Origin: Nitrosococcus oceani ATCC 19707
GTDB taxonomy: Bacteria > Pseudomonadota > Gammaproteobacteria > Nitrosococcales > Nitrosococcaceae
NCBI RefSeq assembly: GCF_000012805.1
Contig: NC_007484.1
Coordinates: forward strand, 3,300,001-3,332,000
Length of the DNA stretch: 32,000 nt
Direction: 5' to 3'
Below, piece after piece: positions 1 to 32,000 of this stretch. Position numbers and translations under genes: made by a program. The notes under the pieces are model-generated. The model had not been told where the DNA came from. It did not search any database and saw only the letters and a program-made list of their open reading frames with translations. How positions within the stretch are numbered: the stretch's first letter is position 1; every line of letters starts with the position of its first letter.

Positions 1-432
1 ACCCCCTACCGAGTAGCCGAGCATACCGTCGATGAAGTTAATTGGCGGATTGAAGAGGAAATGCGGGAACGATTACGCCACTATGCCCTTTATCCTGAAA
101 AAATCGATCAACGTCTGCAAGAACTAGATGAAGAGTGGGACATTGAGAGAACTTTAGAGGCCAATGCCGCCAGCTTATCCCTAGTGGGTCTGACCTTAGG
201 GCTAGCGGTAAACCGTAAATTCTTGCTATTTCCCGTGGCGATATCGGCTTTTCTGTTGCAGCACGCTATTCAAGGCTGGTGTCCCCCAATCCCCCTATTT
301 CGCCGCCTGGGAGTACGTACCCAACGGGAGATAGAAACAGAGCGGATAGCGCTAAAGATTTTACGCAGCGATTTTGATGAAATCAGCCACGATGTTCATC
401 CCGCTACCGTGGTGAATGCCGTACACCGTTAG
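1..432 (+). CDS. DUF2892 / YgaP-like transmembrane-domain protein; 5' end probably outside the window
   Basis: ORF track 61..432. The same frame is open back to base 1 (TPYRVAEHTVDEVNWRIEEE precedes the listed Met). Two hydrophobic helices and a QGWCPP..RRLG motif that I associate with DUF2892. Family call from memory, not searched. Confidence 0.55.
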   Translation, partial: TPYRVAEHTVDEVNWRIEEEMRERLRHYALYPEKIDQRLQELDEEWDIERTLEANAASLSLVGLTLGLAVNRKFLLFPVAISAFLLQHAIQGWCPPIPLFRRLGVRTQREIETERIALKILRSDFDEISHDVHPATVVNAVHR

Positions 433-532
433 CGCCACGCTAGCAAAGCCTGGAGAAAAATAGGCAAGGTCAACCCAAACAGTGGGTTCAAGGCCCTCTC
501 AGCAGGACTGCGACTCTGGAGGAAAACAAACT

Positions 533-1336
533 ATGGTGAACATAATTTTCATGGCTGCCCTCCTAGTGATAGTACTCGCAACAGGATGCACGGGCAGTGG
601 CAAAGTTCTACCAGCCCTGGAGATAGAGGGACAACCAGAGAGTATCAAAACAAATGTGTTAGAAACAGGCGCTTTGGCTTTGCAACGGGATGCACCTCCC
701 GATAAGCTCAATATTTATCTGGTCGGATTCCATCCTCTGAAAAACGATCCGCAGCACCAATTTGAAGCGCACCATTTCTGTCAGCAGGTTAACCAGGATT
801 TTGCTCAGTGCGTCCTGTATGATGGCAACACGCCGGACGCTAACATGAATGGTATTGAATATATTATTTCTGAGCGATTGTTTAACAGCCTTCCGGAGAA
901 AGAGCAGCAATACTGGCACCCCCATAATGGCGAAATTCTCTCAGGACAACTCGTTGCACCCGGATTGCCAGAGGCAGCTGACAAGGAGGTGATGCAGGGC
1001 AAAATGAATAGTTATGGAAAAACCTGGCATACTTGGCGAGTCACCCACGGCAATGGGAACAATGATCAGCTGCCCCTTGGCGAACCAGCACTGGCCTGGT
1101 CCTTCAATCGTTTTGGCGAAGCCAAGCCCGGACTCGTGGAAAGCCGTGATCGGCGAATGGATATTAATACCGAGGAACGCCGGCGTCAGCGCCAAGATCT
1201 TACCCCTCTTGCCCACCCTCAGGCGGGGGTCGATGCACTCCAGGGAAAATTTAAAGGGTCTACCCAGCCGATTCCGGGAGTAGTCGATAAGTCTGCCGCA
1301 CCCGGGCTAGGGGGCGAATCTTTTCCCAGCCAATAA
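533..1336 (+). CDS. DUF1264-family lipoprotein
   Basis: ORF 482..1336. The internal Met at 533 is preceded by GGAGGA and gives signal peptide MVNIIFMAALLVIVLATG/C (lipobox). AHHFC..QC.LYD..GIEYIISE.LF..LPE.E..YWHPH pattern is typical of DUF1264. Confidence 0.65.
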   Translation: MVNIIFMAALLVIVLATGCTGSGKVLPALEIEGQPESIKTNVLETGALALQRDAPPDKLNIYLVGFHPLKNDPQHQFEAHHFCQQVNQDFAQCVLYDGNTPDANMNGIEYIISERLFNSLPEKEQQYWHPHNGEILSGQLVAPGLPEAADKEVMQGKMNSYGKTWHTWRVTHGNGNNDQLPLGEPALAWSFNRFGEAKPGLVESRDRRMDINTEERRRQRQDLTPLAHPQAGVDALQGKFKGSTQPIPGVVDKSAAPGLGGESFPSQ

Positions 1337-2210
1337 TTGTCGCCGTCCTAGCAAACTCGTTGATGGTTGCACCAGGGCAGAAGCTGTGGCTATGCAACCA
1401 ATCCTATTCCTATTCTTCGAGCTCTGAGATTGAACCACTTACCCAATAATTCTAAAAGCGGACAGCAAACGCCGTGATAATTTTTAACTCGGCTTTACCC
1501 CTTGCTTTCTAACCTTCTTTTTTTAAATTAAAAGCCCTATCCCTACGCTCGCCATAAACAGATAAGCAGTAGGTAGAGTTATAAATGACTGCCTATAATT
1601 ATACTCTTCAGATAACTCGATATTTTAGATCAAGAAGATTTAATAGAGCATCCAAAGATGGGCAGATACCCCATCATAGAATTCAGTATGATAGGGATTG
1701 GCTGAGTTCAAATTCTCTATTCAGCAGCCTACTTTATTTGAGGCGTGGAGGCAGGGGAGAAAGGATTTAAAAGCTACTATTATCTAAATGCGATAAGATG
1801 AATACGACTGATTTCCTACCACTATGCAATTTACTTCATGTCTTTGCCGTCACTATGCGTACGGTCACTGATATTTCATACTGATTTTATTATTTTCGCT
1901 TTCAAAGAATTTAGTTCTATTTGAACTGCTGCCTTGGGCAAGTAGTCTTTATCTAGATTAAGAGAGAATTTTTTGTCAGGCACTATTTGGGTTCATTCGC
2001 AAAGATTCTGGGGAGTGCATTAAGCGGGCCGATACATTGAGAATGAAAACCTTCGTTCTCAACGGTCATTTTAACGGTTTCATCCCTTGATCATCTCGGC
2101 CTGCCTGCTCGAGCACCGCCACCTTCACCTGCAAGAGGCTTTGAACTCATGGAGCCTGTTTGATTCCAAACCCATGCGCACCTTTTACAGCTCCCTTCAA
2201 TCCGGAATAC

Positions 2211-2305
2211 AGTTATTTTTGATCAAGGCTCACGGTCATTGACACCCGAGCCAGCGTTTACTACATTTAATCCTCGTGGGAAAGGTAGTTTGTTTTTCCT
2301 ATACC
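2211..2305 (+). promoter_or_regulatory. Conserved upstream module, copy 1: candidate promoter plus 9-bp-arm inverted repeat
   Basis: About 85% identical to 2771..2864. TTGACA 2239-2244, 17-nt spacer, TACATT 2262-2267. Inverted repeat ACTACATTT (2260-2268) / AAAGGTAGT (2281-2289) overlaps the -10 and is followed by a T-rich run. Lies directly 5' of the CDS at 2321. Confidence 0.5.
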
Positions 2306-2320
2306 TCAAGGAGAAAGGAC

Positions 2321-2521
2321 ATGGATAGCTTGTTTAGCAGTGTCGGTAATGTATTCGGTGGTCTACTAAGCCTGATCTGGTTGATCATCGTGGTCTGGGC
2401 CATCGTCAAGGTGGCGAAAAGCGGCGCGAGTACGCTGGCAAAGATAATCTGGATTATCGCATTGATTATCTTTCCCTTGATTGGCTTGATCGCCTGGCTA
2501 TTGTTCGGTCCCAAGGGGTAG
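2321..2521 (+). CDS. Small membrane protein, PLDc_N (cardiolipin-synthase N-terminal-like) domain
   Basis: ORF 2276..2521. Met at 2321 is preceded by AGGAGA. Two TM helices with WAIVKV...AK.IWII..IIFPLIGL.AWLLFGP, the pattern of PLDc_N small proteins. Confidence 0.6.
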   Translation: MDSLFSSVGNVFGGLLSLIWLIIVVWAIVKVAKSGASTLAKIIWIIALIIFPLIGLIAWLLFGPKG

Positions 2522-2770
2522 CGATTGCGCACGCAGCAAAATTTGGGCGGGTCGCTTATTTAAAGGGCCTGTCCGTTTTTGTATTGACCAAACTCCAGTG
2601 AAAGTCGCCATAACGCGGTACGCCGAATCTGACTATGCCAAAGCAATAATTGATCGGATCAACCAACCATGAAATCCAATATTGAAGAAGGAACTCGCTG
2701 CCTAGGGAATTAAGCCGACGCACGCTGTTATGTGTTGGTGGCGCATTTTATGTTAACTGAGCCAGCATGC

Positions 2771-2864
2771 AATTATTTTTTGATCCATGATCACAGCGAT
2801 TGACACCCAAGCAAGCGTTTACTACCTTTAATCCTCATGGGAAAGGTAGTTTTTTTCCTATACC
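2771..2864 (+). promoter_or_regulatory. Conserved upstream module, copy 2
   Basis: Paralogous to 2211..2305. TTGACA 2800-2805. Perfect 9-bp inverted repeat ACTACCTTT (2821-2829) / AAAGGTAGT (2842-2850) with a 12-nt spacer, then a T7 run. Lies 5' of the CDS at 2934. Confidence 0.5.
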
Positions 2865-2933
2865 CTGCCGCACTCATCTAGCTTGGTGAAAGCGAAACAG
2901 GATTCATTGACTTGGCAAGAAAGGAGCAATGGG

Positions 2934-3344
2934 ATGAAATTTCGTACTCTACCGCTAGTACTGGCTATGACCGGCGTGGCCGGCTTTGTCATCGCCGCCG
3001 AAAAGGCGGCAATCGAAGTGTCGCCTCAACCGGCAGGCAGCGAAATTACTGTGGATAGTGTAACCGTCCCGGATGATGGTTTCGTGGTGATTCACGCCAG
3101 CGACGAGCATGGCAATATTATTGCACCACAATCCATTGGCTATTCGGCAGTGAAATCCGGTACCCAAGAAGACGTCAGCGTTAGCCTGGATGAGGAAGTT
3201 GCCTCCGGCGACAAGGTCTTCGTCATGCTGCACGAGGACACCGGCGAGAAAGGTACCTATGAATTCGGCGTCGATAGGACGGATGTGGACGTACCGGTGA
3301 TCCAGGATGGTAAGCCGGTTATCGCGCCCATGGATATTGAATAA
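2934..3344 (+). CDS. Secreted DUF7282-like protein
   Basis: ORF 2883..3344. Met at 2934 is preceded by AGGAG and gives signal peptide MKFRTLPLVLAMTGVAGFVIAAE. Core VTVPDDGFVVIH....G..I..SIGYS.V..G...DV.V.L...V..GD..F.MLH.DTG..G.YEF resembles DUF7282. Confidence 0.55.
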   Translation: MKFRTLPLVLAMTGVAGFVIAAEKAAIEVSPQPAGSEITVDSVTVPDDGFVVIHASDEHGNIIAPQSIGYSAVKSGTQEDVSVSLDEEVASGDKVFVMLHEDTGEKGTYEFGVDRTDVDVPVIQDGKPVIAPMDIE

Positions 3345-3697
3345 GCTTAGGCTTACATACCCGTTTTATAGCAAGGCCGCCCGATAGGAGTGGCCTCGCT
3401 ATGGAGCAGCGTTGATTATCTGCAACCCAACTGGCGGGAAGCCGTCGGACAGATCGGTGAAGGAATCGGCGGTTCACCTGTACCTTCAGGATAACAAAGC
3501 CTATAAAGATAGATCCCACCTCATGTAACATCACAATGGGACTGAAATGTCCCTACATTGTTGCTCATGAAACCATAAATTCGGTATCCAGTCTCCCTTG
3601 GTTGTTATCCACCGAAGCACCAAAACGCGGCGGAAGCCTTTTACCATGAATTCGCGCTATGATTTTCCCCTTGCCACAAGCGCTGCAACCTATCCTC

Positions 3698-3852
3698 GGG
3701 AGGAGGAGAAGTGATGCCCGTGGAAGGGTGATACCTAATGAGGGCCTTGCGCGGTAAATCGTGGCCAGCCAAAGCACCCGTTGAAGCGCGAATTTGTCAG
3801 ACGGATAAAATTTTGTGCCCACAAAATTGCTATCAGTCATGGCGAAACTCTA
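3698..3852 (-). repeat. ~155-bp repeat family X, copy 1; the adjacent 3671-3699 matches the leader 5' of the RayT remnant
   Basis: Aligns with 7244..7399 (shared GAGTTTCGCCATGACTGAT...GAATTCGCGCTTCAA..GGCTGGCCACGA..AAGGCCCTC..GGTATCACCC..CATCACTTC.CCTCCT on the minus strand). Conserved hairpin 3809-3828 has a different loop in the other copy. Indels break any common reading frame. Confidence 0.6.
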
Positions 3853-3946
3853 AATAGTGAAGGACTCTCTCAACAAGCCCTCACTCCTGACTCAACCTCA
3901 ATTTATTCTCCTGGATAAAAACCAAATAGTTATCCAGGATTGATGT

Positions 3947-3985
3947 AAAAAAAGCCCCGATCTTTAATAAGACCGGGGCTTTTTA
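3947..3985 (-). terminator. Rho-independent terminator downstream of groEL (bidirectional shape)
   Basis: AAAAAAAGCCCCGatctttaataagaCCGGGGCTTTTT: a GC-rich stem flanked by an A-run and a T-run, about 30 nt past the groEL stop. Confidence 0.75.
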
Positions 3986-4015
3986 CTCTTAAGACAGCGA
4001 GTGGATCTTGGGCGT

Positions 4016-5686
<1,671 letters not shown>

Positions 5687-5749
5687 TCAATCCTCTGTTA
5701 CTAATTTCGTGATTACTTCAAGCTTTTGTCGCGTTTTGCCAGCCGCGTC

Positions 5750-6040
5750 TTAACCTTCGAGCACCGCCATGATGTCGTCTTCCCGCATCACCAGCAGTTC
5801 TTCGCTTTCGACCTTTACATCGGTGCCGGAATATTTGCCAAAAAGCACCTTATCCCCTACTTTCACGTCAAGGGCGCGCACTTCTCCACTTTCAAGAATT
5901 TTGCCATTGCCCACGGCAACGACTTCACCACGAATCGGCTTCTCAGCCGCTGTATCCGGAATCACAATACCACCAGAGGAAGTTTTCTCTTCCTCCATAC
6001 GACGGACGATAACGCGATCATGAAGTGGACGAATCTTCAT
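5750..6040 (-). CDS. groS: Co-chaperonin GroES (Hsp10)
   Basis: 96-aa [38 protein letters not shown], 69 nt upstream of groEL. Confidence 0.97.
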
Positions 6041-6093
6041 TAACTTCTCCTTGTTACTTTTAAAGTTAAATTAAGGAAATACACGAACGCATG

Positions 6094-6122
6094 TTATGGG
6101 GACGAGCACTCCAAATTTCAAG
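6094..6122 (-). promoter_or_regulatory. Sigma-32 (RpoH) heat-shock promoter of groESL
   Basis: Minus strand reads CTTGAAA-14 nt-CCCCATAA, matching the CTTGAAA/CCCCATnT consensus. About 50 nt 5' of the groES ATG. Confidence 0.75.
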
Positions 6123-6139
6123 AGCGCCACCAAAAAAAA

Positions 6140-6166
6140 TTAGCACTCTCCTATAACGAGTGCTAA
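6140..6166. promoter_or_regulatory. CIRCE element (HrcA operator)
   Basis: TTAGCACTC-N9-GAGTGCTAA, a perfect match to the CIRCE consensus inverted repeat. Confidence 0.85.
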
Positions 6167-6193
6167 TAATAGCAATATCAAAACACGAGTCAA
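6166..6193 (-). promoter_or_regulatory. Candidate sigma-70 promoter immediately 5' of CIRCE
   Basis: Minus strand TTGACT (6193-6188), 16-nt spacer, TATTAT (6171-6166). CIRCE starts at the -10 edge, the usual HrcA-controlled layout. Confidence 0.55.
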
Positions 6194-6296
6194 CAGGAAA
6201 AAATACGAAAGGGCTCCCCTAACAGGGGGCACAAGGCATTGACGAACGGGGATTTTAAAGTTCTCAGAGAGGGATTAGCGGGGGAAAGTCAAATTC

Positions 6297-6761
6297 TTAT
6301 TCGTCTTCCCGTTTAGCCTGGCCGTCAATAATGCGGGGACGCTGGCGATGGTCAGAATCTTCCGGCCCCTGGCCCTGGCGGTATAGGGTAACTTCAACTC
6401 CACCGCGTTGCAGGGTGCGCCTTGCAACCCATAACAGAAAAGCCCGGCGGACAGGAGGAATAAGCCCCAAGAATCCTAGGGTATCAGTAAAAAAACCAGG
6501 GGTCAGCAGGAATATCCCACAGACCAGCAGCAATGCCCCTTCCAGCATCTCTAGCGCCGGTACCTGGCCGCGGGCCATACTGGCTTGAACCCGGCTTACG
6601 GTAGAGAACCCTTGCTGGCGCAATAAGAGCGCTCCCACCATCGCTGTGACTATGCATAAGAACACAGTCCAGCCAGCCCCCACAGCGCTACCAACACGGA
6701 TCAGCAGGTAGATCTCAATCAGAGGAAAGGTAAGGAAAAAAATAAAAAGTAAGCGAAACAT
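6297..6761 (-). CDS. fxsA: FxsA family membrane protein (UPF0716)
   Basis: 154-aa ORF MFRLLFIFFLTFPLIEIYLLI.VGS..G......L.......G..LLR.QG...LLTPGF.TD..G characteristic of FxsA. The groESL neighbourhood matches that of enterobacteria. Confidence 0.85.
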   Translation of the reverse strand: MFRLLFIFFLTFPLIEIYLLIRVGSAVGAGWTVFLCIVTAMVGALLLRQQGFSTVSRVQASMARGQVPALEMLEGALLLVCGIFLLTPGFFTDTLGFLGLIPPVRRAFLLWVARRTLQRGGVEVTLYRQGQGPEDSDHRQRPRIIDGQAKREDE

Positions 6762-6887
6762 TTAGTAATCGAAATTATCAATAGTTGATTTCAAGTATAC
6801 GCGACCTAGCTTGCGATGTCGCCTTGACTTATGGCTGCTAAATCGTTTTAATGGCGACCAAACAATTTAAGTATAGCCGGTTTTTAA

Positions 6888-6963
6888 GGCCAGGTAGCTC
6901 AGTCGGTAGAGCAGGGGACTGAAAATCCCCGTGTCGGCAGTTCGATTCTGTCCCTGGCCACCA
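6888..6963 (+). tRNA. tRNA-Phe (anticodon GAA), CCA encoded
   Basis: GGCCAGGTAGCTCAGTCGGTAGAGCAGGGGACTGAAAATCCCCGTGTCGGCAGTTCGATTCTGTCCCTGGCCACCA. Folds by eye into a cloverleaf: 7-bp acceptor GGCCAGG/CCTGGCC, anticodon loop CT-GAA-AA, T-loop GTTCGATTC. Confidence 0.95.
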
Positions 6964-7243
6964 AATAAAACAATAGCTTGCGAAACCGTCTTTGAGCGGG
7001 TCTTTTTCGCTGTGGAGGCCAAGTGGGGTATCACTTGCATACCCCAATTTTCCGCCAAGTACCGCTTCGGTCATAATTTCACTTGCCGAATAACCCCTCA
7101 TCTCTCCCATTTTATTGTCCCATAGGGCTTCCCCATCATCCGTCTGAAGATTCTTGTAGCGAGCCTAATCTCAGTTTATAGCGCATTGGGTTAGGGCGCG
7201 GCAAAAACTGATATTTTCAGAAAAAATAATAGATTTAATCTTA

Positions 7244-7399
7244 CGGTAGGAGGGGAAGTGATGCGCGTGGAGGGTGATACCCAACCGAGGGCCTTGAGCG
7301 CTAAGTCGTGGCCAGCCCAAGACACCCATTGAAGCGCGAATTCTCCAGGCTGATGAGGTTTTGTAGGAACAAAATCGACATCAGTCATGGCGAAACTCC
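7244..7399 (-). repeat. Repeat family X, copy 2 (immediately 3' of the RayT remnant on the minus strand)
   Basis: Aligns with 3698..3852. Hairpin 7358-7375 (GTTTTGT-agga-ACAAAAT) matches the copy-1 hairpin with the stem conserved and the loop changed. Confidence 0.6.
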
Positions 7400-7552
7400 A
7401 AATTCATGCACCAGCTCGATGATCTTGGCCCCCAGGGCGTGCCAGAGCAGCTTGCCATGACCGCTCTCGGCGGCTTCACGGATTCATAGACCTGGGTGAG
7501 CCATTTGTAATCCCTAGCATCGATATAGCCACGCAGCAAGGTGGCCGCGCCC

Positions 7553-7684
7553 CTAGAGATAGGATTCAAATTCTGATTGGGAGTTGCGCGTGCAGATGGT
7601 CACGAAATACGCACCCGCCCGGGAATAATCATAATTCTGTAATCGGATCGAACGGCGGCGGTGGATAGAAGGGTTGTAGGTCAT
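7553..7684 (-). pseudogene. Truncated REP-associated tyrosine transposase (RayT / IS200-like Y1 transposase), N-terminal 43 codons only
   Basis: MTYNPSIHRRRSIRLQNYDYSRAGAYFVTICTRN is the stereotyped N-terminus of COG1943/RayT proteins. The frame stops at 7553 and no HUH/Tyr domain follows in any frame. Confidence 0.7.
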
Positions 7685-7762
7685 GGCAGCAATCCGTTTT
7701 GGCCAGCAATGCTTGCAGCCTATCCTCGGCCGCATACGCCGCCTGCAATGACTCCCTTGAGA

Positions 7763-8085
7763 TTAGCGATGGCCTGAGCGAGGGTCATGGCCGATATTGG
7801 CGCTTTTGGCACGGATCTCCTGCCAGTGACAGCCTTCCAGCACCTGGAAGCGATGGTTCTCCGGGAATTGCGCAAACTCCGCATCCCCTTCGGACTCTTT
7901 CAGGGCGGTAGCGAATTCTTCGTCGTAGACATCGGCGATTCGCTTGAAGAACAGCAGGGGGAAGATATAGGTTTTGAAATCAGCCGCATTGACTGGCCCA
8001 CGTAGAATATTGGCAGCCTCCCAGAGATGGACCGAGAGGGTTCCGATATCCAGCGTTGCCTTATTGGGTTCCTTTTTTTTCGCAT
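7763..8085 (-). pseudogene. hsdM: Type I restriction-modification methylase HsdM, N-terminal fragment, frameshifted and 3'-truncated
   Basis: My own minus-strand translation gives LDIGTLSVHLWEAANILRGPVNAADFKTYIFPLLFFKRIADVYDEEF...FQVLEGCHWQEIRAKSANIG, the HsdM_N signature. The ATG at 8085 is out of frame across an A8 tract (8073-8080); A9 would join them. Homology ends near 7735 where RayT-associated sequence begins. Confidence 0.7.
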
Positions 8086-8423
8086 TGCTCCTCTACAATA
8101 CTTGGCGTTCATGGGTTTCTAATCAAGAATTGGCGGCGGGCGAGAGTTTAGATCGCGTTTACTCAGCCCATGGAGGGGAATTGTACTGCCCCACGGCACG
8201 TTGTTGGAAATGCTGCCGATTCGCCTGCTTTAACTACTCGCTTTGGCGCTCAATTGGAGAATGGCAAGATTTTTTCTATGACCGCTTACCCTGCCAGGCC
8301 CGTGGGTGCCGGTAAGATTAAGCCGCTACCAATAAAGGGCGCGTACTAGGGATAGAGGCTCTTAAACTATTAGATTAAATCCCTTCAATATGGTATTTTC
8401 CAACAAGCGTTTTTGAGCTTAAA

Positions 8424-8846
8424 TTGACTACTACTACCAGCAAAGGATTTCGCGTGAACGCATTCAAAAGAATTGGCGCTATTATTGCCATCACTCTGGT
8501 ATTAAGCGTGTTTGTTGCCCTAATCAGCTATCAATGGCCCAGGACGGCAACCTTCAGAATTGTAGACACTGAAGTCAAGCGCATTGAGGGTGGGGACCAA
8601 TACCGTATCACCGCCATTCGTCAAGAAGATGACAAACGGATGGTGCTTCGCAACGAAGACGCTTGGTATCGGTTTAAGTTCGACAGCGCCGACATCCAGG
8701 GCGATGCAGCCATCGCGGAAAAGAATGATTTTATGGTGGAAATGACTTATTACGGCTGGCGCAGCAACCTCATGTCATGGTTCTGGAATGTGAGTGACCT
8801 TGACATTCTACGGGAAAAGGCGCCAGCCCCAACACCGCAAGAATAA
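8424..8846 (+). CDS. DUF1523-like membrane-anchored protein
   Basis: 140-aa ORF with an N-terminal TM helix, then IVDTEVKR......YRI........VLRNED.W......S.D.Q........M....YGWR...MS.F.N, resembling DUF1523. The listed start is TTG; the GTG at 8451 has a better AAGGA upstream. Confidence 0.5.
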   Translation: MTTTTSKGFRVNAFKRIGAIIAITLVLSVFVALISYQWPRTATFRIVDTEVKRIEGGDQYRITAIRQEDDKRMVLRNEDAWYRFKFDSADIQGDAAIAEKNDFMVEMTYYGWRSNLMSWFWNVSDLDILREKAPAPTPQE

Positions 8847-8894
8847 GGAGAAACGCTGCGATAGTCTAAGTCTATCAGCGCTGCAGCACAGCCG

Positions 8895-9560
8895 TCACTT
8901 TTTGGCCTCCCAAAATGTCAGTAAGTTGAACCACCGCCCCACTGCCTGGACCTCATAGAAGCCCGCGGCAGCCAAATAATCTGGAATTTCCCCGCGAATA
9001 TGGGCAACGAGGGCAGGCATGAATAATTGGGGCCATACGCCTAACCACCATAGGGGGTGGCCCGGCCGGTCAAAATCCACTGCTAGCAAGCGTCCGCCCG
9101 GCTTGAGCACACGATGGATTTCTTCTAATCCCTGCCGTTTCAATTCCGCCGGCAAATGATGCAACATTAAGCTGGATAGCACCACATCAAAAGTTTCGTT
9201 CCCAAAAGGAAGGCGCTCCACAACGCCCAATTTGAACTCCGCTTGACTCTGGGCGCGGGCCGCCTTTTTCCTTGCCAAGGAAATCATGGGAAGAGAAGGA
9301 TCAACGCCTACCACCTTCCCCGAGGGGCCGCTCTTCTCCGCCGCCAATTGTGTCAGCACGCCGGTCCCGCACCCCACGTCCAAAATTTGCTCGCCAGGGC
9401 TCAATTGGGCATGGCGCAGGGTCTCCCGCCGGAACTTCTTTCTCAGACCGACCAAAGCGCACTCCAAATCATAAATGGGCGCTTGCCATTTGAGCACGGC
9501 CCCCCGAGTTTTAGGGGCCACTTCCCTGCTTGAATTCTCCATAGCATTATTCCTATCCAT
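8895..9560 (-). CDS. Class I SAM-dependent methyltransferase (Methyltransf_11/UbiE-like)
   Basis: 221-aa ORF with motif I ILDVGCGTG and DVVLSSLMLHH...LKPGGRLL. Its first ~33 codons lie inside direct repeat A. Confidence 0.8.
   Translation of the reverse strand: MDRNNAMENSSREVAPKTRGAVLKWQAPIYDLECALVGLRKKFRRETLRHAQLSPGEQILDVGCGTGVLTQLAAEKSGPSGKVVGVDPSLPMISLARKKAARAQSQAEFKLGVVERLPFGNETFDVVLSSLMLHHLPAELKRQGLEEIHRVLKPGGRLLAVDFDRPGHPLWWLGVWPQLFMPALVAHIRGEIPDYLAAAGFYEVQAVGRWFNLLTFWEAKK
9460..9552. repeat. Direct repeat A (93 bp) bounding the RM/HipBA island
   Basis: CACTCC...GGCGCTTG.CATTTGAGCACGGCCCCCCGAGTTTTAGGG.CCACTTCCCTGCTTGAAT.CTCCATAG.AT.ATTC recurs at 17193..17285 with roughly 10% mismatches and one 1-nt indel. 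Confidence 0.85.
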
Positions 9561-9583
9561 GCTTCAAACTCGATACCTAATTC

Positions 9584-12500
9584 CTATTCCACATGACCCA
9601 TCATCCCTGCAACATCCATTGCCTTGATATAGCGGACGGGGTTTTCTGTGTCTTTTGCAATTTCTTCAAAGTGCCGTTCTCCGCACTTGATCTTCGCTCC
9701 TTCAAGGTGGCGTAAATCATCCCACCACGCGCTGCCTTTGGTCTCAACCACAAAGTAGAGCTTTTCCTCACCGCCATCTTCCACAACGACAGCCCAATCG
9801 GGGTTATAGGAACCGAGCGGCGTTGGCACTTTGAACCACGGGGGCAATTTGGCGTAAACTTTAACTCTTTCGTTCTTCTCCAAGTCTTCGGCGAAGGACT
9901 TCTCCACGCTTCCCGAGTCATACACGACATGGGTGTATACGGATTTTTGTACTTCCAGCGTATTCTTCAGATAGCCTTTCAACTCTTCCTGCTTAAAAAG
10001 TGCCTGGGCATAGCCGTGATCGTCACCGATCTTAGTGTATTTGATGCCGTCAACAAGCGCTAGCCGCTTAGTACGGTTAATCGCCTCGGAACAATAGTCG
10101 ATGAATTGCTGGGGATTGCGCAGGAAGTCCTGAAGCCTTCGGCTCTCCCTGAGTATCTGGACGATACTTTTTCGAGTGAGCTGGGTCTTGTCCTGCAAGT
10201 CGGTAATAATATCGGGCAACTCGATATCATTTTCGTGGATTGTGGTATAGCCGGAAGCGCTGGTTTCCTGAACCCCTACGCCACCTTTACCGATAGCAAT
10301 ATCCGCCTTTCTGAATTGGGCGCGGGTTTTGGTAATCGGCGGGCAGCTTCTTATGGCGTCGGCGCAATCGTTCAGGAGCTTCAGGTTGTCGAACTCCACA
10401 CGGTACGTGGTCTTGTACTTGATCCGCTCCCAGAGCAACCGGAACTCATCGGATTCAAGAACAGCTTCCCGCGTTCGAATGATTTTCCGATCATCGGCGT
10501 TCTTGATATCCAGCTTGCCAGCCAGCTTGCGTAGAACCGCCTGAATATCCGATGTGATTATATCAGTCTGTTCCTCTCCGTGATTCTTGACAAGCTCCTG
10601 CTTGATTTCCTCTGGCAGCTCAAAGTTTCCGTTTTTCAACGCGGCGCGAAGACTGTCCTGCACCTTACCTTTTACATCCACAAATTGCTGATCTTTGAGG
10701 AACTGCCAAATCTTCTCTGACTGTTCCACCCCCAAAGGTGCAACCTCGCCTTGTTCGTTGAGGGTTTGAATGGTCGCGAATTGGTGTGGTTCGACAATGC
10801 CGAAGCGAATACCCGTATCCTGTTCGATCTCTTTTTGCAGGTTATCGGCAAATTTTTCGTAGTTTTCCGTGGCAATTACGGTCAGCGTGTTCACGTCGTT
10901 GCCGCGAAGCCGTTCGCCATTCTGATTGACGCAGAGACGCAGGCCACGGCCAAGGGTTTGGCGTCGCTCCCGTTCGCTTCCCATGTCGCGGAGCGTGCAA
11001 ATCTGGAAAACGTTGGGATTGTCCCAACCTTCCTTCAGAGCGGAGTGAGAAAAAATGAATTTCAGCTTGGTATCAAAGCTCAGTAGCTTTTCCTTCTCCT
11101 TCATAATCAGGTTGTATGCCCGCTCTGCATTGTCGCGGTTCGCCTGATTATTCTCGGCGGTGTCGACAGATCGGCCTTTCTTATCAATAGAAAAATAGCC
11201 GTTATGCACCTCGTCCGCCCCAGCCTCCAGATCAATTTCCCTGAACAGGCTTTGATAATCCGCTGACTTGGCCAGCTTGCGGTATTCCTCCTCGAACATC
11301 CGAGCGTACTTGCCCTTAACAGCGTTACCGTCCTCGTCGTACTGGCGGTAGTGCGTGACACTATCAATGAAAAATAGGCTGAGCACTTTGATTGGCTTCT
11401 TGTTCGCAGCGAACATCAGCTCCTTATCGAAGTGCTCCTTGATGGTTCGCCGGATCATCAAGCGCTTGATTTGGTCGGGATCAACGCCACCAATGGCCTC
11501 GCCTGGTCGAAGCCGTTGATCGAAGCCGTCGCCCTTGACCTCAATGGACTCATTATCTTTGCCACAGGTAATGGTACCCATCTGCATGTTTTCATAAATG
11601 GAGCGGCCTGTGATCTGCTCCAGATCGTCGCCGTCCTCCACGGTTAGGAATTCTCGCCGGACATTCTTGCCGCGCTGAACATCCACTTCCACTTTGGCGG
11701 TAATTGATCCTTTCCGGTTATCCGTGGAGTCCAGCCGGATATAGGGTTTGTTGTGTCCACTGTCGATCTGGAGTGACGCCACCTCAATCTGCTTAACCAA
11801 GCCTCGCTCATAGGCGTCCACGGCATCCAAGCGGAAGGTCATGTGATGCTTGTCCACATGGGTCGCGGAATAACGCAGGGTGCACAACGGATTCATCGCC
11901 GTGAGCGCTTCCTTGCCTTTGCCTGTCAGGCCACCGTCAACGCTTTGTGGCTCATCGACAATAATGATCGGGTTCGTGGCGCGAACAAGGTCAATCGGCT
12001 TTTCACCACCTGTATTCTCGTTTTCCTTGTATAGATTGTTGACATCCTTTTTATTGATCGCGCCGACCGTCGTCACCATGATCTGGATATTGGAACTGGT
12101 AGCGAAGTTGCGCACCTGACCCAGCTTGGAGGAATCATAGAGGAAGTATTCGTAGCCCTTGGCCTTCGGGTACAAGCCTTCAAAATGCTCTTGCGTGATT
12201 TGCAGCGTCTTATAAGTACCTTCCTTAATCGCAATGGACGGCACGACAATCGCGAACTTGGTGAAGCCGTAGTTCTTGTTCAGTTCAAAGATCGTGCGCA
12301 AATACACGTAGGTCTTGCCCGTTCCGGTCTCCATTTCAACGGTAAAGTCTCCGCTGGCTAGCTTCTTGGTAGGCCGCAGGCCATTCTGAAGTTGCACCTT
12401 ACGCAGGTTTTCTTCAATTTCTTCATCAACCAACAAGAGCCTGTTGCCGATACCGAGCTGATTCTCCTCCAAACCCAAAGATAAGTTGAGGCTAGACTCC

Positions 12501-12616
12501 GGCTGGAATGTCACGGTGAATTCAGAGCGGGATATTTCCTGTCCTTTAAACAGACTGACAACCGAGTCTATCGCGGCTTTTTGGTAATCCAGATCGTCTT
12601 CAAATTGGAGTTTCAT
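9584..12616 (-). CDS. res: Type III restriction endonuclease, Res subunit (SF2 helicase-nuclease)
   Basis: 1010-aa ORF. Walker A-like METGTGKT, DEAH-type IIVDEPQ, helicase C motifs (QTLGRGLRL), C-terminal PD-(D/E)XK-like YNPDW.VV......YFVVETKG. Sits directly downstream of mod. Confidence 0.9.
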   Translation of the reverse strand: MKLQFEDDLDYQKAAIDSVVSLFKGQEISRSEFTVTFQPESSLNLSLGLEENQLGIGNRLLLVDEEIEENLRKVQLQNGLRPTKKLASGDFTVEMETGTGKTYVYLRTIFELNKNYGFTKFAIVVPSIAIKEGTYKTLQITQEHFEGLYPKAKGYEYFLYDSSKLGQVRNFATSSNIQIMVTTVGAINKKDVNNLYKENENTGGEKPIDLVRATNPIIIVDEPQSVDGGLTGKGKEALTAMNPLCTLRYSATHVDKHHMTFRLDAVDAYERGLVKQIEVASLQIDSGHNKPYIRLDSTDNRKGSITAKVEVDVQRGKNVRREFLTVEDGDDLEQITGRSIYENMQMGTITCGKDNESIEVKGDGFDQRLRPGEAIGGVDPDQIKRLMIRRTIKEHFDKELMFAANKKPIKVLSLFFIDSVTHYRQYDEDGNAVKGKYARMFEEEYRKLAKSADYQSLFREIDLEAGADEVHNGYFSIDKKGRSVDTAENNQANRDNAERAYNLIMKEKEKLLSFDTKLKFIFSHSALKEGWDNPNVFQICTLRDMGSERERRQTLGRGLRLCVNQNGERLRGNDVNTLTVIATENYEKFADNLQKEIEQDTGIRFGIVEPHQFATIQTLNEQGEVAPLGVEQSEKIWQFLKDQQFVDVKGKVQDSLRAALKNGNFELPEEIKQELVKNHGEEQTDIITSDIQAVLRKLAGKLDIKNADDRKIIRTREAVLESDEFRLLWERIKYKTTYRVEFDNLKLLNDCADAIRSCPPITKTRAQFRKADIAIGKGGVGVQETSASGYTTIHENDIELPDIITDLQDKTQLTRKSIVQILRESRRLQDFLRNPQQFIDYCSEAINRTKRLALVDGIKYTKIGDDHGYAQALFKQEELKGYLKNTLEVQKSVYTHVVYDSGSVEKSFAEDLEKNERVKVYAKLPPWFKVPTPLGSYNPDWAVVVEDGGEEKLYFVVETKGSAWWDDLRHLEGAKIKCGERHFEEIAKDTENPVRYIKAMDVAGMMGHVE

Positions 12617-12634
12617 TTACTTTGAATCCAAATT

Positions 12635-12710
12635 AACCACGGAACACACAGAATACACTGAAAAATATAATGGTGACTCATTTCCGTGTTATCCGTGTTT
12701 TCTGTGGTTT
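12635..12710. repeat. Imperfect inverted repeat (29-30-bp arms) made of CACGGAA-like units, mod-res intergenic
   Basis: AACCACGGAACACACAGAATACACTGAAA (12635-12663) versus the reverse complement of TTTCCGTGTTATCCGTGTTTTCTGTGGTTT (12681-12710). 23 of 29 positions match, 17-nt loop. Confidence 0.85.
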
Positions 12711-12716
12711 ATATCT

Positions 12717-14591
12717 TTACAAGCTGCGTACATGGGTTATACCGCTCTGCTCCAGAATGGCGGCCATGTTGGTTTTCGAAACATCATCGCTGAAGGCGCT
12801 ATCACGGAAGAAGACGTGGGTGTCAGAGCTTGGCGCAAGCTCCCGATGCCACTCGACGATACTTTGACCAATTTCCTCGACTTGATCCTTGTTGATGGAC
12901 TCATCCAGACAAGCGAACAAGACGCCGTAGCCAATGCTGTAGATGTTTTTGCCTAACACTTCACGGCTTTCGATGGGAACAGCAAGGTCTACGCCGCGCT
13001 TAAGAAGAAGTTCATAAAGAATATCATTCTCCGAACGCCCTTCGATCAAGTGCTCCTGTTGAGACAATAGACTTTGTTCTAAGTCTTGCCGATCAGGGTT
13101 CCATGCTTGAATATTCGAACTTGATAGTTTAAAAACTTTAAATCCCTGATCGAACGTCGCATCGGGATTTTCATTGGTGATCTTTTTTCCAGCTTCTTTT
13201 ACTCTTCTTTTACCTATATCTGCGATCGATCTGTACGACTCACTTTCCAGCAACTCAGGCAGTTGCACCATAATAAACCTTCTATTCGAGCCTTCATTGG
13301 CATTTATATTTAGTATCGCATGGGCAGTAGACGCAGAGCCAGCAAAGAAATCCAAAACGATTTCTTCACTATCGCCACCGGTCGAAATACGTAGCATATG
13401 CTCAATTAGGCGGACAGGCTTAGGCGTATCGAATTTGATATCATCAATTAATTCTGAGAGAACTTTCGTTGCCTCTTGTGTATGGCCAACATCTGAGTAA
13501 AGCCAAACTGTTCTAGGTACGACTCCTTTTGCTTTTGATAAGAATTTTTTTAGTCGGGGTGAATTGCTCGTCCCATCTTTACCCCAGTAAATGATATTTT
13601 CTTCGGCGTGTTTCTGGCTCACCTCCCTCGAGTACTTCCATACAGCCGTCTTTTTTGGCCAAACATCCTGCCCAGTATTTGGATTTACTAGCGGGTAATA
13701 CAAATTTGGGCGCTCATCACTATCTTTGTTACACGTGTATGTCGCAGAGTTCCAATTACCCCTCGGGTCATTATCGGGGTTTGTGTAGTTGCTTTTTTGC
13801 CTCTCGTTCATAGGCAACTTAAATGGTCGCCATATCAGTTTATTCTTTGCGTAAACTAATATGTGATCATGGTCGCTGCTAAACCATGTAGCGTCATTGG
13901 ATGGAGATACTTTCTTTTGCCAGACGATACTGGTCACAAAATTTTCTTCACCGAAAATCTCGTCACAAACCTGCCTTAGTGTGGCCACTTCGTTATCATC
14001 TATAGTTATGAAGATCACTCCTTCCTGAGACAGTAGCTGTTTAGCTAATTTCAGTCGCGGATACATCATACTCAGCCAATTCGTATGTTTCCGGCCGGTT
14101 GATTCAGTGTTAGAAGAAAACTTCATTCCCTCATCATCAACTTGCCCTGTGTACTTGAGGTAGGTATCCAGATTCTCCTGAAACTTGTCTGGGTAAATAA
14201 ATTCCTTACCCGTGTTGTACGGCGGATCGATATAGATCATCTTGACTTTGTTGGCGTAGCTCTTCTGAAGCAGCTTCAAAACCTCAAGGTTGTCACCCTC
14301 GATAAACAGATTCTTGGTCGTATCCCAATTAATGCTTTCTTCTGGACAAGGCAGCAACGTCCCTGTGGATGGCGTAAGCGCTATCTGACGAGCCCTTTTC
14401 TTGCCATGCCAATTGAGGCCGTATTTTTCTTCGCCCTCATCTAGCACCTTGGCATCACCAAGCAACTGGTGGAGCACATCGAAATTGACACCGCTCTCGC
14501 TGAAAGCCTCGGGGAACAGCTCTTTCAATCGTTCAATGTTCTCTGAAACGATGTCGGCGCTTTCGCCTTCTTTTGGTTGTATTTTTTTCAT
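12717..14591 (-). CDS. mod: Type III restriction-modification DNA methyltransferase, Mod subunit (N6-adenine)
   Basis: ORF 12717..14627. IYIDPPYNTG catalytic motif and a C-terminal FAGSASTAHA AdoMet motif. Start moved to Met 14591 because the 12 upstream codons are just the translated repeat. Confidence 0.9.
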   Translation of the reverse strand: MKKIQPKEGESADIVSENIERLKELFPEAFSESGVNFDVLHQLLGDAKVLDEGEEKYGLNWHGKKRARQIALTPSTGTLLPCPEESINWDTTKNLFIEGDNLEVLKLLQKSYANKVKMIYIDPPYNTGKEFIYPDKFQENLDTYLKYTGQVDDEGMKFSSNTESTGRKHTNWLSMMYPRLKLAKQLLSQEGVIFITIDDNEVATLRQVCDEIFGEENFVTSIVWQKKVSPSNDATWFSSDHDHILVYAKNKLIWRPFKLPMNERQKSNYTNPDNDPRGNWNSATYTCNKDSDERPNLYYPLVNPNTGQDVWPKKTAVWKYSREVSQKHAEENIIYWGKDGTSNSPRLKKFLSKAKGVVPRTVWLYSDVGHTQEATKVLSELIDDIKFDTPKPVRLIEHMLRISTGGDSEEIVLDFFAGSASTAHAILNINANEGSNRRFIMVQLPELLESESYRSIADIGKRRVKEAGKKITNENPDATFDQGFKVFKLSSSNIQAWNPDRQDLEQSLLSQQEHLIEGRSENDILYELLLKRGVDLAVPIESREVLGKNIYSIGYGVLFACLDESINKDQVEEIGQSIVEWHRELAPSSDTHVFFRDSAFSDDVSKTNMAAILEQSGITHVRSL

Positions 14592-14603
14592 GTTTTTCTC
14601 TTT

Positions 14604-14675
14604 AACCACGGAACACACGGAATACACTGAAAAACCATGTTGTTATTTCCCTGTTGTTTGGGTATTCCGTGGTTT
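14604..14675. repeat. Second inverted repeat of the same family, between the GxxExxY gene and mod
   Basis: AACCACGGAACACACGGAATACACTGAAAAA (14604-14634) versus the reverse complement of ATTTCCCTGTTGTTTGGGTATTCCGTGGTTT (14645-14675). The outer 10 bp are perfect. The right arm overlaps the GxxExxY stop codon. Confidence 0.8.
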
Positions 14676-15057
14676 ACATAACAATTCGTTCAATTTCAAC
14701 CTTGGGATAGTGCCCAAAATTCACCAGCAACCCTAAACGCATGCCAGCTGCTTTTAGGTAATTATGCACCTGCGCCCGATGTTCATCAGCCAAGTTACTA
14801 ATAGCTTTAATTTCAACAATTATTTTGTCATGACAAATAAAATCTGGCTTGTAGGTTTGCTTCAGCGGCACGGATTTGTAAATAAGTATGAGCTCCGGTT
14901 GCGCGATGTAGGCAATTCTTTTCCTTGAGAATTCCCTAGCCAGACATTCCTGATACACCGACTCAAGAAAACCACAGCCCATCTCCCTGTAAACCTCAAA
15001 CACCGCCCCGCGAATCGCGTAACTTTCTTTCTCGTAAATAATTCCTTTCTGTGTCAT
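14674..15057 (-). CDS. GxxExxY protein (PD-(D/E)XK nuclease fold, PDDEXK_3-like)
   Basis: 127-aa ORF with GAVFEVY..MG.GFLE.VYQ..L..E.......Q......Y.......Y..DF......IVEIKA...L...H.AQ..NYLKA.....GLL.NFG, the family signature. Confidence 0.85.
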   Translation of the reverse strand: MTQKGIIYEKESYAIRGAVFEVYREMGCGFLESVYQECLAREFSRKRIAYIAQPELILIYKSVPLKQTYKPDFICHDKIIVEIKAISNLADEHRAQVHNYLKAAGMRLGLLVNFGHYPKVEIERIVM

Positions 15058-15075
15058 TCCGTGTATTCCGTGGTT
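15055..15075. repeat. Solitary arm of the CACGGAA repeat overlapping the GxxExxY start codon
   Basis: Minus strand reads AACCACGGAATACACGGAATG with ATG as the start codon. There is no partner arm within 400 bp upstream. Confidence 0.75.
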
Positions 15076-15438
15076 CCATTAAAGACCCTCCGTGATCTCG
15101 GTAATCCTGTCTTTAAGCTTTTTTACTTTCGTATTCAGATCGACCTGCCTGCCCATTTACTTCTCTTTCTTGAGCTTATTGGCAACTTAGCTGTTATTTC
15201 CGTTGGCCAGTAACATGCGTTCCGCCCCTTATTCCTTTTGGCTTTTCTTGTTGCGCTCCATCCATTTTTCGATGTCGGACTGCTTAAGATTATGATTCCG
15301 TCATTTATCACTTTATCCATCCAAAACGATACGCGAGAGAATAAGAAAATATTGAGCAATCGACAACCGGACGACCCTTTAAAATCTGGTCAAAGCTAGC
15401 CGACCACCCTTCCTGCGATACAGAACGCGCATTTTTCC

Positions 15439-15467
15439 TTGACAAGGAAGCACTAATTCAGTATTTT
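15439..15467 (+). promoter_or_regulatory. Candidate sigma-70 promoter of hipBA
   Basis: TTGACA (15439-15444), 17-nt spacer, TATTTT (15462-15467). Confidence 0.6.
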
Positions 15468-15470
15468 GAG

Positions 15471-15511
15471 TTTTATATAGACCATAAAGAGATTTTATGG
15501 TCTATATAAAA
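15471..15511. promoter_or_regulatory. Perfect 18-bp inverted repeat, probable HipB operator
   Basis: TTTTATATAGACCATAAA-gagat-TTTATGGTCTATATAAAA, located between the -10 and the hipB ATG at 15526. Confidence 0.65.
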
Positions 15512-15525
15512 ACCATTTTAGCACG

Positions 15526-15864
15526 ATGCCAAAGTCCATTGTACGTACTTACTCCCGTTATACCCGCGATGCGTCTGCCTTGCTCGGCGGATTGATCCGT
15601 ACCGCTCGTAAAGAACGTAGGCTCACCATGCAGGAAATTGCCGACCGTGCAGGTATTTCCAGAGGGCTGCTGCAACGCATTGAGAAAGGCGACCTTAAAT
15701 GTGAAATCGGCGCTGTGTTCGAAGTCGCAACCATTGTCGGGATCAAGCTGTTCGAGGCGGATGAAACTACGCTAACGAAGCACTTGCGCCGGACCGAAGA
15801 CAAATTGGCGCTGCTGCCGAAGTCCATTCGCAAGAAATCCAAGACGGTACGGGATGACTTCTAA
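15526..15864 (+). CDS. hipB: XRE-family HTH antitoxin HipB
   Basis: 112-aa ORF with HTH segment LTMQEIADRAGISRGLLQRIEKG. Overlaps hipA by 11 nt. Confidence 0.8.
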   Translation: MPKSIVRTYSRYTRDASALLGGLIRTARKERRLTMQEIADRAGISRGLLQRIEKGDLKCEIGAVFEVATIVGIKLFEADETTLTKHLRRTEDKLALLPKSIRKKSKTVRDDF

Positions 15865-17113
15865 TAAAGAAGCCTTCGTCTGGATTTGGCTGCCGGAAGA
15901 AACGAAACCCATTGTGGCCGGACGGCTAGAAGCAGACAACGGCCACATTCTGTTTAACTACGGCAAGAGCTATCTGGAGCGTATCGGGGATCAACCGCCT
16001 GCAATTCCAATTTACCAACCCGAGTTGCCGTTGAAGGCCGGAGTATTGCCACTGCCGAAAGGATTGACCATGCCCGGCTGTATTCGAGACGCCTCGCCCG
16101 ATGCCTGGGGGCGGCGCGTGATTATCAATAAGCAATTAGGTCTTAAAGGCGCTGGCACGGATACGGCCGAGCTGGGCGAATTGACCTACCTTCTCGAATC
16201 CGGCTCTGACCGGATCGGCGCGCTCGATTTTCAACGCTCACCATCCGAGTACATATCGCGTACGGCGAGCAACGTCAGCATAGAAGAGCTGATCGAGTCT
16301 GCTGACCGTGTCGAAAAGGGCGTTCCTCTTACGCCGGAACTAGATCAGGCATTATTCCATGGCAGTTCTATCGGCGGCGCTCGGCCAAAGGCTTTGATCC
16401 AAGATCAAGGCAAGAAGTATGTGGCCAAATTTTCATCCAGCACCGATCTCTACAGCATCGTCAAAGCCGAATTTATTGCTATGCGACTAGCGGCATGGGC
16501 TGGACTTAATGTTGCCCCCGTTAAACTGGCTAAGGCAGCAAATAGGGACGTGCTGCTGATTGAGCGATTTGACCGTATTCCGCAAGGCAGCGATTGGTCA
16601 CGCAAGGCTATGGTTTCCGCGCTCACGTTGCTTGGCCTCGATGATATGATGGCCCGTTACGCCAGCTATGAAACGCTGGCCGAAATTATCCGTCATCGTT
16701 TTACCGACCCGAAGAATACACTGAAGGAACTTTTCTCTCGGCTCGTTTTTAATATTCTGTGCGGCAATACCGACGACCACGCGCGAAACCACGCCGCGTT
16801 TTGGAACGGCGAGGCACTGACCCTGACCCCTGCCTATGACATTTGCCCCCAAGGCCGCACGGGCAATGAAGCGTCACAGGCTATGTTGATTGCAGGTAAC
16901 AACAACCTCAGTCAACTGAAAACCTGCCTTGAAACTGCACACAATTTCCTACTCTCCGCGGAAGATGCCCAGGCTATCTTTGGAAATCTGACTGCCGCCA
17001 TCGAACAGCATTGGGATGCCGTCTGTGAAGAAGCCGAATTGAATGAAGTGGATAAGAGGTTCTTGTGGGGACGACAGTTTCTAAACCGCTACGCCACGAT
17101 GAATCTCAACTAA
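15854..17113 (+). CDS. hipA: HipA-family serine/threonine kinase toxin
   Basis: 419-aa ORF. N-terminal coupling domain (VWIW.......VAGRL), GSSIGGARPKA P-loop-like motif, catalytic NTDDHARNHA. Confidence 0.88.
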   Translation: MTSNKEAFVWIWLPEETKPIVAGRLEADNGHILFNYGKSYLERIGDQPPAIPIYQPELPLKAGVLPLPKGLTMPGCIRDASPDAWGRRVIINKQLGLKGAGTDTAELGELTYLLESGSDRIGALDFQRSPSEYISRTASNVSIEELIESADRVEKGVPLTPELDQALFHGSSIGGARPKALIQDQGKKYVAKFSSSTDLYSIVKAEFIAMRLAAWAGLNVAPVKLAKAANRDVLLIERFDRIPQGSDWSRKAMVSALTLLGLDDMMARYASYETLAEIIRHRFTDPKNTLKELFSRLVFNILCGNTDDHARNHAAFWNGEALTLTPAYDICPQGRTGNEASQAMLIAGNNNLSQLKTCLETAHNFLLSAEDAQAIFGNLTAAIEQHWDAVCEEAELNEVDKRFLWGRQFLNRYATMNLN

Positions 17114-17192
17114 TACAAATTGTTCGCCAGCGCTTAATTGGGCATGGGATAAAGTCTCCCATCAGGGTTTCTTCCTCAAACTAACCAAAATA

Positions 17193-17287
17193 CACTCCGC
17201 GTCGTAAAATGGCGCTTGTCATTTGAGCACGGCCCCCCGAGTTTTAGGGACCACTTCCCTGCTTGAATCCTCCATAGAATCATTCAT
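17193..17287 (-). pseudogene. Direct repeat B: decayed duplicate of the methyltransferase 5' end
   Basis: Minus strand reads MNDSMEDSSREVVPKTRGAVLK*QAPFYDAEC, against MDRNNAMENSSREVAPKTRGAVLKWQAPIYDLEC at 9560. It has a TGG to TGA change and a 1-nt deletion. Its ATG at 17287 lies 10 nt after the hemS stop. Confidence 0.8.
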
Positions 17288-17297
17288 GGTTAATAAT

Positions 17298-18341
17298 TTA
17301 TACCGTGTGCAATCGGCTCTCTGCCGGGATTGATTCGCTCTCCAGGGCCCCTAATAAACTCTGCCAAATGGCATCTTCCCCCTGCCCCGGTGGAAACGGG
17401 CTGAATATCTGTAACACATTCTCTCCCGCCCAATTATATAACTCCAGGCAGGCTGGTGTATCCTTGTCTTCCGGTTTACGTACCAACCAGGCGCTGGCAA
17501 TTCCCGTCCTTTGTACGTAAAGGGTAAAATCGGTATCCAGGGCCGCAAGCCAAAGCCCGGTAGACTCCACCTGTTTGACGGTTCCCCCGTGGATTTGCAT
17601 TGCGCCCCCATTATCCACCTGAAAGATTAAAGGTAGCTCGGTTTCCCATAACACTTCCATCAATGCCCGTAAATCGGTTAGGAGCACAGGGGTAGCGAAC
17701 TCACGTCCCGCCAACCTCAAGCCTTGAATTCGGCTCGCCCCAAAGGATCTAAAAAGCGCGGGAAGATCACGAAGATCCTGAAGTTCTCGCCATGCCTCCC
17801 GAAGCCGAGTGACATCAATTACTTCATCGGCCCGGGGGGGCAACCGTGGCACTGGTGCCACTGATTGACGGGGCCGCTGATCGGCGCTGCGATAGCAGGC
17901 GACTAAGTTTTCATAAGCCCTCCAGTCGCTCTCTGCAGTCAGGTAAATCTTATGTACGCTGACGCCATCCCGGTCAAAAAACTGCAAGCTATGACGGACC
18001 CCGTCGTCCCATAATTCTTTGACAGCAAAACCATAGTGCCAGTGATTGAGAAACAAGCGCAGATCAATACCCTCTCCCTGTATCCGCCCTAGGGAATCAA
18101 ATAATTTAACGGCCTGGTACTGGCCGGTCTGTTCGTGCACCGCATGCCGATTACCTGTCACGGCCCTTACTTTGTCTAATTGAGGCAATTCCTTAAGGAG
18201 ATCCCGTAGGCCACATAAACGAGTGACCATTTCCCCACAACAAGCCGCTAGCGTCTCAGCTTCACTGACTTCCCTAGGAATAGTTCTTTGCAAGCAAACC
18301 TTGGGCTTTGTTTGATCATGCGGCCACTGCGTCCTCAGCAT
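17298..18341 (-). CDS. hemS: HemS/ChuS/PhuS-family hemin-degrading / heme-trafficking protein
   Basis: 347-aa ORF of typical family length. LRLFL.HW...FAV.E......SLQFFD..G...HK.YL motif and a two-repeat architecture. Confidence 0.75.
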   Translation of the reverse strand: MLRTQWPHDQTKPKVCLQRTIPREVSEAETLAACCGEMVTRLCGLRDLLKELPQLDKVRAVTGNRHAVHEQTGQYQAVKLFDSLGRIQGEGIDLRLFLNHWHYGFAVKELWDDGVRHSLQFFDRDGVSVHKIYLTAESDWRAYENLVACYRSADQRPRQSVAPVPRLPPRADEVIDVTRLREAWRELQDLRDLPALFRSFGASRIQGLRLAGREFATPVLLTDLRALMEVLWETELPLIFQVDNGGAMQIHGGTVKQVESTGLWLAALDTDFTLYVQRTGIASAWLVRKPEDKDTPACLELYNWAGENVLQIFSPFPPGQGEDAIWQSLLGALESESIPAESRLHTV

Positions 18342-18378
18342 CTCAGGCTTACCTCCTTTTAGAGAATTATTGTCATAT

Positions 18379-18397
18379 AAATATGATAATCATTCTC
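18379..18397. promoter_or_regulatory. Fur box 1
   Basis: AAATATGATAATCATTCTC matches 15 of 19 positions of GATAATGATAATCATTATC. Lies in the divergent hemS / 18575 intergenic region. Confidence 0.65.
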
Positions 18398-18430
18398 ATT
18401 TAAGAGATCAATGAATATTTATTAAGCTAA

Positions 18431-18449
18431 AATAATGATAACGATTTGC
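18431..18449. promoter_or_regulatory. Fur box 2 (weaker)
   Basis: AATAATGATAACGATTTGC matches 13 of 19 positions of the consensus. Confidence 0.45.
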
Positions 18450-18574
18450 ATTTGTTCTCAAATTGACTAGGATCCCTAAGTAAGCGGTAAAATAAAGGCC
18501 GAAATTAAAGGGACAGGCCCGCCGCGCACGCAAGAAAAGGCCAGCAATCTGAATTCAATCGAAGGAATACTACA

Positions 18575-19222
18575 ATGCGCTTTTTCGTTAATGGGGAACA
18601 ACGCCGCAACACTTTGTTAAATACTATTATCCTGCTATTTCTAGGCTATATCGCCCTACTCTGGGTAAGCAATGGATTAATGTATTTTCATAAAATGGGT
18701 TTAACACCCAGCTCCGTCACAAACTATTACCTGGGCTCGGAAGCTGACTTCACCCAGCCCATTAGCTACCAAAGCCTGCTGGAAGTTTCCCACTTCCATC
18801 TTTTTTCCATGGGTATTCTGGTACTTACCCTGGCCCACCTTATGCTGTTTACGGAGCTGTCCACCACGCTCAAGGTCTGGCTCTCGGGTCTGACTTTCTT
18901 TGCGGCGGTCGCCAACGAAGCTGGCGGCTGGCTGGTGCGCTTTGTCCATCCGGCATTTGCCTATTTCAAAATCGGCACTTTCCTGCTGTTAGAAGCCAGC
19001 CTGGCCGCTCTACTCATCTTCGTAAGCGCCTCACTCATCCAAGCGAGAGGCCGTTCACGTACCGGCCGGTCTGCTCCAATAAAACGGGGAGAGAGCTATG
19101 CGCCCCAGATGCAAATGTCAACCCGGCATGAAAATAACCAAGCGGACAGGCCGGCCTTTGATAGCAACTCTGACAATCCCCCGGTACAGGGACCCTCTCG
19201 CTCCTTAATAAAAGAAAGTTAA
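18575..19222 (+). CDS. Hypothetical polytopic membrane protein (about 4 TM helices, basic/polar C-terminal tail)
   Basis: 215-aa ORF divergent from hemS. Conserved-looking His pair (SHFHLFSMG). No family recognised. Confidence 0.6.
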   Translation: MRFFVNGEQRRNTLLNTIILLFLGYIALLWVSNGLMYFHKMGLTPSSVTNYYLGSEADFTQPISYQSLLEVSHFHLFSMGILVLTLAHLMLFTELSTTLKVWLSGLTFFAAVANEAGGWLVRFVHPAFAYFKIGTFLLLEASLAALLIFVSASLIQARGRSRTGRSAPIKRGESYAPQMQMSTRHENNQADRPAFDSNSDNPPVQGPSRSLIKES

Positions 19223-19429
19223 GCGCACTCAGAAGGTATAGGAGTAACCTCCTGCCCTCTGGGCAGTCATAAGCTCACCGGCAAAGGTTTTGAGAGATGA
19301 GAACGAGAGGCCGGAGGGGCGAGAATACCCTCAGGGGAAAACCAGGAGAGCGGGAATTAAACCCTTTTTCAAGGAGGAGAAACAGGTTTGGGGAATACCT
19401 CACCCGCCCCACACCACTTCAAATTTTAT

Positions 19430-20341
19430 TTATAAATACTCAAGCTGTTCCCGCGTTAGCAGAAACACGCCGTGGCCACCCCGCTCAAATTCCAGCCATA
19501 AAAAAGGCACCTGGGGCAGGTGTTCGATCAGCGCCGCTTCACTATTGCCCACCTCAACGATAAGAATTCCTTTTTCATTTAGATGCTCGGGAGCTTGCCG
19601 CAAAATTTGCAGGACGATGCTTAACCCATCCTCCTCGGCCTCCAGAGCCTGCCGAGGTTCATGATGGTATTCCCTCGCCAAGGCGGCCAGCTCCGTCTGA
19701 CCTACATAGGGGGGATTACTGACAATGAGATCATAGCGCCGCCCCCCGAGTTTCTGGAAAAGAGAGGAAGAGAAGGCATGGACCTGGGCTTCAAGACCAT
19801 GGCGCTCGATATTCATGCGCGCTACCGCTAGCGCTTCTTCGCTGATATCGGTGGCATCTACTTGCGCTTCGGGGAAAGCATGGGCGGCGGCAATAGCGAT
19901 GCAACCACTGCCCGTGCATAGATCGAGCAGAGAATGAATGCTTTCGGGGAAAGCAAAAGGCGCAAAGCGTTGAGCAATGAGTTCAGCCAGGGGCGAGCGG
20001 GGAATTAAAACCCGCTCATCCACATAAAAGCTCAGTCCGGCAAACCAGGCTTCGCGGGTAAGATAAGGGACCGGAATCCGCTCTCGAATCCGACGCTCCA
20101 GCAAGGCCAATACTTTATGTTTTTCTACTTCAGTCAGGTGGGCGCCAAAAAGCTCCGGCGGCAGATCCCGAGGGGGTAGATGAAGGGTATGAAGAATCAA
20201 GGCGGTGGCCTCGTCAATGGCATTGTCGGTGCCATGGCCAAAAAAAAGCCCCGCCTCGTTAAAGCGGCTAGCACCCCAGCGGATAAAATCCCGCAAGGTA
20301 TGTAATTGATCCGGTAACGATTGCTCCAAAGGGGCGTTCAC
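19430..20341 (-). CDS. prmB: Ribosomal protein L3 N5-glutamine methyltransferase
   Basis: 303-aa ORF. TLRD.IRW..SRF..A.L.FGHGTDNA.DEA and the SNPPY motif. Confidence 0.88.
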   Translation of the reverse strand: MNAPLEQSLPDQLHTLRDFIRWGASRFNEAGLFFGHGTDNAIDEATALILHTLHLPPRDLPPELFGAHLTEVEKHKVLALLERRIRERIPVPYLTREAWFAGLSFYVDERVLIPRSPLAELIAQRFAPFAFPESIHSLLDLCTGSGCIAIAAAHAFPEAQVDATDISEEALAVARMNIERHGLEAQVHAFSSSLFQKLGGRRYDLIVSNPPYVGQTELAALAREYHHEPRQALEAEEDGLSIVLQILRQAPEHLNEKGILIVEVGNSEAALIEHLPQVPFLWLEFERGGHGVFLLTREQLEYL

Positions 20342-20346
20342 TGCAT

Positions 20347-21756
20347 TTAGTGGTTAAGGGTGGAGACATCCGTAAAATGGCCGGCAACAGCCGCCGCCGC
20401 GGCCATGGCCGGGCTCACCAGATGAGTCCGGCCCCCTTGCCCTTGACGGCCTTCAAAATTACGGTTAGAGGTGGAAGCGCATCGCTCTTCTGGCTCCAGG
20501 CGGTCGGCATTCATGGCCAAGCACATGGAGCAGCCAGGTTCCCGCCATTCAAAGCCCGCCTCTTTAAAAATCTGATCCAAACCCTCGGTTTCGGCCTGGC
20601 GTTTTACCAGCCCGGAGCCGGGAACCACCAGCGCCTGCTTGATATTGCCGGCCACCTTATGGCCCGCCACCACCTTGGCGGCTTCTCGCAGGTCCTCAAT
20701 CCGTGCATTGGTGCAGGAGCCAATAAAGATGATATCGGGCCGAATCTCACTGATAGGGGTATTGGCGGCAAGCCCCATATATTCCAACGCCCTTTCCATG
20801 CCGCCCCGCTTAGTGGGATCGGATTCTTGCCGGGGATCAGGCACCCGGCCATCAATGGAGGCCACCATCTCGGGGGAGGTGCCCCAACTCACTTGGGGTT
20901 TAAGCGCGGCGGCATCAATGGTAACCACCCGATCAAAAGAGGCATCCGGATCGCTTTGCAGCATCTGCCAGGCATTAACGGCCTGCCCCCAGCTATGGGG
21001 AGAGGGAGCAAAAGGCCGCCCCTTAAGATAATCAATAGTCGTCTCATCTACCGCCACCAAACCGGCTCGGGCTCCAGCCTCGATAGCCATATTGCAGAGA
21101 GTCATGCGCCCTTCCATGGAAAGAGCGCGAATGGTCTCGCCAGCAAATTCAATGGTGTAACCGGTACCGCCAGCAGTGCCAATACGGGCAATAATGGCCA
21201 AAATGAGATCCTTGCTATACACCCCGGGGGCCAGCTTGCCACTGACCTGAATCAGCATATTTTTCGATTTTTTCTGGAGCAGGCATTGGGTGGCCAGCAC
21301 ATGCTCCACTTCAGAGGTGCCAATGCCAAAGGCAAGGGCGCCAAAGGCACCATGGGTGGCGGTGTGGGAGTCACCACAAACCACTGTCATGCCCGGCAAG
21401 GTGGCCCCCTGTTCCGGGCCAACGATGTGAACGATACCCTGACGGGGATCATCCATCCTAAATTCAGTCAGACCCAGTTCCTGGCAATTCCGGTCCAAGG
21501 CTTCCACTTGAATGCGGGAAATGGGGTCTTGAATGCCCTGGCTGCGGTCGGTAGTGGGTACATTATGATCCGGCACCGCCAGATTGGCCCCTTTCCGCCA
21601 AGGCTTGCGGCCCGCAAGGCGCAGTCCCTCAAAAGCTTGCGGAGAGGTGACCTCATGAACCAGATGCCGATCGATATAGAGCAATGCAGTACCGCCTGGA
21701 TTAGTACGCACTACGTGGGAATTCCAAAGTTTGTCATACAGGGTTTTTCCGGCCAT
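20347..21756 (-). CDS. leuC: 3-isopropylmalate dehydratase large subunit
   Basis: 469-aa [16 protein letters not shown].......[18 protein letters not shown], aconitase-family Cys ligand motifs (GSCTN, CSMC). Confidence 0.95.
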
Positions 21757-21892
21757 CGTTACTTTTTTACCTCTCTAAATCCGATCGCCGGTGCTGGAAT
21801 TTAGAACCGGCATTGTATTGCTTCAATTTTACGCATTTTTCCCGGCTTGCGCCTCTTTCAGTGATAGTAAGACCCGCCCGGAGAGAAAGGGT

Positions 21893-24800
21893 TTATTCGG
21901 AAATACCCGATAAACGGCGAACAGGGGCTTGCCCGGCATCTGCGGCGACTTCGGGCTCCGAGGCAATATCCTCTTCCGGGGATGGTTTAAACCAGAGCAA
22001 CGTACGCTCATAAATGGAGAGCAAGGCGGGAATAACCAATAGCACCAGCACGGTAGAAAACATCAAACCAAAAGAAATGGAGACCGCCATGGGGATCAAA
22101 AACTGAGCCTGGAAAGAGCGCTCAAAGAGTAAAGGCGTCAAACCAGCAATGGTGGTCAAGGAAGTCAACAAAACAGCCCGCAGACGTTGGCAGGCCGCTT
22201 CCACCAAGGCGATGTCACAGGGATGACCCTGTTCCCGGAGTTGCTTGTAAAAGGTGACTAAAATAATAGAATCATTCACCACGATACCGGAAAGACCGAA
22301 GAAACCAAACAAGGACAAAATCGTGAGATCGATCCCCATGACATAATGGCCCAGAATAGCCCCAATCAAACCGAAGGGAATGGCAGCCATAACCACTAAA
22401 GGCCAGCCGTAGGAAGAAAACACCCCAGCCAGAATTAAATAGATCATGGCCAGCGCCAACAACAGCCCATGCTGCATATCGCCGAGGGTATCCCGCTGTT
22501 CCTCGGCCCGGCCCTCAAACAGGGTTTGAATTCCATAGCGGGTGCGGAGCTCCGGCAAAAAACTATGTTCTAGTCCAGCGAGAATGCGGTTGCTGTTGTT
22601 GACTTTCCGATCCACATTCCCGGAGACATGAACTGCCAGCTTACCCTGGGTATGACGCAGGACATCAAATCCCCGCCGGGACTCTAAATCGACTACCGTA
22701 TCCAAGGGCGCGATACCGCCATTGGGAAGCTGGATAGCCAGGTGGGTGAGACTGGCCAGACGATAGCGTTCATTGTCGGGCAGGAGCACCCGCACCTCAA
22801 TTTCATCTCCCCCGTCCTGAAATATCTGCACCAGCCGGCCTTCATAGGCCGCCCGGAGTTGCCTGCCCACGGCCTCTACCGTAAGTTCCAGGGACTGGCC
22901 TTCTGGAGTCAAACGGTAAATGAGTTGCTCTTGGCCGTAAGGCAGATCATCTTCCACCGCGGAGACGCCGGGGATCTTGCTTAAGGCCTCCGCCAATTCT
23001 ACCGCCGCCCCTTTCAAGGCCCGTTCATCTTCCCCTAGTAAGACAATATCTAAATCTTGGCCGGGTGGTCCCGTCTGCCGTTCGGACAGCGTAAAACTCT
23101 CAATACCGGGCGGCAGTTTGATCCGCTCTTGCCAGGCTTGGATAAAAGCTTGATTCCGCACTTCGCGCCGGTCGGGGGAAACGAGCTCCACGGTAATGGA
23201 GCCAAAGCGATCCCCATTACGGGCGGCCCGGCCCCCGGCGGTGGTCGCTGAACCCAGCTTTACAATGGAAGCCACAATCAAGTCTTGCCCGAAAGCCGCC
23301 TCCGTATCATAGAGCGTCCGTTCCAGCTCCATAATAAAAGCCGCAACTCTTTGAGGCGGGGTGCCGGGCGCAAAACTGGTATTAGCATAAACGACTTTAC
23401 CTTCGGGAGAGGGAAAGAAAGTAAAACTGATGCGCCCCCCAAGCAACAGACCCAAAACTACCAGCAACAGCCCCAAGGCCGCGCTCACGGTAATCCACCG
23501 GTTCTGAATCGCAAACAGAGCCAGGGGCCGGAAAATCCGCTTCCGGAAACGGTCAAAAACCTGATTCAGCCGCAAACGAACCTTGCCTTCCCGGCCAATT
23601 TTCATTTTCTCGAAGCTATACCGCAGGTGGCCAGGCAACACGAGAAAACTTTCAACCAAAGAGGCCAGAATGACGCAGATCACCACCAGGGGGATATCGA
23701 ATAGAATGTTACCGGTCACATCGCCTATGAGCATCAAGGGGAGAAAAGCGGCAACGGTGGTTAAGGATGAGGCGAGAACCGGCAGGAGCATATGGCGGGC
23801 ACCGCCCTCGGCCGCCGCCAATGGGGATAGCCCCTGCTGATGCTGGGCGAGGGCATCTTCACCCACCACGATGGCATCATCAACGATGATTCCAAGGGCC
23901 ATGATCAAGGCGAACAAGCTGATCATGTTGATGCTGCCACCCGCAACCCAGAGAACTGCCAGGGTCGCCAGGAAAGAGACGGGAATCCCGATGGCTACCC
24001 AAATGGCGACCCGGCCGCTGAGAAATAGAAAAAGGATACCGACTACCAAGACTAAACCGCCGCCGCCATTTTTGAGCAGCAACCCGATACGTTCCTTCAC
24101 CAATTCCCAGGATTGATCGAAGAGGTGTAGCTTAATGCCTTCTGGTAAAGTGGGACGCACGGCTTGCAACCATTGGATTAAAATCTCGGCGCCTTGGAGC
24201 GAGTCTCCGGATTCAGTGCGCTTTAGTTGCAGCTCCACCGCTGGTTTTCCTTGATAAAACAACCGGGTCTCTCCATCCCGATCCCGGCGCTCAATCGTGG
24301 CCACATCACCCAAACGAATCAGACGGCCATCACTCTGCGCTGTTAGCGGTATATCGGCAAACGCCCGGCTATCCCGCCGCTGGTCTAGGCTACGTAGCTG
24401 ACGGGCCACATCATCGCGACCAATGGTGCCCGCCGGCAGATCCCGGCTGATATCCGCCACCCGATTAGCCACTTGCCCCAAGGACATTTCCAGCTCCCGC
24501 AGGTTCCCTACCGGTATCTGGATAGCGATCTCTTGCTGGGGAAGTCCAGCAATATCCACCTTAGCAATTCCCCGATTAAGCAAGTCCCTCTCAAACTTAT
24601 GCACCAATCGCCGCAGTTCCTGGGGATCTTCAGGACCCGTGACCAGCACCCGGGCGATATTTTCATAGCGCGACACCAAGCGGATCTCGGGGGTCTCCGA
24701 ATCAAGGGGCAACTCCCGGATTTGGCCTATTCGCTCTTTGACCTTATCCAGGGCAATCCCCATATCGGTGCCTTCATAATATTCCAAGGTCAGGGTAGCT

Positions 24801-25084
24801 AAGCCGTAAGCTGAAGTTGAATCGAGTTTTTTAAGGTCATCCAAAGCTCGAAGCTCTTCCTCAAGGCGCTCGGTGATAGAGCGGGAAACGTCTTCGGCGC
24901 TTGCACCGCGCCAAACCACACTCACGGTGATGATATCCAGGGCAAAATTGGGAAAAAACTGCCGATTAAGCTGAGAAAGCGCCCAGGTTCCAGAAAGGAT
25001 CATGATCACCATCAACAGGTTGGCCGCCACCCGATGCCGGACAAACAGCCCCATCAACCCCCCTGGGGACGGCGGAGTACTCAC
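21893..25084 (-). CDS. RND efflux transporter permease (AcrB/HAE family)
   Basis: 1063-aa ORF with 12-TM/2-loop RND architecture. Overlaps the adaptor gene stop (GTGA). The Met at 25054 is an alternative start. Confidence 0.9.
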   Translation of the reverse strand: MSTPPSPGGLMGLFVRHRVAANLLMVIMILSGTWALSQLNRQFFPNFALDIITVSVVWRGASAEDVSRSITERLEEELRALDDLKKLDSTSAYGLATLTLEYYEGTDMGIALDKVKERIGQIRELPLDSETPEIRLVSRYENIARVLVTGPEDPQELRRLVHKFERDLLNRGIAKVDIAGLPQQEIAIQIPVGNLRELEMSLGQVANRVADISRDLPAGTIGRDDVARQLRSLDQRRDSRAFADIPLTAQSDGRLIRLGDVATIERRDRDGETRLFYQGKPAVELQLKRTESGDSLQGAEILIQWLQAVRPTLPEGIKLHLFDQSWELVKERIGLLLKNGGGGLVLVVGILFLFLSGRVAIWVAIGIPVSFLATLAVLWVAGGSINMISLFALIMALGIIVDDAIVVGEDALAQHQQGLSPLAAAEGGARHMLLPVLASSLTTVAAFLPLMLIGDVTGNILFDIPLVVICVILASLVESFLVLPGHLRYSFEKMKIGREGKVRLRLNQVFDRFRKRIFRPLALFAIQNRWITVSAALGLLLVVLGLLLGGRISFTFFPSPEGKVVYANTSFAPGTPPQRVAAFIMELERTLYDTEAAFGQDLIVASIVKLGSATTAGGRAARNGDRFGSITVELVSPDRREVRNQAFIQAWQERIKLPPGIESFTLSERQTGPPGQDLDIVLLGEDERALKGAAVELAEALSKIPGVSAVEDDLPYGQEQLIYRLTPEGQSLELTVEAVGRQLRAAYEGRLVQIFQDGGDEIEVRVLLPDNERYRLASLTHLAIQLPNGGIAPLDTVVDLESRRGFDVLRHTQGKLAVHVSGNVDRKVNNSNRILAGLEHSFLPELRTRYGIQTLFEGRAEEQRDTLGDMQHGLLLALAMIYLILAGVFSSYGWPLVVMAAIPFGLIGAILGHYVMGIDLTILSLFGFFGLSGIVVNDSIILVTFYKQLREQGHPCDIALVEAACQRLRAVLLTSLTTIAGLTPLLFERSFQAQFLIPMAVSISFGLMFSTVLVLLVIPALLSIYERTLLWFKPSPEEDIASEPEVAADAGQAPVRRLSGISE

Positions 25085-26337
25085 GAGTCTGCGACGACCT
25101 CTACCCGCAACCCTTCCATGGCATTGGGAAGCTGGGTGGTGATAACTTGATCGTTTTCTTGCAGTTGGGGGCTTTTCACGAGCACCTGAATTTGTCCCTC
25201 CTTATCCGGATACTCGCCAATTCGCTCCACTGCAACGGCCTGCATCCGTCCCCCCACCAGCTTATAAACCCGATCCAGACCGTAGATGGCCTCAAAGGGC
25301 AGCATTACTACGTCTTCCGCCAGCGGTAGTTGTAATCGCAACTCGACAAAATTACCAAGGGGCAAGGCAGCATGTTCTGGCTTCTCTAGTTTAAGCAACG
25401 CATCAACGCCGCCGCTGCCTTTCTCCACCCGCCCCGCCAGCCGATCAAGGGAAAAGAGAAAACCGCTTCCATCCACCTTGGCAGCGGCCCGTAGCGATAC
25501 ATTTTGCGCTAATGCCTTACGAATTTGACCGGCATAGCTGGAAGGAATTTGCGCCCGGACCTCTAAAGCATCGGTATCATAAATCTGAAGCAATTCATCA
25601 CCGGCCTGTACCCGATCCCCCGTGGCAATAGCAACTGATGCAATCCGGCCCGTATAAGGAGATGTAATTCGAGTCCGTTCCAGATCCAGCTTGGCCTGAT
25701 CCAACAGCGCCTGGGCTCGAAGTTGTCGGGCTTTGAGTTGCGCCAAACGGGCCTGGTGATCATCAATCGCAAGTAGGCGGTTATTGAGCTCCAAGGCTTG
25801 CCGCCCGGCGGCCTGCCGTGCTTCATCCAAGACTGAGCGGGGAGTGAGCTTGCGCTGCTCTAGGGTTTCGGCCCGCTCCACCGCCCGGCGACTCAAGGCC
25901 AATAAGGATTTCTCATGCTTTAGCGCCTTCAAATCATGGGCATGCCGAACTTTCTCGCTCGCAATAAACGCTTCAATCTCTTTTAAATCCGCCTGACGCT
26001 GTAGCCACTCCAGCTTAACTTCCTGCTCATCGAGCTGGACCAGCAATTGACCACGGCCCACGAGCTCCCCCTCTTCTACCTTGACTTCCTGAACATCCGC
26101 CGTGATGGCGGCCCGAAGCTTGCTTGAACGGGGGGTTTCGATACGGCCATAAAGGGGAAGTATGGGCCGTCTTGGACGGGGATCGACTGGCGTGACCGCC
26201 ACCCGCCATACGGTTTCTTTCTTGCTCACCTCAGGCTTGGTCGGCCTGCTTTGAAACAAGCCCACAAAGATGGCCACGGAAACAAACAGAATAATGAAGG
26301 GGGATACTATTTTTACAACCTTACCTCTGGCCGGCAT
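25081..26337 (-). CDS. RND efflux periplasmic adaptor (HlyD/MFP family)
   Basis: 418-aa ORF. N-terminal TM anchor, long coiled-coil hairpin (LEWLQRQADLKEIEA...LAQLKARQLRAQALLDQAKLDLERT), lipoyl and beta-barrel segments. Confidence 0.85.
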   Translation of the reverse strand: MPARGKVVKIVSPFIILFVSVAIFVGLFQSRPTKPEVSKKETVWRVAVTPVDPRPRRPILPLYGRIETPRSSKLRAAITADVQEVKVEEGELVGRGQLLVQLDEQEVKLEWLQRQADLKEIEAFIASEKVRHAHDLKALKHEKSLLALSRRAVERAETLEQRKLTPRSVLDEARQAAGRQALELNNRLLAIDDHQARLAQLKARQLRAQALLDQAKLDLERTRITSPYTGRIASVAIATGDRVQAGDELLQIYDTDALEVRAQIPSSYAGQIRKALAQNVSLRAAAKVDGSGFLFSLDRLAGRVEKGSGGVDALLKLEKPEHAALPLGNFVELRLQLPLAEDVVMLPFEAIYGLDRVYKLVGGRMQAVAVERIGEYPDKEGQIQVLVKSPQLQENDQVITTQLPNAMEGLRVEVVADS

Positions 26338-26547
26338 AGAACTTCCTTAACTCTCTCTGGACACCAGGAGCTCCTAGAACTTTACTCCATAGAAAACAAA
26401 TACCGTCACTGCTTTAGCAAGTTAAAGGACATTAGCGTATGAAGGAGTTTCTTACCGGATTTTTTGGTAAGAAGACTTTGTTCTGCTGGTTAGACTGCCC
26501 GCAGGCAGCAGAGTTTTTCTCTCTTAAGCGGCCAGAAGCAAGCTGGT

Positions 26548-26763
26548 TTAGGCTGCCCGTTTACCACTGCGCCTGGGAAGCTTTTTGCCAGTCTTAGAGA
26601 CTTTAGGGAGTTGTGGTTCCTTGGAAAAAAACAGGATAAAAAGCGCCAGTGGACCAAAAAAGAATCCCAATCCCGCCCAGAATACTGGCTCGCGGCCTTT
26701 TTTTCGCGCTACGAAGTAAAGAATAATAGCGAAGGAAAAATAAAAAAGAAAAAGATATATCAT
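26548..26763 (-). CDS. Small hypothetical membrane protein (2 TM helices, basic tail)
   Basis: 71-aa ORF with strongly hydrophobic halves and a lysine/arginine tail. Co-oriented with aroC. No family recognised. Confidence 0.4.
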   Translation of the reverse strand: MIYLFLFYFSFAIILYFVARKKGREPVFWAGLGFFFGPLALFILFFSKEPQLPKVSKTGKKLPRRSGKRAA

Positions 26764-26814
26764 GGTTGCTCTAATCTCTCACAGTAGAATTTTACCAGTC
26801 CTATAGGACTAGCG

Positions 26815-27924
26815 TTAGCCGCCACCACCGGGATAAGCGGGGATGGATGGCAAACTCGGCTGAACGTCCATATTTTGGGCGCGGTGGCGCAGCAGATGGT
26901 CCATCAACACCAAGGCAGCCATGGCTTCGGCAATAGGCGTTGCCCGAATGCCAACACAAGGATCATGGCGGCCCGTGGTAACGACTTCCGCAGACTCGCC
27001 CCGGCAGTTAATGGTACGCTCGGGTAAGCGGAGGCTGGAAGTGGGTTTTAGCGCAATGCTAGCAAGAATATCCTGCCCCGTGGAAATCCCCCCCAAGACA
27101 CCGCCCGCATGGTTACTGAGGAAACCTTCCGGGGTAAGGGGGTCGCGATGGTCAGTACCCTTTTGGGTCACTGCGGCGAAACCAACACCGATTTCCACGC
27201 CCTTAACGGCGTTAATGCTCATAAGGGCATGGGCCAAATCCGCATCGAGGCGATCAAAGACCGGCTCGCCCAGACCGGGAGGGACTCCGGTAGCCACCAC
27301 GTTAATCCGGGCGCCAATGGAATCGCCTTCTTTCCGGAGAGCGTCCATATAGGCTTCAAGTTCAGATATTTTATCCGGGTCCGGGCAGAAAAAGGGATTT
27401 TTCTCCACGATTTCCCAGTCGAATCGTTCAGCCCGAATGGGGCCAAGCTGAGCCAGATACCCCCGAATTTTTACGCCATGCCGCTCTGCCAGGTATTTCT
27501 TGGCGATAGCGCCCGCAGCTACCCGCATGGCCGTCTCCCGGGCCGAGGAACGCCCCCCTCCCCGGTAATCCCGCAGGCCATATTTTTGCAAATAAGTATA
27601 GTCTGCATGGCCGGGCCGGATTTGCTCCTTGATTTTATCGTAATCCCGGGAGCGTTGATCGACATTTTCAATTAACAAACCGATGGGAGTGCCGGTGGTT
27701 TTTCCCTCGAACACCCCGGAGAGGATCTGGACCTGATCCGGTTCCCGGCGCTGGGTAGTATGACGGGATTTACCGGGCCGGCGCCGATCCAGGTCAATTT
27801 GAATATCCGTCTCGCATAAAGCCAAGCCCGGGGGGCAGCCATCTACAATACAGCCCAACGCCGGCCCGTGGCTTTCGCCAAAGGTGGTAACAGTAAAAAG
27901 TTTGCCAAGAGTATTGCCAGACAT
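26815..27924 (-). CDS. aroC: Chorismate synthase
   Basis: 369-aa [34 protein letters not shown]...RRPG.S...T.R.E.D. Confidence 0.96.
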
Positions 27925-27982
27925 GGCGGTTATTGTAAGACCATTAGGCGCTGAGGGCTAGGTGCTATAGTAACTGCTCCCC

Positions 27983-28051
27983 GCCCAAGCTCAGTTGCCG
28001 CCAGAGGGGCGCCAGCGACATAGGCGGGTCAACTGCAGCAATCTATTGGGC
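27983..28051 (-). other. attC-like site 1 (terminal, degenerate)
   Basis: Minus strand GCCCAAT...CTTGGGC. Internal imperfect stem CAGTTGCCGCC / GGCGGGTCAACTG. Shares GGCGG.TCA.CTGCAGCAA with site 7. Confidence 0.5.
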
Positions 28052-28055
28052 ACCC

Positions 28056-28313
28056 TTATTTCCAGGAAAGATCGGGCTCCCGACCAGCAGCCATGCAATC
28101 TCGAAGATACAGATTGATTAAGCTTTGATCAAGAACGCGTGAGTGGTCGCTCAGTCCAAGCAGAATAAAACGCTCCTCAGACTCCGAGTGGTCCTCATCA
28201 AAAAACTGGCGCGCGTATTCGTCATAGAATACAGATTTCGCCTCTTCGAACAAGATCCCGTGCTTCTTAACGTTAGACTGCGCCTTAGCGATGCCCCATT
28301 CGAATTCGATCAT
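28056..28313 (-). CDS. BrnT/DUF497-family toxin homologue with divergent C-terminus, no brnA partner
   Basis: MIEFEWGIAKAQSNVKKHGILFEEAKSVFYDEYA....D..HS..EERF.LLG fits BrnT. The last ~24 residues do not show the expected V.V.T.R...IRIISARKA segment in any frame. Confidence 0.55.
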   Translation of the reverse strand: MIEFEWGIAKAQSNVKKHGILFEEAKSVFYDEYARQFFDEDHSESEERFILLGLSDHSRVLDQSLINLYLRDCMAAGREPDLSWK

Positions 28314-28353
28314 ACATACATTGTATGCCGATCCAGCAATAGGTCAATATGAC

Positions 28354-28415
28354 GCCCAACGACCAAGCTCAGCGACCGAAAGCTGCGGGGGGAACTCATA
28401 TACGCCTTGTTAGGC
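28354..28415 (-). other. attC-like site 2
   Basis: Minus strand GCCTAAC...GTTGGGC (62 bp). The TAA of the upstream ORF lies inside GCC-TAA-C. Confidence 0.6.
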
Positions 28416-29186
28416 AGGTAGCGCGTCATGCTTTCCGTTCCATTTCGTCACCAACACGGCAATTGTTAGGCAGCCAGCAGAGGCAAGCAAGTGCTTCAGC
28501 GTATGGCCACTCAGATTTTCGCCAAGCAGTTGGAAGATTTCAGCATCATAATACTCGACTACTTTCGCCAATACATAGAAACCAAGAGCGATCAGCAGGA
28601 GTCCATTTTGCTCAAAGCGCGACCGGTATAGCGTGAGCAGCATTGCAATCATCGCAAGGGGCATGAACTGCACCCAGGCATAGAATCTCAGGTCATCCAT
28701 GAGATGCCAGTAAACCACTGAACACGCCCCAATCAGAATGGCGGGATAAAGAAGTCTTTGAACTAGGCGCCGATCAAGGTACTCGCCGAGGAGCGCGACG
28801 AACAAACCCATGAAACCAACTGTCATCGGGAGTCTGTCCCATACCAGCGTATCGTTGTCAGGAGCCCAGTGATAATATGCAGACCCGACACCAACAAACG
28901 ATACAGCAATGAAAAACGCCAGCCAGGCAGGCAGGACGTCCCTGGGCAAGCGCCCCAACGATGCACGCACACCAAAGATACCTATCAAGACGAAGGGCAG
29001 ATTCGATACGACATCGAAGAAATTGGGAATGCCCAAGAATGACCGGCGATCGACGAAGGCATGGTACGCCAGATCCTGAGGGATTGGAGCGAGCAAAAAC
29101 ATCAACCCAATGGTGCTGAGGAAGAATCCAAGAAGGATGGCTAGGCGCCAACCGGTTGCGCCAACGCTCGAAGAATTAGTTTCCAT
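28410..29186 (-). CDS. Ceramidase-like polytopic membrane protein (alkaline ceramidase/phytoceramidase superfamily-like)
   Basis: 258-aa ORF, about 7 TM helices, with YH.F.D.R...GIPNF..V.SN..F, GS.YYHW.P.N..L.WDRLPM, SGH.LKHL motifs that I associate with bacterial ceramidase-domain proteins. Confidence 0.5.
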   Translation of the reverse strand: METNSSSVGATGWRLAILLGFFLSTIGLMFLLAPIPQDLAYHAFVDRRSFLGIPNFFDVVSNLPFVLIGIFGVRASLGRLPRDVLPAWLAFFIAVSFVGVGSAYYHWAPDNDTLVWDRLPMTVGFMGLFVALLGEYLDRRLVQRLLYPAILIGACSVVYWHLMDDLRFYAWVQFMPLAMIAMLLTLYRSRFEQNGLLLIALGFYVLAKVVEYYDAEIFQLLGENLSGHTLKHLLASAGCLTIAVLVTKWNGKHDALPA

Positions 29187-29201
29187 GGGGCCCGTAACTC
29201 T

Positions 29202-29267
29202 GCCTAACGACTAGGCATGAGGGGCCGCGACTGAAAGGAGCGGTCCCACTCCATGCCCTTATTAGGC
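29202..29267 (-). other. attC-like site 3
   Basis: Minus strand GCCTAAT aagggcatggagtggga...tcccctcatgcctagtc GTTAGGC. The arms are clearly complementary (TAGGCATGAGGGG / CCCACTCCATGCCC). Confidence 0.75.
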
Positions 29268-29465
29268 ACTTTGTCTTTTAAGGGTAACCGATAAAGGTTG
29301 TTTTCCTTTTAAAGCACTCACCTTCAACACAGAAAAACCAATAATATTGCCTTGTTCATCGACTTTCTCCATGATCGCATCGTTTTCTGTTTCCTTAAAA
29401 TAACCTTTCTTACGCTCAAAGATAACTTCGAGATAATCTCCCTCTTCATCAAACCAAATAGTTAC
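29262..29465 (-). CDS. DUF2283-family protein (putative antitoxin), no canonical start codon
   Basis: Found by my own translation; absent from the ORF track. VTIWFDEEGDYLEVIFERKKGYFKETENDAIMEKVDEQGNIIGFSVLKVSALKGKQPLSVTLKRQSA* shows the YDEE.D.L.I.F......E......D..G.I.G..IL pattern. Begins at the ATGTAA junction with the upstream gene. Stop lies inside the attC R'' box. Confidence 0.55.
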   Translation of the reverse strand, partial: VTIWFDEEGDYLEVIFERKKGYFKETENDAIMEKVDEQGNIIGFSVLKVSALKGKQPLSVTLKRQSA

Positions 29466-29776
29466 ATCCTTTTCCAGAGAATCTCACCTCGTTTCACGCT
29501 GTCAGTGAAGTAAGCTGTGATGATGAAGTGATCGCTTTCTAAGCTCTTCACCACGATACATAGATATTTCTCTGTCACCGGAGTGGAATGATAAAATTTA
29601 TAAAAGAGTTCAGCCAACGAATATGTCCTAGAGCGCACAACTTTATCAGGACTAGCGAGTGTTTCGCCTACGCGTCGAATCTGCCCTTTCATCTCTGGAT
29701 GAGCAGATTCCAGATGCTGTCGCCTTTCATTAGTTAACCGGATGCTCCTTTTATTAAAATCCTCTAGGACAGCCAT
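29462..29776 (-). CDS. Putative toxin partnered with DUF2283 (DUF4258-like; family uncertain)
   Basis: 104-aa ORF ..IRLTNERRQHLESAHPEM......ETL..PD.V..S......A.LFYKFY......KYLCIVVK....D.FIITAYFTD..K.G. The context (immediately 5' of a DUF2283 ORF) matches known DUF4258/DUF2283 pairs. Confidence 0.5.
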   Translation of the reverse strand: MAVLEDFNKRSIRLTNERRQHLESAHPEMKGQIRRVGETLASPDKVVRSRTYSLAELFYKFYHSTPVTEKYLCIVVKSLESDHFIITAYFTDSVKRGEILWKRM

Positions 29777-29792
29777 ATCAATCGTTCATAGT

Positions 29793-29836
29793 GCCTAACG
29801 CCTGAACTCACGGGCGCGTACAGCGAATTGTTATGG
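29793..29836 (-). other. attC-like site 4 (short, 44 bp)
   Basis: Minus strand CCATAAC aattcgctgtacgcgcccgtgagttcaggc GTTAGGC. The mliC stop is the TAA in CCA-TAA-C. Confidence 0.5.
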
Positions 29837-30196
29837 TGCATCTGCGACCTGCGCACATTGTTGGATTGCTTCGCCCGAGGTGCCACCTTCCAAGTGACGA
29901 AACAGCGTGCCTGATGCGCCTTCTCCGCTGCCTTTTGTCCACCATTCCAGACGCTCGCCTACATAGCGTGCTCCGCTCCCCGAGACCGCGATTTCCATTT
30001 GGAGTCGGCGGTCGTCGTATTCCACGACGGCTGTACTGTCTGTGGGATATGAAACCATGATTGTTTCCCCACTTTCACACTGGTACTTGAAGGACAAGTC
30101 TGCATCGCTGGACTGCTCCGTGGACGCGGTGCCACCAGTCGATGGTTGCCCGCAAGCGGACAGGAAGACAATAAGAACAATAGACAAAAAACGCAT
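29831..30196 (-). CDS. mliC: MliC-family lipoprotein (inhibitor of C-type lysozyme)
   Basis: ORF 29831..30337 trimmed to Met 30196 (GGGAGG upstream). Signal peptide MRFLSIVLIVFLSA/C lipobox, then Y.C..G....V.Y........L......SGSGARY......WW.KG......C as in E. coli MliC. Confidence 0.75.
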   Translation of the reverse strand: MRFLSIVLIVFLSACGQPSTGGTASTEQSSDADLSFKYQCESGETIMVSYPTDSTAVVEYDDRRLQMEIAVSGSGARYVGERLEWWTKGSGEGASGTLFRHLEGGTSGEAIQQCAQVADAP

Positions 30197-30222
30197 GGTA
30201 TTTCTAACCTCCCTAAATTGCG

Positions 30223-30282
30223 GCATAACGTACGAGCTCACCGGGGGCGTGCTAGCGACCCCGGTGCAGCACCAAGTTAGAC
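30223..30282 (-). other. attC-like site 5
   Basis: Minus strand GTCTAAC ttggtgCACCGGGGtcgctagcacgCCCCGGTGagctcgtac GTTATGC, with a central 8-bp stem. Confidence 0.6.
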
Positions 30283-30302
30283 ATCTACTGCTGTGACAGT
30301 GG

Positions 30303-30530
30303 CTACTTGGTGAGTTCAGACACATGCTCTTCCTCATAACGTTCGATTAGCACCCCCACAATCTCCATCAGCGAAGCTAGCGGGTGCGCCTCGTCTTCTC
30401 CGACTTCATCGATCAAACTGTCAAGGAATGAAACCAGCCGCTCATACTCTTCCTCCGTGTGCGGTACGTAGATCATTCTGGCCATCGGTGGCCAAGCGTT
30501 GAGTACCTTGTCAACTTCGATAGTTTGCAT
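30303..30530 (-). CDS. HigA-like antitoxin, N-terminal domain only (HTH domain missing)
   Basis: MQTIEVDKVLNAWPPMARMIYVPHTEEEYERLVSFLDSLIDEVGEDEAHPLASLMEIVGVLIERYEEEH resembles the N-terminal half of COG5499/HigA (YgjM-type) antitoxins. It stops at 75 aa, just before attC site 5. Confidence 0.5.
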   Translation of the reverse strand: MQTIEVDKVLNAWPPMARMIYVPHTEEEYERLVSFLDSLIDEVGEDEAHPLASLMEIVGVLIERYEEEHVSELTK

Positions 30531-30532
30531 AC

Positions 30533-30622
30533 CTACTCCTTCCACTTTCCCTGATTGTACTCCGCGTGTGTAAGCACCGCCCGGATGTAGAGCTTGCGAC
30601 GATTGTAATGAATCGCTGCGAT
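30533..30622 (-). pseudogene. higB: HigB toxin remnant (last 29 codons)
   Basis: My own translation IAAIHYNRRKLYIRAVLTHAEYNQGKWKE* matches the HigB C-terminal signature (..AIHYN....YIR.VLTHAEYDKGKWK). The fragment begins about 10 nt from the GTTAGGC box of attC site 6. Confidence 0.65.
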
Positions 30623-30632
30623 CAGAGGAGCC

Positions 30633-30693
30633 GCCTAACGCCGGGAATCAGCAGCGCGCCGTCAGGCGCGTCCGCTACATTGACTTGTTGGGC
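30633..30693 (-). other. attC-like site 6
   Basis: Minus strand GCCCAAC aagtcaatgtagcgGACGCGCCtgacGGCGCGCtgctgattcccggc GTTAGGC, with a central GC stem. Confidence 0.7.
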
Positions 30694-30776
30694 AATCACT
30701 GCTCCAACATGGATTGGAGTGAGTAAAAAAGGGGGATGGATACCCTCAAAATGGTGCTTTCTCAGCCCTGTGAAAC

Positions 30777-31817
30777 CTATCCGTGACATTCCCACTCAGG
30801 CCGATATTGTCCGGATTTAGCACCATTACCGGTGCACCTGGGTTTCAGGTCAAATTTCGTAAGATCTGCCCAGATCACATTCGGTGCAGTCGTCAATTCA
30901 AAATAGTAGCGCTTAGTGTCGAGATCGGTCACCGTACGGTACTCAGTATTGTAGATACCAAAGCTCTGGTAGGGTGCACCAAATGGCACCGATACGTTGC
31001 GCATAATGGACAGTATAGAAGCGACTTCCTCGCGTTCGTCCTTCGGCTTGGGTAACAATGCCGAGAAATAAGACGCCCGCTGGAAACGATCCGTAGCACT
31101 GACATTGCCGGGTAACGGGGTGTTACTGCTTGGATGCGTGAAATCAACCTCTTTTTTCATCTTCTGCAGCAACGCGAGTTGCTGATCATAGCTTGGATCG
31201 TTGGTCATGACCCGATATTGACGGCCATGATGAATGACCAGCTTGCCGTTAATGTACTCGAGGATAGCAGAATCACCCGTGGCATCTTCCAAGGCCAGGT
31301 GAACCGTGGCCTTGTGTCCGTGCATCTCGACCATCACCGGCTGGATCTTCTTGAGCAGGGGCAATGCTTGATCAACTGTCGCCCCATTGTCCAGTGCATA
31401 CTGCCCCCATAGACCAGCCTGTACACCCGGCTTGCTGGGATCGCGTGGCCCAAAATCCGTATTTTCGAGGTACAGCATGTGAATTGCTAGCCCGGCTTCA
31501 TTAAAGCCGTCAGCGGTGCCAATGCCGTAAACTGGGACCACCATACTGGCATATTTGGATGTCCACTTGGCTGGATTCACCTTGACCGCAGTCTCCGTAC
31601 CGAGGAGGCCCCCATCCCGTTTCATTCCACGTGGAAAGACCACGATCTCCGGCTGGGTAGACTCCGGCCAGTCCATCGTCCTCCCCACCACGACGTTCAG
31701 CCCGCTGTCGTTCCAAAGAACACGCGTACAGGCATCGGCGGCCTGCAAGAAAACAAGTCCCACAACCACGAAAATAGCTGCACTTGCCACGGTTCGGTAA
31801 ATCATCTGTCGGTTCAT
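30777..31817 (-). CDS. Choloylglycine hydrolase / penicillin V acylase-family Ntn-hydrolase (linear amide C-N hydrolase), probable 3' frameshift
   Basis: ORF 30777..31892 trimmed to Met 31817 (AAGGAGG upstream). Signal peptide ends AADA/CTRVLW, giving an N-terminal nucleophile Cys. The family-like C-terminus GAPVMVLNPDNIGLSGNVTDRFHRAEKAPF* is in another frame after the CCC run near 30842, with its stop at 30746. Confidence 0.7.
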   Translation of the reverse strand: MNRQMIYRTVASAAIFVVVGLVFLQAADACTRVLWNDSGLNVVVGRTMDWPESTQPEIVVFPRGMKRDGGLLGTETAVKVNPAKWTSKYASMVVPVYGIGTADGFNEAGLAIHMLYLENTDFGPRDPSKPGVQAGLWGQYALDNGATVDQALPLLKKIQPVMVEMHGHKATVHLALEDATGDSAILEYINGKLVIHHGRQYRVMTNDPSYDQQLALLQKMKKEVDFTHPSSNTPLPGNVSATDRFQRASYFSALLPKPKDEREEVASILSIMRNVSVPFGAPYQSFGIYNTEYRTVTDLDTKRYYFELTTAPNVIWADLTKFDLKPRCTGNGAKSGQYRPEWECHG

Positions 31818-31886
31818 GGTGCACCTCCTTTGGTGAGAAAACGATCGTTGATGACTTCGGCCGGCAGACAGCACCGGTCGTTTGAA

Positions 31887-31958
31887 GCCCAACGCTTGGA
31901 CTCAACTGTCGGCAGCCCGCGTAACGGGTTGGCGGTCAGCTGCAGCAAATTGTTGGAT
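31887..31958 (-). other. attC-like site 7
   Basis: Minus strand ATCCAAC...GTTGGGC (72 bp). Internal imperfect stem TGTCGGCAGCCCG / CGGGTTGGCGGTCA. The following cassette has a 69-nt leader before the RBS. Confidence 0.55.
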
Positions 31959-32000
31959 CTCATATTTTCTGCCACGCTGATTGTTAAATATAGCGAATGC

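Follow-up and report, generated by a model that had tools for sequence, protein, structure and literature searches.

The window, i.e., the whole stretch of DNA analysed here, comprises 32,000 nucleotides of the Nitrosococcus oceani ATCC 19707 genome (NC_007484.1:3300001-3332000), and all positions are counted from its first nucleotide. Between hemS and a methyltransferase gene it carries a block of defence genes bordered by two direct repeats, termed copy A and copy B. The features of the locus are as follows.

8424..8846, plus strand: DUF1523 gene, adjoining the methyltransferase gene in all relatives
8895..9542, minus strand: gene for a class I SAM-dependent methyltransferase (215 aa when read from the conserved ATG), right flank of the insertion; the ORF extends to 9560
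9384..9555, minus strand: copy A, putatively the duplicated target and now the working methyltransferase 5' end, directly after the res tail
9478..9544, minus strand: putative gene-conversion tract, pairing with 17211-17277, 3 mismatches in 67 nt
9556..9583, minus strand: conserved tail after the res stop, GGAATTAGGTATCGAGTTTGAAGCATG, marking the right end of the imported module
9558..17116, no strand assigned: inserted DNA, composite defence island of 7,559 bp, absent from six related lineages
9584..12616, minus strand: res, type III restriction endonuclease/helicase subunit, 1010 aa; Pfam ResIII and RE_endonuc, PADLOC REase_III (1201 bits)
12633..12714, minus strand: hairpin of ~75 nt without an ORF in the mod/res spacer, TAA-ACCAC...GTGGT-TAA
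12717..14591, minus strand: mod, type III DNA methyltransferase, 624 aa, start codon ATG at 14591; Pfam, PADLOC MTase_III
14602..14674, minus strand: hairpin immediately following the GxxExxY stop codon; the distal arm (14604-14623) forms an inverted repeat with 15056-15075
14674..15057, minus strand: GxxExxY / PDDEXK_3 small nuclease-fold protein, 127 aa; Pfam PF13366 (1.7e-40), TIGR04256
15093..15400, minus strand: gene remnants, DUF4391, SNF2 helicase and HTH_17 pieces of three further genes
15439..15508, plus strand: promoter-like site and palindrome upstream of hipBA, candidate regulatory site
15526..15864, plus strand: hipB-like HTH antitoxin, 112 aa, overlapping hipA by 11 nt
15854..17113, plus strand: hipA-family kinase toxin, 419 aa; Pfam HipA_C (5.7e-51) and Couple_hipA; the stop abuts copy B
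17117..17288, minus strand: copy B, the original methyltransferase 5' end, continuous with hemS and now a pseudogene fragment
17298..18341, minus strand: hemS (haem-degrading HemS/ChuX family), left flank of the insertion site

A repeat search of the window revealed one direct-repeat family, 9384-9552 and 17117-17285 (169 nt, 80%), to which alignment adds 3 nt, resulting in 172-nt repeats with 35 mismatches (79.7% identity). In a BLAST search against the whole window, copy B matches copy A at E = 9e-41 and the next best match has E = 0.11; the repeat is therefore far beyond chance. An earlier note on this sequence had described only the core of the repeats, 9460-9552 and 17193-17285, at about 90% identity, and 11 mismatches in 93 nt (88%) were found there. 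Mismatches are unevenly distributed along the 172 nt, with 7 in the first 78 nt versus 28 in the last 94. Homology reaches nt 172, where it breaks off just ahead of methyltransferase motif I (DVGCGTG); at this end, copy B is 3 nt away from the hipA stop codon.

Copy A forms the 5' end of the ORF 8895-9560 (minus strand), whose product begins MDRNNAMENSSREV; relatives conserve, and the public annotation uses, a later start, the second ATG (9542), which places the gene 41 nt behind the res stop today. Copy B consists of 13 nt upstream of the conserved ATG and 159 coding nt, and its translation, MNDSMEDSSREVVPKTRGAVLK*QAPFYDAEC, is interrupted by in-frame TGA codons. Its ATG (17287-17285) is located 10 nt past the hemS stop codon (17300-17298). 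The earlier note had likewise regarded copy A as the working gene start and copy B as a dead copy at this distance from hemS. At gene positions 67-159, changes unique to copy B amount to 15/93, and the hipA-hemS spacer including copy B (17114-17297) is identical at 184/184 nt in strain AFC132. Copy B represents the original gene start and copy A probably the duplicated target; the evidence points to a host origin of both.

The genes between the repeats were identified with Pfam, PADLOC and NCBIfam, and the 7.6-kb block of restriction-modification and HipBA genes proposed before was recovered with all its members, res, mod, the GxxExxY gene and hipBA. Mod (N6_N4_Mtase with a variable recognition region) is followed by Res (helicase motifs and a C-terminal endonuclease), which by domain content constitutes a predicted type III restriction-modification system. 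Res shows 80-94% amino acid identity to proteins named as from many unrelated proteobacteria; its match to NF012027 (E 3e-110, 370 bits) stays under the model's curated cut-off of 564. The central target-recognition part of mod (~13140-13940) cannot be aligned with either N. watsonii or AFC132. An HTH antitoxin gene lies directly upstream of, and overlaps, hipA, whose kinase product contains HipA_C and N-terminal coupling domains, so that hipB-hipA is predicted to be a HipBA type II toxin-antitoxin pair; HipA homologues reach 83-88% amino acid identity across phyla. In front of hipBA we found a promoter-like TTGACA-17-TATTTT (15439-15467) and a palindrome with 15-nt arms, TATATAGACCATAAA/TTTATGGTCTATATA (15474-15508), a candidate HipB operator.

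The remnants at 15093-15400 are the leftover of a ~4-kb module which is intact in strain AFC132. They comprise the 3' end of DUF4391 (15093-15185), the first ~40 nt of the SNF2 helicase gene, and an HTH_17 gene (~15229-15395) with a 103-nt internal deletion. The HTH_17 Pfam domain also occurs in excisionases. In a related locus, L105, a helicase-mod-res operon starts with the HTH_17 gene, and this gene matches the defence-system component mad1; it is therefore more likely a regulator. No integrase or transposase Pfam domain was detected in any island ORF or intergenic ORF, as the earlier note had remarked, and neither an integrase nor a remnant of one was found in the three island variants (window, N. 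watsonii, AFC132); the N. watsonii and AFC132 variants also lack transposase genes. An Rfam search of the window gave no match besides tRNA; a tRNA-Phe lies 1.9 kb away, with conserved genes standing between it and the island.

An uninterrupted hemS-methyltransferase junction, which the earlier note had recommended looking for, is present in hemS-methyltransferase-DUF1523 loci of six independent relatives (L019/L018, L005, L006, L007, L021/L022 and L106). In these, hemS and the methyltransferase gene are separated by at most 28 nt or overlap by 4 nt, the repeat sequence is single-copy, and the alignment passes unbroken out of hemS into copy B, reaching window positions 17117-17121. Thus, the two genes were once adjacent and everything between the repeats is an insertion, both as had been surmised. 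Since the DUF1523 neighbour is conserved in all relatives, the methyltransferase gene is a resident gene and not cargo.

In N. oceani C-107, N. oceani AFC132 and N. watsonii, the island occupies the same junctions. Its divergence between the two species (82-85%) resembles that of the flanks (85-89%). The right junction of N. watsonii likewise consists of the res tail followed by copy A, with AGG replacing ATG; a hipA 3' remnant persists beside hemS, copy B and hipBA are lost, and res is frameshifted. Among 14 N. oceani contigs read, 10 carry this methyltransferase gene, and all 10 have res or the island directly upstream. With L019 as outgroup, hemS identities to L019 are 83.5% and 81.9% versus 87.5% between N. 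oceani and N. watsonii, where the outgroup contigs stem from metagenomes and the branching order is based on the identities of only two genes. The insertion predates the split of N. oceani and N. watsonii and was followed by vertical inheritance. The shared junctions and the flank-like divergence argue that the island is not currently mobile. Its content has changed in the meantime: strain C-107 lost the helicase module that AFC132 retains, and an AbiD cassette between mod and res, present in AFC132 and N. watsonii, is lost in C-107-type N. oceani. The AFC132 island is longer, ~11.3 kb from within res to the hipA stop (L103), and an estimated ~13 kb with the rest of res.

The earlier note, while correct about the past adjacency, the insertion and the missing recombinase, had interpreted the repeats as attL/attR of an element that targets the 5' end of a gene and supplies a replacement. 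This part found no support. The 28 nt behind the res stop recur unchanged in L105 and almost unchanged in L023, and both loci diverge from the island exactly where copy A begins, right after ...GAAGCATG. Among 80 related mod-res loci, not one is accompanied by a methyltransferase fragment, hemS or hipBA. Copy A is 85-88% identical to the empty-site outgroup L019, compared with 84% for the rest of the gene, and its lineage-specific changes (4/159 sites versus 16/489 in the 3' part) show no excess. Copy A thus appears to be of local origin rather than xenologous, and from the junction and the absence of excess divergence it follows that the element probably brought no replacement 5' end. As to the similarity of the core, derived bases at gene positions 16, 36 and 42 are shared by both N. 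oceani copies and occur neither in N. watsonii nor in any outgroup. On account of these bases, the core reads as a gene-conversion tract of roughly 65 nt and not as an attachment core; a max-chi-square analysis placed a breakpoint at repeat position 78, with a permutation p of only 0.022.

Taken together, we consider it probable that the defence island entered the hemS/methyltransferase junction by an insertion with long target duplication and without a recombinase. A composite island, consisting of hipBA and a type III operon of the HTH_17-SNF2 helicase-DUF4391-mod-res kind, would have arrived in the ancestor shared by N. oceani and N. watsonii. Operons of this kind occur also on a mobilisable element; hipBA beside a related mod-res was seen at no other locus among 80. 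The joining would have been illegitimate, recombinase-independent recombination, with one end of the incoming DNA attached 10 nt past the hemS stop codon and its opposite end at ORF nt 159 of the methyltransferase gene, i.e., 172 bp apart, so that the host segment was duplicated. The distal copy A, attached to the rest of the gene, would have kept the methyltransferase intact, and transcription is probably by read-through from res, while the hemS-proximal copy B decayed to a pseudogene. Vertical inheritance, erosion and remodelling, including exchange of mod-res alleles, followed, and within the N. oceani lineage a conversion of ~65 nt between the two copies probably produced the near-identical core. 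Post-segregational killing by the restriction system and HipA may have stabilised the island. The duplication begins within ~13 nt of the methyltransferase start codon, just past hemS, which is either coincidence or reflects selection for insertions sparing both genes; an element that preserves gene starts would likewise explain it.

Insertion of restriction-modification genes with long target duplication has been described before (Nobusato et al. 2000, Gene 259:99; Furuta, Abe & Kobayashi 2010, NAR 38:2428, PMC2853133), for type I-IV systems and with repeats up to ~420 bp (PMC2853133). Furuta et al. look for R and M homologues, a size below 20 kb, direct repeats above 30 bp that are single-copy at the empty site, and no mobile-element genes (PMC2853133). 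The present locus has res and mod, 7,559 bp, 172-nt repeats found once at the empty site, and no integrase or transposase, although the joining step leaves no specific signature of its own and long target duplication is therefore a descriptive term. The main text of that study makes no mention of Nitrosococcus (PMC2853133). Entry of a restriction system by target duplication thus seems real here, but it is already described. The published cases considered here are mostly intraspecific polymorphisms with near-identical repeats, whereas this island predates a species split and is flanked by repeats that are down to 80% identity and include one converted tract. Furthermore, the insert is composite, adding a toxin-antitoxin pair and accessory defence genes, and the target is a gene start of which one copy stays functional.

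Homologous exchange, an option of the earlier note, is a minor rival and in our judgement unlikely. A circle carrying the island and host-derived methyltransferase nt -13 to 159, for example a plasmid or the product of imprecise excision in a sibling cell, would integrate in Campbell fashion by RecA recombination with the chromosomal gene. The resulting topology equals the observed arrangement, both copies are of local (Nitrosococcus-clade) origin, the closest res relative resides on a mobilisable element (in L105, mod-res adjoins ArdA, a relaxase and MobC), and the repeat boundaries would need no explanation beyond where the captured fragment happened to end. However, an extra unobserved step is needed, the capture of an exact 172-nt host fragment between res and hipA; such a res-methyltransferase fragment-hipA junction is seen neither in L105 and L023 nor in the other 78 related loci. 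Nor does the circle explain the origin of the fragment better than direct target duplication.

Still less probable is a site-specific element aimed at the gene's 5' end, whose attP would carry a replacement 5' end and whose integrase was since lost or acted in trans. Its model is the integration of e14 and phage 21 into icd, which leaves icdC as a displaced piece (Hill et al. 1989, summarised in PMC13626634). Here, too, a working gene abuts the element, a homologous pseudogene fragment lies at the far border and the repeats have diverged; the duplication starts almost exactly at the gene start, and the HTH_17 remnant could be counted in favour. e14, in contrast, has its own site-specific recombination and SOS-induced excision, targets a 3' end and carries the replacement segment, while the island shows no recombinase and no sign of excision, has a 5'-end target, and both of its copies appear host-derived. 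Neither an encoded tyrosine or serine recombinase nor an element-borne xenologous target copy (attP) was found. Against this reading stand further the lack of integrase remnants in all three variants, the HTH_17 gene leading the L105 operon and matching mad1, the res tail diverging exactly at the junction in two other contexts, the shared derived bases of the core, which suggest recent conversion instead of a conserved crossover core, and the single insertion event versus six empty lineages, without recurrence at the site. Least probable of all are two unrelated events, a tandem duplication of the methyltransferase 5' end and a later chance landing of the island between the copies, a class listed by Furuta et al. 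as 'chance insertion between repeated sequences' (PMC2853133) and compatible with the final structure. Against it, a tandem duplicate is found in none of the six empty-site lineages, and the island ends meet the repeat ends, to within 3 nt beside hipA and precisely where the res tail stops, a fit to be expected if duplication and insertion were one event.

Integrase-free defence islands and chromosomal hotspots between core genes are a general concept, and type III restriction-modification, HipBA, AbiD, the SNF2-helicase module and GxxExxY are clustered here between conserved core genes, with contents differing between close relatives. Unlike recurrent hotspots, the six outgroup lineages are empty and the occupied genomes derive from one ancestral insertion with turnover inside the island; the site is not a recurrent hotspot.

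The hairpins at the gene junctions were considered as an integron cassette array. This was rejected: no IntI is present, and the hairpin ends, TGTAAAC...GTTAAAG and TATAAAC...GTTAATT, do not fit the attC consensus, RYYYAAC ... GTTRRRY. The GxxExxY gene is flanked by inverted arrays of CACGGAAnA units, with an inverted-repeat pair at 14604-14623 and 15056-15075 (95% complementary), and the hairpin in the mod/res spacer looks like a derivative of these repeats. As a side observation, the inverted arrays around the gene consist of 9-nt CRCRGAR repeats, and the same layout occurs at about half of the GxxExxY genes checked, in other phyla and viral contigs.

Pfam, PADLOC and NCBIfam confirm res, mod, a gene for a GxxExxY/PDDEXK_3 protein, hipB, hipA, hemS, a class I SAM methyltransferase (MT) gene and a DUF1523 gene. 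MT and Res match proteins of N. oceani ATCC 19707 at 100% identity. The locus is composed of the following features:

6888-6963 (+): tRNA-Phe
8424-8846: DUF1523 gene
8895-9542: MT gene, within ORF 8895-9560 on the minus strand
9384-9555: copy A of the direct repeat
9558-17116: insert, 7,559 bp
9584-12616: res
12633-12714: hairpin between mod and res
14674-15057: GxxExxY gene
15093-15400: remnants of three genes
15854-17113: hipA
17117-17288: copy B of the direct repeat
17298-18341: hemS

A repeat search within 8500-18500 returned one long direct-repeat family (9384-9552 and 17117-17285, 169 nt, 80% identity), which an ungapped comparison extends by 3 nt to 172 nt with 35 mismatches. Compared by BLAST with the whole window, copy A finds copy B at E = 9e-41 and its next match at E = 0.11. 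The 93-nt core, put at about 90% identity in the earlier note, carries 11 mismatches (88%). As that note also stated, copy A is the start of the MT reading frame, while copy B is a dead copy (minus-strand reading MNDSMEDSSREVVPKTRGAVLK*QAPFYDAEC) whose ATG lies 10 nt past the hemS stop. The homology stops 3 nt from the hipA stop codon, just ahead of MT motif I.

Relatives with an uninterrupted hemS-MT junction, which the earlier note had proposed to look for, do exist. Among contigs encoding MT homologues, hemS-MT-DUF1523 is uninterrupted in six independent lineages (MT amino acid identity: L019/L018 86%, L005 81%, L006 80%, L021/L022 77%, L007 75%, L106 72%), and hemS and MT overlap by 4 nt at one extreme and lie 28 nt apart at the other. 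In BLASTN, these empty-site loci align unbroken from hemS through copy B to window position 17117-17121, and in a second, separate alignment from copy A through MT to DUF1523. Both proposals of the earlier note thus hold: hemS once adjoined MT, and the DNA separating the repeats was inserted. A scan of the genome collection with HemS added only distant Competibacteraceae and Longibacter relatives (41-48%), one of which (L001) has hemS without a following methyltransferase. The trio hemS-MT-DUF1523 is kept in every relative examined; the near-abutting or overlapping hemS and MT genes suggest a functional link of the methyltransferase with haem handling, so far unstudied.

The limits of the insert were set at 9558 and 17116 because the res tail diverges exactly at the start of copy A in two other contexts, L105 (the locus with the closest Res) and L023 (another locus with the same res tail). 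Over the 28 nt past the res stop L105 is identical to the window and L023 nearly so, and both diverge right after ...GAAGCATG. Furthermore, none of 80 metagenomic mod-res loci carries an MT fragment, hemS or hipBA beside mod-res. The MT 5' end is therefore not part of the travelling mod-res module. Nor does the module regularly come with long flanking direct repeats, which among these 80 loci occur only in L062 (74 nt) and L060 (39 nt).

The locus is an old, fixed and eroding case of a known kind of restriction-system insertion. It combines R and M genes, an insert of under 20 kb, a duplication of more than 30 bp with one copy at the empty site, and the lack of mobility genes, which are the features by which Furuta, Abe and Kobayashi (PMC2853133) delimited the "insertion of an RM system with long target duplication", a class that goes back to Nobusato et al. 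(2000). Such insertions are reported for all four restriction types and from several phyla (PMC2853133); Nitrosococcus is unmentioned in the main text of that study. A comparative paper on N. oceani (PMC7285500) reports that restriction systems vary between strains and cites Furuta et al. for their mobility in general; it describes neither these repeats nor this locus, on which our literature search found no paper. As the class was described between 2000 and 2010, the present case leaves current understanding unchanged and is of modest interest. It is nevertheless a clean, datable example of a restriction-modification system entering a chromosome without a recombinase, together with the aftermath.

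How the long target duplication forms is not settled in the literature. In the simplest picture, the ends of an incoming linear fragment would join the chromosome 172 bp apart, followed by fill-in or the use of two sister duplexes. The starting point of the duplication, 10 nt past hemS and 13 nt ahead of the conserved start codon, is tentatively attributed to selection, since only insertions leaving both genes whole would persist. MT, formerly 4-28 nt behind hemS, is now located 41 nt behind the res stop, preceded by an AGGA ribosome-binding site, and has probably been transcribed from the res operon since the insertion.

Copies A and B are best read as one host segment duplicated upon insertion. 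Copy A is 85-88% identical to the empty-site relative L019 over the duplicated part, and the rest of the MT gene 84%. Sites at which the A copies of both N. oceani and N. watsonii differ from copy B and L019 amount to 4 of 159, compared with 16 of 489 equivalent stem-lineage changes in the MT 3' part; with no excess divergence, copy A gives no sign of a foreign origin, which was rejected on these site patterns. Copy B, in turn, retains four ancestral bases common to L019 and, at most sites, to deeper outgroups, which were lost in both A copies; they encode the F and A of PFYDAEC, changed to PIYDLEC in both A copies. Copy B hence split from copy A before the two species separated and is not a recent copy of it. 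Its distal part shows 15 unique changes in 93 nt, about 1.6 times those of the coding copy over the same period, as expected of a pseudogene.

Three other origins of the repeats were considered. A circle carrying a captured host fragment and integrating by Campbell-type homologous recombination would give the observed topology, but this requires an unobserved intermediate, and we regard it as unlikely. The earlier note had read the repeats as attL/attR of an element supplying a replacement 5' end; such an element would be a mirror image of e14 and icd/icdC. This reading does not survive well: the res tail diverges at the junction elsewhere, copy A is of local origin, and no recombinase is present. 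Pfam searches at E up to 0.1 gave no recombinase remnants in ten intergenic ORFs, taken from within the island and from next to tRNA-Phe. We hold the attL/attR model to be quite improbable. Even less credit is due to a pre-existing tandem duplication with the island landing later between its copies, since none of the six empty lineages shows one and the coincidence of the island ends with the repeat ends is left unexplained. The only more novel reading left for the 172-bp repeats, an element that lacks a recombinase and keeps the start of its target gene intact, is likewise improbable.

Target duplication upon insertion best accounts for the repeats as a whole; their near-identical core bears the signature of a later event. 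The mismatches are distributed unevenly: the first 78 positions hold 7, of which 4 fall within the first 11, and the last 94 hold 28. The maximum chi-square breakpoint falls at repeat position 78 (permutation p = 0.022). Over gene positions 1-66, derived bases at 16, 36 and 42 are common to both N. oceani copies and absent from N. watsonii, L019 and all other outgroups, and copy A of N. oceani is closer to its own copy B (60/63) than to its N. watsonii orthologue (55/63). No shared derived sites of this kind occur in the distal part. The core thus bears the signature of a gene-conversion tract of about 65 nt that formed in the N. oceani lineage after the N. watsonii split and before the split of the N. 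oceani strains C-107 and AFC132; it is no conserved crossover core. In practice, this warns against taking every short, highly identical core within a longer diverged repeat for an attachment site, since gene conversion can produce one too. One target copy has been kept under selection while the other decays, and gene conversion has partly re-homogenised both. The longest identical block between the repeats today is 30 nt, so that RecA-mediated loss of the island should now be inefficient.

The insertion is shared by two species. In all ten N. oceani contigs shown with MT (14 were read), res, or the island up to the contig end, lies directly upstream of MT. N. watsonii (L004) has an occupied site with the order hemS, about 30 nt, an 83-nt remnant of the hipA 3' end, GxxExxY, mod, a 57-aa gene, Abi_2, a frameshifted res and MT. 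Its right junction is that of the window, including AGG in place of the ancestral ATG. Between N. oceani and N. watsonii, the island shows 82-85% nucleotide identity and its flanks 85-89%. For hemS, identity amounts to 87.5% from one species to the other and to 83.5% and 81.9% with L019, which accordingly branches outside N. oceani and N. watsonii. Same site and junction, island divergence resembling that of the flanks and the outside position of L019 together establish a single insertion in the ancestor shared by these two species, followed by vertical inheritance. Independent insertions in the two species are ruled out by the identical right junction with its ATG-to-AGG change and by the hipA remnant beside N. 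watsonii hemS.

N. oceani AFC132 (L103) carries a fuller island composed of res, Abi_2 (AbiD), a 76-aa gene, mod, GxxExxY, DUF4391, an SNF2 helicase gene, HTH_17, hipB, hipA, copy B and hemS. From hipBA to hemS it matches the window at 98.8% identity, and the 184-nt spacer between hipA and hemS, which holds copy B, is identical throughout (184/184). In contrast to this flank, mod-res is far more diverged: AFC132 res is 89.9% identical to the window's and closer to that of N. watsonii (90.7%), the 5' part of mod is 87.9% identical (window 9584-14591 versus L103 1-4626), and the central recognition part of mod is unalignable. This points to an exchange of mod-res alleles within N. oceani by recombination. 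Among the remnants at 15093-15400, DUF4391 is represented by its last ~93 nt, the SNF2 helicase gene by its first ~40 nt, and an HTH_17 (mad1-like) gene by a copy with a 103-nt internal deletion. Since the ~4-kb HTH_17-SNF2-DUF4391 module is intact in AFC132 and L105, C-107, which has the window-type island, lost it by deletion; N. watsonii keeps a different remnant. The window's 7.6-kb island thus derives by deletion from a larger ancestral island, of roughly 13 kb as estimated from L103.

The cargo has close relatives elsewhere. Res is 80-94% identical in amino acid sequence to Res of many unrelated Gamma- and Betaproteobacteria, going by source names, and HipA 83-88% to proteins named from several phyla. 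Such conservation is unusually high for proteins whose source names cross orders and even phyla, and implies that both modules have been transferred horizontally, widely and in recent times. The closest Res (94%, L105) belongs to an operon HTH_17-SNF2-DUF4391-mod-GmrSD-res that adjoins ArdA, relaxase and MobC, and hence is located on a mobilisable element. The gap between mod and res is a slot for additional defence genes:

Window, 12617-12716: hairpin only
AFC132 (L103), 1450-2608: AbiD/Abi_2 and a small ORF
N. watsonii (L004), 5869-6970: AbiD/Abi_2 and a small ORF
Mobilisable element L105, 8317-10008: GmrSD
Metagenome loci L024, L026, L046, L075: inserts of 1.5-1.7 kb

Itself fixed, the island serves as a platform for the gain, exchange and loss of defence cassettes, among them AbiD (AFC132, N. 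watsonii) or GmrSD (the related element L105) between mod and res, the helicase module, and HipBA.

The GxxExxY gene is bracketed by inverted repeats of CACGGAAnA units (14604-14623 and 15056-15075, 95% complementary); in AFC132 the flanking inverted repeat measures 29 nt (93%). Our survey covered 15 genes in all, 12 of them unrelated (one metagenome locus, four viral contigs, seven plasmids). GxxExxY genes framed by inverted arrays are located as follows, flanks included:

Window: 14602-15075
AFC132 (L103): 4639-5109
N. watsonii (L004): 3383-3856
L093: 6855-7299
L110: 1439-1877
Further loci: L115, L116, L107

Flanking inverted repeats score 16-23.5 in 7 of the 15 genes, against a maximum of 12 in 367 control windows. 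Inverted arrays occur in 6 of 13 independent lineages, from several phyla and viral contigs, and two more are borderline. The arms consist of two to three 9-nt CRCRGAR units and are situated between the stop of the previous gene and the ORF, and between the ORF stop and the ribosome-binding site of the next gene; the genes are oriented like their neighbours and tightly packed between them. Hairpins of about 75 nt with the same arms and a 27-bp stem, lacking an ORF, are found at mod|res in the window and at the SNF2|DUF4391 junction of AFC132 (L103 5906-5998). All copies read TAA-ACCAC...GTGGT-TAA. L105, L023, L025, L027 and L028 have no such hairpin at these junctions, and the motif occurs neither in 80 other mod-res loci, bar one isolated 10-nt match (L083), nor in the rest of the window. 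The hairpins look like MITE-like derivatives supplying an upstream stop codon and a downstream ribosome-binding site; integron attC sites were rejected (ends off consensus, no IntI).

With low confidence, we propose that gene and hairpins belong to an undescribed family of tiny mobile elements inserting within operons, in which CRCRGAR arrays frame a PD-(D/E)XK nuclease gene. Such elements would land between genes, often at TAA stop codons, providing one neighbour with a stop and the other with a ribosome-binding site, and may help remodel restriction operons. A unit acting at the RNA level, similar to an intervening sequence, is a possible alternative. The GxxExxY family is listed as of unknown function (PMC3424549) and almost nothing is published on it; its repeat architecture may be the one new item here and, for a family without known function, could open a small new question.

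Just upstream of hipB (15439-15508), a promoter-like TTGACA-17-TATTTT precedes a palindrome whose 15-nt arms read TATATAGACCATAAA/TTTATGGTCTATATA, a plausible candidate for the HipB operator. The promoter and terminator scan gave counts not above shuffled expectation, and the site is kept as a lead only.

tRNA and Rfam scans identified tRNA-Phe only. A tRNA-anchored element is ruled out, as the conserved MT and DUF1523 genes separate tRNA-Phe from the island. A second variable region, 6964-8292, starts just past the tRNA 3' end. In N. oceani it comprises about 1.3 kb with short ORFs only and no Pfam match, N. watsonii has a RelB/ParE pair in the same place (L004 11436-11907), and the more distant relatives L005, L006 and L018 carry bPH_2 genes after DUF1523.

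Follow-up and report, generated by a model that had tools for sequence, protein, structure and literature searches.

Three-box arms flank the genes of a type III operon

The type III restriction-modification operon of Nitrosococcus oceani ATCC 19707 carries long inverted repeats in the gaps between its genes, which raises the question of whether these potential hairpins are native parts of the operon or copies of something that has moved in. To answer it, we analyzed the arms within a window of 32,000 nt (NC_007484.1, positions 3,300,001 to 3,332,000 of the forward strand; coordinates below are those of the window) and compared them with homologous operons, genomes, metagenomes, and viral contigs. 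The gene calls of an earlier sequence-only reading were borne out: a GxxExxY/PDDEXK_3 gene (14674..15057; 127 amino acids plus stop; TIGR04256, 1e-40), a type III mod gene (12720..14591), and a type III res gene (9587..12616) all lie on the minus strand. The five arms that it had proposed were likewise confirmed, at 12635-12664 (+), 12680-12709 (-), 14604-14633 (+), 14645-14675 (-), and 15047-15075 (-). Each arm has an outer (A)ACC followed by three 7-nt CACGRAA boxes with 2-nt spacers between them, and two arms in inverted orientation, with six boxes in all, form one element. Since 7-nt boxes alternate with 2-nt spacers, the period is 9 nt and not the 8 nt or so claimed before.

At up to three mismatches, AACCACGGAAYACAC had 10 matches in the window against 1.0 expected, a number reached in 0 of 100 shuffled windows. 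Eight of these matches fall inside the five arms; the other two, at 2349 and 28713, are isolated, the latter lying within an ORF. The claim that the motif occurs only in this operon needs dividing: it holds inside the window and fails beyond it, where the motif is found elsewhere too.

Read along the minus strand, the 5′ arm of the GxxExxY cassette (written '>'; 15044..15075) has the sequence AACC-ACGGAA TA CACGGAA TGA CACAGAA AGG. It overlaps the GxxExxY ATG (15057-15055), as had been noticed, and in addition extends beyond it into the first codons; relative to the strain copy L207, it has a 1-nt insertion that shifts the GxxExxY start codon. A second '>' arm (14645..14675, minus strand; AACCACGGAATACCCAAACAACAGGGAAATA) begins in the GxxExxY stop codon and is decayed, its boxes being still recognizable in the copy from another N. 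oceani strain. The '<' arm that closes the cassette (14604..14633, minus strand), which reads UUUUUCAGUGUAUUCCGUGUGUUCCGUGGUU in the mRNA, leaves 12 nt between its end and the mod ATG (14591). The mod-res gap holds an ORF-less hairpin (12635..12709, minus strand; arm 12709-12680, loop 12679-12665, arm 12664-12635), whose distal arm begins 7 nt past the mod stop codon and whose end lies 18 nt before the res ATG (12616). These distances to the start codons and these beginnings of the distal arms agree with the earlier description.

The two inverted pairs are where they had been placed, but, with its 14645-14675 arm decayed, one of them forms a local hairpin that is 71% complementary. In the centroid fold of 14604-14675 the outer 13 bp alone are paired, and for 14604-14623 the solo arm at the GxxExxY start is the better partner (19 of 20 positions complementary). 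The 12635-12709 hairpin folds into about 24 bp with internal loops. Folded as RNA, the two window hairpins have energies of -26.5 kcal/mol (z about -3.2) and -25.4 kcal/mol (z about -3.3), and those of L207 reach z of about -6 to -7 against shuffles. The hairpins have T-rich 5′ and A-rich 3′ flanks; neither shows a terminator-like site on the minus strand or a terminator-like U tract, and terminator and promoter scans at the hairpins yielded nothing above chance.

Homologous operons lack the hairpins

The canonical order of such operons is SNF2-DUF4391-mod-res, with DUF4391 as the native upstream neighbor of mod. In N. oceani, a remnant of the 3′ end of the DUF4391 gene (15078..15200, minus strand) marks the original upstream edge of the site of cassette insertion. 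Three-box arms were absent from all six homologous operons (Res 81-94% identical). In four of these, mod and res directly adjoin, 9-12 nt apart (TAAGGAnnnnnnATG), compared with 100 nt in N. oceani, an insertion polymorphism at the orthologous mod-res site (four operons without an arm versus a hairpin here). The DUF4391-mod gap measures 0-50 nt in the homologous operons versus a 0.56-kb cassette in N. oceani. Judged by sequence comparison, this shows that the operon hairpins and the cassette are insertions and not native parts of the restriction-modification operon.

The explanation that we favor, at a probability of roughly 0.72, is that the operon hairpins are inserted copies of a family of mobile palindromic elements with GxxExxY-carrying and ORF-less (MITE- or REPIN-like) forms. 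The same figure jointly covers the arrangement proposed here, in which the GxxExxY cassette, with the layout > ORF > <, occupies the former DUF4391-mod gap and an ORF-less hairpin occupies the mod-res gap. No target-site duplication was definable at the two window junctions (TAAAGATATA, then AACC...GGTT, then AATTTGG), where the T-rich and A-rich flanks merely prolong the palindrome. Comparison with L207, a 93% identical paralog, was uninformative on element boundaries, since homology extends over the entire locus, and a paralog looked for in N. watsonii was not located.

GxxExxY genes are linked to the arms

Eighty metagenome loci were picked by GxxExxY protein similarity alone, the arms playing no part in the choice, and flanking inverted repeats were measured by local alignment score (threshold ≥15). 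Such repeats flanked 60 of 75 GxxExxY genes and 0 of 96 control ORFs, and at least one arm lay near 63 of the 64 GxxExxY genes chosen by protein only. Among these 64 loci the layouts included > ORF < (31 loci), > ORF >< (7), and >< ORF >< (5), so that the commonest layout places the ORF within an inverted pair and that of the window comes second. These counts show that GxxExxY genes are almost always linked to arms, and they bear out the proposal that the arms are the boundaries of a GxxExxY mini-cassette; this link also suggests what the GxxExxY family does. Across 438 arm-led ORFs and 10 wide inverted pairs, GxxExxY was the sole recurrent cargo or arm-led ORF family. Other candidate cargo families, such as the four-helix-bundle IVS protein, were considered, and none recurred in the same set.

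Surrounding DNA retrieved for the arm loci contained a GxxExxY gene in approximately 7 of 120 genome loci and in 1 of 120 viral loci among the matches listed. Because most arms have no nearby GxxExxY gene, a dependence of ORF-less arms on GxxExxY in trans is only assumed. About one-quarter of the neighboring ORFs match Pfam families of the restriction-modification or BREX type. Single cases of other arm-led ORFs were also seen, namely a DUF1016 gene (L025) and a RhuM-like ORF (L171).

ORF-less hairpins are dispersed over many bacterial phyla

A search of genome contigs with an arm 19-mer gave at least 120 matches, against a chance estimate of about 17, in Verrucomicrobiota, Planctomycetota, Acidobacteriota, Desulfobacterota, Beta- and Gammaproteobacteria, Bacteroidota, and others. 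Several loci can occur per genome (at least four each in OW818698.1 and CAZJCL01), and the genes adjoining the dispersed hairpins have no relation to each other. Hairpins of the ORF-less form measure 60-150 nt; the genome loci held 38 strict three-box hairpins, and a looser detector found 153 hairpins with loops of 20-200 nt over all loci. As in MITEs, terminal inverted repeats surround a short non-coding unit, including those at 12635-12709 and 14604-14675. Tandem arrays with conserved loops exist, and in-frame hairpins were found within PglX, HsdR, and PglZ-like proteins, at sites that correspond to a gap or linker relative to solved homologs.

The upstream neighbor is on the same strand in 43 cases versus 8, and median gaps are 18-19 nt, showing that the elements are packed tightly into intercistronic gaps in an orientation matching that of their neighbors. 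More than 120 viral stretches carry a three-box arm. Often there are several solo copies, placed at gene boundaries and all pointing the same way, and these resemble regulatory sites more than the ends of a transposon; solo arms also stand before unrelated genes.

The suggestion that the ORF-less hairpin is MITE-like is supported by its absence from closely related operons and by copies elsewhere that are dispersed, arrayed, or in frame within genes. Random scatter over unrelated intergenic sites, which the sequence-only reading had named as one part of the outcome that would count against it, was found in part: the sites are many and unrelated, but the scatter is not random because the arms also track GxxExxY genes. 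Rfam 15 gave nothing relevant at E values up to 10 in 12000-15600, and none of its models reached the gathering score in either the window or 18 related loci; literature searches on the family, the accession, and the arm sequence returned nothing relevant, only primers and unrelated matches. The palindrome family is widespread and apparently so far undescribed.

Variation of the boxes and alternative explanations

Box changes are shared by all six boxes of an element, whereas the spacers show no covariation. Double changes were found in 22 of 34 pairs, and 83.7% of cells were paired versus at most 50% in slid controls; the box sequence itself differs between elements (CACGAAA, CACGGAA, CGCGAAA, CACCAAA, CACAAAA). 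G·U pairs on the sense strand were not in excess over A·C mismatches (50 versus 69). We also tried a shifted register, with spacer dinucleotides swapped between arms, a pattern that seemed striking by eye, and rejected it, as agreement was at chance level (s1=t1 15, s1=t2 14, and s2=t1 12 of 42). Concerted boxes, non-co-varying spacers, and the lack of a G·U excess favor recognition of the boxes over a selected RNA stem, so the pattern in these alignments points to the former. Concerted box variation could alternatively arise if whole elements are inherited as units and undergo gene conversion.

These results bear directly on the idea, put forward in the sequence-only reading, that the hairpins are a built-in RNase III or stability device setting mod:res stoichiometry. 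In its general form, this explanation holds that the stems were selected for RNase III cutting, for blocking 3′ exonucleases, or for translation control, and set the GxxExxY:mod:res ratios, as in 23S rRNA intervening sequences or Correia elements. It fits the exact placement of the hairpins between cistrons, on the transcribed strand and 12-18 nt ahead of the following ATG; their folding, which is better than that of shuffles both here and in L207; and the tight packing of the elements in the orientation of their neighbors. Elsewhere, moreover, the right flank often reads AAAAAGGA ahead of the downstream ATG, and in N. oceani the insertion displaces the native AAGGA Shine-Dalgarno sequence of res, so that the fold may matter for res translation. 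However, homologous operons with Res 81-94% identical work without any hairpin, the mismatches carry no G·U bias, and the spacer dinucleotides do not co-vary although they lie within the stem. The likeness of the three boxes within one arm is not something that a stem requires, one of the window arms is decayed, no terminator-like U tract is present, and the same element also occurs inside coding sequences and in arrays. Setting mod:res stoichiometry as the reason for the hairpins is therefore not supported, and RNA-level punctuation in general is in our view unlikely; a side effect of the hairpins on the transcript is possible.

Recognition of boxes need not involve GxxExxY, and the arms might instead be arrays of binding sites for another factor, a host or phage protein reading CACGRAA at 9-nt spacing, with GxxExxY genes being regulated by it or hitch-hiking. 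Three equal boxes per arm with free spacers do resemble iterated protein sites, solo arms precede unrelated genes as well, and the viral stretches described above, with their co-oriented solo copies, nearly all lack GxxExxY in the DNA retrieved, although gene orientation in high-GC viral contigs is ambiguous from ORF lists. Against this, no candidate factor emerged from our analysis and we know of none; elements differ in box sequence but have a linked GxxExxY gene as their constant partner, and a factor encoded by the element is a more economical assumption than a host factor conserved across at least 10 phyla, all of which makes such a factor improbable. An integron origin, in which the hairpins are attC-like sites and GxxExxY plus hairpin is a cassette put in secondary sites by an integron integrase, seems very improbable. 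In its favor, many copies form imperfect palindromes 60-150 nt long, following a promoterless ORF, starting with TTTAAC, and ending with GTTAAAA, like the R″ and R′ boxes of attC; hairpin arrays exist, and chromosomal integrons are reported in the phyla that host the hairpins. Nevertheless, attC sites conserve structure and not sequence, whereas the arm sequence is conserved across phyla, and the three-box arm is unlike the layout of R and L boxes with extrahelical bases. The window copies end in GTTTATA and GTTTACA and thus depart from the RYYYAAC ... GTTRRRY consensus, although AAC and GTT ends are present. In addition, a full 5′ arm ahead of the ORF is not expected after attC recombination, some copies lie in frame within genes, and no integrase was found among the seven window genes scanned around the operon.

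The GxxExxY protein is a predicted nuclease

The GxxExxY protein matches TIGR04256 and PF13366 with 138.6 and 138.5 bits (cut-offs 35 and 22). Residues D72, E82, K84, Q96, and Y100 are invariant in an alignment of 40 GxxExxY sequences, and the best fold matches of its structure model (pLDDT 93.5) are Cas4 SSO0001, lambda exonuclease/RecE, and AdnAB. It is therefore a predicted RecB/Cas4-like PD-(D/E)XK nuclease that, judging from the model and the invariant residues, appears active. Searched against PDB sequences, the GxxExxY profile found only T7 endonuclease I, at a non-significant E value of 0.67. GxxExxY proteins of five phyla or classes are 63-70% identical to one another, suggesting horizontal spread, in line with a 2012 survey of PD-(D/E)XK proteins that speaks of "multiple transfers" and gives the function of GxxExxY/PDDEXK_3 as unknown (PMC3424549). 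The family comprises 12,383 clusters at 50% identity.

A possible mode of spread and its implications

In the proposed family of mobile palindromic elements, the ORF-carrying form encloses or adjoins a GxxExxY gene of about 125 amino acids, and the six boxes may serve as recognition sites of the element's own nuclease, a step that we propose tentatively. Strand transfer is beyond a PD-(D/E)XK nuclease acting alone. For spread, the DNA might be cut at the palindrome or close to it, after which host repair or recombination would use the arms of about 30 bp as homology, and the ORF might be copied between hairpins in a homing-like manner; in this sense we infer that GxxExxY mobilizes the element. 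Once transcribed, the stem may draw the flanking cistrons together, and the insertion would therefore have little polar effect.

A broader proposition, possible but in our judgment rather doubtful in its full extent, is that GxxExxY proteins are the nucleases of an unrecognized class of mobile element, a self-contained palindromic cassette with six CACGRAA boxes as both the recognition site and the roughly 30 bp of homology for copying the ORF between hairpins. Its ORF-less hairpins would spread in REPIN fashion across bacterial phyla and phages, with a preference for restriction-modification and BREX loci, where they would enter gaps between cistrons and even coding linkers. If true, the proposition would account for GxxExxY genes between restriction-modification genes, for insertions in PglX and HsdR, and for many puzzling annotations, both short "hypothetical proteins" and extensions at N or C termini, such as MEPRNTRNTQK, TTEHTE, and SVCSVCSV. 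A large family whose genes almost always sit in a specific three-box inverted repeat, one also found as ORF-less hairpins over many phyla, would thereby gain a biological role that can be tested, that of the enzyme behind a selfish palindromic element. For studies of restriction-modification, the caution is that operon hairpins of this kind would be parasites and not designed regulators, which may still alter mod:res expression.

Comparison with known systems

REPIN-RAYT systems resemble the elements described here in consisting of short palindromic hairpin doublets, intergenic, dispersed, and sometimes clustered, with a single associated gene flanked by inverted copies of the repeat, such that repeat type and gene go together. 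GxxExxY genes likewise lie between inverted copies of a dispersed repeat (60/75 versus 0/96 controls; > ORF < in 31/64). However, the protein is a RecB/Cas4-like PD-(D/E)XK nuclease (PF13366/TIGR04256) and not an HUH/Y1 (IS200/IS605-like) transposase, and its gene is multi-copy and horizontally spread, at 63-70% identity across phyla. Furthermore, the arm consists of three 7-nt boxes where a REP is one palindrome, and its sequence is recognizable across phyla whereas REPs are lineage-specific.

The intervening sequences of 23S rRNA (S23p of Leptospira and Coxiella) also place a small ORF between inverted repeats able to form a long stem, inserted in a host transcript with host function preserved, and this analogy, drawn in the sequence-only reading, fits the main > ORF < layout. 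The sites, on the other hand, are intercistronic gaps and protein-coding linkers here and not rRNA helices, the ORF family is PF13366 and not PF05635, and the mismatch pattern carries no sign of RNA-level selection. Rickettsia palindromic elements (RPEs) are similar palindromes of about 100 nt that lie between genes and in frame within genes, where the added peptide falls in a loop that tolerates it. They are known only from Rickettsia and have no ORF associated with them, and they share neither sequence nor three-box architecture with the arms.

Correia elements (CREE) of Neisseria and other MITEs share with these hairpins their shortness, terminal inverted repeats, intergenic position, and co-transcription with neighboring genes, and the hairpins of Correia elements and MITEs can be RNase III substrates and can alter mRNA stability. 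A TA target duplication, an IHF site, and a narrow host range characterize Correia elements, which are not known to have a cognate cargo gene; here, no target duplication was definable and the cognate gene encodes a nuclease and not a DDE transposase. Free-standing homing endonuclease genes such as seg and mob of phage T4 are also small nuclease ORFs between host genes and co-oriented with them, resembling GxxExxY genes in their proposed spread by cleavage and recombinational repair. In contrast to the elements described here, seg and mob genes have neither flanking inverted repeats nor ORF-less derivatives, and their targets are host genes, while only the element's own arms are common to all sites of the GxxExxY-linked palindromes.

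Arms and Hairpins of the Type III Operon

The minus-strand operon comprises a GxxExxY/PDDEXK_3 gene (14677-15057; TIGR04256, 1e-40), the type III mod gene (12720-14591, with its true ATG at 14591), and res (9587-12616). Most likely, in our view, it contains a single GxxExxY cassette together with a single ORF-less copy of a mobile palindromic element. All five arms of the sequence-only reading were found (12635-12664, 12680-12709, 14604-14633, 14645-14675, and 15047-15075), its distances from hairpins and arms to start and stop codons agree with the sequence, and the order along the mRNA is arm, GxxExxY, arm, loop, inverted arm, mod, arm, loop, inverted arm, and res. Each arm consists of an outer (A)ACC and, inside it, three 7-nt boxes (CACGRAA) set apart by 2-nt spacers, which gives a period of 9 nt and not the ~8 nt first proposed.

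With up to three mismatches allowed, the arm pattern matched 10 times in the window (1.0 expected), a count reached in 0 of 100 shuffles. The proposed restriction of the motif to this operon holds within the window, where the other matches are solitary and imperfect (that at 28713 falls within an ORF), but fails elsewhere, with at least 120 matches across many phyla. Arm 14645-14675 is decayed: its local hairpin is 71% complementary, with just the outer 13 bp paired in the centroid fold, and the closing arm (14604-14623) is complementary at 19 of 20 positions to the solo arm overlapping the start of GxxExxY. Folded as RNA, the two window hairpins reach -26.5 and -25.4 kcal/mol, with z-scores of about -3.2 and -3.3. 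No terminator-like U tract is present at either, and neither matches an Rfam family. An identical GxxExxY protein is present in GCA_000155655.1, the closest named relatives being N. oceani and N. watsonii.

Insertion Into the Operon

The Res protein has many relatives at 80-94% identity, and six of their loci carry a canonical operon of SNF2 helicase, DUF4391, mod, and res, with no 3-box arm anywhere in these loci. Four of these have mod and res directly adjoining, only 9-12 nt apart (TAAGGAnnnnnnATG), while the gap in the window is 100 nt and contains a 75-nt hairpin; likewise, the DUF4391-mod gap is 0-50 nt in the relatives, and the window has a 0.56-kb cassette there. In another N. oceani strain (locus L207), a hairpin separates helicase from DUF4391 and mod is preceded by the same GxxExxY cassette, with no hairpin before res. 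Among other organisms, a GxxExxY cassette at locus L145 occupies the gap just before the res gene (74% identical over the first 221 residues), and mod is followed by an arm in loci L025 and L171. Judged from these operon comparisons, the window hairpins are insertions.

The window operon lacks the helicase and most of DUF4391, of which a 3'-end remnant is found at 15078-15200 (minus strand), and a hipBA pair (15526-17110) abuts. Two other loci (L328 and L329; Res 91-94% identical to that of the window) carry a GmrSD-type gene between mod and res, so this junction repeatedly takes up unrelated genes as well.

Linkage to the GxxExxY Gene

A reverse test, on 80 metagenome loci picked solely by similarity to the GxxExxY protein, was decisive. 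Nearly every GxxExxY gene had an arm upstream and an inverted arm downstream: at least one arm lay within about 200-260 nt of 63 of 64 genes, and inverted repeats with a score of 15 or more flanked 60 of 75 evaluable genes vs. none of 96 further ORFs from those loci. The idea that the arms bound a GxxExxY mini-cassette is therefore right, and it holds for the family in general. With > and < for the two arm orientations, layouts were > ORF < (31), > ORF >< (7, the window type), >< ORF >< (5), and rarer forms. Cassettes are oriented like their neighbors (upstream neighbor on the same strand in 43 cases vs. 8; median gaps 18-19 nt), about a quarter of neighbor ORFs match RM/BREX-type Pfam families, and the position between an ABC ATPase and its FtsX-type permease recurs as a site.

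No other recurrent cargo or arm-led ORF family was found in the loci examined. At two loci a solo arm after a type III mod leads into an inserted ORF other than GxxExxY, judged by eye to be DUF1016/YhcG-like in one (L025:2000-2709) and RhuM-like in the other (L171:4874-5366); in L171 the arm reads through as an N-terminal MNHEKHEK...

GxxExxY proteins are 63-70% identical among Gamma- and Betaproteobacteria, Desulfobacterota, Verrucomicrobiota, and Planctomycetota, in agreement with the "multiple transfers" noted for PF13366 (PMC3424549). Clustering at 50% identity divides the family into 12,383 clusters. A confident AlphaFold model (pLDDT 93.5) resembles Cas4 SSO0001, lambda exonuclease/RecE, and AdnAB nuclease domains, with a weaker likeness to Hjc-type resolvases. 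Residues D72, E82, K84, Q96, and Y100 are invariant in the alignment, and we read them as the RecB-type PD, ExK, and QxxxY motifs.

Dispersal and Mobile Behavior

A scan with AACCACGGAAYACACRGAA, using one genome per species, returned at least 120 matches (~17 expected by chance, by our own estimate). Those listed include Verrucomicrobiota, Planctomycetota, Kiritimatiellota, Acidobacteriota, Desulfobacterota, Nitrosomonas, Gallionella, Wenzhouxiangella, Bacteroidota, Ignavibacteria, Hydrogenedentota, and others, some genomes having several loci each. The arms are solitary or form hairpins with loops of 7-150 nt, and are dispersed beside unrelated housekeeping genes. PDDEXK_3 is the top Pfam among 150 neighbor ORFs with just 3 members, and a GxxExxY gene is present in only ~7 of the 120 listed loci, where the arm ends 1-13 nt before its ATG.

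Hairpins also lie in frame within PglX-like, HsdR, and PglZ-like defense proteins (L033:1133-1436, L108:7161-7230, L047:3993-4140, and L115:6286-6484), always in the frame TTE.TE...SV.SV, and encode TTE.TE...SV.SVCSV peptides in linker regions. The 24 extra residues in L108 fall mostly in an alignment gap relative to the solved BrxX structure, just before methyltransferase motif I, and those in L047 lie in the HsdR inter-domain linker. Tandem hairpin arrays with conserved loops and spacers occur at L127 (517-2250; 118-nt unit, on both sides of a GxxExxY gene), L039 (3145-5887; ~110-nt unit), and L033 (2045-2580; 150-nt unit including the upstream gene end and the GxxExxY start). This behavior fits mobile DNA, and the suggestion that the ORF-less hairpin is MITE-like is borne out by dispersed copies, arrays, in-frame insertions, and absence from Res-relative operons.

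Nature of the Boxes and Alternative Explanations

Box sequences vary by element (CACGAAA 147, CACGGAA 35, also CACAGAA, CACCAAA, CGCGAAA, and CACAAAA), and all six boxes within one element change in concert. Across 35 aligned arm pairs 83.7% of cells pair, a value that none of 500 shuffles attained (77.9%) and that compares with at most 50% in slid controls; 22 of 34 pairs have changes on both sides. Spacer dinucleotides do not co-vary between arms, and among the mismatches G·U on the sense strand is not in excess (50 G·U vs. 69 A·C). The three boxes of an arm remain similar to one another, although stem formation would not call for this, and arms annotated as N-terminal extensions are read in different frames (MEPRNTRNTQK or MNHExHExHEK). 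Together these features point to box recognition or concerted evolution of a DNA repeat instead of a selected RNA helix or coding constraint. Punctuation at the RNA level is an unlikely explanation of the hairpins. A native device setting mod:res stoichiometry, as once suggested, is not supported, given the lack of G·U bias, the spacers that do not co-vary, and the arm-free operons of the Res relatives.

Slightly less probable still is that the arms are binding sites for another factor. Four viral contigs (IMG/VR; L229, L244, L248, and L269) carry 4-6 co-oriented solo three-box arms each, with a conserved flank (ggagaggtgcCCACGGAA...) and no GxxExxY gene in the fetched stretches. Such a factor is suggested by the viral stretches with an arm, which number more than 120, often have solo arms in one orientation, and hardly ever have GxxExxY close by (1 of the 120 listed). 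That the arms are attC-like sites seems very improbable.

Under the preferred reading, a mobile palindromic element would have colonized intercistronic gaps of a horizontally acquired defense operon. The boxes would be putative recognition sites of the GxxExxY nuclease, spread could proceed via cleavage and host repair or recombination with the ~30-bp arms as homology, and the transcript fold may keep flanking cistrons close, limiting polar effects. The REPIN-RAYT pair is the closest analog in organization, although the element described here has a PD-(D/E)XK nuclease, its genes are multi-copy, and it has spread across phyla. In its > ORF < form it is similar to rRNA intervening sequences, and its in-frame copies are similar to Rickettsia palindromic elements. 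No Rfam family or paper describing the element was found, in a literature search with partial journal coverage.

Other Repeats in the Window

A 169-nt direct repeat (80% identical; 9384-9552 and 17117-17285) flanks the 7.7-kb res-mod-GxxExxY-hipBA block. One copy is the 5' end of a SAM-methyltransferase gene (8898-9560, minus strand) and the other, decayed, adjoins hemS, as if insertion of the block had duplicated the start of the methyltransferase gene. A ~165-nt repeat (78-82% identical) is found at 3697-3860 and 7244-7405; the latter copy, ~280 nt downstream of tRNA-Phe (6888-6963), may be an integrated-element remnant. Finally, an 80-nt direct repeat (86% identical) is located at 2216-2295 and 2777-2856, 561 nt apart.

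Follow-up and report, generated by a model that had tools for sequence, protein, structure and literature searches.

Evidence that the locus upstream of aroC in Nitrosococcus oceani is a chromosomally fixed integron cassette array without an integrase

In a gene cassette, an attC site comes after a single ORF or a pair of ORFs. As single-stranded DNA, the attC bottom strand forms an imperfect hairpin, in which R'' and R' pair as one stem, L'' and L' pair as a second stem with extra-helical bases, an unpaired spacer lies between the two stems, and the tip is variable. IntI binds this hairpin, cleaves R' between G and TT, and either releases circular cassettes (attC x attC recombination) or inserts cassettes (attC x attI). 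Sedentary chromosomal integrons are represented by the Vibrio cholerae superintegron and by the Xanthomonas integrons, which lie beside ilvD with a decayed intI. The array described here, which is located on the chromosome of the marine ammonia oxidiser N. oceani, shares with these integrons a fixed site by a housekeeping gene, vertical inheritance across sister species, toxin-antitoxin cassettes and a content that varies between species. Unlike them, it lacks an integrase and probably attI and Pc, and it is a small array with decaying toxin-antitoxin modules. The attC sites differ from one another (44-96 nt), whereas those of a sedentary chromosomal integron form one homogeneous, species-specific repeat. 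The class 1 attC sites used for comparison, those of the plasmid cassettes aadA2, aadB, gcuF, cupin and others, are arranged in the same register as the N. oceani sites, in which RYYYAAC, a 5-nt spacer and an L'' with one extra base and a conserved ..GAC are followed by a variable tip, L', a 5-7-nt spacer and GTTRRRY. In contrast to class 1 cassettes, the N. oceani cassettes carry unrelated cargo without resistance genes, are chromosomal and integrase-less, and end in sites of which several are degenerate. CALINs, integrase-less arrays described in 2016 (PMC4889954), are a well-known kind of element, and 279 of them have already been found in complete genomes (PMC4889954). Their definition requires a cluster of two or more attC sites spaced by less than 4 kb and excludes an intI or recognisable intI pseudogene within 4 kb, or within 10 kb in the stricter form (PMC4889954). 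Like the N. oceani array, they carry cassettes mostly of unknown or non-resistance function, with an insertion sequence trace at one border and a pseudogene of intI at another place on the replicon; unlike them, the N. oceani array has one inverted cassette across the insertion sequence remnant, and no further qualitative difference is seen.

The window, which is the whole stretch of 32,000 nucleotides that was analysed, contains the distal two-thirds of the cassette array. A preliminary description of this window, made from its letters and ORFs, proposed seven attC-like sites on the minus strand. Two covariance models that contain no Nitrosococcus sequence were used as stand-ins for the attC model of IntegronFinder: R2, built from 15 class 1 integron attC sites, and R3, built from 129 metagenomic or environmental attC sites at loci that were chosen via a pattern derived from site 1. 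The features are listed below in the order in which they are read on the minus strand.

31902..32000, minus strand: cassette 1, which starts past the window; 3' end of an 86-aa ORF, no Pfam match, stop codon inside attC site 1.
31887..31958, minus strand: attC site 1, 72 nt, R'' ATCCAAC, R' GTTGGGC; R2 22.1 bits, E 7.6e-3; R3 42.2 bits, E 6.3e-8; hairpin fold; the recombinogenic bottom strand is the plus strand of the window.
30639..31892, minus strand: cassette 2, choloylglycine-hydrolase-family (CBAH) gene 31817..30746; PF02275, E 9e-67.
30633..30693, minus strand: attC site 2, 61 nt, GCCCAAC..GTTAGGC; R2 27.0 bits, E 4.9e-4; R3 47.7 bits, E 3.1e-9; classic hairpin.
30229..30638, minus strand: cassette 3, higB remnant ~30624..30533 (PF09907 HigB_toxin, E 9e-9, on the fragment) and 75-aa HigA-like ORF 30530..30303.
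30223..30282, minus strand: attC site 3, 60 nt, GTCTAAC..GTTATGC; R2 23.3 bits; R3 38.7 bits; fold z-score -3.9.
29799..30228, minus strand: cassette 4, MliC-type lipoprotein gene 30196..29831; PF09864, E 4e-18; TAA stop in R''.
29793..29836, minus strand: attC site 4, 44 nt, very short, CCATAAC..GTTAGGC; R2 26.0 bits, E 8.8e-4; R3 26.9 bits; poor fold alone.
29208..29798, minus strand: cassette 5, two-gene module of a 104-aa ORF 29776..29462 and a DUF2283 ORF 29477..29262 (PF10049, E 5e-6).
29202..29267, minus strand: attC site 5, 66 nt, GCCTAAT..GTTAGGC; R2 15.5 bits, E 0.32; R3 26.7 bits, E 2.9e-4; fold z-score -3.5.
28360..29207, minus strand: cassette 6, gene 29186..28410 for a 258-aa ceramidase-family membrane protein; PF05875, E 8e-11; TAA in R''.
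28354..28415, minus strand: attC site 6, 62 nt, GCCTAAC..GTTGGGC, degenerate; R1 13.1 bits; R3 20.6 bits, E 8.3e-3; no good fold.
27983..28359, minus strand: cassette 7, brnT'-'brnA fusion ORF 28313..28056; PF04365 BrnT, E 4e-14.
27983..28051, minus strand: attC site 7, the last, 69 nt; R3 36.4 bits, E 1.5e-6; missed by R2.
26815..27924, minus strand: aroC (chorismate synthase); PF01264, E 1e-139; 100% identical to N. oceani AroC.

The array lies between a DNA-glycosylase gene and aroC, a conserved chromosomal gene that bounds its distal end. The distance from the aroC start codon (27924) to the end of the array, proposed to be about 60 bp, is 58 bp. The predicted continuation of the array past base 32000 is also found, and it extends about 2.4-3.7 kb further, so that seven attC sites in the window and about 10 across the whole array are counted, with a largest spacing of 1.25 kb. 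In the 5.9 kb past the window, which are identical in three N. oceani assemblies, more cassettes are followed by an IS5-like remnant, a Pyr_excise cassette, an ABC transporter gene and a Usp gene. An oppositely oriented cassette and the IS5-like transposase remnant mark the upstream edge of the array, and the expected intI position is occupied by about 380 bp with this remnant, the Pfam match of which is weak (DUF772, E 0.001, under the curated cut-off).

All seven box pairs of the preliminary description are present at the positions given above. Both boxes agree exactly with the consensus RYYYAAC/GTTRRRY at three sites and deviate from it by one or two mismatches at the other four. The proposal that CTTGGGC is the R' box of site 7 is not upheld, because alignment with Nitrosococcus watsonii, in which R' is GTTGCGC, makes CTTGGGC the L'-R' spacer and shows that the original R' and the following 72 bp are deleted in N. 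oceani. Strict RYYYAAC..GTTRRRY pairs with a spacing of 40-150 nt all fall within 28354-31989 (8/8) and are absent from the other 28 kb of the window; the expectation from dinucleotide shuffles of the whole window is 2.4 +/- 1.5. R2 matches five of the seven sites (2, 4, 3, 1 and 5) in a single orientation, four of them at E < 0.01, and nothing elsewhere in the window. R3 matches all seven on one strand at 20.6-47.7 bits (E 3e-9 to 8e-3), with exactly the predicted boundaries, and has no further match in the window. The control loci (1.29 Mb) give no match with R2 and one partial, weak match of 14.9 bits with R3. The check with attC covariance models that had been suggested thus favours the proposed sites. 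Candidate sites a and d, which lie past the window, are matched by no model. When the bottom strand is folded as DNA, hairpins with an R-stem, a bulge and an L-stem are obtained at sites 1, 2, 3, 5 and 7 (z-scores -1.0 to -3.9), but sites 4 and 6 give no convincing hairpin.

The arrangement of ORFs and sites is that of cassettes. Each of the seven sites directly follows a co-oriented minus-strand ORF, and the stop codons of three ORFs, MliC (site 4), DUF2283 (site 5) and ceramidase-like (site 6), are the TAA within R'', both as first described. R'' pairs better with R' of the preceding site, which is the start of its own cassette, than with adjacent or random R' (score 55 for the preceding and 52 for the adjacent R'; permutation mean 48.6, P = 0.0009; P = 0.005 for the window alone). 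A signature from site 1 leads to at least 120 metagenome contigs, which carry attC arrays (174 R2 matches in 307 kb). Their environmental attC subfamily, 'CTGCAG..GAC ... TGAG......CGTTRGGC' (loci L103-L222), is that of N. oceani sites 1, 3, 4, 6 and 7, and like the N. oceani locus these loci have co-oriented arrays of sites with BrnT and HigB cassettes. Unlike the N. oceani locus, many of them keep an IntI gene divergent from the array, as in L166; IntI homologues with 46-59% identity to IntI1 are found on at least 14 of the 120 contigs.

The cargo is co-oriented and rich in toxin-antitoxin modules, as had been proposed, but of the three modules that the window contains, two are wrecked. The higB remnant of cassette 3 consists of the last ~30 codons, with a deletion of 233 bp relative to N. 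watsonii, whose higB is full-length. In cassette 7, a deletion of 242 bp relative to N. watsonii brnT-brnA has removed the toxin gene's 3' end along with the bulk of the antitoxin gene. The 104-aa ORF of cassette 5 is possibly a nuclease-type toxin, as suggested by a weak PBECR2 match (E 0.003); the DUF2283 ORF that follows it has a non-ATG start. The CBAH gene is a pseudogene in ATCC 19707, because it contains a +1 frameshift at ~30843-30845, where an extra base is seen against the intact copy of the N. oceani lineage L088. Promoter and terminator scans across the array give no signal above background. Cassette expression would depend only on cassette-internal promoters or read-through.

All sampled N. 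oceani assemblies have the identical array, except that a second lineage shows 98.4% identity, and they give no indication that cassettes are being gained or lost at present. In N. watsonii the array occupies the corresponding position and is largely syntenic with that of N. oceani, but it has two extra cassettes inserted at R' of site 5 and a different proximal (upstream-end) cassette. The content is therefore not simply a set of fixed core genes, and the comparison with relatives agrees in this respect with the preliminary description. The junctions of cassette gain or loss between the two species fall in attC R' boxes, the boxes in which cassette boundaries (G|TT) lie. The indels end in identical R' boxes of 7-8 bp, so that microhomology-mediated deletion without IntI could also have generated them. 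In more distant relatives, including Nitrosoglobus, a Peptidase_M48 gene is located directly upstream of aroC, and no array is present there.

IntI homologues are absent from the 27 kb that flank the array on one side and from the ~5.9 kb covered past base 32000 on the other. A tblastn search with IntI1 against the window and the loci L003, L087 and L088, which covers the window and, in N. watsonii and two N. oceani lineages, the 10 kb that precede aroC, gives only noise (E > 6), and gene calling in the N. oceani and N. watsonii loci compared yields no PF00589 gene. A divergent, adjacent intI, which together with attI and Pc characterizes a complete integron, is absent. A sedentary chromosomal integron is recognized by an integrase together with either more than 19 attC sites or occurrence in every genome of the species; the array is not assigned to this class, because it has ~10 attC sites and no integrase, though it is present in every sampled N. 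oceani assembly and in N. watsonii. The attC sites are clustered at less than 4 kb without a nearby integrase, as in the definition of a CALIN, and the earlier expectation that the array is a CALIN if no intI follows it is borne out in the flank past base 32000. The locus beside aroC is therefore very probably an integrase-less integron cassette array (CALIN) that is chromosomally fixed in N. oceani.

It is possible, though doubtful, that the array was once contiguous with an intI that is now a pseudogene elsewhere, and that a rearrangement, for example an IS5-mediated one, parted them. Such a separation is one of the CALIN origins given by Cury et al. (PMC4889954), and an intI pseudogene of N. 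oceani ATCC 19707 is reported between Noc_0079 and Noc_0081 (Nemergut et al. 2008, PMC2426708, Additional file 1), an interval at ~85.7-86.9 kb of NC_007484. Because GroES, which adjoins groEL of the window, is Noc_2922, the two loci are ~250 locus tags apart, and the distance between them on the same chromosome is probably ~0.25-0.3 Mb. The inverted cassette and the IS5-like remnant at the upstream edge are also consistent with a rearrangement, but the weakness of the DUF772 match speaks against placing much weight on this remnant. This explanation bears on the origin of the CALIN, not on its nature.

It is unlikely that an integrase encoded elsewhere built the array by serial insertion at a non-attI site upstream of aroC, without an integrase ever having been present at the locus. 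The genome once had an intI elsewhere, and CALINs made by IntI at secondary sites are documented, according to a passage of PMC4889954 that cites them; however, at least 10 cassettes arranged strictly head-to-tail and in the correct phase are more typical of serial insertion at attI, N. watsonii differs from N. oceani at the proximal end, as insertion at attI predicts, and the IS remnant sits where intI and attI are expected. A complete integron with its integrase just past base 32000 is highly improbable: the orientation predicts a plus-strand intI there and the array does continue in that direction, but the 5.9 kb past the window contain no tblastn match to IntI1, and within 10 kb of aroC on its upstream side this reading is already refuted. 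Hardly more credible is the view that the sites have nothing to do with integrons and are terminators, REP-like repeats or other ordinary palindromes between genes of the conserved core. This view would fit the fixation of the genes in N. oceani, their mostly retained synteny in N. watsonii and the weak folding of several sites, but is contradicted by the foreign attC models that match exactly these sites and almost nothing in the control DNA, the background level of the terminator scan, the significant cassette phase, the occurrence of the same attC type beside IntI genes in metagenomes and the lack of the array before aroC in relatives such as Nitrosoglobus.

Most likely, an active chromosomal integron was present in the common ancestor of N. 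watsonii and N. oceani, and the array is what is left of it. Its integrase may have been lost or separated from the array, with the IS5-like remnant taking the place expected for intI, and the toxin-antitoxin cassettes may have helped to stabilise the array. In N. oceani the array is now decaying through deletion and frameshift. The array cannot shuffle itself, because no intI, and probably no attI or Pc promoter, adjoins it. The hairpin-forming bottom strand is the plus strand of the window, and cassettes could be mobilised only by IntI supplied in trans.

Seven sites with an attC box pair in one orientation had been noticed on the minus strand next to aroC in the preliminary description, and all of them are found where they had been placed:

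31958-31887, minus strand, attC site 1, 72 nt, ATCCAAC..GTTGGGC
30693-30633, minus strand, attC site 2, 61 nt, GCCCAAC..GTTAGGC
30282-30223, minus strand, attC site 3, 60 nt, GTCTAAC..GTTATGC
29836-29793, minus strand, attC site 4, 44 nt, CCATAAC..GTTAGGC
29267-29202, minus strand, attC site 5, 66 nt, GCCTAAT..GTTAGGC
28415-28354, minus strand, attC site 6, 62 nt, GCCTAAC..GTTGGGC
28051-27983, minus strand, attC site 7, 69 nt, GCCCAAT..CTTGGGC

As had also been described, every site lies 3' of a co-oriented ORF, and the TAA of the R'' box is the stop codon of three ORFs. When the whole 32 kb window is scanned for strict RYYYAAC..GTTRRRY pairs with 40-150 nt spacing, all eight pairs fall in 28354-31989, while shuffled sequence contains 2.4 +/- 1.5 pairs per window, or about 0.3 per array-sized stretch. 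Outside the 7-mers, the sites are alike in further respects: a spacer of 5 nt separates R'' from an L'' box of GCTGCAGNTGAC or NNTNNAGCGGAC type, and the L' box ends in ..TGAG/C and is followed by a 6-7-nt spacer and R'. These spacer and L-box features are the same in class 1 attCs read from plasmids. When folded as bottom-strand DNA, sites 1, 2, 3, 5 and 7 form the canonical R-stem/bulge/L-stem hairpin, and sites 4 and 6 fold poorly. The cassettes carry the following cargo:

Choloylglycine-hydrolase-family gene, with a frameshift at about 30843-30845 by comparison with L088, a second N. oceani lineage in which the gene is intact
higB tail (30 codons) and HigA-like gene
MliC-type lipoprotein gene
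104-aa/DUF2283 gene pair
Ceramidase-family membrane protein gene
brnT'-'brnA fusion ORF

The attC family is absent from Rfam, whose only match in the window is one tRNA. Covariance models were therefore built as stand-ins for that of IntegronFinder, R2 and R3 without any Nitrosococcus sequence. Seed integrons were located among plasmids by the 5'-conserved-segment sequence of class 1 integrons. The R1 model (8 seeds) was rejected as too narrow, half of the known class 1 attCs being missed. The seeds of the R2 model are 15 different attCs from 10 plasmids (cassettes qacG2, qnrVC1, a cupin cassette, arr-2, dfrA22, aacA4, dfrA12, gcuF, aadA2, ereA2, dfrA1, aadB, aac(6')-33, dfrA14 and aadA13). 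Because the L'/R' side of full-length class 1 attCs is misaligned by MAFFT, the sites were trimmed to two 23-24-nt ends, and these R/L-box ends were aligned as bottom strands. Tested on the known class 1 attCs, R2 picks up most of them. In the window it detects site 2 (27.0 bits), site 4 (26.0), site 3 (23.3), site 1 (22.1) and site 5 (15.5), all on the plus strand, which is the bottom strand for minus-oriented cassettes, and nothing in the remainder of the window. The default search filters were used; with the filters off, scores are lower or odd and sites are lost. In a control of 1.29 Mb of gammaproteobacterial aroC loci (80 loci, none from Nitrosococcus), R2 gives 0 matches at E <= 10. Separately, in a plasmid of Klebsiella michiganensis (NZ_CP075883.1; L099 6414-8333), a group II intron reverse-transcriptase gene interrupts a class 1 integron attC of aadA1 type at its R'' end; we take this as an instance of the known preference of group IIC introns for attC targets.

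A signature of site 1 (CTGCAG NN GAC ... TGAG N6 CGTTRGGC) matches at least 120 metagenome contigs. The first 80 of these contain 174 attCs by R2, and at least 14 of the 120 encode IntI homologues with 46-59% identity (tblastn with IntI1). These results indicate that the attC subfamily of site 1 belongs to real integrons. The R3 model, built from 129 environmental attCs taken from contigs chosen by this signature, detects 7/7 window sites with exactly the predicted boundaries (47.7, 42.2, 38.7, 36.4, 26.9, 26.7 and 20.6 bits), and gives a single partial match of 14.9 bits in the 1.29 Mb control. Thus, the predicted sites are matched by the stand-in models, 5/7 by R2 and 7/7 by R3. When the cassette proteins are compared with the metagenome arrays by tblastn, BrnT and HigB are the only ones with relatives.

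The array extends past base 32000 by about 2.4-3.7 kb, as had been anticipated. This region was read in L003, an N. oceani locus (GCA_000155655.1, DS995301.1) whose plus strand is the window minus strand, so that window position p corresponds to L003 5925 + (32000 - p). Going upstream, it contains the following units:

Upstream unit 1, 86-aa ORF cassette
Upstream unit 2, higB-higA cassette, intact
Upstream unit 3, cassette with 86-aa and 187-aa ORFs, ending in a long attC at L003 4612-4792
Upstream unit 4, 136-aa membrane-protein ORF, attC weak or partial

The long attC had been considered as two attCs (L003 4612-4667 and 4753-4792) round an ORF-less cassette, and this was rejected, as R3 and the sequence identify one site. 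Its tip contains an 85-bp AT-rich element (L003 4668-4752) with 10-bp terminal inverted repeats, AAATGAGGGT / ACCCTCATTT, which could be a miniature insertion or what is left of something targeting attC hairpins. Past the array comes a stretch of about 380 bp, in which a reading riddled with stop codons resembles the N-terminal part of an IS5/IS1182-type transposase (DUF772, E 0.001). This IS5-like remnant, at L003 ~2873-3110, is located exactly where intI/attI are expected, and is followed by a perfect 15-bp hairpin, CAAACATACTACGCC ... GGCGTAGTATGTTTG (L003 ~3105-3160). Past the remnant, a pyrimidine-dimer glycosylase (Pyr_excise) gene lies on the opposite strand (L003 2257-2788, some 3.2-3.7 kb past base 32000 of the window). 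It is followed by its own oppositely oriented attC (L003 2257-2359; R3 35.7 bits, E 2e-6), and is therefore a cassette head-to-head with the main array across the IS5-like remnant. Genes for an ABC transporter and a Usp protein come after this attC.

Because IntI cleaves R' between G and TT, the TTRRRY that follows an attC is part of the next cassette and should match the R'' of that cassette. With L003 4612-4792 counted as one attC, the summed complementarity of R''(n) is 55 to R'(n-1) versus 52 to the adjacent R', and 48.6 +/- 1.8 to permuted R' boxes (P = 0.0009; P = 0.005 for the window sites alone). As far as box complementarity tells, this cassette-phase match is the footprint of formerly circular units.

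When the window, L003, L088 and L087 (the N. watsonii locus) are searched by tblastn with IntI1, only noise is obtained. The preliminary description had called the array a CALIN if no intI followed, and no IntI lies in the 5.9 kb of L003 past base 32000. Since no integrase is found, the array is a CALIN as Cury et al. define it (PMC4889954). It is a new example of this known class and no new kind of system. In a survey from 2008, an intI pseudogene of N. oceani ATCC 19707 is placed between Noc_0079 and Noc_0081 (PMC2426708, Additional file 1), a position at ~85.7-86.9 kb of NC_007484; in the literature searched, this pseudogene alone is listed and the aroC array is not described. GroES, encoded next to groEL of the window, is Noc_2922, and the pseudogene is therefore ~250 locus tags from the array, which suggests a distance of ~0.25-0.3 Mb.

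Repeats also occur in the window. A 169-nt direct repeat (80% identity, 7.7 kb apart) has one copy at 9384-9552, within a 221-aa ORF (8895-9560), and the other at 17117-17285, just 3' of a hipA-like ORF (ending at 17113) and abutting a hemS/chuX-like ORF (17298-18341). Two dispersed intergenic repeat families (~160 nt, 78% identity, 3697-3855 and 7244-7403; 80 nt, 86% identity, 2216-2295 and 2777-2856) occur in the vicinity of groEL and of a tRNA gene (6888-6960).

The window AroC is that of N. oceani ATCC 19707 (ABA59383.1), and 15,186 nt of the window minus strand are identical in GCA_000155655.1, GCA_007990675.1 and Logan assemblies. The array is invariant across all N. oceani assemblies sampled, and the L088 lineage is 98.4% identical with unchanged gene order. 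The locus of N. watsonii C-113, found via the AroC protein cluster, has the same array and flanking genes. In this species higB is full length and brnT-brnA are present; in N. oceani, a 233-bp deletion affects higB and a 242-bp deletion fuses brnT and brnA. The last attC of N. watsonii comes with a canonical R' (GTTGCGC) and a further 72 bp, both absent from N. oceani. The Pyr_excise attC of N. watsonii lacks 72 bp. Two additional cassettes, one of them ORF-less, lie exactly at R' of site 5 in N. watsonii, with junctions ...GTCG/TTAGGG... and ...AGCG/TTAGGC... (slash, junction). The three proximal N. oceani units have a single cassette in their place at the upstream end of the N. watsonii array, and homology restarts at an R' GTTAGGC. 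The ORFs of the N. watsonii-specific cassettes are as follows:

L087 1460-2674, 404 aa, upstream end, no Pfam match
L087 7137-8435, 432 aa, at site 5, no Pfam match, reads through its own attC

Candidatus Nitrosoglobus terrae and a contig with an 86%-identical AroC have no array, and a Peptidase_M48 gene directly precedes aroC. The proposed comparison of aroC flanks thus reveals cassette-to-cassette variation against N. watsonii and no array in more distant relatives. Two contigs are probably mis-binned: L020 and L045 bear the MAG labels 'Halobacteria archaeon' and 'Klebsiella pneumoniae', and the aroC on each is gammaproteobacterial, with 78-79% identity to the N. oceani gene.

The array is a chromosomal integron remnant. 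Its attCs, cassette phase and inter-species cassette indels suggest that IntI once acted on it; with integrase, attI and Pc missing, it is now inert in cis. Promoter and terminator scans give no signal above background. A candidate explanation for the loss of integrase is an in-situ deletion linked to IS. The IS5-like remnant in place of intI is common to N. oceani and N. watsonii (L087 211-967, 90.6% identity), so that the loss would predate their split. Another candidate is a rearrangement that separated the array from the intI at Noc_0080. Formation of the array by secondary-site insertion is a further candidate. The cassette differences between the species may be due to differential loss via microhomology between R' boxes. 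The shared IS remnant, together with differing cassette content and the R' junctions, hints at cassette movement after the loss. It is nevertheless rather doubtful that the remnant array was remodelled after losing its own integrase and shuffled on in nature by an integrase in trans, which could have been the now-pseudogenised intI near Noc_0080 or that of a transient mobile integron. In that reading, the head-to-head layout, in which the Pyr_excise cassette is inverted on the far side of the IS remnant, would be a trace of the rearrangement by which the array was orphaned. To our knowledge, trans shuffling of CALINs has been proposed and seldom documented.

Judged by its sequence, the array is eroding, with truncated toxin genes, a frameshifted hydrolase gene, degenerate attCs and a lost terminal R'. 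Its importance is modest. That it is a CALIN explains why a series of small 'hypothetical' genes, some of them broken, is annotated upstream of aroC. It also puts on record that a marine ammonia oxidiser, an obligate chemolithoautotroph, has an integrase-less cassette array of fair size. The N. oceani/N. watsonii pair is a clean natural snapshot of the decay of an orphaned array, in which the toxin genes are the first to go, the attC sites degenerate and the terminal R' is lost by deletion, and may show cassette gain or loss without an integrase in cis.
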